Notes: generated by a model from the letters alone, not told the origin. 64,000 bases of DNA from Vicinamibacterales bacterium (GCA_035937795.1 DASZHO010000046.1:936-64935); one strand, 5' to 3'; numbered from the stretch's first letter, positions 1 to 64,000 are shown. A program made the numbers and translations.

Positions 1-2924
1 TCGCCTCGCTCGAGCGCCGTGGCGATGGCCGCATCGAGAATCGACGCCGTGCGATCTCGATTCCCAAGCCGGCTGTACGTCTCGGCGAGCAACGACAGGT
101 AGTACGGCCGTCGCGCCTGCGCTCGGTTTCGATCGAGCCGCTCGAGGGCCGACTCGATGATCTCGACTCCTTCGGCGGGCCGCTCGCGCCCGCGTGCCCA
201 CCCGATGAGCGCGTGGGCCCAGTCTCCGTAGTAGGCGAATCCGTACCGCTCGCACAGCGCCACCGCCGCTTCCGCGCACGCGAGCGCACGCTCGCTGTCG
301 AGGCGCATCTGGTGGAGGAGTGCGGCGTATGCGAGCGCGAGGGTCTGACTGTACATGTGATCCAGCCGCCGCGCGAGCGCGATGCCTTCCTCGGCGTGCG
401 CCACCGCGGTGTTCTCATCGCCAAGCAGCCAGAGCGTGTGCGCGTACCAGGCGTGCGCGAAGACGCCAAGGTCGGAGCCGAGAGCGGAGCGCTGCGGATG
501 CTCTTCGTCGTATGCCGCGAGCGCCGCTTCGAAGTGATGTCTCGAGGCGTCGAGCTCGCCGAGGCTCAACAAGGTGCCGCCCATCGCGTGATGCGCTTCG
601 CAGCGGCACGATGGATCGGACACGCTGTACGCGAGCGCCTGCTCAGAGAGCTCGAGCGCGCCCTTGAGGTCGCCGAGCACGAAGCGAAGTCCGAAGGCCG
701 CCCAGAGCCAGCGCACGGGCACCTGTCCGTGCCGTTCGGCGCGCGACAACGTGAACACGCGATCCAGGTTCTGCTCGACTTCCGGCGCCGCATATCCGCG
801 CGCGGAGTTCAGCGCAATCGACAGACTCGAGCGCAGCGACAGCTCCTGCTCGTCCCGATCGCGTCCCGGCGGCAGCGTCTGCACGAGCGACAGCGCGTGC
901 GTCAAGCATCGGATTGCCTCCTCATTCGCCGACACGCGCGTGGCGACTGCGGCAGCACGCTCGAGAAACGGCACCGCCCGCGCCGGCTGACCTCCACGAT
1001 CGAGGTGCACGGAGATTGACGCGCTCACATCATCCAGGCGAGTGGCGAACAGAAGCTCCATCCCCTGCGCGATTCGCCGGTGGATGAGGCGCCGGCGCGC
1101 CGGTTCGATTCCGCCGTAGGTGACCTCGCGGATGCGATCGTGGCTGAAATCCCACCGTTCGTCCGCCTGAACGCGGACGATGTGGCGCCGCCAGAGTTCG
1201 TCGAGCGCGCGGACAAGCGCGTCTTCCTCGAGGTCGCTGGCCTGGGCGAGAATGTCGAACCGGAAGTCGCGGCCCACGGCTGCCGCGACTTGAGCGGCCG
1301 CGCGCGCGTCCTCTGAGAGCAGCGCCAATCGCGCGGCGACCACCGACTGCACTTGCGGCAGCGGGTTGTCACCTGGGGAGCCCGGCTGTTTCGCCAGCTC
1401 CATACGTCCACGTTCGATGATGAACAGGGGATGACCCTCGGTTTCGCGGAATGTGCGCACCAGCGCCGTCTCGTCCAGCGGATGCTCGGCCACTTCACCG
1501 GCCAGTTGCGCCGTGGCCGTCCGGTCGAGCGGGCCGAGCGCGATCATCGTCAGCAGATTGTCGCGCTCGAGCTGACCGAGCAGCCGTCCGAGCGGGGGAT
1601 TGTCCTGCTCCTCCTCCGCTCGCACGGTGCCGACAACGAGGCAGCGCGTGTCGGATGCCGAGCGCACAAAGTACTGAAGCCATTCGATCGTGTCGCCATC
1701 GGCCCATTGCAGGTCGTCGACGACGAGAACGAGGGGAGCCGCCGATCGGAATGCCTGCGCCAGCGCCTCGAAGAAGCGCAAGCGCTGCCAGCCCTCGAGC
1801 TGCCGGTCCGGCGCAGGAACCTCGGGGCGGTCGGCGAGCAGTTCGGGACGAAGCCTGGAGACGTCGGTCATCCAGGACGGGTCCAGTTTCATCAGCGCCG
1901 GCCGCAGCGCATCGCTCTTCAGCCATGCGGCGATCGGTGCGTACGCCAGCCGCCCTTCGCCGGCATAGCATCGGGTGGTCACTGGCGTGATGCCGTTGAG
2001 GCGGGACCAGTCGACCAGTTCTTCGGCGAGCCTGGTTTTGCCGATGCCTGCTTCACCGCGGATCAAGAACAGCCGCGTCCGGCCTGCCGCGGCGGCCCGC
2101 CATGCGTTCAGCAGGGCCTGCCATTCCGACTGGCGACCGACGAGCGGATAGACCGCGGTGCGCGGCGGCGCCGGGCTCACGGGCGCCGCAGCGTCCAGGT
2201 CGAGAATCTCGCGGTAGGTGATGCGCGTCGCAGCGCTCGGCTGGATTCCGAGCTCCTTCTTCAACACTGCAGCGCACTGCTGATAGAGGTGCAGCGCCGT
2301 GGCGCGCTCGCCGCGGCGCGCGTGACAACGCATCAGGGCGCACCAGGCCTGTTCATCGAGCGGATCGAGCCGGAGCAACTGCTGCGCGTGCTCGATCGCG
2401 TCCCCGAAGGCCCGATCGTGTTCGAGGAGGCCGACCAGATGCGCCAGAACCTTCCTCGCGCGCTGACGGAGACGTTCGCGGTCGGCGTCAATCCACTCGC
2501 CCGTGCACTCGGGCAGCAGGTCGCCCTTGTATAGACGAGCCGCCTTCTGCAGGGCAGCGCGGTCACCCTCCAGACCGCGATCGGCGGCGGCCTCGAAGGC
2601 CACCAGGTCCACAATCGCGCCGTCCTCTCCATGCCACGCCAGAGTGCGCGAGCCGACATCGACGAGGGCGTCCAGCCTCGGCCAGCCCTCCCGCAAGTGG
2701 TGCAGCTCACGGCGGAGATTGGTCAGTGCCTGGACGTCGCTCGATTCGGGCCAGAGGGAGCCGCCGACGCGCTGACGCTGGATCGGAGCGCTGCGGGCAT
2801 GGAGGACGAGAAAAGCGATGAGCTGCTGCTGCCGCGCGCTTGGCGGTTTGGCGAGTGAACGGCCGTCGGCGAAGATTCGGAACCCTCCGAGCAGCTCGAC
2901 GCGCAGCGGGGGCGGAACAGCCAC
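1..2924 (-). CDS. AfsR/SARP-family transcriptional regulator (OmpR-type winged helix + BTAD + P-loop NTPase + TPR-like C-terminus); 3' end runs off the left edge
   Basis: Not in the ORF track because there is no stop in the window. Hand translation of the minus frame from GTG at 2924 gives VAVPPPLRVELLGGFRIFADG, BTAD-like LYKGDLLPE...DEQAWCALMRCHARRGERATALHLYQQC, Walker A GEAGIGKTRL, and TPR-like YYLSLLAETYSRLGNRDRTASILDAAIA at the left edge. The + ORFs 213..1019 and 1353..2534 are antisense shadows. Confidence 0.8.
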   Translation of the reverse strand, partial: MAVPPPLRVELLGGFRIFADGRSLAKPPSARQQQLIAFLVLHARSAPIQRQRVGGSLWPESSDVQALTNLRRELHHLREGWPRLDALVDVGSRTLAWHGEDGAIVDLVAFEAAADRGLEGDRAALQKAARLYKGDLLPECTGEWIDADRERLRQRARKVLAHLVGLLEHDRAFGDAIEHAQQLLRLDPLDEQAWCALMRCHARRGERATALHLYQQCAAVLKKELGIQPSAATRITYREILDLDAAAPVSPAPPRTAVYPLVGRQSEWQALLNAWRAAAAGRTRLFLIRGEAGIGKTRLAEELVDWSRLNGITPVTTRCYAGEGRLAYAPIAAWLKSDALRPALMKLDPSWMTDVSRLRPELLADRPEVPAPDRQLEGWQRLRFFEALAQAFRSAAPLVLVVDDLQWADGDTIEWLQYFVRSASDTRCLVVGTVRAEEEQDNPPLGRLLGQLERDNLLTMIALGPLDRTATAQLAGEVAEHPLDETALVRTFRETEGHPLFIIERGRMELAKQPGSPGDNPLPQVQSVVAARLALLSEDARAAAQVAAAVGRDFRFDILAQASDLEEDALVRALDELWRRHIVRVQADERWDFSHDRIREVTYGGIEPARRRLIHRRIAQGMELLFATRLDDVSASISVHLDRGGQPARAVPFLERAAAVATRVSANEEAIRCLTHALSLVQTLPPGRDRDEQELSLRSSLSIALNSARGYAAPEVEQNLDRVFTLSRAERHGQVPVRWLWAAFGLRFVLGDLKGALELSEQALAYSVSDPSCRCEAHHAMGGTLLSLGELDASRHHFEAALAAYDEEHPQRSALGSDLGVFAHAWYAHTLWLLGDENTAVAHAEEGIALARRLDHMYSQTLALAYAALLHQMRLDSERALACAEAAVALCERYGFAYYGDWAHALIGWARGRERPAEGVEIIESALERLDRNRAQARRPYYLSLLAETYSRLGNRDRTASILDAAIATALERG

Positions 2925-3260
2925 GGGTCAAGATAACACGCGAATTCGAGCGTGCGCTTGAGAGCGGTCGGCGGCTGGGAAGCGGCGTCCGCGCCATTGA
3001 GTAGCAGGTGGCCGCGCGGAGTTAGTGCGAGCGACGGCATCGGGATGGATTCTGACTTGGACAGCCACGGCGTTCTCCCCGCAGCCAATAATGAAATGGC
3101 GGCCGGGACCCGGCTCGGGCGCGAAGCGGTTTGCCAGCAGCCGCTCCGGGGCCGCGTGAAGAGCACTACCTGGAGAAGAGGAGGTAGTACGTGGCTTTGC
3201 GATGGTCAGACTTGACCGCGGCAGGCCCAGGATCCACAATGGAGGAATAATGGAGGAACA

Positions 3261-3491
3261 GTGGCGACCTTGAATATCAAGAACCTTCCTGACGGTCTTT
3301 ATAAGAAGCTGCAGGCCAGGGCAAAACGGGACAGACGTTCCGTTGCGCAAGAGGTGACGCAGCTGCTCAGCGAGGCGCTCGAATTGTCCAAGCCGCTCTC
3401 GATTCTCGAACTGCAAGGGCTCGGCAAGGAGCATTGGCAGGGCATCGACGCAGCCGCGCACGTGCAGCGAGAGCGAGTCTCGTGGGATTGA
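3261..3491 (+). CDS. vapB: Ribbon-helix-helix antitoxin (VapB/FitA-like)
   Basis: 76-aa ORF starting MATLNIKNLPDGLYKKLQARAKRDRRSVAQEV (RHH pattern). GGAGG lies 4-5 nt upstream of the GTG start. It overlaps the downstream PIN gene. Confidence 0.75.
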   Translation: MATLNIKNLPDGLYKKLQARAKRDRRSVAQEVTQLLSEALELSKPLSILELQGLGKEHWQGIDAAAHVQRERVSWD

Positions 3492-3937
3492 TCGAAGATC
3501 TCGGTGCCGGCAACGTTGGCGTGGATACCGCGATCTTCATCTACTTCATCGAAGCGCATCCGCAGTTCCTCCCCGCGATCATTCCGTTGTTCCAAGAAGC
3601 CGACCAAGGTAAACGGGAGCTGGTCACGTCAGCACTGACGCTGCTGGAGGTGCTGGTCGTGCCTTATCGGGCCGGCAACCGCATGCTGGCGGCGCGATAT
3701 GAAGCCCTGTTGACGCGGAGTCGCGGGCTTCGGCTCGTCGATCTCTCGCATGACCAGTTGCGAGCAGCCGCGCAACTTCGAGCGGCAACCGGCGTGAAGA
3801 CGCCTGACGCACTTCAACTCGTTGCGGCCATTGGCGGGGGATGCACGACGTTCCTCACGAACGATCGTCGCCTGCCGTCGGCGCCTGGGCTACGCGTGGT
3901 GGAGCTTGCGTCCTACGCGAAGGGGCCGCTGGTTTAG
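3482..3937 (+). CDS. vapC: PIN-domain ribonuclease toxin (VapC)
   Basis: Frame of ORF 3434..3937. An in-frame GTG at 3482 overlaps the vapB stop by 10 nt. PIN-like acidic pattern: VGVDTAIFIYFIE ... LTLLEVL ... TPDALQLVAA ... FLTNDRRL. Confidence 0.75.
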   Translation: MGLIEDLGAGNVGVDTAIFIYFIEAHPQFLPAIIPLFQEADQGKRELVTSALTLLEVLVVPYRAGNRMLAARYEALLTRSRGLRLVDLSHDQLRAAAQLRAATGVKTPDALQLVAAIGGGCTTFLTNDRRLPSAPGLRVVELASYAKGPLV

Positions 3938-4076
3938 TTCGCCAACGCCGTGTTCGCGCCTCCGACAGCACAAGTCGCTTGAGAGCCGCATGGACTTCGG
4001 AAGAACTGATCGAGAGCTCAGTAGCGTTACGACGACAAGAACGTCTTGGGGCCGGAGACTGGGCTGAGCCATTTAA

Positions 4077-4095
4077 TATTCGCGATTCGCGAATA
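4077..4095. repeat. Perfect 19-bp palindrome TATTCGCGA-T-TCGCGAATA
   Basis: Read directly. 9-bp arms with a 1-nt centre, in the convergent intergenic region between vapC (stop 3937) and the giant gene (stop 4228). Confidence 0.9.
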
Positions 4096-4227
4096 CGGAA
4101 TGCCACGGCAGGCGTGGAGTGACTAGTCGATACACCCGCCCCGCTGCCGCGCGCGCCCCGCACTCGAAGTGCGCCAGACGGTCGATGGCATTCGACCCGG
4201 CGCAACTCGCTTATCGGTCGCCAATCC

Positions 4228-7200
4228 TCAACGCGACAGGATCTCCACAATCGCCAGGTTCCAACGATCAGCGGTGGGTGCGACATCATTCAGCGTGACG
4301 CTCGTGCCGCTGACCGGGATCGCGGGAACGACCCGTTGCGCCCAGTACGTGTCGTCCACCGGCGCGAGGTACTGGTGGACGAGTGCCTGATTCGGCCCCG
4401 GCGTCCGCGGAATCGCGTGATCCCAGTCGTTGCCGACGCCGAAAATCCATGAATTGTTTCTCGTGGTCACAAGCGTCGCGTTCGGAGCGCCCGAACTTGC
4501 GCCCGCAACCGTGCTAGCGCCGATGCCGCCTGCATTGGTGAAGCCGACCACGGTCAGCGACGAGTCAACCGATCGGTTGAGCGTCGCGGTCACCGAGACG
4601 TTCGTGAGGATCGCCGGCGCAACCGCGCACCAGATCTCCGAGTCGCCCAGTTTCGCGTTCGAGCGCGCCACGAGCTGCCAGGTCAGCCCACCTCCGGTCA
4701 CCTTCCTAACCGTCGTCTTCCCGCCACCAGGCGGCGGTCCATCGGCCGACACGAAAGCCAGCAGGAGCTCGTTCGCACTTGTTGTCGAGAACGAGCCGGT
4801 CTTGACGGTTGTCGCCGGACTTCCCTGGTCGGCCGACACGGTGATATCGACTTGCGGCGCGGGCGTCGCGGCGATCGCGATCGTGACCGTCGCGATGGCT
4901 GAGTCGTTCTGCCCGTCGTTGGCCTTGTACGTGAAAGTGTCGGCCCCCGAGTACCCAGCAGCCGGCGTGTAGGTGAACCCGCCGTCGGCGTTGAGCACCA
5001 CAGCGCCGTGCGCGGGCACCGTGACCAGGATGGCGGACAACGGGTCTCCGTCCGCATCCGTGTCGTTCGCCAGCACACCAGGCGCCGCAATCGTCAGCGG
5101 CACGTCCTGCATGCCGTTGTAGCTATCGTCCATTGCCACCGGCGGGTGATTCGGTGGCACGAGCCCGTAGCCGACCGTCACGTCGTCGATCGACGGCGTC
5201 GCGTTTGGATCGGTGCTCGCGAGGTCGACGCGGTATTGCGCGTATCGCGAGCGGCCGCCGATTGCACCGCCCGGCCGCGCGACCGAGGCGAAGGCGGTCC
5301 AGCTCGTGTCGGGCACCGGAGTGTCGCCATGGCGCGAGAAGAAGGCCGCGCTCGTACCCGCTGGTGTCTCCGCCGTCCACGATAGCGTGCCCCAATCGAC
5401 TGGCTGCGTCGCGTCGAACACCCGCGACACAAACGTGCCGGCGGCGGCGTACGGCCCCATGCGGATCCAGTCGACCGAGACGCTGCCCGCTCCGACGGTG
5501 AAATCGCTGACGAGCGGTCGCAGCGGTCCGGCGACCGCGACGGCGTGGGTGGCGACCACGCTGCCGTCCACCGAATACACCACGGTCGTCGGCGTCCAGT
5601 CGATCCGGAATCGATGCGGCGATCCCAGCAGAGAGGCGGCGAGCGGTGTGTCGATGCCAGCGCCGCCTGAACTGGTGCGCGCGAACAGCGCGCCGCCATT
5701 GAGCGTGCTGAAGATGGCCCAGGGCGCCGCATCGAGCGTGTCGGCGAAGCCGGCGTGCTGGAATGCGCTGCCGCTGAACGTCGCCACGAACTCCAGCGAG
5801 CGGCCGGCGGCGAAATTCGGGATCGTGCCCGCGCGCGCGCCGTCGACGACGAGGGTGCCGCCCGATACCGTTGCGGTGCCGCCAGGGTTCCACGCCGTGG
5901 ACGACCAGTCCACCGGCAGCACCGTCCCGAAGAATTCAGATCCGACCGTCGGACTCAGCATCACTTCACCGTCCGCGGTCTGCGCGATGTACTCCTGACC
6001 GTCGGTCGTGCCGGCGCCGAAATCCGCCACCGTCGTGTCGGTCGCGGCGAACTGAGTCGTCGGCGTCGCGAATGACAAGACCGCGGATGCGGCGCTGTTG
6101 CCCGCCGCGTCCGTCGACGTTACTCGGTAGAAGTACGTCGTCAGCGGCGCAAGCCCCGTGAGCACTACGCTGTGCGTCGTCGTCGACGGAGCACCCGCGG
6201 CATGGCTCGTGAGCGCAGACGCCGAAAGGGCGTAATCAACGCGCGAGTCGGCGGGCTTGTCAGTCGTCCACGTGATCGCGGCTGTGTTGCCGAGTCCGGG
6301 TGTCGCCGTCACGGCGGAAATAACCGGCGGCGTGACGTCGACGGTATAGATCGCCGTGTAACTGCCTGCCGCTGCGTCGAAGATCGCATAGACCACGCCT
6401 TTGACGACCTGGGTCGCGGAGCTCACCGCCAACCCGTCGCGGCTTATGCCGATGAGCGCGCCTCCTCTGGCCTGTGCGGGCACCATCGCCGTGAGCCCAT
6501 TCGATCCGGCGGCGGCATTGATCGTGAACGTCAGAACGCCCGCGTTGAACGCGACCGACCCGAGCGACGAGCCGTTACGGCCATCGAGCCAGTCGAGCAT
6601 CTGTTTCGCCGACACCACGGGAATCCCACGTGTGATCGCCGAGTTCACGGCGGCGTCCGACGGCTGCTCGGTTGGCAGATCGGTGTGCATGTTGGCCGTG
6701 AACACACCGTAGTAGCCGAGCGGGCCGAGCGCGCGATCGAATAACGTGTCGGATGTGAACGGATACGTCTGCCCGGATTCGTCGGTCATTTGCGTCGTTG
6801 CCTGATAGACGTCGATCGTGGTCCCGTCGACGTCGGCGAAGCGCATCGGCATTGCCGATCCCGTGAACAGGCCGGGGCGGTTCTGCACCCAGTTCGGCGG
6901 GTAGAAGTAGTAGTTGGTGTCGAACCGGATTCCGTTCGCCAGTTCCACCTTCGGCTGCGTGACGTAGTCGCTCCATGCGATGCAGTGCGTCCGGTTCGTC
7001 TGGAGCGGCGGCACCGACGGCCTCTCGAGATGGAACTGGGCGATCTGCTGCGAATAGAACGACGCCAGCGTCGCCGGCGTCCAGTCCGCGCAGTTGGTCG
7101 TCACATGGAGGGCGACCTCGAACCCGTCGTTGACGAAGCCGAGCGACGTCGCGTCGTCCATGCCCGGCGTACCGTTGTAAATGTAAGAAGTGCTGCGGAC

Positions 7201-9042
7201 GCACTGCCAGTCGGCGAGGCTGCATCCCAGCGCGCTGAGCCCTTTGTACTGATTGAACCGTCCGACGGTGCCACCGTTGGCGTGATCGTCGCCGGTCATG
7301 ACGAGCGCGGCTTTCGCGCCGCGCGGCAGATACCAGAAGCGCGGCAACGGCTTGCGGGCGCGATTGAGATGCAGCAAAAGATTCGCGAGCAGACGCTGCT
7401 GCTCGTCGGCCTGCGGGATCGCGACTTTGTTCAGATCGACCCAGTCCGGCTGCACGTCGCCACCGGCTGCGCCGAAGAAGAGATTGTCCGAACGGATCGG
7501 CGCGAGGCCATCGCGGTCCTGCCCGGACCAAGCGGGGTTCCCCTGGCGCGTGTAGACGATGGAGCGCGCGAGGTCGAACGTGAACGCAGCCGCCTGACCG
7601 GTGCCGACCGACGCGATCGTGACCGCCGGACTCATCGTCGCCGTCGCCGCATCGCTGAAGAGCGTGGCGATCGTGGACGCGCCGGACGCCCCGGCGATGA
7701 CGTAGCGATCCGCCGTGCCGTGGAACTGCATCGTGTCGGACACGATGCCGGCGCCAGGGGCCGCCGTGGTGTTGACCTGCAGGTACGCGTTCGCCAGAGT
7801 GGACGACTGGTCGGTCAGCCCGAGCAGCCCGGCAAGCTGCTTATCGGGACGCATGGCAACAAGGTTGCCTCCGTTCGACACCCAGTCCGTGAGCATCGCC
7901 ACCTGGCTCGACGTCAGCGGCATCTCACCGAGAATCGCGACGTCGTATCCGGCGAGGATCGCAGGCGTGACCTGCGACATGTCGGTGGCGGTGAACTCGT
8001 TCAAGCCTTCGGCGCGAAGGATTTCGGCGTAGTAGCGGCCGAAGGGGTTCGACGAGCTGGAGATGACAAGAATTGGCCCGCCCGGCCCCTCGTCGGCCGG
8101 CGGCGTGGGCGCGCCGGTCGTGAACGACCACACGACATCGGAGGCAAGCGCGTTGCCGGCGAGATCTCGCACGCCGCTGACGCCGCCGCTCACCGTGGCG
8201 GTGTACGTAGTTTGCTCCAGTAACCCGCCGGTGGTGGCAAGGGTCGCCGTGTGTGCACCAACGTTGTAGCTGACCGTCGCCGGTATCGCGGCGCCGGCCT
8301 GGTCGTGCAGCGTAAATGCCGATGAAGTGAGGCTCGCCGGATCGATCGCTTCGCTGAAGGCCGCGGTTACCGTCGACGCTAGCGGCACGCCGGTGGCGTT
8401 CGGCGCCGGTGTCACGTTCAGCACGACGGGCGGCGTCGTGTCGGGTCCGAGGTCGGTCTGCAGCACCACGTCGACCCAGTAGTTGTTCGCGCCTCCCATC
8501 GTGGGAAAGCCGCTCGCGCCGTAAAGAAACACGCCGTTGGGCGTCGACTCGCCGTTGACGCCCGCTCGCAGCGCGTGCAACGGCGGCGAGTCGACGCCGG
8601 CCGCCGAGAAGAATCCGCTGTCGAACGCGAAAAAGCCCGAGTCGGCGTGATAAGAGGCGACGTACGTCGTGTTCGCCGAGATCGTGACCGGTGGAGTGAG
8701 CGCGATCTCCTGCCAGCCGGCCGCGGATTCGTTCGTAAACGTCGCTTCGGCCAACAGTGCGCCGGTGCCGGACCAGAGGTGGCCCACATGTGAGCCGATG
8801 TTCGCGGTTCCTTTGTAGAACCGCAGCGCCGTCACGAACCCGTTGACGTCCGATCGGAACTTCACGCCGACCTCGATCGGCCGTCCGTCGGTGACCGCCG
8901 GATTCGCCGGGGCAGCCGCCGGCGTCCAGATGCTGCACGGACAGCCGCTCGACTGCGCGACGACGCGGTCAGCGCCCGCTCCGGCGAGGATCAGGCAGAG
9001 CGCAGCGACAACGAAAAACACACCACGAACCTGATAGACCAT
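4228..9042 (-). CDS. Large secreted multidomain protein (DUF4082-like, Ig-like, Fn3-like, lectin-like, cadherin/VCBS-like modules)
   Basis: 1604-aa ORF with a hydrophobic N-terminal signal ([17 protein letters not shown]). DUF4082-like block [21 protein letters not shown]...TTYVASYHA. Fn3-like [15 protein letters not shown]...[15 protein letters not shown]. Cadherin-like [15 protein letters not shown]...[12 protein letters not shown]. Confidence 0.85.
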
Positions 9043-9294
9043 AACTCTTTGAACCTCGGGCCGGTTGCTGAGGGGAGTAAGACGCTAACAGGTTGGCGAT
9101 CGCAACGCAAGCGCGGACGCACTTGCGTCATTGAAATCGCGAATTCTTGTCTCGGCTCATGAAGACGCCTGTGAACACATGGCGCCGCTCGGCTGCGTCA
9201 CGCCGTCAGGGACGCCGAGGTACCCGACAGCAGCCAAATAAGTCGGCGAAAGCGGCTGTGCTCAAACGCACAGACGATTGTCAGCGATTGCCTC

Positions 9295-9663
9295 ATGCTG
9301 AACGGGGTAGGAAATTCAACCTGGAGGCTTCCGACTGCAATGGTGATGGATGTTGAGATCGAACTGCGGATTCCTACGGTCACGGTAGTAAAGGAAGATG
9401 GCTCAAATGGGAGAGTCGACAATACGCATGTCAGGTTCAAGAAGGTCATTCAACTGCCTGCCTTCCCGCCGCAGGGCTCCACGATACAGCTCACTGCCGG
9501 GTCGGACCTGGCGTTTGAGTGCACGATAGCCAGAGCCGACTGGCACGAGGAGAAACAGCTCTTCGTGCTGGCCTGCAGGTATCCCAAGCAGAGAATGCTT
9601 CCGCAGGAATACGAGACGTTGCTCAACGACCCGCGATGGCAGCGGACAGAACTGCAGTCGTGA
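9295..9663 (+). CDS. Hypothetical small protein (start may be ATG 9340)
   Basis: 122-aa ORF in a locally lower-GC stretch (about 9100-9700) with visibly AT-richer third positions than its neighbours. GGAGG at about 9325 precedes the internal ATG at 9340. No recognisable motif. Confidence 0.45.
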   Translation: MLNGVGNSTWRLPTAMVMDVEIELRIPTVTVVKEDGSNGRVDNTHVRFKKVIQLPAFPPQGSTIQLTAGSDLAFECTIARADWHEEKQLFVLACRYPKQRMLPQEYETLLNDPRWQRTELQS

Positions 9664-9732
9664 ATCGGGTCCGCGGGTGTGCCCTTCTGGACAGCCTCCT
9701 CTTTGGGAACCGAATAGGGTTGTGAAGGCGCA

Positions 9733-10494
9733 ATGGGAACCGCGATCAGTGAGTCGCTCGAGTGGTTTGGCGATCTGGGGATCTTTTCCTGGAAAGTATC
9801 CCGCGCGGCCGTCACAAGGCCGTTCGAACTCCGCGAGATCATCCGGCAATTCGACGAAATAGGCTCGAAATCAGTCCCTCTGGTGATGCTCGCGGGCGCG
9901 GCGATTGGCACCGTCCTCGCGCTGGAGACCTGGAGCAGCCTCGTCCGGTTTGGCGCGCGGTCCCTGCTCCCAGCGACCATCGTGTTCTCGATCATCCACG
10001 AGATGGGGCCGGTCGTCACCGGGTTGGTCGTCAGCGGACGAGTCGGAGCCGGCATCGGCGCTGAGCTGGGCTCGATGAAAGTGAGCGAGCAAATCGACGC
10101 CATTGCGGCCTCAGCGGTCAATCCCTACAAGCTGCTGGTCGTCACTCGCGTTCTGGCGTGCATCGTTGCCTTGCCGATGCTGACGCTGGTGGCCGATTTC
10201 TGCGGGATCTTCGCAGGATGGATCGCGAATACCCTGGTCAACCCCATTTCCTTGCACAGCTTCTTGACCAAGGGTTTCCTGAACGTGAATTTCAGTGATT
10301 TCCTCGCCCCGACCTTCAGAACCACCGTCTTCGGTCTGATCATCGGCTTGGTGGCCAGTTTTCAGGGCATGCGCACCCAAGGAGGCACGGAGGGTGTCGG
10401 CCGCTCGGCGACGAGCGCGGTCGTGCTCTCTTCACTGTTTGTCATCCTGGCGGACGTCGTTCTCGTCAAGGTGATCCTCATTTTTTTTCCATGA
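9733..10494 (+). CDS. mlaE: MlaE-family ABC transporter permease
   Basis: 253-aa multi-TM ORF with a typical MlaE N-terminus (LEWFGDLGIFSWKV...ELREIIRQFDEIGSKSVPLV). ATGA overlap with the next gene. Confidence 0.85.
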   Translation: MGTAISESLEWFGDLGIFSWKVSRAAVTRPFELREIIRQFDEIGSKSVPLVMLAGAAIGTVLALETWSSLVRFGARSLLPATIVFSIIHEMGPVVTGLVVSGRVGAGIGAELGSMKVSEQIDAIAASAVNPYKLLVVTRVLACIVALPMLTLVADFCGIFAGWIANTLVNPISLHSFLTKGFLNVNFSDFLAPTFRTTVFGLIIGLVASFQGMRTQGGTEGVGRSATSAVVLSSLFVILADVVLVKVILIFFP

Positions 10495-11279
10495 CGCAGA
10501 CGATTCCAGGAGCCGGCGGCGGCAGTCCGAAGACCGTTACGCCGGGCGAGCCGGTCCTGGTGCTTCACGACGTCCACAAATCGTTCGGCGCCGAGCACGT
10601 GCTGGACGGCATCAGTTTCACCGTCGCCCGCGGCGAGACGCTCACGGTCCTCGGCCGGAGCGGCACCGGGAAGAGCGTGCTGTTGAGGCTCATCATCGGA
10701 CTCGATCATGCAGATGTCGGTTCGATTTGCATTCAAGGCCGGGAGACCGCGGGCCTCGACCTCAACGAGATGAACCAATTGAGAGTGAAGATGGGTTTTC
10801 TGTTCCAGCATGCGGCTCTGTACGACTCGCTCACCGTCGAGCAGAACGTGGCGTTTCCGTTGGAGCGGCACACGAATATGTCGACGGCTCAACGGCGCGA
10901 TCGTGTCAAGGAATTGATGAGCAGCGTGGGCATGGAACGCGATCTCGACAAAATGCCGAGCGACATTTCCGGCGGCATGCAGAAGCGAGTGGGTCTGGCA
11001 CGCGCGCTGGCGCTGCAGCCGGAACTCCTCCTTCTCGATGAACCCACCGCGGGACTCGATCCCATCACCGCAAGCGAAATTGACGCCCTTATTCTGAAGC
11101 TGCAGGACGAACACTCCCTGACAGCTGTTGTCGTCACACACGATCTTCGTAGCGCGAAGACCATCGCAGACCGTCTGGCGCTGCTGGATAAAGGAAAAGT
11201 GGTGATCGAGGGCAGCTTTCAGGAGCTTGCTGAAAGCCAGGATGATTTTGTGCGGGAATTCTTCCGGCGGGATTCGTAG
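10491..11279 (+). CDS. mlaF: MlaF-type ABC transporter ATP-binding protein
   Basis: Walker A GRSGTGKS, ABC signature ISGGMQKRVGLARAL, Walker B LLLLDEPTAGLD. Confidence 0.9.
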   Translation: MTQTIPGAGGGSPKTVTPGEPVLVLHDVHKSFGAEHVLDGISFTVARGETLTVLGRSGTGKSVLLRLIIGLDHADVGSICIQGRETAGLDLNEMNQLRVKMGFLFQHAALYDSLTVEQNVAFPLERHTNMSTAQRRDRVKELMSSVGMERDLDKMPSDISGGMQKRVGLARALALQPELLLLDEPTAGLDPITASEIDALILKLQDEHSLTAVVVTHDLRSAKTIADRLALLDKGKVVIEGSFQELAESQDDFVREFFRRDS

Positions 11280-11288
11280 GGAGCCACT

Positions 11289-12398
11289 ATGTCAAGAGCG
11301 GCGCGGTTGGGAGCCTTCATGGTCGCCGCACTGGCGATTCTGATATCGGGCATTTTTATCATCGGCGGAAAGAAGTACCTGTTCACGTCAACCTATCGGC
11401 TGAACGCGCAGTTCGCAACCGTCGTGGGCCTGGAATCCGGGGCGGAAGTCCGCGTGGGCGGCGTGCACAGCGGGTCCGTCTGGAGCGTGCAGTTACCAGG
11501 CAAGCCGACGGACAAGATCACGGTATCGATGGACCTCGATAAATCAACCCACAACATCATCAGGCAGGACTCCATCGCCACCATTGAAACCGAGGGGCTC
11601 CTTGGGAACGAATATGTGGCGATCTCGTTTGGGTCTGCCACAGGGGCCAACGTTGCCGATGGGGGCACCATCGGGAGCGAGCCGCCGATCGCCATGTCGG
11701 ACGTCCTCAAAAAAACCAACGGCGTTCTGGACAGCAGCCGGGAAGCTCTCGCAAATGTGACTCGAACAACCGCCAGTCTGAGTTCAATCAGCACCAAGAT
11801 CGATAACGGTCAAGGTTCAGTGGGAGCGTTGATTAACGACAGGAAGATCTACACCCAGCTGGACCAGACGGTGGGTGGGTTGCGCGACACCGTCGCCAAA
11901 GCTCAAGCTGGAGCCGCGGGCTTTCAGGAAAACATGGAAGCGCTAAAGGGTAATTTCCTGCTACGCGGATTTTTCAAGAACCGTGGCTACGCAGAATCTT
12001 CCGACCTGGCGAAGAACGCCATCGTGCGTCTTCCAGAAGGCGAGCCTTTGAAAACCTTCACGTACGAGCCGGGGCAGCTCTTCGACAAGATAGACACAGC
12101 CAAGCCCAAGAATCAGAAATCTCTGCGCGCGGCGGGCCAGTATCTGGCCGACAACGAGTTTGGTCTCGCGGTCGTGGTTGTTTCAACGAGCATGGCTGGA
12201 GACACGGAGAAGGACCTCGTGTTGACACAAGCACGAGCCTTGGTGGTACGCGACTACCTCGTCGATAATTTCGGTTTCGATGACGCGGAACTCAAGACGT
12301 TTGGCGTTGGCAAGAAGAGCGGGACGAACCCAGGCGCCGGCTGGGGAACGGTTGAGATCAAGGTCTACCCTCCCGGCACTGATATTCCCGCCAAGTAG
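11289..12398 (+). CDS. mlaD: MlaD/MCE-domain protein with OmpA-like C-terminal extension
   Basis: N-terminal TM helix and MCE-like region (YRLNAQFATVVGLESGAEVRVGGVHSGSV). The C-terminus LTQARALVVRDYLVDNFGFDDAELKTFGVGKK resembles the OmpA_C peptidoglycan-binding motif. Confidence 0.75.
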   Translation: MSRAARLGAFMVAALAILISGIFIIGGKKYLFTSTYRLNAQFATVVGLESGAEVRVGGVHSGSVWSVQLPGKPTDKITVSMDLDKSTHNIIRQDSIATIETEGLLGNEYVAISFGSATGANVADGGTIGSEPPIAMSDVLKKTNGVLDSSREALANVTRTTASLSSISTKIDNGQGSVGALINDRKIYTQLDQTVGGLRDTVAKAQAGAAGFQENMEALKGNFLLRGFFKNRGYAESSDLAKNAIVRLPEGEPLKTFTYEPGQLFDKIDTAKPKNQKSLRAAGQYLADNEFGLAVVVVSTSMAGDTEKDLVLTQARALVVRDYLVDNFGFDDAELKTFGVGKKSGTNPGAGWGTVEIKVYPPGTDIPAK

Positions 12399-12419
12399 CT
12401 GGTGGCCCGTCCCGAACGG

Positions 12420-14147
12420 CTACTGCCCGTCGATTGTCAACGCGTAGAGCTGGTGGTTCCCGCTGCCTTCCACGCCGGACCTGGAGTAGCCGGACCCCCA
12501 GTAGACAGAGCCGTCCACGACGGCCGGGCCGGAGTTGACCGAGCTGCCGGCGCTGAGCTGCCGGAGGATGGCACCGGTCGCTGCGTCGAGCGCGAACATC
12601 TGGTGCTGGGTCGGGAGCTTCGCCATCGACGAGGCGTACACGACACCGTTGGCAACCGTTACCGGAGCGAGGTCCCACACACCGACAGTTCCTTTGCCAG
12701 CCAACGTTTCGACCTGGGGATCAGCGGTCTGCCAGAGGATGACTCCGGTCGTCGGATCGAGCGCTGCCCAGGAGCCGCCGGTGACAGTCGTGTTGCCGAT
12801 CACGCCGTTCTGCGTCAGCTTGTAGGGAATGTGGTGCTGGTTGGTGATCGAGGCGTAGATGCGGTCGCCGTCGAACGCCGTGCCCCACTCCATGCCGCCC
12901 TGGTCACCGCCAGGGCCGACGAGGGTGTTCCAGATGAAATCGCCGGTCTTCGCGTCGAGGGCGACGTAGACGCCGCTCTTTTCGCCGATGCCGACGACGG
13001 TGCGCTTGTTCGAGCCGTGGCCGATCTGGAAGACGTTCGGCCCGGAACCGCCGAGGTCCCACTTGTCACCACCGTGCAACGGATTGTCGGATTCCGCGGC
13101 GCACCACGTCACCGCAGGGGGCTGCGACCCGCACGCTCTCTGCCAGGGAACGTCGCCCACGACGCGGTACGACCACACCGGTTCGCCGGTCTTCAGGTCA
13201 AATGCGACGATCGAACTGAGGTAGGAACCCGGCTGCTCGCAGGACTCGTTGAACCCATTCGGGTCAGCGGCGTTGCACGCTTTCACCGCCGCCGGCTCGC
13301 CGGCGGCGACCTTGAAGGCCCCGAAGACAAGACCGTCCTGAAGGTCAACCGCCGGCGGCCCGAACATAACGGCGCCCCAGTAGCCCCCTGAAGGGTCGTT
13401 GTCGCCCAACGGATCGCCATCGGGGTTCGGCAGCGAGTAATGCCGCCACCGGATGCGGCCAGTCTGCGCGTCGAGCGCGACCAGCGCTCCCGGGTATGTA
13501 GACACCCCTGACTGCGACGTGCCGACGTAGATCGTGTCCTCGGCGAGGACCGGCGACCCGGTCATGATCGCATGCGGGTCCGGATCCAGCCGCGTGCTCC
13601 AGCGCAGGTCGCCCGTCCTGGCGTCGATGCCCATCATGATCGGGGCACTGAGGTCGCCGATCACGAGCGTGTTTCCGGCGAGCGACGGACTCGTGCGCGA
13701 AATGTCGCCCGGGATCCCGGTATAGTCCGACACCAGATGCGACCAGACCACGGCGCCGGTCTCCGCGTCGAGCTTCCAGAAGGTGCCCCCAAAGTCCCCG
13801 AAGTACACCGCTCCGTTCACGACCGCCGGGGTCGCCGAGACGTCCCCGGTCGTGGTTGCCACCCACTTCGGCGCGAGGCGTTGGACGTTCGCCGGCGAGA
13901 TGTCGCGCTCGAACGGCTGATTGCGGGTGTTCCTCGAGTCCTGGCCGATCATCGGCCAGTCTGGTCTGTGCCTTCGGCCGTCCTTCTCTCGTTCTTCATC
14001 CTCATTCCTCGCGTGCTCCTTCCCATCGTCCTGCGCGATTGTCCGTGAGACGCCCGCAAGCGCCGCGAGCAGCGCGACGATGAGCGCGATCTTCGAGAGA
14101 CGTGGCCGAGGCCTGCCCGACCGATCGTGTTGAACCCTTTCAGCCAT
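12420..14147 (-). CDS. PQQ-like beta-propeller repeat protein (secreted or membrane-anchored)
   Basis: 575-aa ORF with an N-terminal TM/signal (IALIVALLAALAGV). Repeated motifs of the form ATPAVVNGAVYFG...G..W.LDA.TG...W are typical of PQQ-like repeats. Confidence 0.8.
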   Translation of the reverse strand: MAERVQHDRSGRPRPRLSKIALIVALLAALAGVSRTIAQDDGKEHARNEDEEREKDGRRHRPDWPMIGQDSRNTRNQPFERDISPANVQRLAPKWVATTTGDVSATPAVVNGAVYFGDFGGTFWKLDAETGAVVWSHLVSDYTGIPGDISRTSPSLAGNTLVIGDLSAPIMMGIDARTGDLRWSTRLDPDPHAIMTGSPVLAEDTIYVGTSQSGVSTYPGALVALDAQTGRIRWRHYSLPNPDGDPLGDNDPSGGYWGAVMFGPPAVDLQDGLVFGAFKVAAGEPAAVKACNAADPNGFNESCEQPGSYLSSIVAFDLKTGEPVWSYRVVGDVPWQRACGSQPPAVTWCAAESDNPLHGGDKWDLGGSGPNVFQIGHGSNKRTVVGIGEKSGVYVALDAKTGDFIWNTLVGPGGDQGGMEWGTAFDGDRIYASITNQHHIPYKLTQNGVIGNTTVTGGSWAALDPTTGVILWQTADPQVETLAGKGTVGVWDLAPVTVANGVVYASSMAKLPTQHQMFALDAATGAILRQLSAGSSVNSGPAVVDGSVYWGSGYSRSGVEGSGNHQLYALTIDGQ

Positions 14148-14260
14148 GATTCCTCCCTCGGATTCTGGGATTTTGCTTCTGGCCGCCCGGATGGGGCAAC
14201 GTTATACACCAAGATTTGCCGGGTGCTGCACAGTATTTCCGCGACAACCATGCTTCCAAA

Positions 14261-17053
14261 TTAACGGATTCCCTGACGCGGCGACGATACGCACCCGCCG
14301 GCGTGGCGCGCGCGACAGCGGTTGTTGACCGTCGCGGCGAAGTCACCGAGGAATCCTCCGGACGCGACGCAGGCGGAAAGATCGCCGACCACGTGGAGCG
14401 CCGCCCGTGCACGCGTGAGAGCCACGTTCAACAGCTGATCGGCATCCGCGACCCATCGGACGAGACGCGGCAGCATCCCTTCGGCGACAACGGGGGAGAA
14501 GATCATCACGTCGCGCTCATCGCCTTGAAAGCGATGTGCGGTACCTACGGTCAGTCGACCTTTCACTTCATCCCACCACGGTCGTGATCGGACGGCTTCC
14601 TCGATCCGTTCCATCTGCAGCCGAAACGGAGTCACGACGCCGAAATCGACGTTGTTGCGCAGAAGCAACCCGGAATTCGACCATTCGTCGAGTAGATCGA
14701 GCACCGCCTGTATCTCCAACTCGTTGACGGCGCTGCGCGACGAGCGTAGCACCAGGCCACCGACGTCGTGCCAGTAGAGACCCAGCGGCTCGCTTCCGAG
14801 CCGTTCACGCAGCTTCTTCAGCGCCGTCCGCACGGTGAGCCGGCGCTGATAGAACGCGTCGTTGGAGAACTCGATGATTTCCGGATGAGACCGATAGTGC
14901 TCGGCGAGGAACAGCGGTTGTTCGCCCCGCTCGAGCACCGTGCTCTCGGCAAGCGCGTACACCGAGCGCTCGGTGTAGGACCACGCCGCGAGAAGATGCG
15001 CGACATCGTACTCTCTGGCAAGGCTCTCCTCCTCGGAAGCGGACAGGGTGCTGATATGGCGGAGTTGGCGCGGATCGCCGATGACGAGCACGCGGCGGGC
15101 GCGAAACAGCAGCGGCAGTGCGGACGGAATGTCGCACTGGCTTGCCTCATCCAGGATGAGGAGGTCGAAGAGGGCAGGCTCGAGTGGAACGGCGTTCCGG
15201 ACTGACAGGTTGGTCACAATCCAGAGCGGCAGATCCAGACCGAGCAGCCGCACCGTCCCCTTGAACTGTTCAAGAACTTGAAAGAACGCGCTGCCCCGGT
15301 TCTGCCGTGCGCGGGAGGAGAGGTCGAAATAACGGCCGAGCGAGTGCCGCAGAGACAGAGCTCTGCGAGCCACACGATTCGTCCACACCGCTCCAAGATT
15401 GTCGGCGGTCAGTTCCGCGTGGCGGCGCTGGAGCAGGTCCAGGCGCTCCGCGAGGACGTCGGCGGATTCCTCGGCTCTAAGTACCTCCGAGGCCCGCAGG
15501 TGACGGTCTTCGGTGGCACGCCAATACACGAGGCAGGCGAGCCTCTCGCACGCCTCCGCAAGCCGGGCGAACGGGTTCGTGCCCTGCTGGTCGGCGAGCG
15601 CGCGAAGGTCTGTCCGCACGCGCAGCGGTAGAGCCGACGCGAGCGCTGCCAGTTCGGCGCTCACGAGGCGGCGCATCGCGGGCCCGGCAAACGCCTGCCG
15701 CATCCTCAGCCGGAGTCCCACCGGGCGCATCCCGGCAAGCTCCTCTGCGGTCCACCTGAGCCGCTCAACCCGCGAGAGGTCCGGCAGAGGCCAATTCCCT
15801 TCAGTCCACGAGTGCACCCAGGCCGGAACGACCAGGCGCTCGGCAACCCGGCGGTCTCTTTCCAGCGCGATACACTCCGATCGAGCACGTTCCAGATCCT
15901 GGATCCGTTGCTCAGTCTGCGTGATGGCCTCGCTCAGCTCGCTCAAAGCTCTCGGCGATGGCGGCGCTGGCGCCGCATCGGGCCGCAGGGCACCAAGTCT
16001 GGCCGACATCTCTTGCTGCGACTCGGCCATTGTCTGACGGCTGCCGAGGCGGAGCGTCCAGTCGCGGCCGCTGCCGAGAGCCGCACGCAGGCGGTCACGG
16101 ACTACATCGACGGCTTTGTTGTTCTTGCTCGAGAAAAGCACGGGACGCATTGCCAGAGCACAGCTCGCGAGGAGGTCGACGACCACTTGAGACTTGCCCG
16201 TCCCCGGCGGTCCGGTGACGACAGCGAGCGGGGAGCGAAGTCCCGCTCGTGCGGCGTTTTCCTGCCCGCGGTTGAGCGGGAGGACCTGGAAGAGTGGGGG
16301 CGTCTCGGTGGCTCGTGCGGTTGTGCGCGTCCGGGCGGTTGCGCCGATACCTGTTACAACCCCCGCCGCCGTCGCGCCAAGAGCCATGAACAGGCGCGGG
16401 TATTCCGCCAGCGCCTCCAGCTCGCGGCGCAGGTGATGGGTATGCGCACTCCGCTCGCTCTTGAACAGGATCGGCCGATTCACCCACCGGTTACAGGGGA
16501 AATCGGCTTTCGGGAAAGGCTCCAACCGATCCGCCACGAAGGAGGGCATCGGCCATCCCAGCACTTCAAAGGCTGCGTTGAGCCGCATTCCGAACGATCC
16601 GTATTGACCTTCGAGTTCCGCCCGGATCGCTCGCAACTCTTCCGGCTGGACATTGCGCCGCTTGAATACGTGATGATTGAGCTGCAACTCACCTGCAGGA
16701 CGGACGACGAACCGGCGATCTTCAACGTGCGCCACGTCGACGAGCGTGAAAAAAAGCGGCGACAGAAGGCCCGTTTCGTCGAGAAAAACCGGGTAGCCAT
16801 AGAAGAAATGCTCCGTTCCGGCCACCAGCGCGCTTCCTCCCAACAAGAGTTCGAGATCCGAGGTGAGATTCACCTCGAGAGTGGCCTCCGGCGCCTCGAG
16901 ATGAAAGAGCTGCTCCTCTTTGTCCCAGGGCGAAACAAGGGAGTGGTGCTCGGCCGAGAGCTTCTTGGTCAACGAACGCCGGTCTTCCGCCTCGATGCAC
17001 GCCAGGTAGAATCGAAGCAGGCGAAGGAATTCCTTCTCGGTCATTGACTGCAT
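14261..17053 (-). CDS. Superfamily-1 helicase (Upf1/DNA2-like AAA_11/AAA_12 core) with uncharacterised ~290-aa N-terminal region
   Basis: Motif I VVTGPPGTGKSQ, motif II LILDEASQCD, motif III VIGDPRQL, motif VI LNVALTRAR. Start taken at ATG 17053 (MQSMTEKEF), with an alternative at 17044. Confidence 0.85.
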   Translation of the reverse strand: MQSMTEKEFLRLLRFYLACIEAEDRRSLTKKLSAEHHSLVSPWDKEEQLFHLEAPEATLEVNLTSDLELLLGGSALVAGTEHFFYGYPVFLDETGLLSPLFFTLVDVAHVEDRRFVVRPAGELQLNHHVFKRRNVQPEELRAIRAELEGQYGSFGMRLNAAFEVLGWPMPSFVADRLEPFPKADFPCNRWVNRPILFKSERSAHTHHLRRELEALAEYPRLFMALGATAAGVVTGIGATARTRTTARATETPPLFQVLPLNRGQENAARAGLRSPLAVVTGPPGTGKSQVVVDLLASCALAMRPVLFSSKNNKAVDVVRDRLRAALGSGRDWTLRLGSRQTMAESQQEMSARLGALRPDAAPAPPSPRALSELSEAITQTEQRIQDLERARSECIALERDRRVAERLVVPAWVHSWTEGNWPLPDLSRVERLRWTAEELAGMRPVGLRLRMRQAFAGPAMRRLVSAELAALASALPLRVRTDLRALADQQGTNPFARLAEACERLACLVYWRATEDRHLRASEVLRAEESADVLAERLDLLQRRHAELTADNLGAVWTNRVARRALSLRHSLGRYFDLSSRARQNRGSAFFQVLEQFKGTVRLLGLDLPLWIVTNLSVRNAVPLEPALFDLLILDEASQCDIPSALPLLFRARRVLVIGDPRQLRHISTLSASEEESLAREYDVAHLLAAWSYTERSVYALAESTVLERGEQPLFLAEHYRSHPEIIEFSNDAFYQRRLTVRTALKKLRERLGSEPLGLYWHDVGGLVLRSSRSAVNELEIQAVLDLLDEWSNSGLLLRNNVDFGVVTPFRLQMERIEEAVRSRPWWDEVKGRLTVGTAHRFQGDERDVMIFSPVVAEGMLPRLVRWVADADQLLNVALTRARAALHVVGDLSACVASGGFLGDFAATVNNRCRARHAGGCVSSPRQGIR

Positions 17054-17277
17054 GGCCTCGCTTCGCGAGACGCGTGCCAGCAAGAGAACGGCCGAAAATC
17101 CGTCTCGACTTCGTTTGCTGGTGCCGCCGTTGCCATGCTTTCTCCGGTTACCACACGCAGTTTCTGCGCACCCAACCGGGGATCGAGGGTTAACACCTTC
17201 GAACCATCATCAGTACCACGCTCGAAGCATGGTCCGGGGCAGCGGACAAGACGTAACTTGTCTGTGAGAGGTGGTCT

Positions 17278-18675
17278 ATGAGGTGGAGAAGAATCGCAAT
17301 CACGGCACTCCCGGTGGTCACGTTTCTGATCGCGTTCGTCGCATCCCTGTCCGCGCAATACCCCCCGCCCCTAGGCACGGCTACGGATCCAGGTGTCCGT
17401 GGCGGTGACCCCGGTGCCGGCGCGGCGATCGCCGGGCTGACGCCCGGGCAGGGCCAATTCTTCGATGCGGGCAAGGCCGACTTCGAGCAGGCCGAGGGTG
17501 TGGCCGACGGCCTTGGCCCACGTTTCAATCTCAATTCCTGTGGAGGGTGTCATGCCCAGCCGGCGATCGGGGGCACAAGTCCGGCGATCAATCCCCAGAT
17601 CGCAATGGCTACAGACTCGGGGGGCCAGAACCAAATACCGTTTTTCGTGCTGCCGAATGGCCCGACGCGCGAAGCCAGATTCAAGTACCAAGCCGATGGT
17701 GTCACTCGCGACGGCGGGGTACACGACCTTTTCGTGATTACAGGGCGTAGCGATGCCCCAAGCGGTTGTCAGATTGCGCAGGAGGATTTCAACGCACAGG
17801 CCGCACGGAACAATCTTATCTTCCGCATCCCCACACCAACGTTTGGTTTGGGGCTGGTTGAAGCCATTCCCGACAACGTCATCTCTCAGGGGCTCGGGCA
17901 GAATTACGCGGCCAAGCAGGCCATGGGCATTTACGGTCGCGTGTCGCGAGTGCCGATCGGGATGAACTCGACGGTGAATCGCAACGGCAATGACGGCACG
18001 ATTGCGCGCTTCGGCTGGAAGGCGCAGAACAAATCGCTCCTGCTCTTCTCAGGCGAGGCCTACAACGTGGAAATGGGTATTTCCAACGAGCTGTTCCAGA
18101 CTGAACGCGATGAGACGGCCGCCTGCCAGGCCGCGTTTGTGGCAAACAACGTCGCCAATCTGGATGCGGCGGCGCCGATCGATGCGACCAGCGACATTGA
18201 GAAGTTCAGCGACTTCATGCGTTTCCTGGCTCCGCCCACGCCGTCTCAGACGGTGCCCGGAGGGGCGCTCTCGATTACATCGGGAAGCATGTTGTTCGGC
18301 AACATTGGATGCGCCCATTGCCACACACCAACCCTGATGACGGGCAACTCGCCCATCGCAGCCTTGCGCAACCAGCCCGTGAATCTGTTTTCCGATCTGT
18401 CGCTGCACAAGATGGGTCCTGGTCTCGCGGACGACATCATTCAAGGCCAGGCTGCACCGGACGAGTTCCGGACGGCGCCTCTGTGGGGTCTCGGACAACG
18501 GCTCTTTTTCCTGCACGACGGCAGAACCTCGGATCTCCTGGTTGCCATCCGGGCACACCGGAGCGCCGCCTCGTCCCAGTTCGGTGCCTCCGAGGCAAAC
18601 CAGGTCATCAATCTGTTCGATGCGCTGCTGCCGGCCCAGCAACAGGACATCCTGAATTTCCTTCGTTCTCTGTGA
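17278..18675 (+). CDS. Di-haem oxidoreductase family protein (DUF1111-like, putative peroxidase)
   Basis: 465-aa ORF with a signal peptide and two CxxCH motifs (CGGCHAQP, CAHCHTP). Confidence 0.8.
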   Translation: MRWRRIAITALPVVTFLIAFVASLSAQYPPPLGTATDPGVRGGDPGAGAAIAGLTPGQGQFFDAGKADFEQAEGVADGLGPRFNLNSCGGCHAQPAIGGTSPAINPQIAMATDSGGQNQIPFFVLPNGPTREARFKYQADGVTRDGGVHDLFVITGRSDAPSGCQIAQEDFNAQAARNNLIFRIPTPTFGLGLVEAIPDNVISQGLGQNYAAKQAMGIYGRVSRVPIGMNSTVNRNGNDGTIARFGWKAQNKSLLLFSGEAYNVEMGISNELFQTERDETAACQAAFVANNVANLDAAAPIDATSDIEKFSDFMRFLAPPTPSQTVPGGALSITSGSMLFGNIGCAHCHTPTLMTGNSPIAALRNQPVNLFSDLSLHKMGPGLADDIIQGQAAPDEFRTAPLWGLGQRLFFLHDGRTSDLLVAIRAHRSAASSQFGASEANQVINLFDALLPAQQQDILNFLRSL

Positions 18676-18716
18676 GGAGGTTCGCGATAACATTTTCAGC
18701 AATCCAATAACTGTAA

Positions 18717-18750
18717 GCGGAGCGGCTCTCCTGGCCGCTCCGCGCTTTCG
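18717..18750 (+). terminator. Candidate intrinsic terminator hairpin
   Basis: GCGGAGCGGC-tctcctg-GCCGCTCCGC (10-bp stem, 7-nt loop) lies 42 nt after the stop at 18675. It is followed by GCTTTCGAGTT, which is only a weak T-tract. Confidence 0.4.
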
Positions 18751-18870
18751 AGTTCCAGTTGAACGGACACAGGTCGACTCGATGGGCGTGCCACCTTGAC
18801 TCGCCTGCAATGACATATTCGTTATCTTGCACTTCTTTCACAATAATTCAGGAATTCCAGTCGATTTCAG

Positions 18871-19632
18871 TTGCTCCAAAGACTGATCGAGTCGCAACGT
18901 CAATGCGTGCAGGATCGAGCTATCAGTGCGCCGATCAAGGCTGAGGGTGAGTCCGCCCGAATCCTGATTGCGGGCGACCATCCGATTTTCCGCGATGGCC
19001 TCAAACGGCTACTCGAAGCAGAGCCGGACATGCAGGTGGTCGGCGAGGCCGGCGACGGCGCGTCCACGCTGCAGCTTGTGCGGCAGGTGAAGCCAGACCT
19101 GCTGCTATTCGATCTGGCGATGCCGGATGCCGGTCTAGATATTTTGCGGGCGTTGGCCGCAACCTCGAAGCTGCCGCGAACAATCGTGCTGACGGCGACC
19201 ATGGGGACCAGGGATCTCCTCGTCGCGCTCAAACTGGGCGTCCTCGGAATTGTGCTGAAGGAGGCGACAACGAAGTCGCTCTGCGAAAGTATCCGCTGCG
19301 TGCTGGACTATCGCTACGCGCTCGGGCCCGAGCAGGTCGGCGATCTTGTTCATGCGATGTTCGGTTCGCCCGGGGAAGGATTGGTGCGGAGGAACCGCTT
19401 CCACCTGACCCACCGTCAGCTCGAGATCGTATCTGCAATCGCCCTCGGTGAGACCAACAGAGAAGTCGCGAAGCACTTCTCAATCAGCCAGGAGACCGTC
19501 AAGCGCCACCTGTCGAATATCTTCGATAAGCTTGGAGTCTTCTCACGCCTCGAGCTCGCAATCTTCGCGCTCAACCACGGTCTCATCGAGAATGACGGTG
19601 ACGCGGGTGGAGCTCGCGAGAGCGCCTACTGA
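18871..19632 (+). CDS. NarL/FixJ-type response regulator (REC + LuxR HTH)
   Basis: REC pattern ILIAGDHPIFRDGL...PDLLLFDLAMPD. LuxR HTH LTHRQLEIVSAIALGETNREVAKHFSISQETVKRHLSNIFDKLGV. The start is uncertain (TTG 18871 or GTG 18907). No kinase gene is adjacent. Confidence 0.8.
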   Translation: MLQRLIESQRQCVQDRAISAPIKAEGESARILIAGDHPIFRDGLKRLLEAEPDMQVVGEAGDGASTLQLVRQVKPDLLLFDLAMPDAGLDILRALAATSKLPRTIVLTATMGTRDLLVALKLGVLGIVLKEATTKSLCESIRCVLDYRYALGPEQVGDLVHAMFGSPGEGLVRRNRFHLTHRQLEIVSAIALGETNREVAKHFSISQETVKRHLSNIFDKLGVFSRLELAIFALNHGLIENDGDAGGARESAY

Positions 19633-20210
19633 GGAACCCAGATCAAATAAAGAGCGACGATCGAGACCACGCCCAGAGCGGCCACGATGAACCCGCTGCG
19701 GCGGCGGGCTCGAAATGAAAGCAGTGTGACCATGCCGGTGAGCGCGCTCAGGGTGAGCAGGATCGCGGTAAGGTCGATGATCCAGTACCACGCAGGCCCG
19801 CTGTCGAAGCCTTTGTGGAGATCGTCGAGCCTGCCGAGAAGTCCGCGGGTTTCAATTTCCACGTCGCCGACTCGTTGCGCCCGGTTCACCGTCACGACTG
19901 TCCGGTGGCCGGGAGCCGCAAACGTCACCTGAATCTGATCGGGATCTTCGCGATAATCCGTGAGTGGCGAGCGAACCCCGAGCGTCTCTCGAAGGTGTTG
20001 GCCGAGGGCTTCCTGGTCGGGGTGTGCAAGGACATCGGCGGATAGGACGATCGTCGACTTCGTGATCGTCGGTTGACCAAAACCAAAATCCTGGTGATTC
20101 AGCGTGAATCCCGTGATTGCGAATAGCAGTACGAGCGTGAAGCCTGCCATCGAAATGTAGATATGCAGTAGCAAGCCCCAGTGCCCAACGACCCGGACGA
20201 GGTGCCTCAT
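19626..20210 (-). CDS. PepSY-associated TM-helix protein (short form)
   Basis: Start taken at the internal ATG 20210 (MRHLVRVVGHWGLLLHIYISMAGFTLVLLFAITGFTLNH), which forms an ATGA overlap with the upstream gene stop at 20207. Hydrophobic helices at both ends. Confidence 0.7.
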   Translation of the reverse strand: MRHLVRVVGHWGLLLHIYISMAGFTLVLLFAITGFTLNHQDFGFGQPTITKSTIVLSADVLAHPDQEALGQHLRETLGVRSPLTDYREDPDQIQVTFAAPGHRTVVTVNRAQRVGDVEIETRGLLGRLDDLHKGFDSGPAWYWIIDLTAILLTLSALTGMVTLLSFRARRRSGFIVAALGVVSIVALYLIWVPQ

Positions 20211-21583
20211 GCCGGTTTTGGTTTCGGGCCGTACTGAATGATGACGGATTGGAAGTTCGCGGTCGCCGAGAGCGTCAGATTGGCCGGGCTGCTGTCGCAT
20301 GCAATCGCACCGGCTTGCTTGGCGTACACACCATGTTCCTGGTTGGTCTCGACGACAATGCGATAAGTACCCCGAGGCGCGGGCTTGTGGTCGTTGTCCA
20401 ACCCATCCCACACGAGCTGGTAACGGCCCGGATCGCGCGTCGCGCGGGCCGTGGAGTAGAGGAGATTCTGAGCCTTGCCGGCGATATTCCAGAAACTCGA
20501 AAGTTCGGAGAAGTACTTCGCCTTGTTGGCCCAGAACGCCAGGATGCGGACCAGCCGGCTGGTTGTGCTTTCGACCCAGACCGCGACGTAGGGCCGATGC
20601 ACACGGCCCCGGATCCTTCCGCCGAAACCGCCTCCGCGGCCGTTACGAAAGTCCGTTCCATCCGTCAGCGTGAGTGATATGTCGAGCTCATATCCCGCCG
20701 GCCAGTCCGGAGACACCGCCGGGCGGGGCATCTGCGGACGCTCGAGGCGCGCAAACCCTTCGGATCGCTCCACGACGCCGTCGCGCCCCACGCGAAGTGC
20801 CACTGCGCCCGGCGTGCGCCCAACGAGTCGAAGACCTTCATCGGCTCCGGTCAGGCAGAGCGTGGTTGCGAGCGCATTGGCCGTCACCGCATCGGCCGCC
20901 ACGACGGTTCCGCTCGAGGCCAGTGCTGCCGCCCGAGCGGTGCGGGCATCAATCAGGTGGGCCCCACGCGCGTAAGTGCCGCTGGTGGCAATGGCCCGGT
21001 TGTGAAGCCGAATCCACGTGAGAGGTCTCGCGTTCTCGTGCGGAGCGTGCGGGTCCGCGATCGCGATGTCACACGGGCGGCCCCGCGCGACGATATCTCC
21101 GCCGACATTCAAGAGGATGCCCTCGATGCCGGGAGCGGCGGCGTGTGCGGCCTTCGCTGCGCAGTCGATGATATAGGCCTTGCCGAGCGCGTCAACGTTT
21201 CGCGGCGTGTTCGCGCCTCGGGGTCGGACAGACACGATGCCGCCGGTGAGCTCGTTCCAATAGTCATAGTCAGAAAGGAGCTTGCTCAGATCGCGGGACC
21301 GGCCGGGACCGTCAGATTCGCCCAGCCTGCTGATTTCGCTGTCGGGATCGCGCGTGTCGAGGATGGCGGTGAGCCGGTGGACTTCTTCGAGTACCGCCAT
21401 CTCCGCATCGCGAGCCTTCACGGTGTTCGATGTCCACACGACCAGATCCAGCGATGTTCCGATGACATGATCGTATGGAAAATGATGCTCGGCGGACCGA
21501 GCCGAGCGTAGTGTTGCGAGCGGCGCCATCGCCGGCAACGACAAGAACAATCTGCGCGTGATCCTACCCGGCAGGCTCCCCAT
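20207..21583 (-). CDS. apbE: ApbE-like FAD:protein FMN transferase fused to a C-terminal DUF2271-like domain; Tat signal
   Basis: Twin-arginine N-terminus (ITRRLFLSLPAMAP). ApbE-like body (GKAYIIDCAAKA...LLNVGGDI...AIATSGTY). C-terminal YVAVWVESTTSRLVRILAFWANKAKYFSELSSFW...GTYRIVVETNQEHG matches DUF2271 as I recall it. Confidence 0.7.
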   Translation of the reverse strand: MGSLPGRITRRLFLSLPAMAPLATLRSARSAEHHFPYDHVIGTSLDLVVWTSNTVKARDAEMAVLEEVHRLTAILDTRDPDSEISRLGESDGPGRSRDLSKLLSDYDYWNELTGGIVSVRPRGANTPRNVDALGKAYIIDCAAKAAHAAAPGIEGILLNVGGDIVARGRPCDIAIADPHAPHENARPLTWIRLHNRAIATSGTYARGAHLIDARTARAAALASSGTVVAADAVTANALATTLCLTGADEGLRLVGRTPGAVALRVGRDGVVERSEGFARLERPQMPRPAVSPDWPAGYELDISLTLTDGTDFRNGRGGGFGGRIRGRVHRPYVAVWVESTTSRLVRILAFWANKAKYFSELSSFWNIAGKAQNLLYSTARATRDPGRYQLVWDGLDNDHKPAPRGTYRIVVETNQEHGVYAKQAGAIACDSSPANLTLSATANFQSVIIQYGPKPKPA

Positions 21584-21647
21584 TGAATCTCCGTTCGTGA
21601 TTCTATCGCTTGACCTTCTGCTTTACATCGCCTTAACTGATGGCCTC

Positions 21648-23903
21648 ATGTCTCTTCGCGCTGTCCGCGCCGGCGTCTTTCTGATTACCCTGTCCGGGCT
21701 GGTCTTCGAGATCGGTCTCACGCGGATCTATTCCGCGACGATCTGGTACCACTTTGCGTTCGTCGTCATTTCGATGGCGCTCCTTGGGTGGGGGATGGGC
21801 GGCCTGGCGGTCCACCTACTGAAGCGAACGTTCGCGCCGTCGATGAGTCGGGCGGCTCTCCTCACCTTGCTGTATGCAACGACCATCCCGGTATGTTTAT
21901 GGGTCCTCGTCCAGTTTCCGTTTGAGTTCAGGCGGCTCCCGCTCTACTTTGTCGCGCCTCTCGTGCCGTTCTTCCTGGGTGGGATGGCGTTGTCGATGGT
22001 GTTCGATCTCCACCGCGCTATCGCCGGATCGTTGTACTTCGCCGATCTGCTGGGCGCCTCGCTTGGAGCGGTGCTCGTCACCGTGTTGCTTCAAACGCTG
22101 GGCGGCGAGGCGTCGCTGCTCATGGCGGCGGTCGCGCCGATGGGCGCAGCCGCCTGCCTGTCGCGAAGACTCCGCCCATGGGCCTCGGCTGGCGCCCTGC
22201 TCCTGGCCGCAGCTGCCCTATCGAACGCAAGCACCGGTCTCTTTCACGTGATTCCCGGCACGATCAAGGCGATGCGCCGGCAGATGGAGGAACATGCCGG
22301 AGCGCGCGTGACACAGACCGGATGGAACGCGTACTCGCGGATCGACGCAGTCGAAGGTCTTCCGCCGCCCATTCTGGCGCGCCTCTACATCGATTCTGAC
22401 GCCTGGACGAGCATTCGCGCGTGGGACGGCCGGTTCGAAAGCATCCGCGACCTGCGCGATTCGTACCGTGCGTTGCCGTTCCGATTCACGCCCAACGCCG
22501 AGACGCTCGTGATTGGCCCGGGCGGCGGCACGGACGTCCTTGCCGCACTGGCGTCCGGCAGCCGCAAGGTCACGGCCGTCGAGCTCAATCCCCTCATGAT
22601 CCAGTTCGTCCGCCATTACGGCGCGCGCGCGGGATCGCTCTACGATCGGGCCAACGTGGACGTCGTTCAGAGCGAGGGGCGCAACTTCATCAGCCGGACC
22701 GAGCGGAAGTTCGACGTCATTTTCATGGGCTTTGTGGATTCGTGGGCGTCGGTGGCCTCGGGCGGCCTCTCCCTCTCAGAAAACTACCTGTATACGACGC
22801 AGGCGTTCCGCGCGTACTACGACCATCTGACCGACAACGGGATCCTCGTCATTCTGCGCTGGGAGATGGACATCCCGCGCCTGGTGTCGAACTCAGTGGC
22901 GCTTCTGGGCGCCGAAGAGGCGTCGAAGCGGATCGTCGTCCTGACGGAGAAGCGCGGAACCCCCAGCGATCCGTCTCAGATGCTCTTCATGCTTCGCAAG
23001 CGGCCCTTTACTGAGGCCGAGACGGCGGAGATTGTTGACTGCTGGACGCAGGCGAATCCGCTCATCGTCCCGGGGCGGGACGTTCCTCCGCCTCTCGGCG
23101 ATCTCTTGACGGGAAGAAAGACGCCGGCCGCGTATGAGGCGGAATCGCCCGGATTGGTCGGTCCGGTGTTCGACGATAGCCCCTTCTATTTCGCCGTCGA
23201 GCGGCCGTGGGGTATGCCCCCGACGATCGCCGCCCGGCTCTTCATGTGGTTGCTGGCTCCAAGCCTGGCGATGCTGGCTCTCTTCGCTGCGCTGGGCAAA
23301 CCGAAGGGCGAGCCGGTGAGACCGTATGCTGCGTCCATTGTCTACTTCACCTGTCTGGGATTCGGATTCATCGCAGTGGAGCTGGCACTCCTTCAGAACC
23401 TGACGCTCCTGCTCGGCCATCCGATTTTCACGCTGTCCGTCCTGCTCTTCACGCTGCTCGCGGCAGGCGGTCTGGGAAGTGCAATGAGCCATCGCGTCCC
23501 GCCGCGCATGGCGTGTCTGGCGGTGGCCGTGCTTGGCGCGTGCGAGGCAGTCGCGCTGCCCCGACTCGTGGCCGCCTTCCTGCCGCTGTCTCTGGGCGTC
23601 CGCGTCGCAATTGCCACGGCGCTCATCGCGCCGCTCGGATTCGCCATGGGCATGCCCTTCCCGCGGGGCCTCCAGGGCACGGGCCGCGGCGCGCTGCCCG
23701 CGTCGCCGTTTTACTGGGGTCTCAACGGGATCATGTCGGTCATTGGTTCCGTGACGACGGTGTTCGTCGCGCTCAGGTCGGGATTTCAGGCCGCGATGCT
23801 CGCCGGTTGCGCCTGCTATGTTCTGGCATCCCTCGCCTCGCGCCCTGCACTCGGAAAATCTACGCGCCCGCCGGCGGGCGATCTACAATCGGCCGAAACA
23901 TGA
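21648..23903 (+). CDS. Polytopic membrane protein fused to a spermidine-synthase-like methyltransferase-fold domain
   Basis: Start taken at ATG 21648 (MSLRAVRAGVFLITLSGLVFEIGLTRIYS). Central soluble block LVIGPGGGTDVLAAL...VTAVELNP...FDVIFMGFVD has a SAM/polyamine aminopropyltransferase-like pattern and is flanked by TM bundles. Confidence 0.7.
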   Translation: MSLRAVRAGVFLITLSGLVFEIGLTRIYSATIWYHFAFVVISMALLGWGMGGLAVHLLKRTFAPSMSRAALLTLLYATTIPVCLWVLVQFPFEFRRLPLYFVAPLVPFFLGGMALSMVFDLHRAIAGSLYFADLLGASLGAVLVTVLLQTLGGEASLLMAAVAPMGAAACLSRRLRPWASAGALLLAAAALSNASTGLFHVIPGTIKAMRRQMEEHAGARVTQTGWNAYSRIDAVEGLPPPILARLYIDSDAWTSIRAWDGRFESIRDLRDSYRALPFRFTPNAETLVIGPGGGTDVLAALASGSRKVTAVELNPLMIQFVRHYGARAGSLYDRANVDVVQSEGRNFISRTERKFDVIFMGFVDSWASVASGGLSLSENYLYTTQAFRAYYDHLTDNGILVILRWEMDIPRLVSNSVALLGAEEASKRIVVLTEKRGTPSDPSQMLFMLRKRPFTEAETAEIVDCWTQANPLIVPGRDVPPPLGDLLTGRKTPAAYEAESPGLVGPVFDDSPFYFAVERPWGMPPTIAARLFMWLLAPSLAMLALFAALGKPKGEPVRPYAASIVYFTCLGFGFIAVELALLQNLTLLLGHPIFTLSVLLFTLLAAGGLGSAMSHRVPPRMACLAVAVLGACEAVALPRLVAAFLPLSLGVRVAIATALIAPLGFAMGMPFPRGLQGTGRGALPASPFYWGLNGIMSVIGSVTTVFVALRSGFQAAMLAGCACYVLASLASRPALGKSTRPPAGDLQSAET

Positions 23904-23916
23904 AATGTGAGGTGAG

Positions 23917-24546
23917 ATGATGCCGGCACCGTCATGGCAGGTCAGCGGGCAGTACTACGAAACGTGCAGTTGCGACTTCGTCTGTCCGTGCATCCCCGGA
24001 CAGATGGTGGTCAAACCGAGCAAGGGGTCGTGCACCTTCGCCATGGCATTCCAGATCGACCGCGGAAGCTTTGGCACGGTCCCGCTCGACGGCCTTGGCT
24101 TCATCGTCCTCGGAGTGACCCCGGAAGCGATGGCGAAGGGAAACTGGTCGGTTGGCGTCATCGCCGACGCGCGGGCCAGTACCGAGCAGCGTGACGCAAT
24201 CGTGGCGATTGCCAGCGGTGCCGCGGGCGGCCCGATGGCGGCTCTATCTGGATTAGTGGGCAAGTTGCTGGGCGTGGAATCGGCGCCAATCCGCTTCGAC
24301 CGTACCGGCGTCAAATGGTCCGTCAACGCGGCGAGCTTCGTCGACATGGCCGCTGAAGGAGCGATGGGAATCAACCCGAACGCGACCGAGCCGCTCTATC
24401 TCGACAACACCGGCCATCCGGCCGCGAATCGCTTCGCGCTCGCTCGTGCGTCCAAGAGTCACGTCCATGCTCTCGGTTTGGCGTGGGATGACGCGGGCGG
24501 AAAGAACAACGGACAGTACGCGCCGTTTTCCTGGCGCAGTGCATAG
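23917..24546 (+). CDS. DUF1326 domain protein
   Basis: The N-terminus WQVSGQYYETCSCDFVCPCIPG is the characteristic Cys-rich DUF1326 motif. Confidence 0.75.
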   Translation: MMPAPSWQVSGQYYETCSCDFVCPCIPGQMVVKPSKGSCTFAMAFQIDRGSFGTVPLDGLGFIVLGVTPEAMAKGNWSVGVIADARASTEQRDAIVAIASGAAGGPMAALSGLVGKLLGVESAPIRFDRTGVKWSVNAASFVDMAAEGAMGINPNATEPLYLDNTGHPAANRFALARASKSHVHALGLAWDDAGGKNNGQYAPFSWRSA

Positions 24547-25333
24547 CCCCTCAGCGATCGGGACGCTCGCCCGACGCGACCGCGTCCTCATCTCGACCTG
24601 CCTGGTCGCCACGATCGCACTGGCCTGGGTATATCTCGTTCATCTCGATCGTCAGATGTCGTCCTCCATGCAACACGACACGATGATGGCGCAGATGGGC
24701 ATGGCGATGGACGCGTCCTGGACGGCGGCAGACGTGTTCTTCACCTTCGCCATGTGGACTGTCATGATGGTCGGCATGATGGCTGGGACGGCCGCCCCGG
24801 TGCTGCTTCTCTTCGCGGCAGCGAATAATCGCCGCGGAGAGCGCGGTATGCGATTGGCGGTGTTGATGTTCGGGCTCGGTTACCTTACGGTCTGGGTCGG
24901 CTTCAGCGCGGGCGCCGCGCTTGTCCAGTGGACACTGCACCAGACGGCGATGTTGTCTCCGGCAATGGCGGCGTCCAACCCGTATCTGGCCGGCGCCATT
25001 CTCGTCGTGGCCGGCGCGTATCAATTGACGCCATGGAAGGGAGCCTGCCTGACGCAGTGCCGAAGTCCGCTCGGATTTCTGATGACGAACTGGCGTGACG
25101 GACGGCTCGGCGCGCTCCAGATGGGTGTACGTCATGGAGCGTATTGCCTCGGTTGTTGCTGGGCGCTGATGTGCGTGCTCTTTGTGGTCGGCGTGATGAA
25201 CCTTGTCTGGGTCGCCACGCTGACCGGCTTCGTTCTGCTCGAGAAGATCGGACCTGCGGGTACTCTCGTTGCGCGCGTCGCAGGCGCCGCCATGGTGTTC
25301 GCCGGGATTCTCCTGATGGCCGTGAAGGTCTGA
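24539..25333 (+). CDS. DUF2182 family predicted metal-binding integral membrane protein
   Basis: In-frame GTG at 24539 overlaps the DUF1326 stop. Met-rich helices (FAMWTVMMVGMMAGTAAP). DUF1326/DUF2182 is a recurrent gene pair. Confidence 0.7.
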   Translation: MHSPSAIGTLARRDRVLISTCLVATIALAWVYLVHLDRQMSSSMQHDTMMAQMGMAMDASWTAADVFFTFAMWTVMMVGMMAGTAAPVLLLFAAANNRRGERGMRLAVLMFGLGYLTVWVGFSAGAALVQWTLHQTAMLSPAMAASNPYLAGAILVVAGAYQLTPWKGACLTQCRSPLGFLMTNWRDGRLGALQMGVRHGAYCLGCCWALMCVLFVVGVMNLVWVATLTGFVLLEKIGPAGTLVARVAGAAMVFAGILLMAVKV

Positions 25334-25356
25334 CTGCCGCGATCGACACGGCAGGC

Positions 25357-25761
25357 TTACTTCGGGACCCCGGCTTTCACGGTCACGATATTTTCCAGCC
25401 AGACGTCGCCGCTGGCCGACACGACCTTCGCCGTGATCTGGTCGCCCGGCGACAGGTTATCCAGCAGTTGTGAGTCCTTGACCGGATAGGGCATGGTCAT
25501 CGCGCCCATGAACCCAGGTATATCTCCGTGGTCCACGGTGACCATCTTTCCGGACTTGTCGATCGACACGACCTTGCCTTTGAGATCGTAGCGTTGCGGC
25601 TGCATCTGCTGCGACTGCGGTGGCTGCGCTGCCGCTGGAGGTGGCGCGTCGCTCTGTTTGGGTGGTGACGAGCAGGCCATCAGCCCGATCGAAAACCCTG
25701 CCACCGTTGCCGACAGAATCCTCGCTGCGTGTCTTCCCGTTCTCTTCATGCGTGCCTCCAC
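25357..25761 (-). CDS. CusF-like periplasmic Cu(I)/Ag(I)-binding lipoprotein
   Basis: Lipobox-like GLMAC. CusF-type core LKGKVVSIDKSGKMVTVDHGDIPGFMGAMTMPYPV. Confidence 0.7.
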   Translation of the reverse strand: MEARMKRTGRHAARILSATVAGFSIGLMACSSPPKQSDAPPPAAAQPPQSQQMQPQRYDLKGKVVSIDKSGKMVTVDHGDIPGFMGAMTMPYPVKDSQLLDNLSPGDQITAKVVSASGDVWLENIVTVKAGVPK

Positions 25762-25772
25762 TGGTCACGTGC

Positions 25773-27977
25773 TCAGTAGTGAAAACGGTATCGAAGCTCG
25801 GCGTAGACTTCCCGCGGGTTGTTGAAGTGCGTACCGCCGAAGGTGAGGCTGTTATCGATGAGCAGGTGGTTGTTCGCCGCGTTCAGCGCCGTGACGGCGA
25901 GCGAGATCTTCTCGCCGAACGACTTCCCGAGTGAGACGTTCACGGTCGTGTGGCCCGGCAAGTGCGCCGGTCCTCCGCTGTCGGTGAACCCCGAGCCGTA
26001 GGAGACGTTCGTCGCCGCAAACGTGCCCCGCGGCAATCGCGCATCGAAACCGGCGCTGAAGGTATGACGCTGGTCGTGGTCCAACGGAAAGTAGTCTCCG
26101 CCCGAGGTGAAATTCGTGAGTCCTCCGCTGATGGAGCCTCGACCCTGGGCCGTCTGGTTGGAATACGCCAGGTGAAACTGACCGATCTCCCAGGCTCTGG
26201 GCGATCGAACCGTCACTTCTGTTCCACGGATGAGGGCGCCGTCGATCGTAATGGGAAAGAAGACGTTCGAGTTGCCCACGGGGTTGTGGTCGAAGAAGTT
26301 CGTGGCCCGCGTCTGGAACCGGTCGGCGTCGAACGTCCAGCCGCGCACCGGCACCGTCAGACCCGCCTGGTATTCCTCATCGCGTTCGCCGTGCAAGGGA
26401 ATGAACCCCAGGTTCTGCGCCGTCACGAAATCGAGCAGCGGACCCGAGGCGGTGACGAGCGGCGGCCCCTGGTAGAAGCGTCCATAAAAGCCCCGAACGA
26501 CCCAGTTGATCGTCGGGATCTGAATGGTTGCGCCGACGCGCGGGCTCGTCGCGTTCTCGGCAATCCCTCCGGAAAAGTGAGTCTGGCGCACGCCGCCGCT
26601 GACGGTGAGCCACGGCGTGACGGTGATCTTGTCCTGAATGAACACCGCAGCAAGGTTCCCGGACGGCTGCTCACGCACCGACAGGTTCGGATTGCTGCCG
26701 TCGTTGAAGGTCAACGCGAAGAGTTGATTGTCCTGCTGGTGGAAACCGTAGAATCCGGCCTGCAGGTTGTTCTTCCAGATTCCCGCGCTGAACGTGGCCT
26801 GCGCGCCGCCGTACTGCGATCGGCGCTGGTCGGTGGTCACGATCGGATCGGCCGCTCCTCCGTCGAAGTTCGCGGTGTTGTAATGGTAGAACGGTGACAC
26901 GGTGAGCATCGCGGCGTGGAACGTGCGGACCCACGAGAAGTTGACAAACGCGTCTGATTCTCTCTCCACATCGTTGATGCCGGCGGCTTGATCGTCGGGG
27001 CCGTTCGGAATCTGATAGCTGTCCCGTCTCACCGACGTCACCAGCCGCAGCTGATTGGCCGGATCGGGGTTGAAGATCAACGAGCCAAATCCGCCGCCGC
27101 CGGTCTGGCGATCGTGCAGCACATCGGCGACGGGCGTGCCCAGTCCGAGGTTGCTGCGATTGCCGTTCGCGCTGGCAAAGTACGCGAACCGTTGGGTGTG
27201 GCCTCCGACGCTCACCTGATCGTTGGTCTGATGGAAGTTTCCCGCGCTGAGCACCAGTTCGGCGTCGCTGTTGCGTTCGAACCCGGAACGCGGAACGACG
27301 TTGAAGACGCCATAGGTGCGGTCGCCGTACTGCGCGTCGTAGCTCCCGCGGTGCACCTCAAGGAAATCGATGTCCTTGGGATCAAACTGCGGCCCGACGT
27401 TGCTGGCGATGTTCGTGTTCGGGACCGGCACGCCGTCGATGAGCCAGCTCACCTGGTGACCCCCACGCACGTGCAGCTGATCGTGTGTGACATACGACCC
27501 GGGCACGTATGCAGTAATCGCCTCCAGGCCGTTGGTACGATCTGCTCCCGGCGTGTTCTGAATATCCTGCCGGCTCACGAGCGTCGTCGGTGTCACCAGG
27601 TCCGGCTGGATGGCCTCCGCGCTCGCCGAGACGGTCACCGCTTCACGCACCCCAGCCAGCTCGAGCTGAACGTGCAGCATGGGCGCGGTGTCCGACACCA
27701 CGACGATCGTCTGCTCCACGGTGTTGAACCCCTGGAACGACACCGTGACGGTGTAGTCGCCGACGGGGACCGCGGCGATCTGAAACGCGCCCTCGGCGTC
27801 GGTCGTCGTCATCTGCGCCCAGTCGGCCTGCCTGGCCTTTATTGTGACGCTGGCGCCGGCGACGGGCCGGTGCTGCGGATCGTGCACCACGCCCTTCACG
27901 GTCGAAAAGATCGTGGCAAAGGCGGGCGCGCAAACAAGCATGAGCATGCCGATGAGAAGGACAGAGAATTTTCGCAC
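25773..27977 (-). CDS. TonB-dependent receptor with N-terminal carboxypeptidase-regulatory-like domain
   Basis: 734-aa ORF with a signal peptide. CarboxypepD_reg-like GVVHDPQHRPVAGASVTIK...DAEGAFQIAAVPVGDYTV. Plug and barrel with a terminal aromatic residue (YAELRYRFHY). Confidence 0.85.
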   Translation of the reverse strand: MRKFSVLLIGMLMLVCAPAFATIFSTVKGVVHDPQHRPVAGASVTIKARQADWAQMTTTDAEGAFQIAAVPVGDYTVTVSFQGFNTVEQTIVVVSDTAPMLHVQLELAGVREAVTVSASAEAIQPDLVTPTTLVSRQDIQNTPGADRTNGLEAITAYVPGSYVTHDQLHVRGGHQVSWLIDGVPVPNTNIASNVGPQFDPKDIDFLEVHRGSYDAQYGDRTYGVFNVVPRSGFERNSDAELVLSAGNFHQTNDQVSVGGHTQRFAYFASANGNRSNLGLGTPVADVLHDRQTGGGGFGSLIFNPDPANQLRLVTSVRRDSYQIPNGPDDQAAGINDVERESDAFVNFSWVRTFHAAMLTVSPFYHYNTANFDGGAADPIVTTDQRRSQYGGAQATFSAGIWKNNLQAGFYGFHQQDNQLFALTFNDGSNPNLSVREQPSGNLAAVFIQDKITVTPWLTVSGGVRQTHFSGGIAENATSPRVGATIQIPTINWVVRGFYGRFYQGPPLVTASGPLLDFVTAQNLGFIPLHGERDEEYQAGLTVPVRGWTFDADRFQTRATNFFDHNPVGNSNVFFPITIDGALIRGTEVTVRSPRAWEIGQFHLAYSNQTAQGRGSISGGLTNFTSGGDYFPLDHDQRHTFSAGFDARLPRGTFAATNVSYGSGFTDSGGPAHLPGHTTVNVSLGKSFGEKISLAVTALNAANNHLLIDNSLTFGGTHFNNPREVYAELRYRFHY

Positions 27978-28065
27978 ACAGGTCCCCTTTCTCCAGCCCT
28001 GAAACGGCTGTTCTCAGGAACGGCCGCCGCAGGGTGCCATCACAGGCGCGACAAGGGAGAACGGA

Positions 28066-28428
28066 CTAGGCGCGGGGAGGGGGCGAATCAGGCGGCGAAC
28101 GCCGCTCGGTCGTCGTCGAGGACGCGGGGGAGACGACACTCGCCGTCGGCGGAAGAGCGGCCGCCGGCGGACGAGGCGGCACGACTCCGAGGATGCTGAC
28201 GAGAGAGTTCAGCGTGGCGGTCGCACTCGTGGCGATACTTTGAACCAGGCAGATCTTCGAACCTGCTGCCGCTCCGTGATGCATCGGACACGTCGCGTCG
28301 GCGCCGTTGGCGCAGGTGCATGCCGCCAGGCTGGCGTCAATCAGTACCGGCACCAGCGTCAGCGTCGCGGCCTGGCAGACAAGCCAGACAGCGGCGATCG
28401 GGCCGAGGATAGGGCGCACGCGCATCAC
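28066..28428 (-). CDS. Small Cys/His-containing membrane protein (possibly DUF2946-like)
   Basis: 120-aa ORF with GC-rich third positions. One N-terminal TM helix followed by CTCANGADATCPMHHG, then a Pro/Ala/Ser tail. Same strand as and immediately upstream of the TonB receptor. The family assignment is a guess. Confidence 0.5.
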   Translation of the reverse strand: MMRVRPILGPIAAVWLVCQAATLTLVPVLIDASLAACTCANGADATCPMHHGAAAGSKICLVQSIATSATATLNSLVSILGVVPPRPPAAALPPTASVVSPASSTTTERRSPPDSPPPRA

Positions 28429-28495
28429 TCACTTCCAACTTAGCGCCACGCACCAGCCCTGTCAAATTTCATCGGGCGCGTTGCGGCGTACGCTA

Positions 28496-29182
28496 TCAGG
28501 CAGAGGCTCTGCGGATCTCGACCTCGCGCTCGGGGTTCGTGTCACTTTCGGAAAGGCTGCCGCGCGTCCGTTGGGACACGAGAGGGTGAAGTTCCGGTTG
28601 AACCTCCCGCGGTTGAACCTCGCGCGAAGTCGTTGTCGGCGCAGGTTTATTCATCCGCTGCCGGACGTACGTCCCAATACTCTGAGCGAAACACGCACTG
28701 CCTATCGCAGAGTAGGCGACACCGGCGAAGCCAATCGCCGGCCACAGGTTCATGCCTGTCAAGGCCGCCAGAATGCTGGACATCAGGCAAACGGCCGCGA
28801 CGTCAAACACCACTACCCAGACCCGATCCATCAGCGGCAGCGCGAAGCGGCCCGGTTCAAGAGGGCCCTCGGCGTGACGGGCCGGAGCTGTGTCCTTGAC
28901 CACAAGGTGATCGGGCTGGTCGACAGGACACTCTTCCGGAAACAGCCGCAGATGCTCAGCGAGAACGGGTTGTGGAGGCAAGCCAATTGCCGAGACGTAG
29001 GCGCACAGGTGAGCTCGACGGAAGATTCCCTGTGGCCACTTCGAGAAGTCGTTGCGTTCGAGCTCAACGAACAACGATTCCTTGATCTTGGTCGACTCCG
29101 CGATCTGCTTCAGCGAGATTCCCCGGCGCTCCCGCTCCACTCTGAGGCGTGGTCCGAACGTTTCGCGGTCACGAGCAGGCAT
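28496..29182 (-). CDS. RodZ-like helix-turn-helix membrane protein
   Basis: Start at the internal ATG 29182 (MPARDRETFGPRLRVERERRGISLKQIAESTKIKESLFVELERNDFSKWP is HTH_25-like), followed by TM helices. Confidence 0.7.
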   Translation of the reverse strand: MPARDRETFGPRLRVERERRGISLKQIAESTKIKESLFVELERNDFSKWPQGIFRRAHLCAYVSAIGLPPQPVLAEHLRLFPEECPVDQPDHLVVKDTAPARHAEGPLEPGRFALPLMDRVWVVVFDVAAVCLMSSILAALTGMNLWPAIGFAGVAYSAIGSACFAQSIGTYVRQRMNKPAPTTTSREVQPREVQPELHPLVSQRTRGSLSESDTNPEREVEIRRASA

Positions 29183-29272
29183 CAGTGGCTCTTCGAAGAT
29201 AGCCGGAATAGCGATTCTGTACAAGCGGAAAGCTTGAAGGGACTCGCAGTAAACTACGGGCAAGGAGGACCC

Positions 29273-30082
29273 ATGCGTGCCGCTCGCATTCTCACCGGAA
29301 GCCTGATTCTGCTCGTCGCCGTCATTCGGCCGGGTTCGGCGCAGGTCCCACAGCAAGGCCTGGGCGGCGCCGGTCGAGGTGTACCGCCGGAACTGCTGCA
29401 ATGTGCCGATCTGACATCGGCGCTTCTTGCCATCACCACCCAGGACACGCGTCTTCGGGACTGGGCCAACCTCGCACGGTACCGCGACGCCAATCAGTCG
29501 GTGACGCGGGCGACCGCTGTGTTCATGGGCGACTCGATCACCGATTTCTGGCAGCAACCGCGTTTCGGGGAGTTCTTTCCAGGCAAGGGGTACGTCGATC
29601 GCGGCATCAGCGCTCAGACGACCTCCCAGATGCTGCTGCGCATGCGGCCCGATGTCATCGCACTGAAACCGAAGGTCGTCGTGATTCTCGCGGGCACCAA
29701 CGACATCGCCGGTAACACGGGACCGATGACCGACGAAGAGATCGAAGGCAATCTTGCGTCAATGAGCGAGCTGGCAGCGGCCAACGGCATCAAGGTCGTG
29801 CTGTCCAGCATCACGCCCGTGAGCGCCTATCACACGGCCAGGCCGAGCGCCGCGCCTCAAACAACGATCCGTCCGGTCGCGCGCGTGAAGGCCCTCAACG
29901 ACTGGATGCGCAGCTACGCCACTGCGCACAAGCACGTCTACCTTGACTACTATTCGTCGATGGTCGACGGCGCCGGCATGTTGAAGGAGGAATTCAGCGC
30001 CGACGACCTGCACCCTACCGCAGCCGGCTACGCGGTGATGGCGCCGCTCGCCGACGCGGCGATTGCGCGGGCACTGCGCTGA
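29273..30082 (+). CDS. SGNH/GDSL hydrolase
   Basis: ATG 29273 is preceded by AAGGAGGA. Signal peptide present. Block I FMGDSIT, block V DDLHPT. The upstream 320 aa of ORF 28307..30082 is rejected. Confidence 0.85.
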   Translation: MRAARILTGSLILLVAVIRPGSAQVPQQGLGGAGRGVPPELLQCADLTSALLAITTQDTRLRDWANLARYRDANQSVTRATAVFMGDSITDFWQQPRFGEFFPGKGYVDRGISAQTTSQMLLRMRPDVIALKPKVVVILAGTNDIAGNTGPMTDEEIEGNLASMSELAAANGIKVVLSSITPVSAYHTARPSAAPQTTIRPVARVKALNDWMRSYATAHKHVYLDYYSSMVDGAGMLKEEFSADDLHPTAAGYAVMAPLADAAIARALR

Positions 30083-30139
30083 TTGCACGGGCACGGCCTC
30101 GAGCCCGGGCACGAACAAGATGCCGATAACACGGTGGGC

Positions 30140-31072
30140 ATGAGGCAACAGTCAGTCGAGCCGCTGACAATCGACGAACGGCTCCTCGAACGCATCCATC
30201 GTCAGGCGAAAGCCGAGCGATGGCGCGTGCGGAAGGATGGCTTCGCTCGCGCACTCGAATCGAGCGCCCAACGCGCGTTTGCCGGACGAAGTCCGACTTC
30301 GCGAGAGCTCGAGGGATACCTTGGCTCCCTTCACCTCGAAGATCTTGCGCTCGCCTGTGCGTGCGCGGCCGGCGACGATGAGGCGTGGGAGCACTTTGTC
30401 CTCGAGCAGCGGCCTCTGCTCTATCGTGCGGCCGACGCGCTCGATCCGAGCGGCGGATCCCGGGACCTCGCGGACTCCTTGTATGCGGAGCTCTTCGGCC
30501 TTCGCTCCAGCGACGGCGAGCGGCAATCGCTGTTTCGCTATTTTCATGGGCGCAGCAGCTTGACGACGTGGCTGCGTGCGGTGCTGGCGCAAAGGCACGT
30601 GGACCGGTTGCGGATCGGTCGCCGCCTGGAGCCACTACCAGACGACGACTCGGCACTTGCTCTTCAGGCTCCTGCACGAGCGATCGAACCGGAGCGGGAT
30701 CGCTATCTAGGACTCATGAAAGACGCGATGACGCGCGCCCTGGCCGGGCTGCCCGCGCGCGATCGGCTTCGTCTGGCCTGCTACTATGCCCAGGAGCTCA
30801 CACTCGCAGAAACGGGAAAAATCCTCGGCGAGCACGAGGCCACCGCATCGCGGGCGCTTGCCCGTACGCGCCTGGCGATCAGGCGCGCGGTGGAACATGA
30901 CCTTCGCGAGAAGGCCGGATTGACCGGCGCCGAGATCGCCCGGTGTTTCGAATCGATCGCCGAAGACGCCGGTCCCCTCAGCGTGCACGAAATGCTCGAT
31001 ACTGATGCCGGAGACTCCAAGTGCAAGGAATCCCGGCCGAATCGTTCTATGGATAAGAGGAACGCGCCGTGA
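30140..31072 (+). CDS. Sigma-70 family (ECF-like) RNA polymerase sigma factor with N-terminal extension
   Basis: Region-2-like SLYAELF...YFHGRSSLTTWLRAVLAQRHVD. Region-4 HTH LRLACYYAQELTLAETGKILGEHEATASRALARTR. Start taken at ATG 30140. Confidence 0.75.
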   Translation: MRQQSVEPLTIDERLLERIHRQAKAERWRVRKDGFARALESSAQRAFAGRSPTSRELEGYLGSLHLEDLALACACAAGDDEAWEHFVLEQRPLLYRAADALDPSGGSRDLADSLYAELFGLRSSDGERQSLFRYFHGRSSLTTWLRAVLAQRHVDRLRIGRRLEPLPDDDSALALQAPARAIEPERDRYLGLMKDAMTRALAGLPARDRLRLACYYAQELTLAETGKILGEHEATASRALARTRLAIRRAVEHDLREKAGLTGAEIARCFESIAEDAGPLSVHEMLDTDAGDSKCKESRPNRSMDKRNAP

Positions 31073-32277
31073 ACAGCTCGCGTGAACGGGACCGGTCGAT
31101 CGAGCGGTTGCTTCGACAGTCGCTCAAGACGCCCCAGAATGGCGGCGTGACGGATTCGTGTCTCGACGCCGAAACGCTGGCGGCCCTGCTCGACGGCGGA
31201 TTATCGGGCGCGGCACTCCAGATGGCGGAGTCCCATCTCGGGGACTGCGCCCGGTGCCAAAGCCTCGCGGGCGCCCTCGCGCGGATCGATTCAGCTGTTC
31301 CGGACGGGCAGCCCAAGCGCGGCGCGCGGAGCTGGCTCGCGTGGGTCGTGCCGCTGACGGCAGTCGCGGCCGCCGTCGCGGTCTGGGTGGCCGTTCCGCA
31401 TCACAGCGCCCCGTTGTCGCAGTCGACTCAACTCGAGAGCCGGACCGCTGAAACGCCGGCGCTCCAGCCGGCCGCGCCTGCCGGCCGTTCCGAAACAGCT
31501 GCGGGTGGCAATACAACTGCGGGTGGCAATACAACTCCGGGTGGCAATGACTTCGCGCGCCCGCTCGGCGTCGGTGCTCCAGCGTCTGCCGCGAAGGCGC
31601 AGACCGATGCCGCAACCGAATCCCGGCAGGCCGCGGAGCCGGTCGAGGCCGACAAGCTTACCGAACAGTCGGCCTTGTCCAAATCAAGTCCTTCGTCTGC
31701 GGCGGAGGCGCAAATTGGAGCGCCGGCCACTGCTGGGGCCAGCGCCGCGCCCGCCGGCTTCGCCGGGGCTCGTGCCGTCGCGGCGCCCGCTCAAGCCCCG
31801 GCACCTCCTGGGACAGCCGTCGGTGGCGTCGGTGGCGCGGTCGGTGGCGCGGCACCTCGAGCTTCTGCGAACGCGTTGGACGCGGAGCGCTCGACCGCGC
31901 GTCGTGCTGAGGTTGCCGCAATCGAGATCACCTCACCCGACCCGATGGTTCGCTGGCGCATCGCTGGACCCACCGTGCAGCGCTCCACGGACGGCGGTGC
32001 GGGCTGGGAAACCCAATCGACCGGGACCGTGGCTGGCCTGACGGCCGGCGCGGCGCCCTCGCCGCTGGTGTGCTGGGTGGTCGGCCGCGGTGGCGTGGTG
32101 CTGCTATCGACCGACGGCCGCAGTTGGCGGCGCGTGGCGTTTCCGGAAGCGACAGATCTGTCAACCGTCCGCGCCAGAGACGCTCGCGCCGCGGCGGTCT
32201 CGACCGCCGACGGCCGAACGTTCAGCACGACCGACGCCGGCGTCACGTGGGTTGCCCGTCCGCTGCAAGATTTCTGA
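31069..32277 (+). CDS. Anti-sigma factor (zf-HC2) with TM helix, Ala/Pro-rich linker and BNR/Ycf48-like C-terminal domain
   Basis: GTGA overlap with the sigma gene. HLGDCARCQ fits H-x3-C-x2-C. TM helix WLAWVVPLTAVAAAVAVWVAV. C-terminal STDGGAGW...STDGRSW...TTDAGVTW are BNR-like repeats. Confidence 0.7.
   Translation: MNSSRERDRSIERLLRQSLKTPQNGGVTDSCLDAETLAALLDGGLSGAALQMAESHLGDCARCQSLAGALARIDSAVPDGQPKRGARSWLAWVVPLTAVAAAVAVWVAVPHHSAPLSQSTQLESRTAETPALQPAAPAGRSETAAGGNTTAGGNTTPGGNDFARPLGVGAPASAAKAQTDAATESRQAAEPVEADKLTEQSALSKSSPSSAAEAQIGAPATAGASAAPAGFAGARAVAAPAQAPAPPGTAVGGVGGAVGGAAPRASANALDAERSTARRAEVAAIEITSPDPMVRWRIAGPTVQRSTDGGAGWETQSTGTVAGLTAGAAPSPLVCWVVGRGGVVLLSTDGRSWRRVAFPEATDLSTVRARDARAAAVSTADGRTFSTTDAGVTWVARPLQDF
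31501..31550 (+). repeat. In-frame 18-bp tandem repeat (2.8 copies) encoding AGGNTT
   Basis: GCGGGTGGCAATACAACT x2, then CCGGGTGGCAATGA, read directly inside the anti-sigma linker. Confidence 0.9.
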
Positions 32278-32360
32278 CCGGCTCCGTTCTAAGGACACGG
32301 GCCCTCGGCGACCGCAATCCGGCGGCGCGGCCGGGCCCGGCATCCGAAAGGAGCCGTTCC

Positions 32361-33830
32361 ATGTCACCACGCTTCTGGTTCGCGGCGCTCGGGCTTGGCA
32401 TCGCCGCCAGTCTCCCTCTCCATCGCACGGCGTTCTCGCCGGTTGTGCGCGCGGCAGCGCAGGAGGCCGCGACGACCACGCTCGACGATCAGGCCGAGCT
32501 GGCCGTCACTGTCTACAACTCGGATATCGCGCTCGTGCGCGACGTGCGCAATCTCCAACTTGCGCGCGGTACGTCCGATCTGCATTTCATGGACATCGCC
32601 GCCACCGTGAACCCGGCGACCGTGCATTTCCGGTCGCTCACCGAACCGTCGCGCGTGAGGGTCCTCGAGCAGAACTACGAGTACGACCTGCTCGAGCCCG
32701 AAAAGCTTCTGCGGAAGTACGTCGGCCGCGACGTGACCCTCGTCCGAACCCGCCGCGATCTGAATACGACCCGGGACGAAGAAGTGAAGGCGCACCTGCT
32801 CAGCTACAACAACGCGCCGGTCTGGCAGATCGACGGCGAGATCGTCACCGGCATGCAGGCCGATCACATCAGGTTTCCGGAGTTGCCCGGCAATCTGTAC
32901 TCGCGGCCGACGCTCATCTGGACGCTCGACAACAGCGGTGGCGCGCGGCATCGCGTTGAAGCGTCGTACTTGGCCGGGAAGCTGTCGTGGAACGCTGACT
33001 ATGTGCTCACGGTGGGGCGCGATGACAAGACGGCCGATATCGACGGCTGGGTGACGGTGACCAACGGCAGCGGGACTTCCTTCAATAACGCCAAATTGCA
33101 ACTGGTGGCCGGTGACCTCAACCGCGTGCGGCAGGTCTTCGGCAGGATGGAACTCGATGCCGTGGAGAAGAGTGCGGTGGCGGGCGCGGTTCCGGCGATG
33201 TCGCAAGAGGCATTCTCCGACTACCACCTCTACTCGCTGGCTCGCAAGACGACGATCAGCAACAACGAGACCAAGCAGGTGAGCATGCTCGGCGCGACCG
33301 CCTTCCCCGTGCAGAAGCGTTACGTCGTCGAGGGACAGAACTTCTATTACCACAACGCCCAGCACCCGGGCGCGCCCATCAAGAACGTCGTGCAGGTGTA
33401 CTACCAGTTCAAGAACGAAGAGAAGGCCGGGCTTGGCATGCCGATGCCGGCCGGAAATGTCCGCGTCTACCAGTCCGACTCCACAGGCGGCGTGCAGTTC
33501 GTCGGCGAAGATCGGATCGATCACACGCCGAAAGACGAAGCGATCAATCTCAAGATCGGCAACGCGTTTGACGTCGTCTGTGAGCGGAAGCAGACAGACT
33601 TCGAAAAGATCGCCGGCAGCACCTACGAGGTCGAGTACGAGATCACGCTGCGCAACCACAAGGCTCTGCCGGTGACCGTCGAGGTCAACGAGCCGCTTGG
33701 CGGCACCTGGCGCATGCTGCAGTCGTCACACACGTGGACCAAAACGGCGGCGTGGGCGGCACAGTTCATGGTGCCGGTGAACCCGGATGGAACGGCTGTA
33801 TTGAAATACAGGGTGCGGGTGACGTATTAG
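32361..33830 (+). CDS. DUF4139 domain protein (MuiA-like)
   Basis: ATG 32361 is preceded by AAAGGAG. Signal peptide present. AVTVYNSDIALVRDVRNLQLARGTSDLHFMDIAATVNPATVHFRSL is typical of DUF4139/DUF4140. Confidence 0.75.
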   Translation: MSPRFWFAALGLGIAASLPLHRTAFSPVVRAAAQEAATTTLDDQAELAVTVYNSDIALVRDVRNLQLARGTSDLHFMDIAATVNPATVHFRSLTEPSRVRVLEQNYEYDLLEPEKLLRKYVGRDVTLVRTRRDLNTTRDEEVKAHLLSYNNAPVWQIDGEIVTGMQADHIRFPELPGNLYSRPTLIWTLDNSGGARHRVEASYLAGKLSWNADYVLTVGRDDKTADIDGWVTVTNGSGTSFNNAKLQLVAGDLNRVRQVFGRMELDAVEKSAVAGAVPAMSQEAFSDYHLYSLARKTTISNNETKQVSMLGATAFPVQKRYVVEGQNFYYHNAQHPGAPIKNVVQVYYQFKNEEKAGLGMPMPAGNVRVYQSDSTGGVQFVGEDRIDHTPKDEAINLKIGNAFDVVCERKQTDFEKIAGSTYEVEYEITLRNHKALPVTVEVNEPLGGTWRMLQSSHTWTKTAAWAAQFMVPVNPDGTAVLKYRVRVTY

Positions 33831-33894
33831 CAAAGCTGGCGGCCTCGAATTGTCGCGCGAGCAACGCGCGCCGGCTCAGCGCGCGAGGGCTTCG

Positions 33895-35085
33895 TTACCC
33901 GCCGACCGGTAGGAACACGATGCACACGGGCGCGCCGATGTCGCTGACGGTTTGAGCCGGCATCATGCGGCCTGTCTTGGCATCTACACGAAAGACGACG
34001 ATGGAATTCGAGTTCTGGTTGGCGGCAAACAGAAAATTGCCCGAGGGATCGAGGGTGAAATATCGGGGCGTTTGTCCGTTGGTGGCTGCGTGTCCCAAGG
34101 GGGTGAGTTTTCCGGTTGTCTCATCGATCGAAAAGATCGCGATGCTGTCGTGCCCCCGGTTGGAGACGTACAGGAATCGTCCCGCGGGATCGATTTGAAT
34201 TTCGGCCGTCGAGCTCGTACCCTGGAACCCCGAAGGCAACGTGGAAATCGTCTGGAGCTCCTGCAGGCTTCCCCGGCCTGCGTCCCAGGCAAAGGCGGAA
34301 ACCGTCGAGGCCATCTCGCCGTTGACGTACACATATTTCGCGTTCGGATGGAATGCGAGATGGCGCGGGCCTGAGCCGCCGCGTATTTTCGCGAATGGCG
34401 GCGAGTTCGGGCTCAGCGTGCCTTTGACGGGATCGAAGCGATACACGATCACCTGATCCAGCCCGAGATCCGCCGTGAGCACGAACCGGTTGTCGGGCGA
34501 CGGCGCCGCGAAGTGCGCGTGAGGACCGGTCTGGCGAACCGGATCGACGCTCGTTCCGCGGTGCTGATCGAATCCCGTTGCTTCCCCCAGACGGCCGTCC
34601 GGGAGAATCGGCAGCGCGGCGACGCTGCCGCTGCCGTAATTGGCGACGAACACCGTCTTGCCTGTTTTGTCGATCGAAACATGGCAGGGGCCTTCGCCAC
34701 GTGACGACACTTTGTTCAGGAACCTGAGCGCTCCTGTCTTCGGGTCGATAGCAAAGGCGCTGACGCTGTTGTTTTTGCCTGGCCCGTCGCCGGTTTCGTG
34801 TTCGTTCGCGGCAAACAGATAGCGGCCGCTCGGATGCACGGCCAGAAAGGACGGACTCGGTGTCTCCGCAGCAAGCCCGATCGGCGTCAGCTTCCCGGCG
34901 GCCGGCTGGAAACGGTACGCGTAAATGCCCTTGCTGGCCGCCTGAGTGTAGGTGCCGACATAGACGAAGTACTCCCGGGCAGGGGTCTGTGCCCTCGCGG
35001 GCGACATCAGCCAGCCCGTTGAGGCCAGGCCGGTCAGCCCGGTGACGACTATCCACGCGCGAAGACTTCGAACCGATTGCGCCAT
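33895..35085 (-). CDS. Lactonase-family 7-bladed beta-propeller (6-phosphogluconolactonase-like)
   Basis: Start at the internal ATG 35085 (MAQSVRSLRAWIVV..., a signal peptide). YVGTYT...GIYAYRF...SFLAVHPSGRYLFAANE...GPCHVSID...GPRHLAFHPN. Confidence 0.8.
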   Translation of the reverse strand: MAQSVRSLRAWIVVTGLTGLASTGWLMSPARAQTPAREYFVYVGTYTQAASKGIYAYRFQPAAGKLTPIGLAAETPSPSFLAVHPSGRYLFAANEHETGDGPGKNNSVSAFAIDPKTGALRFLNKVSSRGEGPCHVSIDKTGKTVFVANYGSGSVAALPILPDGRLGEATGFDQHRGTSVDPVRQTGPHAHFAAPSPDNRFVLTADLGLDQVIVYRFDPVKGTLSPNSPPFAKIRGGSGPRHLAFHPNAKYVYVNGEMASTVSAFAWDAGRGSLQELQTISTLPSGFQGTSSTAEIQIDPAGRFLYVSNRGHDSIAIFSIDETTGKLTPLGHAATNGQTPRYFTLDPSGNFLFAANQNSNSIVVFRVDAKTGRMMPAQTVSDIGAPVCIVFLPVGG

Positions 35086-35126
35086 CGGTGGACCATACGC
35101 CCAGGGCAACCGTCGAGTCAACCGCG

Positions 35127-35196
35127 GAAAGCCGATGTGGAAAGCCGATGTGGAAAGCCGATGGCGCGGAAAGCCGATGGCCGCCGAAAGCCGATG
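35127..35196 (+). promoter_or_regulatory. Five direct copies of GAAAGCCGATG (iteron-like) in a divergent promoter region
   Basis: Copies start at 35127, 35140, 35153, 35169 and 35186 (spacing 13, 13, 16, 17 bp). They lie between the lactonase start (35085, -) and the cytochrome c start (35236, +). Confidence 0.85.
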
Positions 35197-35235
35197 GCTT
35201 GCAGTGCGCGTGGCCGCCGGTGAAGAATACGCACC

Positions 35236-36456
35236 GTGGGAAAGCGCTATCTCGGTGCCCTCGTGCTCGGTGTGGCCTGCTTTGCGCTGGGAGCGGCGTT
35301 CCAGAGGTTCTACGACACACGCAGAGCCGCCGCCGCGGAGGCGGCGCGGACGATCAAGCCGCCGCCGGAGCCCGGCAACAACAACGGCGCGGTGAACCCG
35401 GCACCCATCCAGTTCGATCACGAGCCCCTGTGGGCCTACGGCTTCGACACGCGTCCGGCGCCCGGCGAAAAGGCGCAGCCTCAGGCTCCGCCGAACAGAA
35501 ACCTGCGCCCGAACGAAGATCCCGTCGAGCAAACGCGGGCCCGGCATGTGGACGGGAGCAGAGCCGCCTATTCGCTGGTGGACGTGCGCGACGGACAAAA
35601 TGTGATCGACTGGTTTCCGGGCGATCACCCCGCCATGCCGGACGTGGTGGCGCACGGCCCGGCCCGCCTGGGTGCGGCCACGCGCGGGTGCGCCTCGTGC
35701 CACCTTCCCAACGGGAAAGGCCGCCCCGAAAATGCGCAGCCGGGCGGGCTGCCCCTCGCCTATTTCATGCGCCAGATCCAGGACTTTCGCAACGGGCTGC
35801 GGCACACCGCCGATCCGAGGAAGCCGAACACGAACACGATGATCGATCTCGCGAAAGCGATGACAGACGAAGAGGTCAAGGCCGCGGCGGAATACTTCGC
35901 GGCCATCAGGTACACGCCGTGGATCCGCGTGGCGGAAACGGAACTGGTTCCGAAAACGAAGATTTCGGGAAACTTGTTTCTTCCGATCGAGCAGGCCCCT
36001 TGGTCAAAGACCGAACCGATCGCCGGGCGGATCATCGAGATGCCCGAGAACGTGGAGCAGGCCGAGACGCTGCGCAATCCGCACTCGGGGTTTGTCGCCT
36101 ACGTGCCGGTGGGCGCGATCAAGAAGGGCCAGGACCTCGTCACGACCGGAGGCATGAGGGTGGTCGGGAACGAGATCGTGCAGGGAAAGACGACGCCGTG
36201 CGTGACGTGCCACGGGTTGGATTTGATGGGTGTGGCCGACGTGCCGCCCATCGCAGGCCGTTCCCCGAGCTACATCGTGCGGCAGGTGTGGGACATCCAG
36301 CAAGGCACACGAAACGGCGCCGCGGTGCAGTTGATGAAGATGGCGGTCGCGAAGCTCAACGAAGACGACCTCGTCAATATTGCGGCGTACGTGTCGTCCC
36401 GCGTGCCTCCACGAGCGCATGTTCCCGAAAAGCGGAGCGCCGGGCTCCTGCGCTAG
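35236..36456 (+). CDS. Membrane-anchored di-haem c-type cytochrome
   Basis: GTG start, N-terminal TM helix, and two CxxCH motifs (CASCHLP, CVTCHGL). Confidence 0.8.
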   Translation: MGKRYLGALVLGVACFALGAAFQRFYDTRRAAAAEAARTIKPPPEPGNNNGAVNPAPIQFDHEPLWAYGFDTRPAPGEKAQPQAPPNRNLRPNEDPVEQTRARHVDGSRAAYSLVDVRDGQNVIDWFPGDHPAMPDVVAHGPARLGAATRGCASCHLPNGKGRPENAQPGGLPLAYFMRQIQDFRNGLRHTADPRKPNTNTMIDLAKAMTDEEVKAAAEYFAAIRYTPWIRVAETELVPKTKISGNLFLPIEQAPWSKTEPIAGRIIEMPENVEQAETLRNPHSGFVAYVPVGAIKKGQDLVTTGGMRVVGNEIVQGKTTPCVTCHGLDLMGVADVPPIAGRSPSYIVRQVWDIQQGTRNGAAVQLMKMAVAKLNEDDLVNIAAYVSSRVPPRAHVPEKRSAGLLR

Positions 36457-36464
36457 GGCATTTC

Positions 36465-37088
36465 ATGCGCATCGCGATCGTTGGCGCGCCAGGGATCGGG
36501 AAAAGTACGCTCCTGCGGCAACTCGGCGATCTCTACCACAACGGATCCTACGGAGAGGGCGAGGAGGGCGTCTGGGATCCGCGGGTGCTCGAAGACATCG
36601 GCGCGGGCCGCAATCCGGTTGGCGTGACGGCCTACTTCGGCTGTCTCTACGATGCAAACTATCGGGATGCCGCCCGTCACGACGGCCAGGACAAAGTCAT
36701 TTTCTTTGAAGGCGCCCGCATCACGCTGGAAGCGCACATCGCGGAATACCCGCCTCAGTACCACGCCGAGCTCCGCAAGGTGATCGCGATTGGCGACACG
36801 TGGAATCCCGACAAGACCATCGTGCTGACGTCGAGCACCGACACGATCGAGAAACACATCAAGCAGCGCAACCGGCCGCACGAGAGCGCGGAGAACATGG
36901 TGCGGCGGTTCCGTCTGATCGACGGTGAGTTCCGCCGCCTCGCGCCGCGGTATCCGAACACCATTGTGATCAACCGTGACGGCAGGGAATTCCACAGTCG
37001 CGACGGCCTGGTACACATCATCGACGCCGCGAGCCTGCCGGCGTTCCGGGAAATCCCGTATGAAAGGCGCGACCGCGACGCCGGGTGA
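36465..37088 (+). CDS. P-loop nucleoside/nucleotide-kinase-like protein
   Basis: Only the C-terminal 207 aa of ORF 35088..37088 is accepted. Walker A MRIAIVGAPGIGKST. dNK-like lid KHIKQRNRPHE. Confidence 0.6.
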   Translation: MRIAIVGAPGIGKSTLLRQLGDLYHNGSYGEGEEGVWDPRVLEDIGAGRNPVGVTAYFGCLYDANYRDAARHDGQDKVIFFEGARITLEAHIAEYPPQYHAELRKVIAIGDTWNPDKTIVLTSSTDTIEKHIKQRNRPHESAENMVRRFRLIDGEFRRLAPRYPNTIVINRDGREFHSRDGLVHIIDAASLPAFREIPYERRDRDAG

Positions 37089-37099
37089 TCGGGGATTCG

Positions 37100-38707
37100 C
37101 TACTGGGGTTTCGAGAAGTCGACGTCGAGCTGCACCGGCTTGGAAGTGGCGGTTATCGAGAAACGGCGCTCGTCGCCGGCCGCATTCTTCACGATGACGA
37201 TCCGGGTCCCGAGATTGACCTTCCGATTCTGGATCGGCGTCTCGCCGACCGGCGCGCCGTCGATCGACACCTCAGCCGGCGGCGTTGAGGTGATGCTTAT
37301 CGTCGTCTGCGGCACGAGGTTCAGCGTGCCGGTTTCCCCCGGCTTGATGTCCACCGTCCTGACTTCGTCGTAGCCGAACGAGCGATTCTGAAAGCGCAGC
37401 TTGTGCGGTCCGGCAGAAATCGTCGTCCGGCCGCGGTCATCGAGCCGAACCGGCTGATTGCCCTCGCTGATGTCGATGTCAAACGGCGAGAACACCGCCA
37501 GCGTGCCGGAGAAAATCGATTCGCTCAATTCGGCGGTCTTTCCGTCCGCAATCGTCACGTTCCGGCGCACCGAGCCCTCCTGGTTCTCGATCGCGACGTT
37601 GTGCGGACCGGCTGACAGCCCTTCAACTGTCAGCGGCGTCTTGCCGCGCAAGACGCCGTCCACGAGCACGCGCGCGCCGGCGGGGTCCGATTCAACCTGC
37701 AGGCTACCTGTCGCCTTCGTCGTCCAGTCCACACGTTCGACAAGATGCTCGCGCGCGCCGACAACCAGCTCTTTCGTGCGTGTCATGTCGCCGCTCCGGA
37801 ACTCGATGACATGCCGGCCTCGAGCAACTTTCGCCGTGAGCGGCGTGGTGCCCACGAGCGCGCCATCGATGAAGACCTGGGAACCCGGAGGGCCGGTCTC
37901 GAGCGCCACCTCGCCTGAGATGAGATCTGCCTCCAGTTTCGGCCAGTAATTCAGACCGGCCGCGACAATCGCTATCAGAACGGCCAGGGCAAGGACGCGC
38001 GGCAGCCACCGGACGATCGGGTCGCGCCACTCGCGTGCGGCGGCCGTCGCGTTTGACATCAGCGAAGGAGCGGGCTCGGCCTCTTCCGCCGGTTCCTCGA
38101 TGGGCTCAGGCTCGAATGCCGGCTCCGGCCGCCGGGGGGGTGCTGCTGGAGCAGCCGCTACAGGACCCGGGGCAGCCGCCGCGCGAACTGGAGCGGGCGG
38201 CAAGGGAACTGGAGCGGCCGCGCGAACCGGAGCGGCCGGCACGCGAACTGGAGCCCGCTCGGCCGCTGTGACAGCGGGCTGGCGCACCCTCTCACTCACC
38301 GCCGCGGCGGCCATCCCACCCGTGCGCCGGCCGCGCACCCAGTCTGCAACCGCGCGACCCGCAGCGATGAGCTGCGTGCGGCCGGGCCCCGAGGCGAGGC
38401 ACTGGCGGATCAGTTCCGCGAAGCCTCCCGAAGCGTCTGCCGCGAGGTTGCCATCCGACCTGGGTGCCCGAAACGTCAACGTGCGCACGCCGCCGGGCAC
38501 GGCGCGCAGGTGCGCAATCAGCTCGGCTTGCCCGTCCTCGGCCTCAGGCGGCAGAAGCACGAGATCGGGCAGACGCCGATTGACTGCCGTCATGGCGACG
38601 GCGTACGAATCGGCCCCCATGAGCTCGTGGCCGGGCAGCTCGCGTGCCAGGCGCTCGAGCGCTGCCGTCTGGCGTCCCTGAGGATTAATCGCAAGGATCA
38701 GCGCCAT
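37100..38707 (-). CDS. PEGA-domain protein with N-terminal receiver-like (pseudo-receiver) domain and one TM helix
   Basis: Start at ATG 38707 (MALILAINPQG...PDLVLLPPE). Ala/Pro-rich linker and TM helix LALAVLIAIVAAGL. At least 3 PEGA units (VFIDGALVGTTPL, VLVDGVLRGKTPL, VSIDGAPVGETPI). Confidence 0.75.
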   Translation of the reverse strand: MALILAINPQGRQTAALERLARELPGHELMGADSYAVAMTAVNRRLPDLVLLPPEAEDGQAELIAHLRAVPGGVRTLTFRAPRSDGNLAADASGGFAELIRQCLASGPGRTQLIAAGRAVADWVRGRRTGGMAAAAVSERVRQPAVTAAERAPVRVPAAPVRAAAPVPLPPAPVRAAAAPGPVAAAPAAPPRRPEPAFEPEPIEEPAEEAEPAPSLMSNATAAAREWRDPIVRWLPRVLALAVLIAIVAAGLNYWPKLEADLISGEVALETGPPGSQVFIDGALVGTTPLTAKVARGRHVIEFRSGDMTRTKELVVGAREHLVERVDWTTKATGSLQVESDPAGARVLVDGVLRGKTPLTVEGLSAGPHNVAIENQEGSVRRNVTIADGKTAELSESIFSGTLAVFSPFDIDISEGNQPVRLDDRGRTTISAGPHKLRFQNRSFGYDEVRTVDIKPGETGTLNLVPQTTISITSTPPAEVSIDGAPVGETPIQNRKVNLGTRIVIVKNAAGDERRFSITATSKPVQLDVDFSKPQ

Positions 38708-38750
38708 AGGATTTGTTCCTGAAGAGCGTATAACATTGACGCTGAACAGG

Positions 38751-40652
38751 ATGACGACTCGTAGCCGCTCGGTTTCCGATCTGCCCCAGGATCTCGTGGC
38801 GCTGCAAGGCCTGCTCGACACGCGGCTTGCCGCCCTCGAGCAGGCATTAGCCGACCCGGCTCAGCACGGATCCCTCGAACAAATCATCCTCGATCTGGCC
38901 CGCGTTGCCACCAGAGAAGCGGAAGCCGCCGCCCGCCAAGCCTATCTTGAGGCGCAGCGCGAGGGCCAGGGCGCTCTTGCCGCCGCCGGCGCCAAAGCGC
39001 GGGCTGCGCTCGAGAGCGAGCAGGAAGCGGTCGCCCTGATGCGCGCCGAGCTGGACGAGGTCCAGGCGAGGGCTCAGCTGGAACGGGCCAACGCCGCCTC
39101 TGTGCGGTCCGACTTCACCCAGGCCCACACGGCGCTTCAGCAGGAACGGACTGCTGCCGCCGCGATGCGCGCGGAGCTCGAGCAGGCGCAGGCCGCTGTT
39201 CAGCAGGAACGGGCAGCGGCCGCCTCAATACGCGCGGAGCTCGATCAGGCACAGGCCGCCGTTCAGCAGGAACGGGCGGCTGCCGCGACCCGCGAGCGCG
39301 ATCTTGCGGCGTTGCGGCAGACGCTCGAGCAGGAACAGGCAGCGCGTGCAAGCCTCGAGCGCAAAGCCGTCGACGCCAACGCCGCGGTAGAGACCGAACG
39401 CACCGCCGCCGCCACGCTGCAGCAGCGATTGGTGCAGCTGGAGTCCGCGCACCGGTTGGAGCACGACGCGGGCGCGGCGCGCGAACGGGACCTGGCCGCG
39501 GTGCAGCAGGCGCTCGAGCAGGAGCTCAAGCAGGAGCAAACGGCGAACGTGAACGTTCGCCGCGAGCTCGAAGAGGCTCGGACCGCCGCCGTGTCCGTTC
39601 AGCAAGCGCTCGACCAGGCGCACGCCGCGTTGAAATCCGCACGGGCGGGCGCGGGCCGCGACCAAGACCTCGCCGCGGCACAGGACGCGCTCGAGCGGGA
39701 CCTGAAGCGAGAGCAGGCGGCGCACGCGAACGTTCGCCGCGAGCTCGAAGAGGCTCGGACCGCCGCCGTGTCCGTTCAGCAAGCGCTCGACCAGGCGCAC
39801 GCCGCGTTGAAATCCGAACGGGCGAGCGCGGGCCGCGATCAGGACCTTGCTGCGGCAAAGGACGCGCTCGAGAAGGAGCTGAAGCGCGAGCAGGCGGCGC
39901 ACGCAAAGCTTCGCGAGCAGTTCGAAGCCGCGAGACACGCGCCGGAAGGCGATCGCGCGACGAGACAGCCGGATCTCGAGCGGGCGGTCAAGGACGCGCA
40001 GGCGCGCGCCGAAGCGGCGACGCTTGGGCATCGGAAGGTGCTGGCTGAACTGGAGGCGTTGAAGCAGTCGGCCTTTGCGAACGAGGCTGACGCCAAGGTT
40101 CGGTACGAAAAACTCCGCGATGCCGCCGATCAGCAGATTCGGTCCTTGCAGTTGAAAGTGAGCGACGCCGATCAGCGTGCGGCGGCCGCGGAAGGCGATT
40201 TGGATCTGCTGCGGCGCGAGGCGAAGGCGCGTGATGCGAGTGCCGGGGGCGCGCCGTTGTCCGCGCCGTCCCGCGCACCGGGCGCGGCGGTCCCGGCCGC
40301 GGCGGCACCGGCTGCAGGCCAGTCCACCGCGGACGGCCCGGTGCGAGCGGCCAAGCGCACCGCCATGACGGGCGAGGTCGACATCCAGATCGATGGCAAC
40401 GCCTCGAAGCTGATCGATCTATCGACGACAGGTGCGCAAATTCTTTCACCGGGAGCGCTGAAGCCGAACAGACTGATCACGCTGATCCTGCCACTCGCCG
40501 AAGGACGCGTGTCGTGCAAGGGGAAAATTATGTGGTCGCGGCTCGAGCCGGGTCGAAAGGGCGGCCTTTGGTACCGGGCGGGCATCTCGTTTACCAGCGC
40601 AGACGAGGCCGCCATCGAACAGTTCCTGAACCACCAATCCCGGGGAACGTAA
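38751..40652 (+). CDS. Long coiled-coil repeat protein with C-terminal PilZ domain
   Basis: ATG 38751 (the track uses TTG 38736). About 480 aa of Ala/Glu/Gln/Arg heptad-like sequence. The C-terminal PilZ has RAAKR (RxxxR, 40344-40358) and DLSTTG (DxSxxG, 40416-40433). Confidence 0.8.
   Translation: MTTRSRSVSDLPQDLVALQGLLDTRLAALEQALADPAQHGSLEQIILDLARVATREAEAAARQAYLEAQREGQGALAAAGAKARAALESEQEAVALMRAELDEVQARAQLERANAASVRSDFTQAHTALQQERTAAAAMRAELEQAQAAVQQERAAAASIRAELDQAQAAVQQERAAAATRERDLAALRQTLEQEQAARASLERKAVDANAAVETERTAAATLQQRLVQLESAHRLEHDAGAARERDLAAVQQALEQELKQEQTANVNVRRELEEARTAAVSVQQALDQAHAALKSARAGAGRDQDLAAAQDALERDLKREQAAHANVRRELEEARTAAVSVQQALDQAHAALKSERASAGRDQDLAAAKDALEKELKREQAAHAKLREQFEAARHAPEGDRATRQPDLERAVKDAQARAEAATLGHRKVLAELEALKQSAFANEADAKVRYEKLRDAADQQIRSLQLKVSDADQRAAAAEGDLDLLRREAKARDASAGGAPLSAPSRAPGAAVPAAAAPAAGQSTADGPVRAAKRTAMTGEVDIQIDGNASKLIDLSTTGAQILSPGALKPNRLITLILPLAEGRVSCKGKIMWSRLEPGRKGGLWYRAGISFTSADEAAIEQFLNHQSRGT
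39480..39935 (+). repeat. In-frame 177-bp (59-aa) tandem repeat, 2 full copies plus 1 partial, with an 89-bp identical core
   Basis: Copies start at 39480, 39657 and 39834. 39551-39639 is identical to 39728-39816 by direct comparison. A further 63-bp (21-aa) repeat pair lies at about 39165-39290. Confidence 0.85.
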
Positions 40653-40666
40653 TAGGTCCGATCGGG

Positions 40667-40858
40667 TTACCGTCCCCCGTAGGGTTGGCGGGCGTCCCCG
40701 AGCCGTGCGACGTTCCACACGCCTCCGCACGTCTCGCAACGCGAGTATGTGGAAGCGTCTGGCTTGGCGCTCGCCTCGGCGAGCCGTGTCGAGCCGCAGA
40801 ACGGACAGGCCGCCGCCGCCGGCTTCTCGAGGGTCTGTTCGCGCATTCTCGTGCCCAT
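40667..40858 (-). CDS. Small zinc-ribbon protein
   Basis: 63-aa ORF with GC-rich third positions and CPFCGS...(x19)...CETCGGVW. Confidence 0.55.
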   Translation of the reverse strand: MGTRMREQTLEKPAAAACPFCGSTRLAEASAKPDASTYSRCETCGGVWNVARLGDARQPYGGR

Positions 40859-40872
40859 CTATCGTGAGCCTG

Positions 40873-41079
40873 TCAGGCGAGCCGGACGTTTTCGCCGCGC
40901 GGGCCTTTGGCGCCCTGGCCGACATCGAACGTGACCTCCTGGCCCTCGCGAAGCTGGTCGAACGAGGTTTGGGTGCACGCCGACTGGTGAAAGAAGTACT
41001 CGGTCCCGTCGCTCGCCGCGATGAACCCAAAGCCCTTATCGCTGACCAGCCGCTTGATCTTCCCGCTTAGTGACGCCAT
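40873..41079 (-). CDS. csp: Cold-shock protein (CspA family)
   Basis: RNP-1-like KGFGFI and the overall CSD sequence GKIKRLVSDKGFGFIAASDGTEYFFHQS...VTFDVGQGAKGPRGENV. SD AAGGAAG upstream. Confidence 0.9.
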   Translation of the reverse strand: MASLSGKIKRLVSDKGFGFIAASDGTEYFFHQSACTQTSFDQLREGQEVTFDVGQGAKGPRGENVRLA

Positions 41080-41218
41080 TGCGCTTCCTTCTGTCTGTGT
41101 GCGTTGATTCGCCCGTCAACCCACTATCTTACCGGATAAGCCCGACGAAACCCCGCCAATGTTGATTGGGCCGAAAGCCGCGCTCCGGCGAGGCCTCGGT
41201 GCTTCCCGGGCCGGACGC

Positions 41219-42724
41219 TCAGTGCCGGTTGGCGGCCAGGCTGTCCGGCTGCGGCACGGCCACCGCATCCCAATAGAACTGCTCGAAACGGCTCGCCTCG
41301 GTCGGGTTTCTCACCACGTGGAACGCCGCCTGTTTGCCCTCGTCGGTGACCGCCAGAAGCCCGGCGTAGCGAAGATCGGTGAGAACGAAATTCAAGTCGC
41401 GCACCTGATCTTTCGACAGCCCTTTACGCGGGAGATCGAACGCCCATCCCAGAGCATGCATCGGCAACCCCGTGTCGGCACTCGGGCTTCTTCTCGTCTC
41501 GCCGCGCGGGTCCGCATCGTTGAGCAGCTTCACCAGGCTATTTGTCTGCACACCCTTGTAGGTTTTCCCCTCCAGCCGCTCGAGCTGGCGGGCGACAAAC
41601 AGCAGACAGCCAATCGTCGACCGCTCGGCGACGGCGTATATTTCGTCTTTGCCCTTTTGCTGCACCCGGACTCCGAACATCGATGCCACCGCCGGCAACT
41701 TGACGATGCGCTGCCCGAGCGCGGCATCGAGATCGCGGCTGGTCTGCAGCGTCAGCTGCATCGCCTGTCTCTCGCCGACGAAACTCCATTGCCAGTCGGG
41801 CAGAACCGTGCGTCCGAAGCCCCCCTGGAAATTGCTGGTCAGCGTCGCGTAGTCGGCCGCGGATTGCTTGTAGAGAGCCAGCAGCCGCATCGCCTGCTGC
41901 ACGCGGAAATAATAGGTCGGCGAGAAATCCACGCGGTTGAGCGCTTCGATTTGCTTGTAGAGCTCCGGCCGGTAGTAAGGCGTGTTCTTCCAGAAGAGCT
42001 CGGGGTACGACAGCGATGCGTCGCGCATGGCCGCGGCCATCTGGTCCACTTTGATGGTCCGGCCGAAGTAGGCGGACAACAGCTTGGCGATCCGGCCCGC
42101 GCCCATGTGGTACTCCACCACCGCGAAGTCGATCTTTCCACCGAGCCAGGCGCGCCGGTTGGCAATTCGCCTCGCCATCGCCATCACGGCAAGCTCCGGA
42201 TCGTAGCGCTCGTCGACCTTCTGAAAAATCGGCTCTTCTTTCGATTCGATGACCTTGTGCCTGTTCTTGCCTCTGCCAACCGTTCGCGTTTTGGTGACGG
42301 TGCGCGAGCCGACCTGGGTTTTCCGGTCCGTCGCCAGGCCCATTTCTTTCGCCGACGCCTTGGTCATCTGGGCGATACCGGCCGGGCCGGTCGGGCTTTT
42401 CGCGAGCGGGTCGCCGTAGCTCTCGATGAAGATCATGCCGGCCAGCAGCATCGGATCGAGACCGTTCGCCTGAGCCGCGCGTTCGATCGTCAACCAGAGT
42501 TTCGGCTCGAAAATCCGGGAGGGCGCTTGAACCGCAGCGGGGAAGCGGAGCAGATAAAAATTGAAGTTGGTCTCGAGCTGATCCGACCGCAGCGCGATCA
42601 GCTCGGGGGTCAGATGTTCCCTGTCCTTGCCGAGGCCTTCAATATCGGTGACGGAGTTGGCCCACAGCGCCAAGGCCGGGCTCATCATCGTCACCAATAC
42701 CCATACACAGAGCTTCTTCATCAT
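41219..42724 (-). CDS. Lytic transglycosylase (SLT-domain) protein, secreted
   Basis: Signal peptide present. SLT catalytic region GMIFIESYGDPLAKSPTGPAGIAQMT. Confidence 0.75.
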   Translation of the reverse strand: MMKKLCVWVLVTMMSPALALWANSVTDIEGLGKDREHLTPELIALRSDQLETNFNFYLLRFPAAVQAPSRIFEPKLWLTIERAAQANGLDPMLLAGMIFIESYGDPLAKSPTGPAGIAQMTKASAKEMGLATDRKTQVGSRTVTKTRTVGRGKNRHKVIESKEEPIFQKVDERYDPELAVMAMARRIANRRAWLGGKIDFAVVEYHMGAGRIAKLLSAYFGRTIKVDQMAAAMRDASLSYPELFWKNTPYYRPELYKQIEALNRVDFSPTYYFRVQQAMRLLALYKQSAADYATLTSNFQGGFGRTVLPDWQWSFVGERQAMQLTLQTSRDLDAALGQRIVKLPAVASMFGVRVQQKGKDEIYAVAERSTIGCLLFVARQLERLEGKTYKGVQTNSLVKLLNDADPRGETRRSPSADTGLPMHALGWAFDLPRKGLSKDQVRDLNFVLTDLRYAGLLAVTDEGKQAAFHVVRNPTEASRFEQFYWDAVAVPQPDSLAANRH

Positions 42725-42832
42725 TTCTCGAAAAACACGTTCGGCCTCGAAACACCTTCGGCGGAGGTGGGCCTTGGAGGTACGTGTGAAGATGAGGAAT
42801 TCATCGTAACTGGGGCCGCTCGATTAGTCAAC

Positions 42833-42870
42833 GAGCGCCAGAACCGAGCGCCAGAACCGGTGTCAGAACC
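42833..42870 (+). repeat. Three tandem 13/13/12-bp units GAGCGCCAGAACC / GAGCGCCAGAACC / GGTGTCAGAACC
   Basis: Read directly in the 311-bp divergent region between the SLT gene (start 42724, -) and ORF 43036 (+). Confidence 0.85.
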
Positions 42871-43035
42871 GGCGCCTGACGGTTTTGGTCAGCCCGGACC
42901 ACTTCCGTAACCGTTCACGCTTCTCAAAATTTCACGCGCGAATTTAACTCTCACGTCCCTAACGGGTAACAGTCCAGCGAGCCACCGCGCGCGGGGCACG
43001 TCTTTTGCGGCATACCGTTCCCGGGAGGACGCGAC

Positions 43036-43485
43036 ATGACTCGACAAATGACCGCGGCGTGGGTTGTCGCACTGGGCGCAGGGCTCTTGATGATGAGCGC
43101 GCAGGCGCACGGCGCGGCGCAGGCGCCGGCTACGCCGCAGACGCCGACGCAGAAGACATCGACCACGCAGAAGCCGGCCGTCCGGAAGGCGGCGCCGGCC
43201 CCGAAAGTGCCGATGACGACGATGACGGGCTGTTTGAAAATGGATGGGAAACAGTATCAGCTGACCGACGTCGAGGGCTCGCAGATTGAAAAGAGCCGAA
43301 GCTGGAAGACCGGCTTCATCACCAAGTCGACGAAGAGCGTGCAAGTGATCGGCGCTTCGTCGAACGTAAGGCTGAATGATCAGGTCGGGCGCAAGGTCAG
43401 CGTGGTCGGCACCAAAGACATCAAAGACGGCGAAACGCACCTCAACGCCAGCTCGATCAAGCGCGTCTCTGCTTCCTGCTCGTAA
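43036..43485 (+). CDS. Secreted hypothetical protein
   Basis: GGGAGGA lies upstream of the ATG. Signal peptide AAWVVALGAGLLMMSAQAHG. Pro/Thr/Lys-rich linker, then a beta-rich domain flanked by Cys residues. No motif recognised. Confidence 0.6.
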   Translation: MTRQMTAAWVVALGAGLLMMSAQAHGAAQAPATPQTPTQKTSTTQKPAVRKAAPAPKVPMTTMTGCLKMDGKQYQLTDVEGSQIEKSRSWKTGFITKSTKSVQVIGASSNVRLNDQVGRKVSVVGTKDIKDGETHLNASSIKRVSASCS

Positions 43486-43494
43486 CGTCCTGTC

Positions 43495-44112
43495 CTAGGC
43501 AGACTCGATGGCTGCCCCGGCGGAGGCGACGAGCGTTTTCAGAGCGCGAACGATCCAGCGAATCAACCGGACGAGGATCGCGAGGAGAACCAGTACGAGG
43601 CCGGCCGCGACAAACGGGTGGTGCGTGGCAAACCAGGTAATGAAGACGGTGAAGCCGTCTTCGGCCACACTGAGCGCGAAGTTTGAAAACGGCTCGGGCG
43701 ACGGCGTCACGGCGGCGCGGGCCGCCATCTTGCCGCCATGGGCGAGAAGCGCGATCGTTCCGCCGCCGGCGGCCGCCGCGAGCTGCCAGCCCGGGCCGAG
43801 CCGGTCCGTGGCGGCGTAGGCGAGCAACGCCCCGATGGGGACGCGAACGAACGTTTGAAGCGCATTCCAGAGCAGATCGAAGCCGGGGATCTTGTCGGCG
43901 ACAAACTCGACCGCGACTAGCGCGCTGCTCGCCCCGATCACCCACCACTCACCCAGAAGATCCAGGTTGCCGGGCAGCGGCAGCAGGCCCGTGCGCGCCA
44001 GCAACCCCAGCGTCGCAACGGTGGCGTAGACGTTGAGACCGGCACCGAAGCTCACGGCGATCAAGAAGGCGACCAGGGCATCCCCGGACAAGGCCATGGA
44101 GCTAGCGTACAA
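43495..44112 (-). CDS. DUF4126-like integral membrane protein
   Basis: Multi-TM ORF with EFVADKIPGFDLLWNALQT, as recalled for DUF4126. The start may be the ATG at 44097. Confidence 0.6.
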   Translation of the reverse strand: MYASSMALSGDALVAFLIAVSFGAGLNVYATVATLGLLARTGLLPLPGNLDLLGEWWVIGASSALVAVEFVADKIPGFDLLWNALQTFVRVPIGALLAYAATDRLGPGWQLAAAAGGGTIALLAHGGKMAARAAVTPSPEPFSNFALSVAEDGFTVFITWFATHHPFVAAGLVLVLLAILVRLIRWIVRALKTLVASAGAAIESA

Positions 44113-44169
44113 CGTCTGATAGCATGTCTCTTTTCCCTCGCATTAGGATCTCTTCTTGACGGAGGGTTT

Positions 44170-45441
44170 ATGTCGAACAGAGCGTTCGTCGCGCTCGTCG
44201 CCGCCGGTTTTCTTTGCGCTGTTCCGATCGCGGGCCGCCAGGCCCCGACGGGCCGGTCCGGCCGCGGTGGCGGCTTCGATCAGGTCGCGCTGCCGGACGG
44301 CGGCGGCAAAGAGCTGGTGCAAACGGCCTGCTCGGAATGCCACGGGCTCGGCCAGGTCGCCAATAGCGGCGGCTACGATCATCAGGGTTGGCAACTGACC
44401 GTCGAGCGCATGGTGACCGATGGCGCGAAGGTGCCGCCGAATCAGGTGCCGCTGGTCGTCGACTATCTGACCAAGGCCTTTCCGGAACAGCCGAAGCCCC
44501 GGGCCGTGCTGATTCCCGGCAGTGCCACCGTCAATATCAAGGAGTGGGAGGTGCCCACGAAAGGATCGCGCCCGCACGATCCGCTGGCCACACCGGACGG
44601 GATGATCTGGTACACCGGCATGTACGCCAATGTGCTCGGACGCCTCGATCCGAAGACGGGCCAGATCAAAGAATTTCACCTCAACACGGCGAAGTCAGGG
44701 CCGCACGGACTTACGGCCGATAAAGCCGGAAACATCTGGTTCACCGCCAATTCGAAGGGCTATGTGGGAAAGCTCGATCCGAAGGGGGGCGAGATCGTCG
44801 AATATCCGATGCCCGATCCGGCCGCGCGCGATCCGCATACGCCGATCTTCGATCAAAAAGGCAACCTCTGGTTCACGCTGCAGAACTCGAACATGATCGG
44901 CCGGCTCGATCCGCAGAGCGGCGCCATCAAGCTCGTGACCTCTCCCACGCCGCGCTCGAACCCGTACGGCATGGTCGTGAATTCCAAGGGCGTGCCGTTC
45001 CTCGTGGAATTCGGCAGCAACAAGGTCATGAGCCTCGACCCGGTCACGATGGCGATTCGCGAATACCCGCTGCCGAACGCAGACTCGCGTCCGCGCCGCA
45101 TCGCGATTACGAGCGACGATGTGATCTGGTATTCCGATTATTCGCGCGGTTATCTCGGCCGGCTCGATCCGGTGTCAGGGAAAGTCACCGAGTGGGCGTC
45201 GCCGGGCGGGCCAAAATCCCAGCCGTACGGAATCACCGCGCTACACGACGTCATCTGGTACAGCGAGTCGGCGGTCAAGCCTAACACGCTCGTGCGGTTC
45301 GATCCGAAGACGGAGAAATTTCAGACGTGGGCGATCCCGTCGGGCGGTGGCGTGGTGCGGAACATGATGACGACGCGCGACGGCAACCTTGTGATGGCGG
45401 AGAGCGGTGTCAACAAGGTTGCGCTGGTCGAGGTGAAGTAA
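44170..45441 (+). CDS. Cytochrome c domain fused to a Vgb (streptogramin lyase)-like beta-propeller
   Basis: GGAGGG upstream and a signal peptide. CSECHG haem motif. Repeats GPHGLTADKAGNIWFTANSKGYVGKLDP and similar. Confidence 0.75.
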   Translation: MSNRAFVALVAAGFLCAVPIAGRQAPTGRSGRGGGFDQVALPDGGGKELVQTACSECHGLGQVANSGGYDHQGWQLTVERMVTDGAKVPPNQVPLVVDYLTKAFPEQPKPRAVLIPGSATVNIKEWEVPTKGSRPHDPLATPDGMIWYTGMYANVLGRLDPKTGQIKEFHLNTAKSGPHGLTADKAGNIWFTANSKGYVGKLDPKGGEIVEYPMPDPAARDPHTPIFDQKGNLWFTLQNSNMIGRLDPQSGAIKLVTSPTPRSNPYGMVVNSKGVPFLVEFGSNKVMSLDPVTMAIREYPLPNADSRPRRIAITSDDVIWYSDYSRGYLGRLDPVSGKVTEWASPGGPKSQPYGITALHDVIWYSESAVKPNTLVRFDPKTEKFQTWAIPSGGGVVRNMMTTRDGNLVMAESGVNKVALVEVK

Positions 45442-45458
45442 TCCGCGGGCGCCGGTGC

Positions 45459-46535
45459 CTACTTCATCAGGCTGAACTTCTGGATTCGCCGGCCCGTGTC
45501 GGTTTCGGCAATATACAGGTTGCCTTTCGAATCGACCGCCACCGCGTGCCCGTGGGTGAAGTTGCCGAGCATGTGCCCGGGCCGGCCGAAGCTCGAGAGA
45601 ATCGTCCCGCTGGTGCGATCGAGGACGTGAAGCTGCTCGTTGCGGCCGTTCATCACGTACATGAACTTTTGGCCGGGGTCGCGCGAAAAGGCGATCCACC
45701 AGACCGTGCCGCGGGGATCGGGGAGCGCCGGCGTTCCCGTTCTCACCCAGATGTTCCGCTTGAAATTGCCCATCTTGTCGAAGACCTGAACGCGATCGCC
45801 CTGGCGATCGCACACGTAAAGCAGGCCGTCGTTGCCCATGGCAATGCAGTGCACAATCTGGGCAAACGCGCCGCCCACCCCGGCTGCGGTTTCTTCCTTC
45901 GTCGCCTGGTGGCCCCATTGCCGGAGAAACGTGCCCTGCTTGTCGAACACCACAACCCGGCGATTGCCGTACCCGTCGGCCACGAAGACCTCGCCGTTGG
46001 CCGGATCGACGACGACGGCCGCCGGATTGAAGAACTGGGTCTGGCTGGCGTTGAGATTCTTGCCTCTGCTGGTGCCGTCCGAGCTGTCGAAGACGCCGCG
46101 CTTGCCGATTTGCAGCAGCATCTTGCCGTCGTGGGTCCACTTCTGGATGATGCCGTCGCCGTTGCCGGTGAGCCAGATATTGTTGTCGTGATCGACGAAG
46201 CACCCGTGGATGGTCCCCGGCACGGTGGTCGAGTCGCCCCACGAATCGACAAGCTTGCCCGCCAGGTCGAATATCAGGACAGACGGCGCCTGCTTTGACG
46301 TCTCCGCTTCTTCGTCCGTGATGTCGCGCCGATTGGTCACCACGAGGTGATCCTGCGCGTCGACGCACACGCTGCCGGTGCGCCCGATGATCCATCCTTC
46401 CGGCAGCGGCTTGGGCCAGTACGGGTCGATCTCGAACCGTGGCGCGGTGCTCTGCGCCTGCAGGGACATCGGCGCCGGCTGAATACCCGCCCACGCGCAT
46501 ACGAACAAGACAGACGCAACGACAGCGGTCCTCAT
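45459..46535 (-). CDS. NHL-repeat six-bladed beta-propeller protein (amidating-lyase-like)
   Basis: Signal peptide present. Repeated units such as GDRVQVFDKMGNF, NRRVVVFDKQGTF and NLYIAETDTGRRIQKF. Confidence 0.7.
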   Translation of the reverse strand: MRTAVVASVLFVCAWAGIQPAPMSLQAQSTAPRFEIDPYWPKPLPEGWIIGRTGSVCVDAQDHLVVTNRRDITDEEAETSKQAPSVLIFDLAGKLVDSWGDSTTVPGTIHGCFVDHDNNIWLTGNGDGIIQKWTHDGKMLLQIGKRGVFDSSDGTSRGKNLNASQTQFFNPAAVVVDPANGEVFVADGYGNRRVVVFDKQGTFLRQWGHQATKEETAAGVGGAFAQIVHCIAMGNDGLLYVCDRQGDRVQVFDKMGNFKRNIWVRTGTPALPDPRGTVWWIAFSRDPGQKFMYVMNGRNEQLHVLDRTSGTILSSFGRPGHMLGNFTHGHAVAVDSKGNLYIAETDTGRRIQKFSLMK

Positions 46536-46605
46536 AAGGCAGGGGATCTTAAACCTGTAGCGGGTTAGGACGCCAGTTCGCCCTGTGTGTCGCGCGGCGA
46601 GACAG

Positions 46606-46649
46606 TTTTATGCGAGCACTAATCGCCTTTTATGCGAGCACTAATCGCC
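46606..46649. repeat. Perfect 22-bp tandem duplication TTTTATGCGAGCACTAATCGCC x2
   Basis: Read directly. The second copy contains the stop codon and last two codons of the gene at 46641..46898. Confidence 0.95.
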
Positions 46650-46898
46650 GCCGGGCTGGACTTTGCCAGGCCGCAGCGTTTGAAGGACTCTGGCGCGTTC
46701 CTCCTCGGTGTACGGAGTGCGGTTGGACCACATGTGCCCGCACTTTGGGCAGGCCAACCACCGTGGAATCACCGGGAAAAGGTCTTCCACGCGATGGTGG
46801 TGGCACCGCGGGCATTCGGGCCGTGGCGGATCGCTCACGCGCAGCGACACGATCTTCCCCTTTGCGCCTTTTGCGGCCTTTGCGGCCTGATTTTTCAT
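46641..46898 (-). CDS. Small zinc-ribbon protein
   Basis: Start at the internal ATG 46898 (MKNQAAKAAKGAKGK...). CPRCHHH...(x17)...CPKCGHMW. Confidence 0.55.
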   Translation of the reverse strand: MKNQAAKAAKGAKGKIVSLRVSDPPRPECPRCHHHRVEDLFPVIPRWLACPKCGHMWSNRTPYTEEERARVLQTLRPGKVQPGGD

Positions 46899-47103
46899 GA
46901 TGCGTTGTCGAATCTCAACAGCGTCCGGCCGAAACGTACACAATCGACGTACCAAGGCGCTTCATCGAGCGCCGGCACCGCCCGGCGCTCCACCTGCCGT
47001 CCGCACAGTCGCATCCATACCGAACGCGCCACGACCCGAGCGGCGAAGTGCATGAGCGCTCAAGCATTTGCAGCATGGAGTTTGCACTCTCAATCGACGG
47101 GCC

Positions 47104-47319
47104 ATGCGCGTCACGATTGTCAATAAACCTGCCGGGGCATTTGGCGGCATGTGGCTCCAACGTCTCCAGGTGGGACAGACGTACAACCTCGACCCGGAAG
47201 TCGCGAAAAATTTGTTGATGCAAGGCTACGCAATCAAAGAGAATCGATGGGGCGAGCGGCGCCAGGAGCCGAGGCCCGGCTCGCCCGGAAGGCGCCGGAC
47301 CGATGGCCCGAGAGAGTGA
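47104..47319 (+). CDS. Hypothetical small protein
   Basis: Internal ATG of ORF 47068..47319 (MRVTIVNKPAGAFGGMWLQRLQVGQTYNLDPEVAKNLLMQGYAI, then an Arg-rich tail). Moderate coding look, no motif. Confidence 0.35.
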   Translation: MRVTIVNKPAGAFGGMWLQRLQVGQTYNLDPEVAKNLLMQGYAIKENRWGERRQEPRPGSPGRRRTDGPRE

Positions 47320-47377
47320 CCCGGATCCCGGTCCGAGCGACTCGACGGCATGCCTCTCGCAAGCGCCGCGTCGCAGC

Positions 47378-47701
47378 ATGGGAGCCCATACACCACCCCC
47401 CTTCGACCTGCCACCAGGAAAATTCGTCTACCGCCGATGCCGGATGTGTGACTGGGAAGGGCAGTTCGCTCAGGGTCCGAACGTGGATCCTGGATGCCCG
47501 GTCTGCCACGCCCCAACCGACCTGATCGCGCTGCTGCAGCCGATGTCGCAGATCGACGTGGTGAACAAGAATCCGCACGCCGCCGCGCTCGGGCGCCTCG
47601 GAGGGCAGAGAGGCGGCCCGGCCCGCGCCGCAGCCCTTTCGCCCAAGCGCCGCCGGCTGATCGCCCGGAACGCGGCGCTCGCCCGCTGGAAGAAACGCTG
47701 A
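47378..47701 (+). CDS. Small zinc-ribbon protein with basic C-terminal tail
   Basis: Internal ATG 47378 of ORF 47303..47701. Strongly GC-rich third positions. CRMCDW...(x13)...CPVCHAP. Tail AAALGRLGGQRGGPARAAALSPKRRRLIARNAALARWKKR. Confidence 0.55.
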   Translation: MGAHTPPPFDLPPGKFVYRRCRMCDWEGQFAQGPNVDPGCPVCHAPTDLIALLQPMSQIDVVNKNPHAAALGRLGGQRGGPARAAALSPKRRRLIARNAALARWKKR

Positions 47702-47735
47702 GAAAATCCCGCGATCGGTGCCACAATGCCGCCCT

Positions 47736-48497
47736 ATGAAGCAGCTGTTTTCATCGGCCTGCGTTGCGGCGATTGTCTGCACCGGTCATGGCGCCTTCGC
47801 GCAGGACGTCACGCTCATTGCGCCCGGCGGCATGCGCTGCCCGATCGATCGGATGGCACCCGATTTTGACCGCAAGACCGGATACACGCTGAAAGCCACG
47901 ATCGGGGCAGGCGGCGCAACCCATCGGCAGGTTGTGCGCGGGGAACCGTTCGACGTGCCGATCGTTCAGCCGCCCTACCAGGACGTCATCGCGTCGGGCA
48001 ACGTCGTTGCCAGCACCGAAACGCCGCTCGCGACCGTCGCGGTCGTGGTCGTGGTGCGCAAGAACGATCCCAAACCCGATATTTCCACGCCCGAAGCCGT
48101 CAAGCGCATGCTGCGTGCAGCCAAGGCGATTTCGTATCCGGATGGAAACGGCGGGTTGGGCGGCGCCGCCGGCGTGAGCTTCGACGAGACGCAGAAGAAA
48201 CTCGGCATCTTCGAGGAAATGAAGCCGAAAGTGAAGCGCCTTCCAGGCGTCGGCCTCCTGAAGTTGCTCACCCAAGGCGACATCGACGTGGCCATCACGT
48301 TCGCCAGCGAGATCACCGACCCGGACGTCGCAGTGGTCGGGCCGCTGCCGCGCGAAATCTCAACGCCCACCTCGCTGGTGGGTTTCCTTTCCAGCCATGC
48401 AAAGTCTGCCGATGCCGCCAAAGCGCTCTTGAATTACCTCGCATCGGCCGACGGCGCCGCGGCATTCAGGGCCTGCGCGATGGAGCCGATTCGCTAG
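47736..48497 (+). CDS. Periplasmic substrate-binding protein (ModA/PBP2-like)
   Basis: ATG 47736 and a signal peptide. PBP2-like alternating pattern (VTLIAPGG...GYTLKATIGAGG...AISYPDGNGG...DVAITFASE). Confidence 0.6.
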   Translation: MKQLFSSACVAAIVCTGHGAFAQDVTLIAPGGMRCPIDRMAPDFDRKTGYTLKATIGAGGATHRQVVRGEPFDVPIVQPPYQDVIASGNVVASTETPLATVAVVVVVRKNDPKPDISTPEAVKRMLRAAKAISYPDGNGGLGGAAGVSFDETQKKLGIFEEMKPKVKRLPGVGLLKLLTQGDIDVAITFASEITDPDVAVVGPLPREISTPTSLVGFLSSHAKSADAAKALLNYLASADGAAAFRACAMEPIR

Positions 48498-48530
48498 AAA
48501 ATCAATGGCGTGGAGATATACTTGCGTCCC

Positions 48531-49100
48531 ATGAAAATCACGAGACTAACGAACGCGCGCAAACGATGTGAGTGGCTGCGGTGGTTGTCGCTGGCGGCCG
48601 CCTCGGTGGCGATCGCCTTCGGCCTGCTGGCTGTGCCGTCCGCGCAGGCTCCGGAGCAGGCGCCGGCTCCCGATCCATCCGATATCGCGGAAGGTATGAG
48701 GCTCTACTTGCAAAAGGCCAATTGCCAGGCCTGTCACGGATGGGCAGGAGATGGCCACAAGACCGACAATCAAATGCCGTACGGCGCGAATTTGCGCGAG
48801 ACCAAGCTCAACCGTGCGGGCCTGGCCATGACCATCAAGTGCGGGCGGCTCAACTCACAAATGCCGGCGTTCGATAAGTTCGCATACAGCGACGGGCGCT
48901 GCTACGGCAAGACCCAGGCCGACCTCGCGTCGTACGCGACCCGGATGCCCGACCCGCCCTCGACGCTGCAGCAGCGCGAGATCGACCTCATCCTCGACTT
49001 TCTGATGACGAAGGTCGTGGGCAAAGGTCCGATGGACCACGCCAAGTGCGTGGAATTCTGGGGCTCGGACGTCGACGCCTGCAAGGACGCTGCGAAATAA
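48531..49100 (+). CDS. Mono-haem c-type cytochrome
   Basis: ATG 48531, TM/signal sequence, CQACHGWAGDG. Confidence 0.75.
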   Translation: MKITRLTNARKRCEWLRWLSLAAASVAIAFGLLAVPSAQAPEQAPAPDPSDIAEGMRLYLQKANCQACHGWAGDGHKTDNQMPYGANLRETKLNRAGLAMTIKCGRLNSQMPAFDKFAYSDGRCYGKTQADLASYATRMPDPPSTLQQREIDLILDFLMTKVVGKGPMDHAKCVEFWGSDVDACKDAAK

Positions 49101-49107
49101 GCCGATC

Positions 49108-50868
49108 TCAATTCAGAGCAAAGACAAAGAGATAGCTCGAGTCCTGAAACTTGTCGTACTTCACCGGATGCAGGTGACGGCCGCCGGCCTGCACCGCGAG
49201 ATACTGCTTGGGTCCGATCGCGTACGTCACCGGCGCGCCCTTCAGCGCCGTGCCGACATTGAAGCGCCACAATTCCTCGAGCGTCTCGTCGTTGTACGCC
49301 ACGACCCATCCGTCCTGCAGCGCCGTGTAAACCACGCCGCCCGCCGTGTCCGTCGCGCCGGATCGAATTTCGATGTCGGTCACCGCCTTCGCGATGATCT
49401 TATGGTTGGTCGTATCGACGGCCGTGACCGCCCCGTAGTAGAGGTCGCTGCTGAAGGAGCGCTTTTGGCTGTTCTTGTCGTCGATGCCCCCGTCGGGCGA
49501 GAGGAACGCGGTGGCCGCGCCGTTTGCCGAGAAGCATCCCTCGATGCCCACTCCGTAGGCGATGTGCTTGACGGGGTTATAGGCGGTGGGCTGGTGGGCC
49601 ACGCCGCCGTGCCAGGTGGGGCAGGTCCGCTTCGTCCCGTCGCCGCGCAGCGCCCGCGCCTCGGGATTGTAGGTTTGCACGTCGAGCTTCGGATTGTACT
49701 CGAGCGGCTTGCCGCTCTCCTGATCGATCCCTTTGGTCCAGTTCAGATCGTTGACGTACTGCGTCGCCTTGATGAACCTGCCGTTGGTGCGATCCAGCGT
49801 GTAGAAGAACCCGTTGCGACCGAAATGGCTGACGACCTTGCGGGTTTGGCCGTTGATCGTCGTGTCGTAGAGCATGTGGATGCCGATCTCGTCGTAGTCC
49901 CACGAATCGTTCGGCGTGTATTGGAAATACCAGGCCAGCTTCCCGGTGTCGATGTTCAGCGCGACAACCGAATTCGTGTAGAGGTTGTCGCCGGGACGCG
50001 ACTGCGGATCGTATGACGGTACCGGATTGCCCGTGCCCCAGATGGTGAGTCTCGTCGCGGGATCGTAAGAGCCCGTCTGCCAGAGGCCGCCGCCGCCAGT
50101 CTTCCAAGCGTTGGTTTTGTCTTTCCAGGTCTCGCTCCCCGGATCTCCCGGCTTGGGTATGGCGTACCACCGCCACAACTCCTTGCCGGTTCTCGCCTCG
50201 AGGGCTGCGACCCAGCCGCGGGTCTTGCCGTCGCCCGCGCCATTGGCGATGATGATTTTGTCTTCAACCGTAATCGGCGCCGTAAAGAACCGTTCCCGGC
50301 TGCCAAACTCGTTGGTCACGGCCACCATCCTGTCCCACACGATCTCGCCGTTATCGCGCTTGATCGCAATAACGCGGCCGTCGGGCAGGTTGGCGATGAC
50401 CAGGTCTTCCCACAACGCGATGCCGCGTGTGCGTGGCGCGTTGCCCTGGTGCTTCACGCCGGGGTCGGTGACCCAGACGAACTGGCCCTTGTTCGGGTCG
50501 CGGGCGTCTATCTTGTAAATGGTTCCCCAGCCGTCGGTCGTGTACATGAAGCCGTTGTCAATCAGCGGATTGACTTCGTTTTCCGGGCCGTTCTGACCGA
50601 CGTCCTGCATGCCGCCGAGCGCGAGGGCCCAGACCATCCGGAGGTTCTTCACGTTCTCGCGGTTGATCTGGGATAGCTTCGAGTAGCGGGTCGAGCCGTA
50701 GTCGCCGTTCATCATCAGCCAGTTCTGCGGCTCGTTCTGCGCGTTGATCAGACGGTCCCGGTTGACCGTCATGGTGTACTGGGCGGCGAGTGTCGCCGCA
50801 CCAAGCGCAACAGCCGCGACGCCGGCGAGAGCCGCGATTTTCAATGATTTCCGCGATGCAGGTCGCAT
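49108..50868 (-). CDS. PQQ-dependent dehydrogenase, methanol/ethanol family (XoxF/PedH-like, DYD motif)
   Basis: ATG 50868 with AGGAGA upstream, and a signal peptide. Eight-bladed propeller sequence including WDYDE (W-D-Y-D at 49891-49902) and GTGNPVPSYD. Only two Cys residues in the protein, not adjacent. Confidence 0.8.
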   Translation of the reverse strand: MRPASRKSLKIAALAGVAAVALGAATLAAQYTMTVNRDRLINAQNEPQNWLMMNGDYGSTRYSKLSQINRENVKNLRMVWALALGGMQDVGQNGPENEVNPLIDNGFMYTTDGWGTIYKIDARDPNKGQFVWVTDPGVKHQGNAPRTRGIALWEDLVIANLPDGRVIAIKRDNGEIVWDRMVAVTNEFGSRERFFTAPITVEDKIIIANGAGDGKTRGWVAALEARTGKELWRWYAIPKPGDPGSETWKDKTNAWKTGGGGLWQTGSYDPATRLTIWGTGNPVPSYDPQSRPGDNLYTNSVVALNIDTGKLAWYFQYTPNDSWDYDEIGIHMLYDTTINGQTRKVVSHFGRNGFFYTLDRTNGRFIKATQYVNDLNWTKGIDQESGKPLEYNPKLDVQTYNPEARALRGDGTKRTCPTWHGGVAHQPTAYNPVKHIAYGVGIEGCFSANGAATAFLSPDGGIDDKNSQKRSFSSDLYYGAVTAVDTTNHKIIAKAVTDIEIRSGATDTAGGVVYTALQDGWVVAYNDETLEELWRFNVGTALKGAPVTYAIGPKQYLAVQAGGRHLHPVKYDKFQDSSYLFVFALN

Positions 50869-50949
50869 GAACCCTCTCCTTGGATGTGGTGTGTGGGGCC
50901 ACATTAGTGGAAATGAGCGGGACCATCAAGGCCAAAGGTAAGATAGCTC

Positions 50950-51318
50950 GTGCGCCAGGGCGGCAACGGGAATACGGTCTATTCCACGGGGATTGGAAAG
51001 ATCTGTCCGGGCTGCGGCTGGCCCGCGCGCGACTGCAAGTGCAGCCGCAAGACCGGCCTCGACGAAGCCCTGCCCAGGCGGATCACGGCAAAGCTGCGCG
51101 TGGAGAAGAAAGGCCGCGGCGGGAAGGTCGTCACCGTCATCTACGACCTGCCACGAAACGCGGCGTTTTTGAAGGAACTGACGCAGGAGCTCAAGCGCTC
51201 GTGCGGCACCGGCGGCGCCCCCGGTAAAGACGCCGAAGACGCCATCGAGCTGCAGGGCGACCTTCGCGACCGCGTGCGCGAGCTCCTGCTGAAGAAGGGC
51301 TTCCTCGTCAAGGGCTAA
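50950..51318 (+). CDS. yciH: SUI1/YciH-family translation initiation factor-like protein
   Basis: CPGCGWPARDCKC knuckle followed by the SUI1 core RVEKKGRGGKVVTVIYDL...LKELTQELKRSCGTGG...IELQGD. Confidence 0.85.
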   Translation: MRQGGNGNTVYSTGIGKICPGCGWPARDCKCSRKTGLDEALPRRITAKLRVEKKGRGGKVVTVIYDLPRNAAFLKELTQELKRSCGTGGAPGKDAEDAIELQGDLRDRVRELLLKKGFLVKG

Positions 51319-51412
51319 TCGTCGACGTCGTTGGCATGCGCGCGCTCCACGCGCTTTCCGCGGCGGGTCGATCGTCAGCGGATTGCGAAGAGGGCACCGA
51401 ACCGCGAGGGCG

Positions 51413-51796
51413 TCAGCGCTGACTCACCTGCATCGATGCGTCAAGCACGAGCGTGGGCCAGCCGGCTCTGTTCGCATCGTCCGGCGTGGCGGTGGCCGTG
51501 AACGACCGGCTTCCGTCCGGAGAAACGGCGAATGTGTATCCGCGCTGCGGAGTTCCGATAGACGGCGGGCCATCCTGCTGAAGTTGCTCCAGCGTGCCAT
51601 AGGCGCTGTGCGCGACGACGTACTGCTTTTCCGCCTGGCCGATGACGAGCAGCTGGCTCTTGATGCCGATGACGTCGATCTGTTCCTGAGGAGGCGTGCG
51701 GTCGAACCCGGCTCTCGTGAAATAGGCGTGATAGACGAAGTATCCGCCGCCGAGAGCGACCAGAAGTCCGAGGATGGAGAACATTCGCATGTTCAT
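51413..51796 (-). CDS. Membrane-anchored hypothetical protein
   Basis: 127-aa ORF with an N-terminal TM helix MFSILGLLVALGGGYFVY followed by a soluble domain. No motif recognised. Confidence 0.55.
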   Translation of the reverse strand: MNMRMFSILGLLVALGGGYFVYHAYFTRAGFDRTPPQEQIDVIGIKSQLLVIGQAEKQYVVAHSAYGTLEQLQQDGPPSIGTPQRGYTFAVSPDGSRSFTATATPDDANRAGWPTLVLDASMQVSQR

Positions 51797-51860
51797 GTTA
51801 TCGGCGGCTCCTGACCGGAACTTAATCGGGCAGCCGACCGGCGCAGAGGGGGCCGGGAGG

Positions 51861-52754
51861 TTAGTTGGTAGTGACGGGGGAATTACCGCCGGGCGCTTTC
51901 GGCACGCTGAACACGAAGGCGCAGCCGCCTGCGCTGGTGCGGCGCGCCTCGAAATGGCCGCCGTGAAGCTGCGCGATGCGCCTGGTTGCGTTCAGTGCGA
52001 CGGCCGTCACGCGGCAACTCCGATCGGCGGCTTCCAGGTCGAACATTCCCAGAAGCTGCTGCGGCCCGATGGCCGCCGCGTCCTGCCGGAATTCACAGTG
52101 GACACTGTCACCCGACGCGAACGCCGAGACGTGAATGTCTCCCGGCAAGCCATTGGTCTCAATCAGGGAAATCGCTGCGCCGGCGCACGCCCGCACCGCC
52201 GTCCGCAGAAGCCCGCCATCGCCGCGAACCGGAAGAGGCACGCCCGGCAGATCCAGCACCAGTGTTGATTCGGTCAGGCGCAATTCTTCCTTGAGATCCG
52301 TGAAGCCGTCGCGGATCAGCTCATCGAAACGCAGGTCGCGCCGAAGCGGGTGCGGATCTTCCAGGAGAACCCGCAGCTGCTGGGCGTATCGAACGCCGCG
52401 CTGCACCCCGATCCTGGCCAGCGCCAGGCCCAGACGCTCGCGCAACGGCCGCGCGCCTTGATCGAGAAGGTTGAAGCAGGAGGCCAGGCCCTCGAATTCC
52501 TGGCAGATGTCGCGCAGCGCCGCCGATGTTTGTACGGTAACGAACGAGGCGGAAGGGTGGTCCAATGCGGTCCGTGCGTGCGTCGACTGCGCCGCCAGCT
52601 CTTCCACGTAGTGTGCGTCGTGCCGCATCTGGTACTCGCTCGGCAGGCCTTGTCGCAGGGCTCGGGGCTTCGACGGCGACTTGATGCTTTCGAGCAGCTC
52701 GCTGAAATTATCTTCTGGAAGCGTTACCGGGTTCGGCTCGGCCGTTTCAGACAT
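51861..52754 (-). CDS. Histidine-kinase-like ATPase-domain protein (degenerate; no TM, no clear H-box)
   Basis: Start at ATG 52754 (MSETAEPNPV); the 27 codons upstream only translate the heptamer array. The C-terminus RIAQLHGGHFEARRTSAGGCAFVFSVPK resembles the HATPase_c G2/G3 region. Confidence 0.45.
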   Translation of the reverse strand: MSETAEPNPVTLPEDNFSELLESIKSPSKPRALRQGLPSEYQMRHDAHYVEELAAQSTHARTALDHPSASFVTVQTSAALRDICQEFEGLASCFNLLDQGARPLRERLGLALARIGVQRGVRYAQQLRVLLEDPHPLRRDLRFDELIRDGFTDLKEELRLTESTLVLDLPGVPLPVRGDGGLLRTAVRACAGAAISLIETNGLPGDIHVSAFASGDSVHCEFRQDAAAIGPQQLLGMFDLEAADRSCRVTAVALNATRRIAQLHGGHFEARRTSAGGCAFVFSVPKAPGGNSPVTTN

Positions 52755-52784
52755 CGTGCGCGCATGATAGTACGAAAACTTCTT

Positions 52785-52875
52785 ACTTTCTACCGTTACT
52801 TCTACCTTTTCCACTTTTAACTTTCCAGTTTCCACTTTCCACTTTTAACTTTCCCCTTTTAACTTTCCACTTTCG
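52785..52875 (+). repeat. Heptanucleotide tandem array A (ACTTTCC-type, about 13 units)
   Basis: Nine units in perfect phase from 52813 to 52875 (ACTTTTA ACTTTCC AGTTTCC ACTTTCC ACTTTTA ACTTTCC CCTTTTA ACTTTCC ACTTTCG). Upstream units have 6-bp variants and a 2-bp insertion. Confidence 0.9.
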
Positions 52876-53381
52876 TAGTACCGCTTGTACATTCCGCGGC
52901 GAAACAGCCATCCCCCCAGCGGTCCCAGCCATTTCAGCACGTGGTACATGTATCCGAGGTCCATGATCTCGATGAGATTGCCGTCGAAGTCCTTTGCGAA
53001 AAAAAATGTGTGACCACGCGGCGATCGTTCCGGCCTGCCGAGGCAGTCGACGCCTTTGCTGACGAGGTAGTCGTACCACTTCTGGGTGTTTTTGACATTG
53101 AAGCTGATGTGCGTCAGGCCGACGCGGTTCCACGGAGGGGCGGCCGCCGGGCGGTCCGGCTTGAAGTCAAAGATTTCGAGCACGCCGCCGCCCGGCACGC
53201 GAATCCAGCCAATCTTGCAGCTCGGGTGCTCGCTGTCGACGCCGAAGAACGTGCGGACCCTGTCGGGCGGCGTGTCGGCAACGCCCACCAACGAACACCC
53301 GAAGACGTCAGAGTAGAACCGCACCGCCTTGTTGAAGTCCGACACCGTGATGCCGGCATGGCTAAGCGATCGAGCTCTCAT
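52845..53381 (-). CDS. VOC-family (glyoxalase/bleomycin-resistance fold) protein
   Basis: Start at the internal ATG 53381, forming an ATGA overlap with the M16 stop. LSHAGITVSDFNKAVRFYSDVFG...THISFNV...FFFAKDFDGNLIEI. The last ~9 codons (ESGKLKGES) lie in array A. Confidence 0.8.
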   Translation of the reverse strand: MRARSLSHAGITVSDFNKAVRFYSDVFGCSLVGVADTPPDRVRTFFGVDSEHPSCKIGWIRVPGGGVLEIFDFKPDRPAAAPPWNRVGLTHISFNVKNTQKWYDYLVSKGVDCLGRPERSPRGHTFFFAKDFDGNLIEIMDLGYMYHVLKWLGPLGGWLFRRGMYKRYYESGKLKGES

Positions 53382-56224
53382 TGGTATGCTTTCGCGGCCT
53401 TGAAGTCGCCTCCTTTCACGATGGACACGGCGGCCGTGTTGATGTGACGGCGGAAGGCGGCGTTGATCTGCTCCAGGCTCAGCGCTGCCAGCTTCCCGTC
53501 CAGTTGCTCGTCCCACGCCAGGGTGCGGCCGTACAGCTCACGTGAAGAGATCAGGTTGAGCAGGCCGGCGTCGCTCGATCGCGCTCCGACCCGGCTGTCC
53601 TGGATCGCCTTCTTCGCCGCCGCGAGCTCGGAGGCGGTGAACCCGTCTCGAAGCGTACTGGTCAGCTCGTCCATGAAGCTCGCTTCAACTTTAGGAATGT
53701 TGGCGGGGTTGGCGATGGCCGAAGCCGAAAACACCGCCGCGTCCCCTTCGACTGGCGCGGCAAAACTCGACGACACCCCGTAGCTCAGACCTTCGCGATT
53801 CCGCACCCGGTCAGGCAGGCGCGAGCTCAGCCCGCCCCCGCCGAACATGTAGTTCGCCATGACCATGGCGGGATAATCCGGGTCGCTGTCCCGCATACGA
53901 AGACGCAAGCCGGCGGAAAATTGCGCGTTCTCCTTGTCGGGCGTTTCAATCTTCGTATTGATCGGCCCCGCGTCCTGGTAGGTGTTGACGATGCGCGCGT
54001 ACGGGCTCGGGCTCTTCCAGGACGCGAGCAGGTCGGCGGCGGCGTTCTTGACGGCTGTCTGGTCGAACTTGCCGACGACGATGAGATCGCCCTGCGAAGC
54101 GCCGTAGAACTGCTCATGGAATTTCCTCACGTCGTCCAATGTCAGGTTGGTGAGATCCTCGATTTCTTCGTCGATCGTGCGGACGTGGCGGACGTCGCTT
54201 CGGGGGAAGGGGCTGAGATGGGCTTGAAGAGCCTGCGCCACAAGGATCCCGGGCTCAGTCCGGCCGCGTTCGATCTGCGCGATCTGCTGCTGGCGAATTT
54301 GCTCGAAGTCTGCGGCGGCGAATGCCGGTTCGCGGAGAATTTCCACCGCGAGCCGCAAAGCCGGAACAAGGTTGTCCGACGTGGTTGAAATCGATGCCGT
54401 CACGCTGCCGAGCGCCGCGTCCGCCGATCCCCCGCGCCCGCCGCCTCCACCGACGGTGATGGTCGCATTCAGTTTCTGCATCTCGTCCTGAATCTGCTGC
54501 CGCGATCGATTCTTCGTTCCTCGCATCAGCAGCGCGTCGGCCATCTGGGCTGCTGCGTTCCGGCCGGCGAGCGACCGCTCATCGCCAAAGCGAAGGGTCA
54601 GAGACGCTTGCGCGCGGCTTCCTCTCGTGCCCTTGGGCAGCAGCGCCAGACGGAATCCGCCGGCACGCGCGCCAGGCCCCGGAAGCCCGCCAAGAGTCGT
54701 CCGCTGAATTCTCTTTTCGAGGCTGCCCGGCGACGGATCCAGCGCCTCGCCGGCGTCGAGATGGATTTCAGGGGTGTAGGACTTCAAGAGCGTTTCGATA
54801 CCGGGCGCGTCGGGTACCGTTGTGCGGTCGGGCGCCGGTTCGGGAATGAACATGCCCACGGTCCGGTTCGAATCCTTGAAATACTGCCGCACGACACGCG
54901 TGACGTCGTCCGGAGTCACGCGTTTGATCTCTTCGTAGTTCGTGAACAGGAGCCGCCAGTCGCCTGCAGCGATCACCTCGTTCAACTGCATCGCGAGTTG
55001 CTGCGAGTTGGCCATCGACCGGTCCATGCCCTGGATGATCCTGGTACGCGCTCGATCGATCTCCTCCATTGTGGGCGCCTCGTGCGCGAGGCCGGCGATC
55101 GTGTCGATGATGACTTTCTTCACCTCGTCGAGCGACTGGTCGTTGCTGAGCGTTGCGGAGACGAGGACGACCCCGGGATCGTGGAGCTCCTCCATCGACA
55201 CCGCGACCGACAGCGCCTTCTTGCTGTCGACGAGCGCCTTGTCGAGGCGGCCGGTCCCGCCTCTTCGGGCCAGAATGCCGGCCGTGACTTCGAGCGCGGC
55301 CGCGTCCGGATGCGCCATCGCTGGTGCGTGGTACGCAATGATGAGGTTCTTGCCCCTGCCGACGCGGCGAAGCTCAACCGTGCGCTCGCCGTCCTGCGGC
55401 GGTTCGGTCGTGTAGGGTTCGTCCAGCGTCCGGGCCGGACGCGGAATGGCGCCCAGCGTGCGCGCCACCGCGGCAAGCGTCGCAGCTGAATCGATCTGCC
55501 CCGCGATCGTCACGACGGCGTTATCCGGCTGGTAGTACTTGTGGTAGAACGCGGCGAGACGGTCGATCGGCACGCGCTCTATGTCGGCGCGCGAGCCAAT
55601 CGTCGACTTACCGTAGTTGTGCCAGAGGTAGGCGGTGGAGAGCACGCGTTCTTCCAGGACGCCGGCGACGCTGTTTTCACCACGCTCGAACTCGTTGCGA
55701 ACCACGGTCATCTCTGTGTCGAGCAACGCTTTCTCGATGCGCATGTTCACCATGCGCTCGGCTTCGAGGTCCAGCGCCCACTGCAGGTTGTCCTCCGACG
55801 CGTTCACGGTCTCGAAATAGTTCGTGCGGTCGTAATACGTCGTGCCGTTCCAGCGGGCGCCGTGGTCCTGCAGTTCCTTCTTGATGTTGCGGCCGTGCGT
55901 GCTCGCAATGAAGTTCATGTGTTCGAGCAGATGCGCCATGCCCGTCTCGCCGTAGCCTTCGTGGCGCGAGCCGACCAGATAGGTGACGTTGATCGTGATC
56001 GTGCTGCTGCCGGAGTCTGGAAGGAGCAGGACCCTCAGACCGTTCGAATAGGTGTATTGGGTGATTCCCGCCAGACTGCCGCCCTTTTGAACCCCCTGAG
56101 GAAGGGTCTGAGCGGCGGCGATCCAGCCGCTGAAGACCGCGGCCGCCGACAGTGTCAAAAGGCCGTAGCGGAATCGGGTCGGGCGCGGCAGGCTGCGGCG
56201 CGCGCGGGTGGTAGAGGTAGTCAC
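53378..56224 (-). CDS. M16-family (pitrilysin/insulinase) zinc peptidase, fused double-module form
   Basis: 948-aa ORF with a signal sequence. Inverted zinc motif HLLEH in GMAHLLEHMNF. A second M16-like half follows. Confidence 0.85.
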   Translation of the reverse strand: MTTSTTRARRSLPRPTRFRYGLLTLSAAAVFSGWIAAAQTLPQGVQKGGSLAGITQYTYSNGLRVLLLPDSGSSTITINVTYLVGSRHEGYGETGMAHLLEHMNFIASTHGRNIKKELQDHGARWNGTTYYDRTNYFETVNASEDNLQWALDLEAERMVNMRIEKALLDTEMTVVRNEFERGENSVAGVLEERVLSTAYLWHNYGKSTIGSRADIERVPIDRLAAFYHKYYQPDNAVVTIAGQIDSAATLAAVARTLGAIPRPARTLDEPYTTEPPQDGERTVELRRVGRGKNLIIAYHAPAMAHPDAAALEVTAGILARRGGTGRLDKALVDSKKALSVAVSMEELHDPGVVLVSATLSNDQSLDEVKKVIIDTIAGLAHEAPTMEEIDRARTRIIQGMDRSMANSQQLAMQLNEVIAAGDWRLLFTNYEEIKRVTPDDVTRVVRQYFKDSNRTVGMFIPEPAPDRTTVPDAPGIETLLKSYTPEIHLDAGEALDPSPGSLEKRIQRTTLGGLPGPGARAGGFRLALLPKGTRGSRAQASLTLRFGDERSLAGRNAAAQMADALLMRGTKNRSRQQIQDEMQKLNATITVGGGGGRGGSADAALGSVTASISTTSDNLVPALRLAVEILREPAFAAADFEQIRQQQIAQIERGRTEPGILVAQALQAHLSPFPRSDVRHVRTIDEEIEDLTNLTLDDVRKFHEQFYGASQGDLIVVGKFDQTAVKNAAADLLASWKSPSPYARIVNTYQDAGPINTKIETPDKENAQFSAGLRLRMRDSDPDYPAMVMANYMFGGGGLSSRLPDRVRNREGLSYGVSSSFAAPVEGDAAVFSASAIANPANIPKVEASFMDELTSTLRDGFTASELAAAKKAIQDSRVGARSSDAGLLNLISSRELYGRTLAWDEQLDGKLAALSLEQINAAFRRHINTAAVSIVKGGDFKAAKAYQ

Positions 56225-56403
56225 GGGATGGTTCTCCTTGCTTGATCGATTGCTTCAGCGGTTACCAGTCTACTTTGATAAGTCTGCCTGGAGCTGATCA
56301 CATCATCACGCTCGGCTGGCGCGGAAAGGGCGACTGCAGCGTGCGACAGCAAGGCCCAACCAAGTATCTTCAAGATTAAGGCTTGCCTGAGCTGTCGTGC
56401 TCC

Positions 56404-56835
56404 TTATGGGAGCAATTCAAGTGCGCGTGTGAGCCCCGGGCCGACGCGAATTGCGCTGAAGTCACGTCGATCAGTCGTCAGAACTCGATAGACCTGTCGT
56501 CGTTCAACGACAGCGGCCACTGTCCCATCGACCAGTCCCAAACTGAGATTATTGAATTTCGCGTCGAGTTCAAGCGCACGAGCAATGTCAGAAGAAAGGG
56601 GCACCTCATAGTCGTAGCTGGTTCCCGGGTCGAAAATCTCAGCGACTAGTTTGCGCATAGCGGCCCGGTCCTCTCGAAGAAAGTAGTCGACCTCCGCGAG
56701 AACGAGCCCAGGTACGATGACGAGGCTCGCAGAGGTCAAGACTGCTTCGTAGTCTGGAAAGCTCGGTCTATTGTCTGCCGCGCGGGCGAGCGCTCGGAGG
56801 AGCCCTCCGGTGTCAGCGACGATGGGAGGACTCAA
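56404..56835 (-). CDS. vapC: PIN-domain toxin (VapC)
   Basis: IVADTGGLLRAL...LVLAEVDYFL...DGTVAAVVERRQVYRVLTTDRRDF. 4-nt overlap with the upstream antitoxin gene. Confidence 0.75.
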   Translation of the reverse strand: MSPPIVADTGGLLRALARAADNRPSFPDYEAVLTSASLVIVPGLVLAEVDYFLREDRAAMRKLVAEIFDPGTSYDYEVPLSSDIARALELDAKFNNLSLGLVDGTVAAVVERRQVYRVLTTDRRDFSAIRVGPGLTRALELLP

Positions 56836-57059
56836 CCCTTAAGATCCCGGAACAGCTCGGACTCATCTCCCAGCTTGGTGTCTGTGGATTCAAAGAGCCG
56901 CGTCGAGGGGGGTCGCCGTCCCGTGTAGTACCGCGAGGCTACGATGCGCAGACCCTTCCGAACGAGCTCAGATGCGGAGTGCCCCGCCGCCCTGGCTCGC
57001 TTCAAGGCCCGCACATCCGCTTGATCTAGGCGAATCGTGGTCGAAATCAGTCGTGCCAT
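56832..57059 (-). CDS. vapB: Ribbon-helix-helix (CopG-like) antitoxin (VapB)
   Basis: Start at the internal ATG 57059 (MARLISTTIRLDQADVRALKRARAAGHSASELVRKGL). Confidence 0.7.
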   Translation of the reverse strand: MARLISTTIRLDQADVRALKRARAAGHSASELVRKGLRIVASRYYTGRRPPSTRLFESTDTKLGDESELFRDLKG

Positions 57060-57138
57060 ACACTCACCATACAACGACTCGATGCGCAAAGGCAACCAGG
57101 GCCGAACGAGACATGCCCAGATCGGTGACTCTCGACGT

Positions 57139-58638
57139 TCAGTCACGCAATTCAGTTTCCTTGATATGGTCGGCCACTCGCAGCGCTTGCGCGACGATCG
57201 TCAACGCGGGGTTCACCGCCGCGGACGAAGGGAAAAACGACGCATCGACCACAAACAGGTTCTCGACGTCGTGCGAGCGGCAGAAGGGGTCCAGCACCGA
57301 CTCGTACGGGCTGGTTCCGAAACAGAGCGTCCCGCACTGGTGCGTGGTGTTCCGATTCTTGTGCGAGTACGACATCACGACCCAGTAGCCGAGACGCCGG
57401 AGGATTTGTCTGGTCTCTTTCACGAGGCGTTGATGCGCCTTCATGTTGTTCGGATGATAGGTCAAACGGATGCGTCCGTCGGGCTCAACGGTGACCCGGT
57501 TGTTCACGCTGGGAAGGTCCTCGGTCATCACCAGCCAGTCGACGCCCCTGGAGACCCAGGACTCGTAGGCCCACAGCGGAATCCAGGGCGCGACCGTCTG
57601 CGCCATCACGGCGTGCGTTCGACCTTGCGACTGAATGTGCCCCAACGGGGAGTCTGTGCCCGGACCTCGAAAGTAGAAGTCGTTGATGGCCACCGTCTTC
57701 TGGAACACGGTTTCGTTCCGGCGAAATGGATGAAATCCCTCCATCATGGTCGCCAGATGCGCCATGTATCGGCGTCCGACGAGACCCGATGAATTCGCCA
57801 GCCCGTTCGGGTGGGCGCTCGTGGCCGAACGGAGCAGCAGCGCGGCCGAATTCACCGCGCCGCAAGCCACGACAAACAGCGACGCGTCCACCTCGACGGT
57901 CTCGCCATTGCGCTCCACTTCAACGGCGGCGACTTTCCTTCCAGATGGATCGGTGCGCAGCCGTCTGGCGTAGGCGTTGGTCCACAGCGTGACGTTCGGC
58001 CGCTCGAGGGCGGGGCGGACGCAGCACACGTCGGCTTCGCTCTTGGCGTGGAGCTTACAGGCAAACGAGTTGCAGGTATTGCAAAGGATGCATCCGTCGC
58101 GCAAGCCGAGCGGCAGGGGCGACGGATGAAGGCCTTGACGTCGCAGCCCATCGACGACATCCGAGATGCCCGCGGCGTGAGGGACCGGTTCGTGCGGAAA
58201 CGAACCCCGCGACGCTTCCGTTGGATCGGCGCCCGATTCCCCATGCACATGGTAGAGGCGCTCGGCCTGTTCGTAGAACGGCGCGAGCGTGTCGTAGTCG
58301 ATCGGCCAGGCCGGCGAGACTCCGCCCATGTGTTGAACTTCCTGAAAATCTTCGCGGCGCATCCGATAGAGCACGCTGCCCCAGAACTTGGTGTTCCCGC
58401 CCACGTTGTAATGCGCGTACGGCAGAAACTCGTGGCCGCGATCGTCCAGCCATCGCTCCTTGGTGCGATAGCGGAGCTCCTTCCAGACCGCCTCGGGATT
58501 CCAGTTTTCTTCTTCTTGCGCCACGAAATCGCCGCGCTCGAGGATGAGAATTCTGGCCGGACTGTCAGCCAGCGCGTAGGCCGCCGTGCCGCCGCCCGCG
58601 CCGGTCCCAATAATGACGATGTCGTAGCGGTCGTTCAA
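57139..58638 (-). CDS. GMC-family FAD-dependent oxidoreductase
   Basis: YDIVIIGTGAGGGTAAYALA (GxGxxG) and a C-terminal GMC pattern HQCGTLCFG...LFVVDASFFPSSAAVNP. TTG start overlaps the upstream stop (TTGA). Confidence 0.85.
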   Translation of the reverse strand: MNDRYDIVIIGTGAGGGTAAYALADSPARILILERGDFVAQEEENWNPEAVWKELRYRTKERWLDDRGHEFLPYAHYNVGGNTKFWGSVLYRMRREDFQEVQHMGGVSPAWPIDYDTLAPFYEQAERLYHVHGESGADPTEASRGSFPHEPVPHAAGISDVVDGLRRQGLHPSPLPLGLRDGCILCNTCNSFACKLHAKSEADVCCVRPALERPNVTLWTNAYARRLRTDPSGRKVAAVEVERNGETVEVDASLFVVACGAVNSAALLLRSATSAHPNGLANSSGLVGRRYMAHLATMMEGFHPFRRNETVFQKTVAINDFYFRGPGTDSPLGHIQSQGRTHAVMAQTVAPWIPLWAYESWVSRGVDWLVMTEDLPSVNNRVTVEPDGRIRLTYHPNNMKAHQRLVKETRQILRRLGYWVVMSYSHKNRNTTHQCGTLCFGTSPYESVLDPFCRSHDVENLFVVDASFFPSSAAVNPALTIVAQALRVADHIKETELRD

Positions 58639-59600
58639 AGCTGTTCCATGAGGCGCTGGTCTTCGACCGCCCGCTCGAGGCTCATCTCCGGGGTGCGGCC
58701 GGCCCGGATCGAGGCGAGAAAGTCGCCATACATCGCCCGGTAGCCGCGGATGTCCCGAAATCCGGGAAAGATGATGCGCGGAATGCCGTTTCCTCTCGCG
58801 AGCACGAACCCTCCGTTGGACTCGAACGTGATCACGCCCTTGCGGCCGGACAACGTCGACAATCGCAGCCCGTGAAGCAGCGATGGAATCTCTCTGGAGT
58901 AAAACAACGTGCCCACGGCGTCGTTGTCGTATCGAAAGGCCACCATCATGCTCTTGGCGCGCTTGTCAGTCCCGTTCGGCGAGACTGACGGGCGATACCC
59001 CTGAATCGTCGCGATCCGGGGGCCCAGGCTGCCCGCGAGATGCAGCCAGTGAACGCCTTCTTCGAAAAACGCGTCTCCGCCGGCCAGCGCCTCGTCGTTG
59101 CGCCAGTCATGAGCCGTCTTGAATTTTTTCGCAATCGTCGTGAACTGCGCAAACACCATTTCGCCGATGGTGCCTTCGGCAAGAAGCTTTCTCAGCGTAA
59201 CCGCCAGCGGCTTGTAGTGATCGTTTTCGCCCACGAGCACGACCCGATCGGCCCTGTCCCTGGCTTGGATGGCCGTTCGATAGTCTTCCACGCTCGGGAA
59301 GGCGGGTTTTTCCACGAGCACGTGCTTGCCCGCCCCCAACGCCTGAAGCGCGAGGTCCAGATGGAATCGCGGCGGCACCGCGATCACCACGGCGTCGACC
59401 CTTGGGTCGCCGATTGCCGCGGCATACTCGGAGTAGCTCTCCGCTCCGTTGTATCGCCGGCGGTAGTCGTCGGCCTTTGCGCGGTCGCGGCTTGCGTAGC
59501 TGCAGACGACGTCGCCGTTGAGGGACCGCAGATGGCGGCTGTGCACGGCGGTGATATAGCCGCATCCGAGGAACGCCAGGCGCAGTGGCTGTGGAGTCAA
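58635..59600 (-). CDS. Gfo/Idh/MocA-family NAD(P)-dependent oxidoreductase
   Basis: LRLAFLGCGYITAVHSRHL...HVLVEKP. Confidence 0.85.
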   Translation of the reverse strand: MTPQPLRLAFLGCGYITAVHSRHLRSLNGDVVCSYASRDRAKADDYRRRYNGAESYSEYAAAIGDPRVDAVVIAVPPRFHLDLALQALGAGKHVLVEKPAFPSVEDYRTAIQARDRADRVVLVGENDHYKPLAVTLRKLLAEGTIGEMVFAQFTTIAKKFKTAHDWRNDEALAGGDAFFEEGVHWLHLAGSLGPRIATIQGYRPSVSPNGTDKRAKSMMVAFRYDNDAVGTLFYSREIPSLLHGLRLSTLSGRKGVITFESNGGFVLARGNGIPRIIFPGFRDIRGYRAMYGDFLASIRAGRTPEMSLERAVEDQRLMEQL

Positions 59601-59865
59601 CGAAGATAGATTCTACCTTCGCCACCGATTTGTCTAACCAGCGCCACACTTCTGCAACAGGCTGCAACAACAATACGAAGAGAGCCATGGCCTGGTGGAT
59701 CGTCGTGCTGTTTGTGAATGCCGGCGCGTATTCGTGGAACTTCGTGGTGAATCGGTTGAGTGGCCGCCGTGTGCTCGAGCTGCTCGGTTTCCCCCGCCGA
59801 GACTCACCGTCAGCTGTCTCTGAACGGCCTGGCCGCAACGACGACGCTTCGAGCCTTTAACGTCT

Positions 59866-59956
59866 ACTTTCCACTTTCCACTTTTTACTTTCCACTTTCC
59901 ACTTTCCACTTTCCACCTTCCACTTTTTACTTTCTACTTTTTACCTTTTACTTTCC
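59866..59956 (+). repeat. Heptanucleotide tandem array B: 13 perfectly phased units, 91 bp, no G on the + strand
   Basis: ACTTTCC ACTTTCC ACTTTTT ACTTTCC x4 ACCTTCC ACTTTTT ACTTTCT ACTTTTT ACCTTTT ACTTTCC. It ends at the base before the efpL-like stop codon (59957-59959). Confidence 0.95.
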
Positions 59957-60532
59957 TCAAGCTCTGCCCGCAAACTCCCGTGTCTCGGTGTGCACTTTCA
60001 CTTTCTCGCCTTCCTTGATGAAGAGCGGCACCTGAATCTGCAGCCCGGTCTCCAGCGTGGCGAGCTTGGTCACGCTCCCGCTGGCCGTGTTGCCGCGGGC
60101 GCCCGGTTCGGTCGAGGCGACTTTCAACTCTACGTGCGGCGGAAATTGCACGCCGATCGGGTTGCCGTTGAACTTCTGCACCTGGACGACGAGGTTGTCG
60201 ACCAGCAGCAGGCGATCCTCGCCCAGCATGTCGTCCTGGAGCGTCAGCGTGTCGAACGAATCCTGATCCATGAAGTGAGAGCCGCCGCTGTCGCTGTAGA
60301 GGTACGCGGCGTCGACCGAGACGAGATCCGGCTCCTCGAATTTTTCGGCGGCTTTGAACGTCTTGTCGAACACCGCGCGGGTCAGCAGGTTCCGCATCTT
60401 GATGCGCACCAGAGTCTGCCCGCCCCGGGCCGTCGGCCGCGACACTTCCACGTCGAGGCAGTGATACGGCGCGCCTTCGTACTCGAAATACATCTTCCGC
60501 TTGATATCGAGCGCTTCAATCAGCGAGGCCAT
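59957..60532 (-). CDS. efpL: Elongation factor P-like protein (EfpL/YeiP type)
   Basis: 191 aa. The loop [18 protein letters not shown] and the C-terminus [15 protein letters not shown] resemble E. coli YeiP (SPTARGAATLYKMRF ... RIHIEERRYMGRAD, from memory) rather than the canonical EF-P KPGKGQA loop. Confidence 0.8.
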
Positions 60533-60551
60533 AGGGCAGCCATTGTAGTAA

Positions 60552-60633
60552 GTAAAAACTGAAAAGTTGAAAGTTAAAAGTGGAAAGTTGAAAGTTAAAA
60601 GTTAACTTAAAAGTTGAAAGTTAAAAGTGGAAC
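60552..60633 (+). repeat. Heptanucleotide tandem array C (about 12 units), inverted relative to arrays A, B and D
   Basis: GTAAAAA CTGAAAA GTTGAAA GTTAAAA GTGGAAA GTTGAAA GTTAAAA GTTAACT TAAAA GTTGAAA GTTAAAA GTGGAAC. It begins 19 nt upstream of the efpL-like ATG and spans the GNAT stop (60621-60623). Confidence 0.9.
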
Positions 60634-61109
60634 TGCAAGTCCAGCTCCAGATAGACAGCGTTTGCAATGGGACTGACGTAGTACGGCGGGATGTTCCGGA
60701 AGCCGACCGAACGGTACAGGGCAATCGCGTGATCCATTATTCCGGAGACGGTATCGAGCCGCATCGCGGAATAGCCGGCGGAACGTGCTTCGGCGATGAG
60801 GTGGATAACCAGCTTCAAACCGAGGGCGCGTCCGCGGAATTCCGGCCTGATGTAGAGCCTCTTCATTTCACAGATTCCTTCCTCGAGCTTCTTCAACGCA
60901 ATGCACCCAGCAGGCCTGCCATCGACCTCACACAAAATCAGTCGTCCGTCAGGTGGTGCGTACTCGCCGGGCAGCCCTCGCAGCTCCTGGTCGAACTGTT
61001 GAAAGCAGAGGCTGAAGTTCAGCGAGCCGGCGTATTCCAGAAACAGCAGACGGATATCCTCGAGCCGGGGCCCGGAATCGACGGCGACGAATGTCACCTG
61101 CGCGGACAT
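60621..61109 (-). CDS. GNAT-family N-acetyltransferase
   Basis: Motif A region LYIRPEFRGRALGLKLVIHLIAEA. The last 3 codons and the stop lie in array C. Confidence 0.8.
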   Translation of the reverse strand: MSAQVTFVAVDSGPRLEDIRLLFLEYAGSLNFSLCFQQFDQELRGLPGEYAPPDGRLILCEVDGRPAGCIALKKLEEGICEMKRLYIRPEFRGRALGLKLVIHLIAEARSAGYSAMRLDTVSGIMDHAIALYRSVGFRNIPPYYVSPIANAVYLELDLQFHF

Positions 61110-61119
61110 GCCCGGATGG

Positions 61120-62016
61120 TTACCGCAGGAGGTCCATGTCCTCAGCGGTCAGCCTGAGGCCCGCGGCGGCAACATTCTCTTCAAGATGGCGTACCTTGGA
61201 TGTGCCGGGAATCGGCAGCATCACGGGGGTGCGCGCCAGGAGCCAGGCGAGCGCGATTTGCGAGGGGGTCGCACCGAGGCGTTTGGCGATCTGCGCGACG
61301 ATCGCGGTCCGGCGATCGCTTCGTCCGAGTAGTGAACGCGCGAAATGCCCCAGGCCGGTTTTCGCGACGTTTCCCGCCTGCAGCGGAGACCACGGTATGA
61401 AACCGATCCGCTGCCGATCGCAATAGTCGACGACCGCCTCCCACGAACGGTCGGCGACGTTGTAGCGATTCTGCACCGAGACAACGGGAAAGACCTTCTT
61501 TGCACGCTCGATCTGTTCCACCCCTACCTCGGAAAGCCCGATGTGCCGAATCTTTCCTTCGCGCTGCGCGCGCTGAAGAAAGCCAAACTGTTCTTCCTCC
61601 GGCACGTCGGGATCGATTCGATGAAGCTGAAAGAAGTCGATGCGCTCGAGCCGCAGCCGGCGAAGGCTCCCTTCGAGCTCCTCGCGCAACCGCTCCGGAC
61701 GGCAGTTGACTTCCCAGCGATCCGGCCCCGGCCGATCTTGGCCTGCCTTGGTGGCAATCACCAGCCCGCTTGGATAGGGAAACAGTGCCTCGGCAATCAG
61801 CTCTTCGCTGACATGAGGACCGTACGACTCGGCCGTATCAATCAGGTTCACGCCCAGATCAACCGCCCGGCGAAGGGTTGCGATCGCCTCCGCACGATCC
61901 TGGGGCGGACCCCACACGCCCGGCCCGGCGATGCGCATTGCACCGAATCCGAGCCGGTGGACGGAAAGGTCACCGCCGAGGAGAAAAGAGCCGCTGAATG
62001 AGGCGTTTGGTTCCAT
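61120..62016 (-). CDS. Aldo/keto reductase
   Basis: GFGAMRI...[11 protein letters not shown]...HRIDPDVP...GLSEV...QNRYN...PWSPL. Confidence 0.85.
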
Positions 62017-62127
62017 GGTCGCTGTGAATCAGGCCCGCATCGCGAAGTCTAGCAACGACGCTGTTTGAGCTCAAAGTTCCCGTCGATTCCCGCGGCGCTT
62101 CCGGCCTCGCGCTAGAATCATCTCAGC

Positions 62128-63270
62128 TTGACCAACCGCGAATCCTACCCGGCCGCCCGCATCGTCGCGCCAAAAGTCCACGCACATTTCTTCCGGCATC
62201 TCGATGCGGCGCGGCGGCGGGGGGTCACGTCTGTGGCGGCGCTGCCCGATGCGAGTGTAATCGAGCGGCTGATCAACGCCACGTTCTGGGCGAGCCTTCG
62301 CCGCGAGGAAGGGTACGTCCCCAAGATCTCCATTGCGTATCTGCCTCCGGAGCACGACGCCGGGCGGCTGTTGTTCGAGCATTCTCTGCCGCTCGAGCCT
62401 GGCGCGCTGGCGAAGGTGGCCCCCATCGTGGAGCGGGCGGGGATTCACCTCGGCGTCTGGCACCAGGGCGACGAGCTGCGCGTGTGGGGGACCACGCACA
62501 CGATTCCGACCTTCTGCTTCGTCGTGGAGGTGGTCGACCCAGGGCTGCTCGTCATCAAACACCATCGCGGGGAGAAGTCGGGGAAGTACGTCAACGTGGC
62601 CGTCCTCGAAGGCGATCAAATCAAAGTCGTCGACGAACACGCATCGAGCTTGCCCGATTGCCCGGAGCTGGTCACGTCGCTGCTCGGGTTTGATTCGCCC
62701 GCGTCGTGGATCGATTCCGTCAATGTGCTCGTGCAGCTGGCCGTCTCGATGCGCGCGCACGGCCGCGGCGGGTCGCTCCTCGTGGTGCCGGAGGGCACCG
62801 AGAGCTGGCGCCAGTCGATGGTGGACCCGATCGTGTACTCGATCGCTCCGCCGTTTCGCGAGCTTGCGATGCTGATGCGCGAAAGCGGCGACGGCCGCCA
62901 GGCGCAAGTGTGGCAGGAAGCGCTGGGCGAAACGGTGGATGCGATTGCCGGGCTGACGGCGGTCGATGGCGCGACGGTGATTACCGATGCCTACGAGCTG
63001 CTCGCGTTCGGCGCGAAGATCGCCCGCAAGCGCGGCTCCACGCCGGTGGAACAGGTGACCATTACCGAGCCGATCGAAGGGGGCGTGCCGGTGACGATGA
63101 CCTCGGCGGAGCTTGGCGGGACGCGCCATCTCTCCGCTGCGCAGTTCGTGCACGATCAGCGCGACTCGATTGCCCTGGTGGCCTCGCAGGATCGCCGCTT
63201 CACCGTGTTTGCGTGGTCGCCGTGCGAGGAACGCGTTCACGCGCACCGCGTCGAAGCCCTGCTGCTTTAA
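62128..63270 (+). CDS. Diadenylate-cyclase (DAC/DisA_N)-like domain protein with ~200-aa uncharacterised N-terminal domain
   Basis: C-terminal half: GGSLLVVPE, AVDGATVIT (DGA at 62965-62973), GGTRHLSAAQF (RHL at 63124-63132, where canonical DACs have RHR), SIALVASQDRRFTVFA. TTG start is uncertain. The overlapping minus ORF 62071..63246 is rejected. Confidence 0.65.
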   Translation: MTNRESYPAARIVAPKVHAHFFRHLDAARRRGVTSVAALPDASVIERLINATFWASLRREEGYVPKISIAYLPPEHDAGRLLFEHSLPLEPGALAKVAPIVERAGIHLGVWHQGDELRVWGTTHTIPTFCFVVEVVDPGLLVIKHHRGEKSGKYVNVAVLEGDQIKVVDEHASSLPDCPELVTSLLGFDSPASWIDSVNVLVQLAVSMRAHGRGGSLLVVPEGTESWRQSMVDPIVYSIAPPFRELAMLMRESGDGRQAQVWQEALGETVDAIAGLTAVDGATVITDAYELLAFGAKIARKRGSTPVEQVTITEPIEGGVPVTMTSAELGGTRHLSAAQFVHDQRDSIALVASQDRRFTVFAWSPCEERVHAHRVEALLL

Positions 63271-63278
63271 CTAAGGTC

Positions 63279-63313
63279 ACTTTCCACTTTCCACTTTCTA
63301 CTTTCTACTTTCT
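63279..63313 (+). repeat. Heptanucleotide tandem array D (5 units)
   Basis: ACTTTCC ACTTTCC ACTTTCT ACTTTCT ACTTTCT. It fills most of the 34-nt gap between convergent stops at 63268-63270 (+) and 63305-63307 (-). Confidence 0.9.
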
Positions 63314-64000
63314 TCCTGTCATCCTGAACGTTTCCCACGAGCCAACCGTCGTGCGAGTCACAGTCATGGCTCCGCCGCCGCCAAGCTCGGCCGACACGAA
63401 GTAGCCCAGCGAGCTGCGCAGCGCGATCCGATCGCCGTATCGCACCAACCCGCCAGGACGATCGACGTCTACCAGCGTAAACGTCTCCCAGGCGCCAGGG
63501 GCGAAACCGATCGCCGCCATCGGCCCGTTGCCGCCTTGATCGGCTTGCAGATACAGGCCTCCTGAGGTCTGCAGCGCAACCGGATCGCCATCTCGCAACA
63601 ATCCGCCGTTCATATCGAGCAGGTCGAACGTTTCCCACGCGCCTGCGGCCGAGCGTGTGGCGTTCACCTCTCCGCCGCCGCCGCGCTCGGCAGAGACGAA
63701 ATCTCCTGCGGCGCTGAGGAGATTCACGGGAACCAGCTGCAGCGACTGTCCGGTAGCCCGGTTGCGATAGTCGACATACGCGGGCCGATTGCTGCCGTCG
63801 GTCCTCACGAGATTCGCCGCGCAGTTCGTGTACGCATCCCACAGGTAGTAAATGAAAACCTTTGTCCAGTGGTGCGCCGCGCTGCCATAGTCAAACGTGT
63901 TCACGATGTAATCGATCCAGTTGCGCTGTTCCGTGTCGCTGCAGGTGTTGTCGCCCGTCTCGGTCAGCCACACCTCCTGTCCGCGGCTCTTCGCATCGAG
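63305..64000 (-). CDS. Glycoside-hydrolase-like protein with C-terminal fascin-like beta-trefoil repeats; 5' end beyond the right edge
   Basis: The frame stays open to position 64000 (LDAKSRGQEVWLTETG upstream of the listed M). EVWLTETG resembles a clan GH-A nucleophile motif. There are three repeats of the form G.FVSAE.GGGG......R......WETF. Confidence 0.65.
   Translation of the reverse strand, partial: LDAKSRGQEVWLTETGDNTCSDTEQRNWIDYIVNTFDYGSAAHHWTKVFIYYLWDAYTNCAANLVRTDGSNRPAYVDYRNRATGQSLQLVPVNLLSAAGDFVSAERGGGGEVNATRSAAGAWETFDLLDMNGGLLRDGDPVALQTSGGLYLQADQGGNGPMAAIGFAPGAWETFTLVDVDRPGGLVRYGDRIALRSSLGYFVSAELGGGGAMTVTRTTVGSWETFRMTGRK

Follow-up and report, generated by a model that had tools for sequence, protein, structure and literature searches.

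What are AT-rich, seven-nucleotide tandem repeats doing at the gene boundaries of a GC-rich genome, and do the adjoining genes make any use of them? The question is raised by a 64-kb stretch of DNA (the window) in which TRF recovers four heptamer arrays (scores 56-135), each built on a core of ACTTT followed by two variable bases. The host is a GC-rich soil acidobacterium, probably a member of the Vicinamibacterales. Four ACTTTCC-type arrays within 11.5 kb, with nothing comparable in the first 52 kb, had been predicted from the sequence, and both statements held: a scan of the whole 64-kb window gave no further comparable heptamer array, so that all four are confined to 11.5 of 64 kb (roughly p = 0.02). 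The arrays and the principal genes that they adjoin are:

52785-52875, plus strand: array A (TRF 52808-52874, period 7, 9.6 copies, 0% indels)
52845-53384, minus strand: VOC/glyoxalase-family gene, its last 8 codons and stop encoded by array A
59866-59956, plus strand: array B (TRF 59865-59956, 12.9 copies, 0% indels)
59957-60532, minus strand: efp, elongation factor P (Pfam EFP_N/EFP/Elong-fact-P_C)
60550-60639, minus strand: array C, a 90-nt block with its repeat core at 60552-60633 (TRF 60563-60632, 10.3 copies, 6% indels)
60621-61109, minus strand: GNAT acetyltransferase gene, ending within the array C block (last 6 codons and stop)
63279-63313, plus strand: array D (TRF 5.0 copies, 96% matches; ACTTTCC twice, ACTTTCT three times)

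Array B consists, as predicted, of 13 units in perfect phase (ACTTTCC, ACTTTTT, ACTTTCT and ACCTTCC), and its predicted lack of G over 91 nt of the plus strand proved to be part of a 98-nt G-free run (59863-59960), the longest such run elsewhere outside the arrays being 24 nt. The ‘about 13 units’ claimed for array A stood only in part, since a degenerate, out-of-phase head (52783-52806) equivalent to about three units precedes about 10 in-phase units at 52808-52874. In array C the pyrimidine unit reads on the minus strand, so that its orientation is opposite to that of A, B and D. Plus-strand ACTTT pentamers are concentrated in the plus-strand arrays A, B and D (27 of 45), and within the window arrays unit positions 1-5 are conserved at 93-100% whilst positions 6-7 are C in 50-70% of cases; the same conserved core with variable positions 6-7 is found in other phyla, the overall conservation of ACTTT, here and there, being 94-98%.

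All four arrays are intergenic, and overlap coding sequence only in the last few, newly created codons. Each touches or overlaps a stop codon, as the original prediction had stated: array A contains the VOC stop (52845) and array C the GNAT stop (60621), array B is immediately adjacent to the EF-P stop (59957-59959), and array D sits between two convergent genes, a DACNV gene with its stop at 63268-70 and a DUF7910/glycosyl-hydrolase-like gene with its stop at 63305-07, inside the array. The description of the arrays as sitting on gene 3' ends was nonetheless too narrow, as A and C also precede start codons, A separating the VOC gene from a downstream histidine-kinase-like gene (ATG 52754) and C lying in the spacer that separates the 3' end of GNAT from the start codon of efp (60532), so that efp is flanked by inverted arrays, C on its 5' side and B on its 3' side. 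Arrays A and C lie 20-31 nt upstream of the following start codon, neither of which has an obvious Shine-Dalgarno sequence, and the arrays therefore fill whole short spacers. Abutment on stop codons extends beyond this window: at about 200 kb-scale loci from many phyla, crude ORF calls put the stop of roughly half of the 3'-facing genes inside an array or no more than 10 nt from one. A better account of this pattern is that arrays fill tiny spacers and bring new stops with them, as empty-site and short-array alleles show directly.

These alleles come from independent metagenome assemblies of strains 92-99% identical to the window. The independent JGI assembly L483 holds the same four arrays, variant versions are present in four other metagenome assemblies, and the proposed check for copy-number polymorphism in related genomes returned differences in unit number for A, B and D and presence or absence for C. 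Copies of the array B unit number 13 in the window, as in L121 and L483, but 7 in L122; L123 has about 9 diverged units, and L124, where the contig breaks off within the array, at least 7. Array A, with 13 units in the window if the degenerate ones are included, has about 6 in L482, where the VOC stop lies in the first unit, and array D has 5 units in the window against about 2 in L122. Array C is a precise 90-nt indel, present in L121 and L124 and absent from L122 and L123 (97-98% identical strains), in which the empty allele contains no proto-repeat; its insertion junctions carry 3-4 nt of ACT(T) microhomology, and no terminal inverted repeats were found there. A mobile element (MITE/REP-like) was rejected, since array C lacks such termini and the window has no transposase; the 64-kb window likewise gave no reverse transcriptase, mobile-element or RNA-family signal.

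Arrays thus change length by whole units between near-identical strains, are wholly present or absent at a given site, and occupy very short intergenic spacers in which they reach or enter the upstream stop codon. They also replace native C-terminal codons and stops. VOC homologues terminate in YYE(S/T), to which the window protein adds eight array-encoded residues, SGKLKGES. At array D the L122 ORF terminates in FRLSGR, as against FRMTGRK with 5 units. The GNAT protein is 162 aa with array C and ends in DLQFHF, having lost 11 native last codons and gained 6, of which the final 4 lie in the repeat itself; without array C it is 167 aa and its gene overlaps the efp ATG by 17 nt, and arrays can therefore pull apart overlapping (translationally coupled) genes.

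Wider comparison separates the unit from its period. Among 80 more distant relatives (EF-P 75-88% identical, 384 kb in total) there was no ACTTT array; the same loci hold 33 heptamer arrays with other, lineage-specific units, several of which recur at 2-4 loci per contig (AAGCCGS in L168, AACCTCC in L139, AACTCCC in L163 and ATCCCGG in L128). These arrays occur in about 5-10% of the intergenic spacers, frequently as inverted pairs that fold into long hairpins, and adjoin efp downstream at 6 of 74 loci and upstream at 4 of 74, which is the generic intergenic rate. In the opposite direction, (ACTTTCC)3 is found in more than 15 phyla, including Bacteroidota, Patescibacteria and Cyanobacteria. At 120 such loci period 7 dominates the tandem repeats (403 of 1078 TRF rows), with about 150 arrays of more than 100 other units. 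In viral contigs (ACTTTCC)3 occurs at 15 loci, two permutations of the same composition at 11 and 18, TAACTGA at 107 and an octamer at 3; the two control heptamers are thus equally common there.

We consider it probable that the arrays form a single family of hypermutable heptanucleotide simple-sequence repeats (SSRs), specific to the lineage, any effect of which on expression is a by-product. Slippage is the most likely route of propagation, and length changes would arise by slipped-strand mispairing or unequal recombination. Two observations speak against pure slippage, namely the same unit at several loci and a 90-nt array at a site without a proto-repeat. As slippage alone leaves both the multi-locus unit and the birth of array C unexplained, we infer that a new array starts from a copy of existing array DNA placed at another site, sometimes in inverted orientation, at short microhomologies such as the ACT/ACTT flanking the array C insertion. 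Arrays would then persist at insertion-tolerant places: they are tolerated after a stop because nothing needs preserving there, whereas 20-80 nt are kept before a start. Any consequences for expression, through unstructured G-free or purine-rich spacer RNA or through hairpins of inverted pairs, would be incidental to this and not a conserved sequence-specific function, and nothing shows the arrays to be a regulatory device. Core conservation, a bias towards the purine strand on the sense RNA and an enrichment of units lacking G or C do hint at some constraint or selection beyond the neutral model, and the clustering of all four arrays in 11.5 kb also counts against the main reading.

The first of these, which we regard as unlikely, is that the G-free, C/U-rich strand, once transcribed, recruits Rho as a putative rut platform, with A, B and D terminating antisense or read-through transcription into the minus-strand genes and C attenuating sense transcription into efp. 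The pyrimidine strands contain 0-4% G, C makes up 33-35% of A, B and D over 35-98 nt, and the tandem, non-self-complementary unit is intrinsically unstructured. The composition fits at arrays A and B (33-35% C and 0-3% G over 91 nt, with 19 YC dinucleotides each), whereas array C has only 22% C and array D is 35 nt long, against the at least about 70-80 nt of C-rich, G-poor and unstructured RNA expected of a rut site. Across phyla the ACTTT family places the purine strand on the sense RNA, and the pyrimidine strand antisense to co-directional genes, by 36:16 (per-locus 29:10, p about 0.003), a bias compatible with antisense termination, and units lacking G or C are enriched 2-3.5 times among heptamer arrays. 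However, other G-free heptamer units have no orientation bias (22:22), orientation within the window is mixed, the sense RNA being the purine strand at A and B and the pyrimidine strand at C, and equivalent sites in the relatives hold G+C-rich units containing both G and C. The arrays, or most of their length, are moreover dispensable in near-identical strains, and (ACTTTCC)n is also present in cyanobacteria, which generally have no Rho. The data are therefore only weakly consistent with Rho loading.

Decidedly unlikely, in our estimation, is a protein that binds single-stranded nucleic acid with a footprint of 7 nt, such as a cold-shock-domain protein or ribosomal protein S1, one molecule per unit, with putative effects on the translation, RNA stability or anti-termination of the genes on either side. 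It would account for the period of exactly 7 and for the conserved 5-nt core with two variable positions, in the window and in other phyla, and arrays A and C lie 20-31 nt before start codons without an obvious Shine-Dalgarno sequence. Cold-shock proteins are, however, only weakly sequence-specific, the T-rich strand is mostly off the sense RNA, and the arrays are dispensable between strains; the units of the relatives are completely different and often GC-rich, so that there is no single conserved ligand. The T-rich CTTT core does resemble the reported preference of Bacillus subtilis CspB for T-rich heptamers, at one protein per heptamer, an idea already proposed for TAACTGA repeats (PMC4679880). 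In a broader form, to which we give similarly little credence, heptamer arrays, in this genome and across phyla, would be no slippage debris but platforms that some conserved machine working in a 7-nt register reads or even makes, for example cold-shock-domain or other OB-fold proteins binding one unit each. The 5-nt core with two free positions, the enrichment of G- or C-less units and the ACTTT orientation bias would be its footprints, and the lineage-specific turnover of units would then reflect co-evolution of binder and sites.

Very improbable is the proposal that inverted arrays C and B pair across the efp ORF as an RNA device setting EF-P levels, a duplex of ~80 bp that would cover the start of efp translation or generate a site for RNase III. 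Both the MFE and the centroid folds of an 801-nt transcript are predicted to pair C with B over about 80 nt, with the efp ORF enclosed (z = -5.05), relatives L143, L181 and L191 have inverted heptamer-array hairpins of -50 to -60 kcal/mol shortly after efp, and inverted pairs have been noted for Xanthomonas GGGAATC repeats (PMC4692102). Complementarity is nevertheless an automatic consequence of having one repeat in inverted copies; the hairpins of the relatives lie wholly 3' of efp, leaving the gene outside, L122 and L123 lack array C yet have an identical EF-P, and translating ribosomes would open a duplex spanning the ORF.

Titration of a GGA-binding, CsrA-type regulator by (GGAAAGU)n in 3' UTRs is more doubtful still, and a CsrA sponge is unlikely to be the function of the arrays. 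The sense mRNA at array A does carry (GGAAAGU)n, and the purine strand, which is on the sense transcript at both A and B, has 6 and 8 GGA motifs there at multiples of 7 nt. The up to 13 motifs expected for array B thus came down to 8, arrays C and D have just 2 each, array C is absent from 97-98% identical strains, and the CC positions that give GGA are exactly the variable ones. Arrays at the same spots in relatives consist of unrelated, GGA-less units, and the same repeat occurs in Bacteroidota, Patescibacteria and Cyanobacteria, of which CsrA is not typical. The window holds no csrA gene, its arrays gave no CsrB/Rsm-like Rfam match at gathering score, and a CsrB/RsmY/RsmZ-type sponge RNA was rejected because the repeat is hairpin-less and no promoter/terminator pair defines an sRNA. 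None of the GGA motifs lies in a hairpin loop, and their spacing is tighter than that of known CsrA sites, an argument made previously (PMC4679880).

Finally, that the arrays are an assembly artefact or chance low-complexity sequence has a negligible likelihood, for although short-read assemblers can mis-size tandem repeats, so that the precise numbers of units may be wrong, the arrays are real DNA: they recur at identical positions in at least five metagenome assemblies, made independently from different samples, with clean flanks, indels in unit multiples and the TRF scores given above.

Known since 1990, the bacterial heptamer repeat class is still unexplained, and the ACTTTCC arrays alone are a tidy but ordinary example of it. 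The strain series, with empty-site, 2-, 6- and 13-unit alleles, adds a direct view of array birth and growth and of arrays rewriting protein C-termini, stop codons and gene overlaps, and warns annotators that ORF ends inside heptamer arrays are recent and unstable. In the clade comparison the unit sequence changes but the period stays at 7 nt, which narrows the long-standing question of what makes heptamers over-represented between bacterial genes and points toward something that measures length or register and not sequence.

Since control heptamers are equally common in viral contigs and the host genomes are full of unrelated heptamer arrays, the hypermutable ACTTTCC repeats belong to the known class of bacterial intergenic heptanucleotide SSRs (STRR, GGGAATC, TAACTGA), of which they are a newly described family. 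Like other members (Mrazek 2007; Rehm 2015), they consist of head-to-tail tandem 7-nt copies (5-13 copies, 0-6% indels), with a related unit at several loci (four sharing ACTTT within 11.5 kb), a location in non-coding spacers for all four, copy-number variation among close strains at A, B, C and D, and a conserved ACTTT core with degenerate positions 6-7. The unit had been linked to no described family, and this was borne out, a literature search having found no description of an ACTTTCC tandem unit; membership of TAACTGA or of the named GGGAATC/GGGGA(C/T)T families was rejected on the unit itself, ACTTTCC and its variants.

Phase-variation SSRs, such as the heptanucleotide repeats of Haemophilus, lie in promoters or reading frames and switch contingency genes on and off. 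They share slippage-prone units and copy numbers that differ between strains, whereas the arrays described here follow stops or separate housekeeping-type genes, with no evident on/off frame logic. The suggested likeness in kind to the STRR heptamers of heterocystous cyanobacteria (Calothrix/Nostoc) is supported, these being dispersed, non-coding tandem heptanucleotides with several families per genome, though taxon and unit sequences differ, the Calothrix units being cited only as three heptanucleotides (PMC4692102). TAACTGA repeats of Beggiatoaceae, Cyanobacteria and Bacteroidetes (MacGregor 2015, PMC4679880) are likewise intergenic heptamer direct repeats, patchy across phyla, for which the same candidate binders (S1, Csp and CsrA) were discussed; these are short (2-6 copies), immediately precede start codons and for the most part share one orientation, whereas the present arrays are longer, abut stops, have mixed orientation in the window and a different unit. 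Heptameric SSRs in general are over-represented in bacterial intergenic DNA, for which polymerase slippage has been proposed, and have a conserved core, variable positions, inverted pairs and length variation in close relatives (PMC4692102). The closest parallel is with Xanthomonas GGGAATC/GGGANTN and Nostoc GGGGA(C/T)T (Rehm et al. 2015, PMC4692102), which share the 7-nt unit with conserved core and variable positions, length variation among close relatives, occasional inverted pairs and no established function, and occupy many intergenic loci per genome with 2 to >20 units per array. The present family differs in its AT-rich, G-free unit, which therefore allows no G-quadruplex, and in its GC-rich acidobacterial host, in which the four loci come from 64 kb only.

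Tandem Repeats Finder, run over the entire 64-kb window, identified four period-7 tandem arrays, with no heptamer array of comparable kind outside them, in agreement with the original prediction, which by eye had seen none in the first 52 kb. The arrays and their flanking genes are listed here.

Heptamer arrays (Tandem Repeats Finder) and flanking genes (ORF table and Pfam) in the window
52808-52874, + strand: array A, 9.6 copies, with a degenerate head from 52783
59865-59956, + strand: array B, 12.9 copies, 0% indels
60563-60632, opposite strand: array C, 10.3 copies
63279-63313, + strand: array D, 5.0 copies
ATG at 52754: histidine-kinase-like gene
Stop at 52845: VOC/glyoxalase gene
59957-60532: EF-P gene (efp)
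Stop at 60621: GNAT gene
Stop at 63270: DACNV-domain gene
Stop at 63305: DUF7910/glycosidase-like gene

Direct reading gave the unit variants ACTTTCC, ACTTTTT, ACTTTTA, ACTTTCT, ACTTTCA and ACCTTCC, and 27 of the 45 + strand ACTTT pentamers in the window fall inside the + strand arrays A, B and D. Array B lies within a 98-nt G-free run, the longest such run beyond the arrays being 24 nt. Scans of the whole window at Rfam gathering scores and for tRNAs returned no matches. Array B and the GFO/Idh gene are separated by a spacer of 270 nt, which is unusually long for the region and holds a JGI-called 57-aa ORF (window 59673-59846, - strand; L121:3673-3846 on a matching metagenome contig), antisense to efp and GFO and without a Pfam match, which is probably spurious.

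The arrays are real DNA and not assembly artefacts, since the same arrays and variants recur in other metagenome contigs, and they are hypervariable. An exact-protein look-up found the identical EF-P protein encoded on four JGI metagenome contigs. One of them (L121/L483) is 99.98% identical to the window and carries all four arrays at equal sizes, the remaining EF-P-matched contigs being strains 97-99% identical to it. The copy-number polymorphism that the original prediction had proposed looking for in related genomes is present, with differing unit numbers in arrays A, B and D and presence or absence of array C. Array B comprises 13 units in the window against 7 in strain contig L122 and approximately 9 diverged units in L123; array D has 5 in the window and approximately 2 in L122; and array A has only approximately 6 AAAGT-type units in L482, a more distant contig of the same gene order whose VOC protein is 92% identical. 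These length changes between strains involve whole units. Array C is missing from L122 and L123, the difference being a precise 90-nt indel (window 60550-60639) whose junctions are marked only by a 3-4 nt ACT(T) microhomology, whilst L124 has it with one substitution; from the empty and filled alleles, an entire array can arise at a site without a proto-repeat. In a further relative (VOC 89% identical), the spacer equivalent to that of array A (L479:1141-1215) contains a degenerate A-rich 19-nt duplication, AAAAAATCAAGTAGGCGCT / AAAAAACAAAGTATGCGCT, which may be a decayed array, and the VOC protein has a 15-residue C-terminal extension different from that of the window.

All four arrays do touch a stop codon, as had been claimed and as the ORF table and Pfam-supported genes bear out. 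The accompanying description of arrays sitting on gene 3' ends holds for this contact but is incomplete for arrays A and C, which end 20-31 nt before the next start codon and so fill whole spacers. Stop codons are present in most frames of the arrays, and the contact is explained by array growth within very short spacers, the stop being provided by the array itself. The GNAT protein of the empty-site allele has 167 aa, its gene having a 17-nt overlap with the efp ATG; when array C is present the protein has 162 aa, ending ...LELDLQFHF*, and efp is displaced by 89 nt. VOC homologues of 170-175 aa end in ...YYE(S/T)*, whilst the window protein has 8 extra array-encoded residues, SGKLKGES, and a stop within array A; in L482 the stop falls in the first array unit. 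The DUF7910 ORF ends in ...FRLSGR* with two units and in ...FRMTGRK* with five. At the junction of the GNAT 3' end with array C (window 60628-60649, - strand), an 8-bp hairpin, UGGAGCUGGACUUGCAGUUCCA, is followed by the U-rich array start; it appears terminator-like in a simple scan and was found only in the array-bearing allele.

Across 200 loci from many phyla, where the 3' end of a gene points towards a heptamer array, the stop codon falls within the array or no more than 10 nt from it in approximately half of cases (crude ORF caller), whilst the median distance from array to downstream start is 39-76 nt, start distances here being lower bounds. Array-flank ORFs were called with a masked, GC3-weighted caller that reproduces the Pfam-supported genes of the window. 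One simple reading is asymmetric constraint, with nothing to keep after a stop and a ribosome-binding or promoter region to keep before a start.

A metagenome scan with EF-P yielded 80 relative loci (384 kb; EF-P 75-88% identical), none of which contained an ACTTT-type array. Tandem Repeats Finder detected 33 heptamer arrays with other units in them, and the units often recur at several loci per contig (in L168 AAGCCGS at four, in L139 AACCTCC at two; further examples are AACTCCC in L163 and ATCCCGG in L128). Arrays adjoin efp downstream at 6 of 74 loci and upstream at 4 of 74, matching the generic rate of approximately 0.09 per intergenic spacer, and the four arrays per approximately 45 spacers in the window match the expected density. 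The flanks of efp as an array hot spot were rejected, since 5-8% occupancy is the generic intergenic rate of the clade. Directly downstream of efp (+ strand), inverted pairs of arrays sharing one unit occur at L143:805-945, L181:715-815 and L191:2535-2660, that of L181 being (AAAGGGC)n-loop-(GCCCTTT)n; they are predicted to fold as long hairpins (-50 to -60 kcal/mol) and look like terminator or stabiliser hairpins with heptamer-built arms.

The window also contains repeats of other kinds. The motif GGAAAGCCGATG(G/T) occurs five times at intervals of 13-17 nt (35126-35198), approximately 40 nt before a di-haem cytochrome c gene (35236-36456); these copies may represent an operator or an array resembling iterons, and are unrelated to the heptamers. 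A perfect AT-rich 22-nt tandem duplication, TTTTATGCGAGCACTAATCGCC x2 (46606-46649), follows an NHL-repeat gene (45459-46535). Within the ORF of a PilZ-domain protein (38736-40652), the stretch 39136-39904 contains large tandem repeats that keep the reading frame, one with a 63-nt unit (2.4 copies) and one with a 177-nt unit (2.5 copies, 88% identical); this region is probably coiled-coil. Further 21/39-nt repeats lie at 38174-38255. The names of protein homologues assign the window to Vicinamibacterales/Acidobacteriota, with which the CarboxypepD_reg-TonB receptor that it encodes is consistent.

Scanning 185,579 species genomes located (ACTTTCC)3 in at least 120 loci, the matches listed covering more than 15 phyla, including Bacteroidota, Patescibacteria, Chloroflexota, Planctomycetota, Acidobacteriota, Verrucomicrobiota, Firmicutes, Cyanobacteria and Spirochaetota. 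This spread does not speak for a conserved element, because many other units occur, controls are similar and no sequence is shared. Among tandem repeats in the 120 listed loci, a period of 7 far outnumbers every other (403 of 1078 Tandem Repeats Finder rows), with approximately 150 arrays of more than 100 unrelated units, nine different units occurring in the 8 kb of L024. On viral contigs (ACTTTCC)3 occurs at 15 loci and same-composition permutations at 11 and 18, TAACTGA at 107 and an octamer at 3. No homology between the window and these 120 loci was found by blastn, so the common repeat does not stem from a shared mobile element. A Peribacteria MAG (L024) and two Bacteroidota MAGs (L018, L107) are extremely rich in heptamer arrays, with 9-11 of them, built from up to nine different units, per 7-8 kb, almost one per intergenic spacer.

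The best-supported account, and in our view a fairly probable one, is that slipped-strand mispairing or unequal recombination would add and remove units, that new arrays would now and then be founded by copies of array DNA, some of them inverted, that arrays would be kept where insertion does no harm, and that effects on genes would be incidental. Three features that pure neutrality does not predict leave room for functional models: conservation of the ACTTT core is 94-98% and positions 6-7 are variable, in the window and other phyla; units without G or without C are 2-3.5 times enriched; and in the ACTTT family the purine strand is on the sense RNA in a ratio of 36:16 (29:10 with one vote per locus, p ~0.003). 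This bias agrees with the originally proposed use of the pyrimidine strand as a Rho-loading site for antisense termination. We nevertheless regard that idea as unlikely, as other G-free units are unbiased (22:22), orientation in the window is mixed, units in the relatives are G+C-rich and the arrays are dispensable between strains. Avoidance of sense RNA by the G-free strand is not a general rule, as other units do not follow it. A binder with a 7-nt footprint, such as the cold-shock-domain protein already proposed for TAACTGA (PMC4679880), would fit the period and T-rich core but not the unit turnover, and seems quite improbable. That the predicted duplex between arrays C and B around efp is a functional device is very doubtful, since such pairing follows automatically from inverted copies and array C is missing from strains with identical EF-P. 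The suggested CsrA-type sponge on the purine strand is scarcely credible: the structural features of one are lacking, and array B has 8 GGA motifs and not up to 13. The allele series documents array birth, growth and gene-end remodelling, and the clade-level evidence is that what persists is the period, not the sequence.

Literature searches with DNA and RNA spellings found no description of a tandem ACTTTCC unit, the lone match being an unrelated Leptospira typing paper, and a 2025 paper on STRs across the tree of life does not mention heptamers. An intergenic heptamer repeat class was reportedly noted by Mrazek and co-workers in 2007. The ACTTTCC arrays are a new member of this known class rather than an element of a new kind. 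The families studied in Xanthomonas (GGGAATC) and Nostoc (GGGGAYT; PMC4692102), together with TAACTGA (PMC4679880), share all structural traits of the window arrays, namely variable positions beside a conserved core, array lengths that differ among close relatives, inverted pairs and the lack of a known function.
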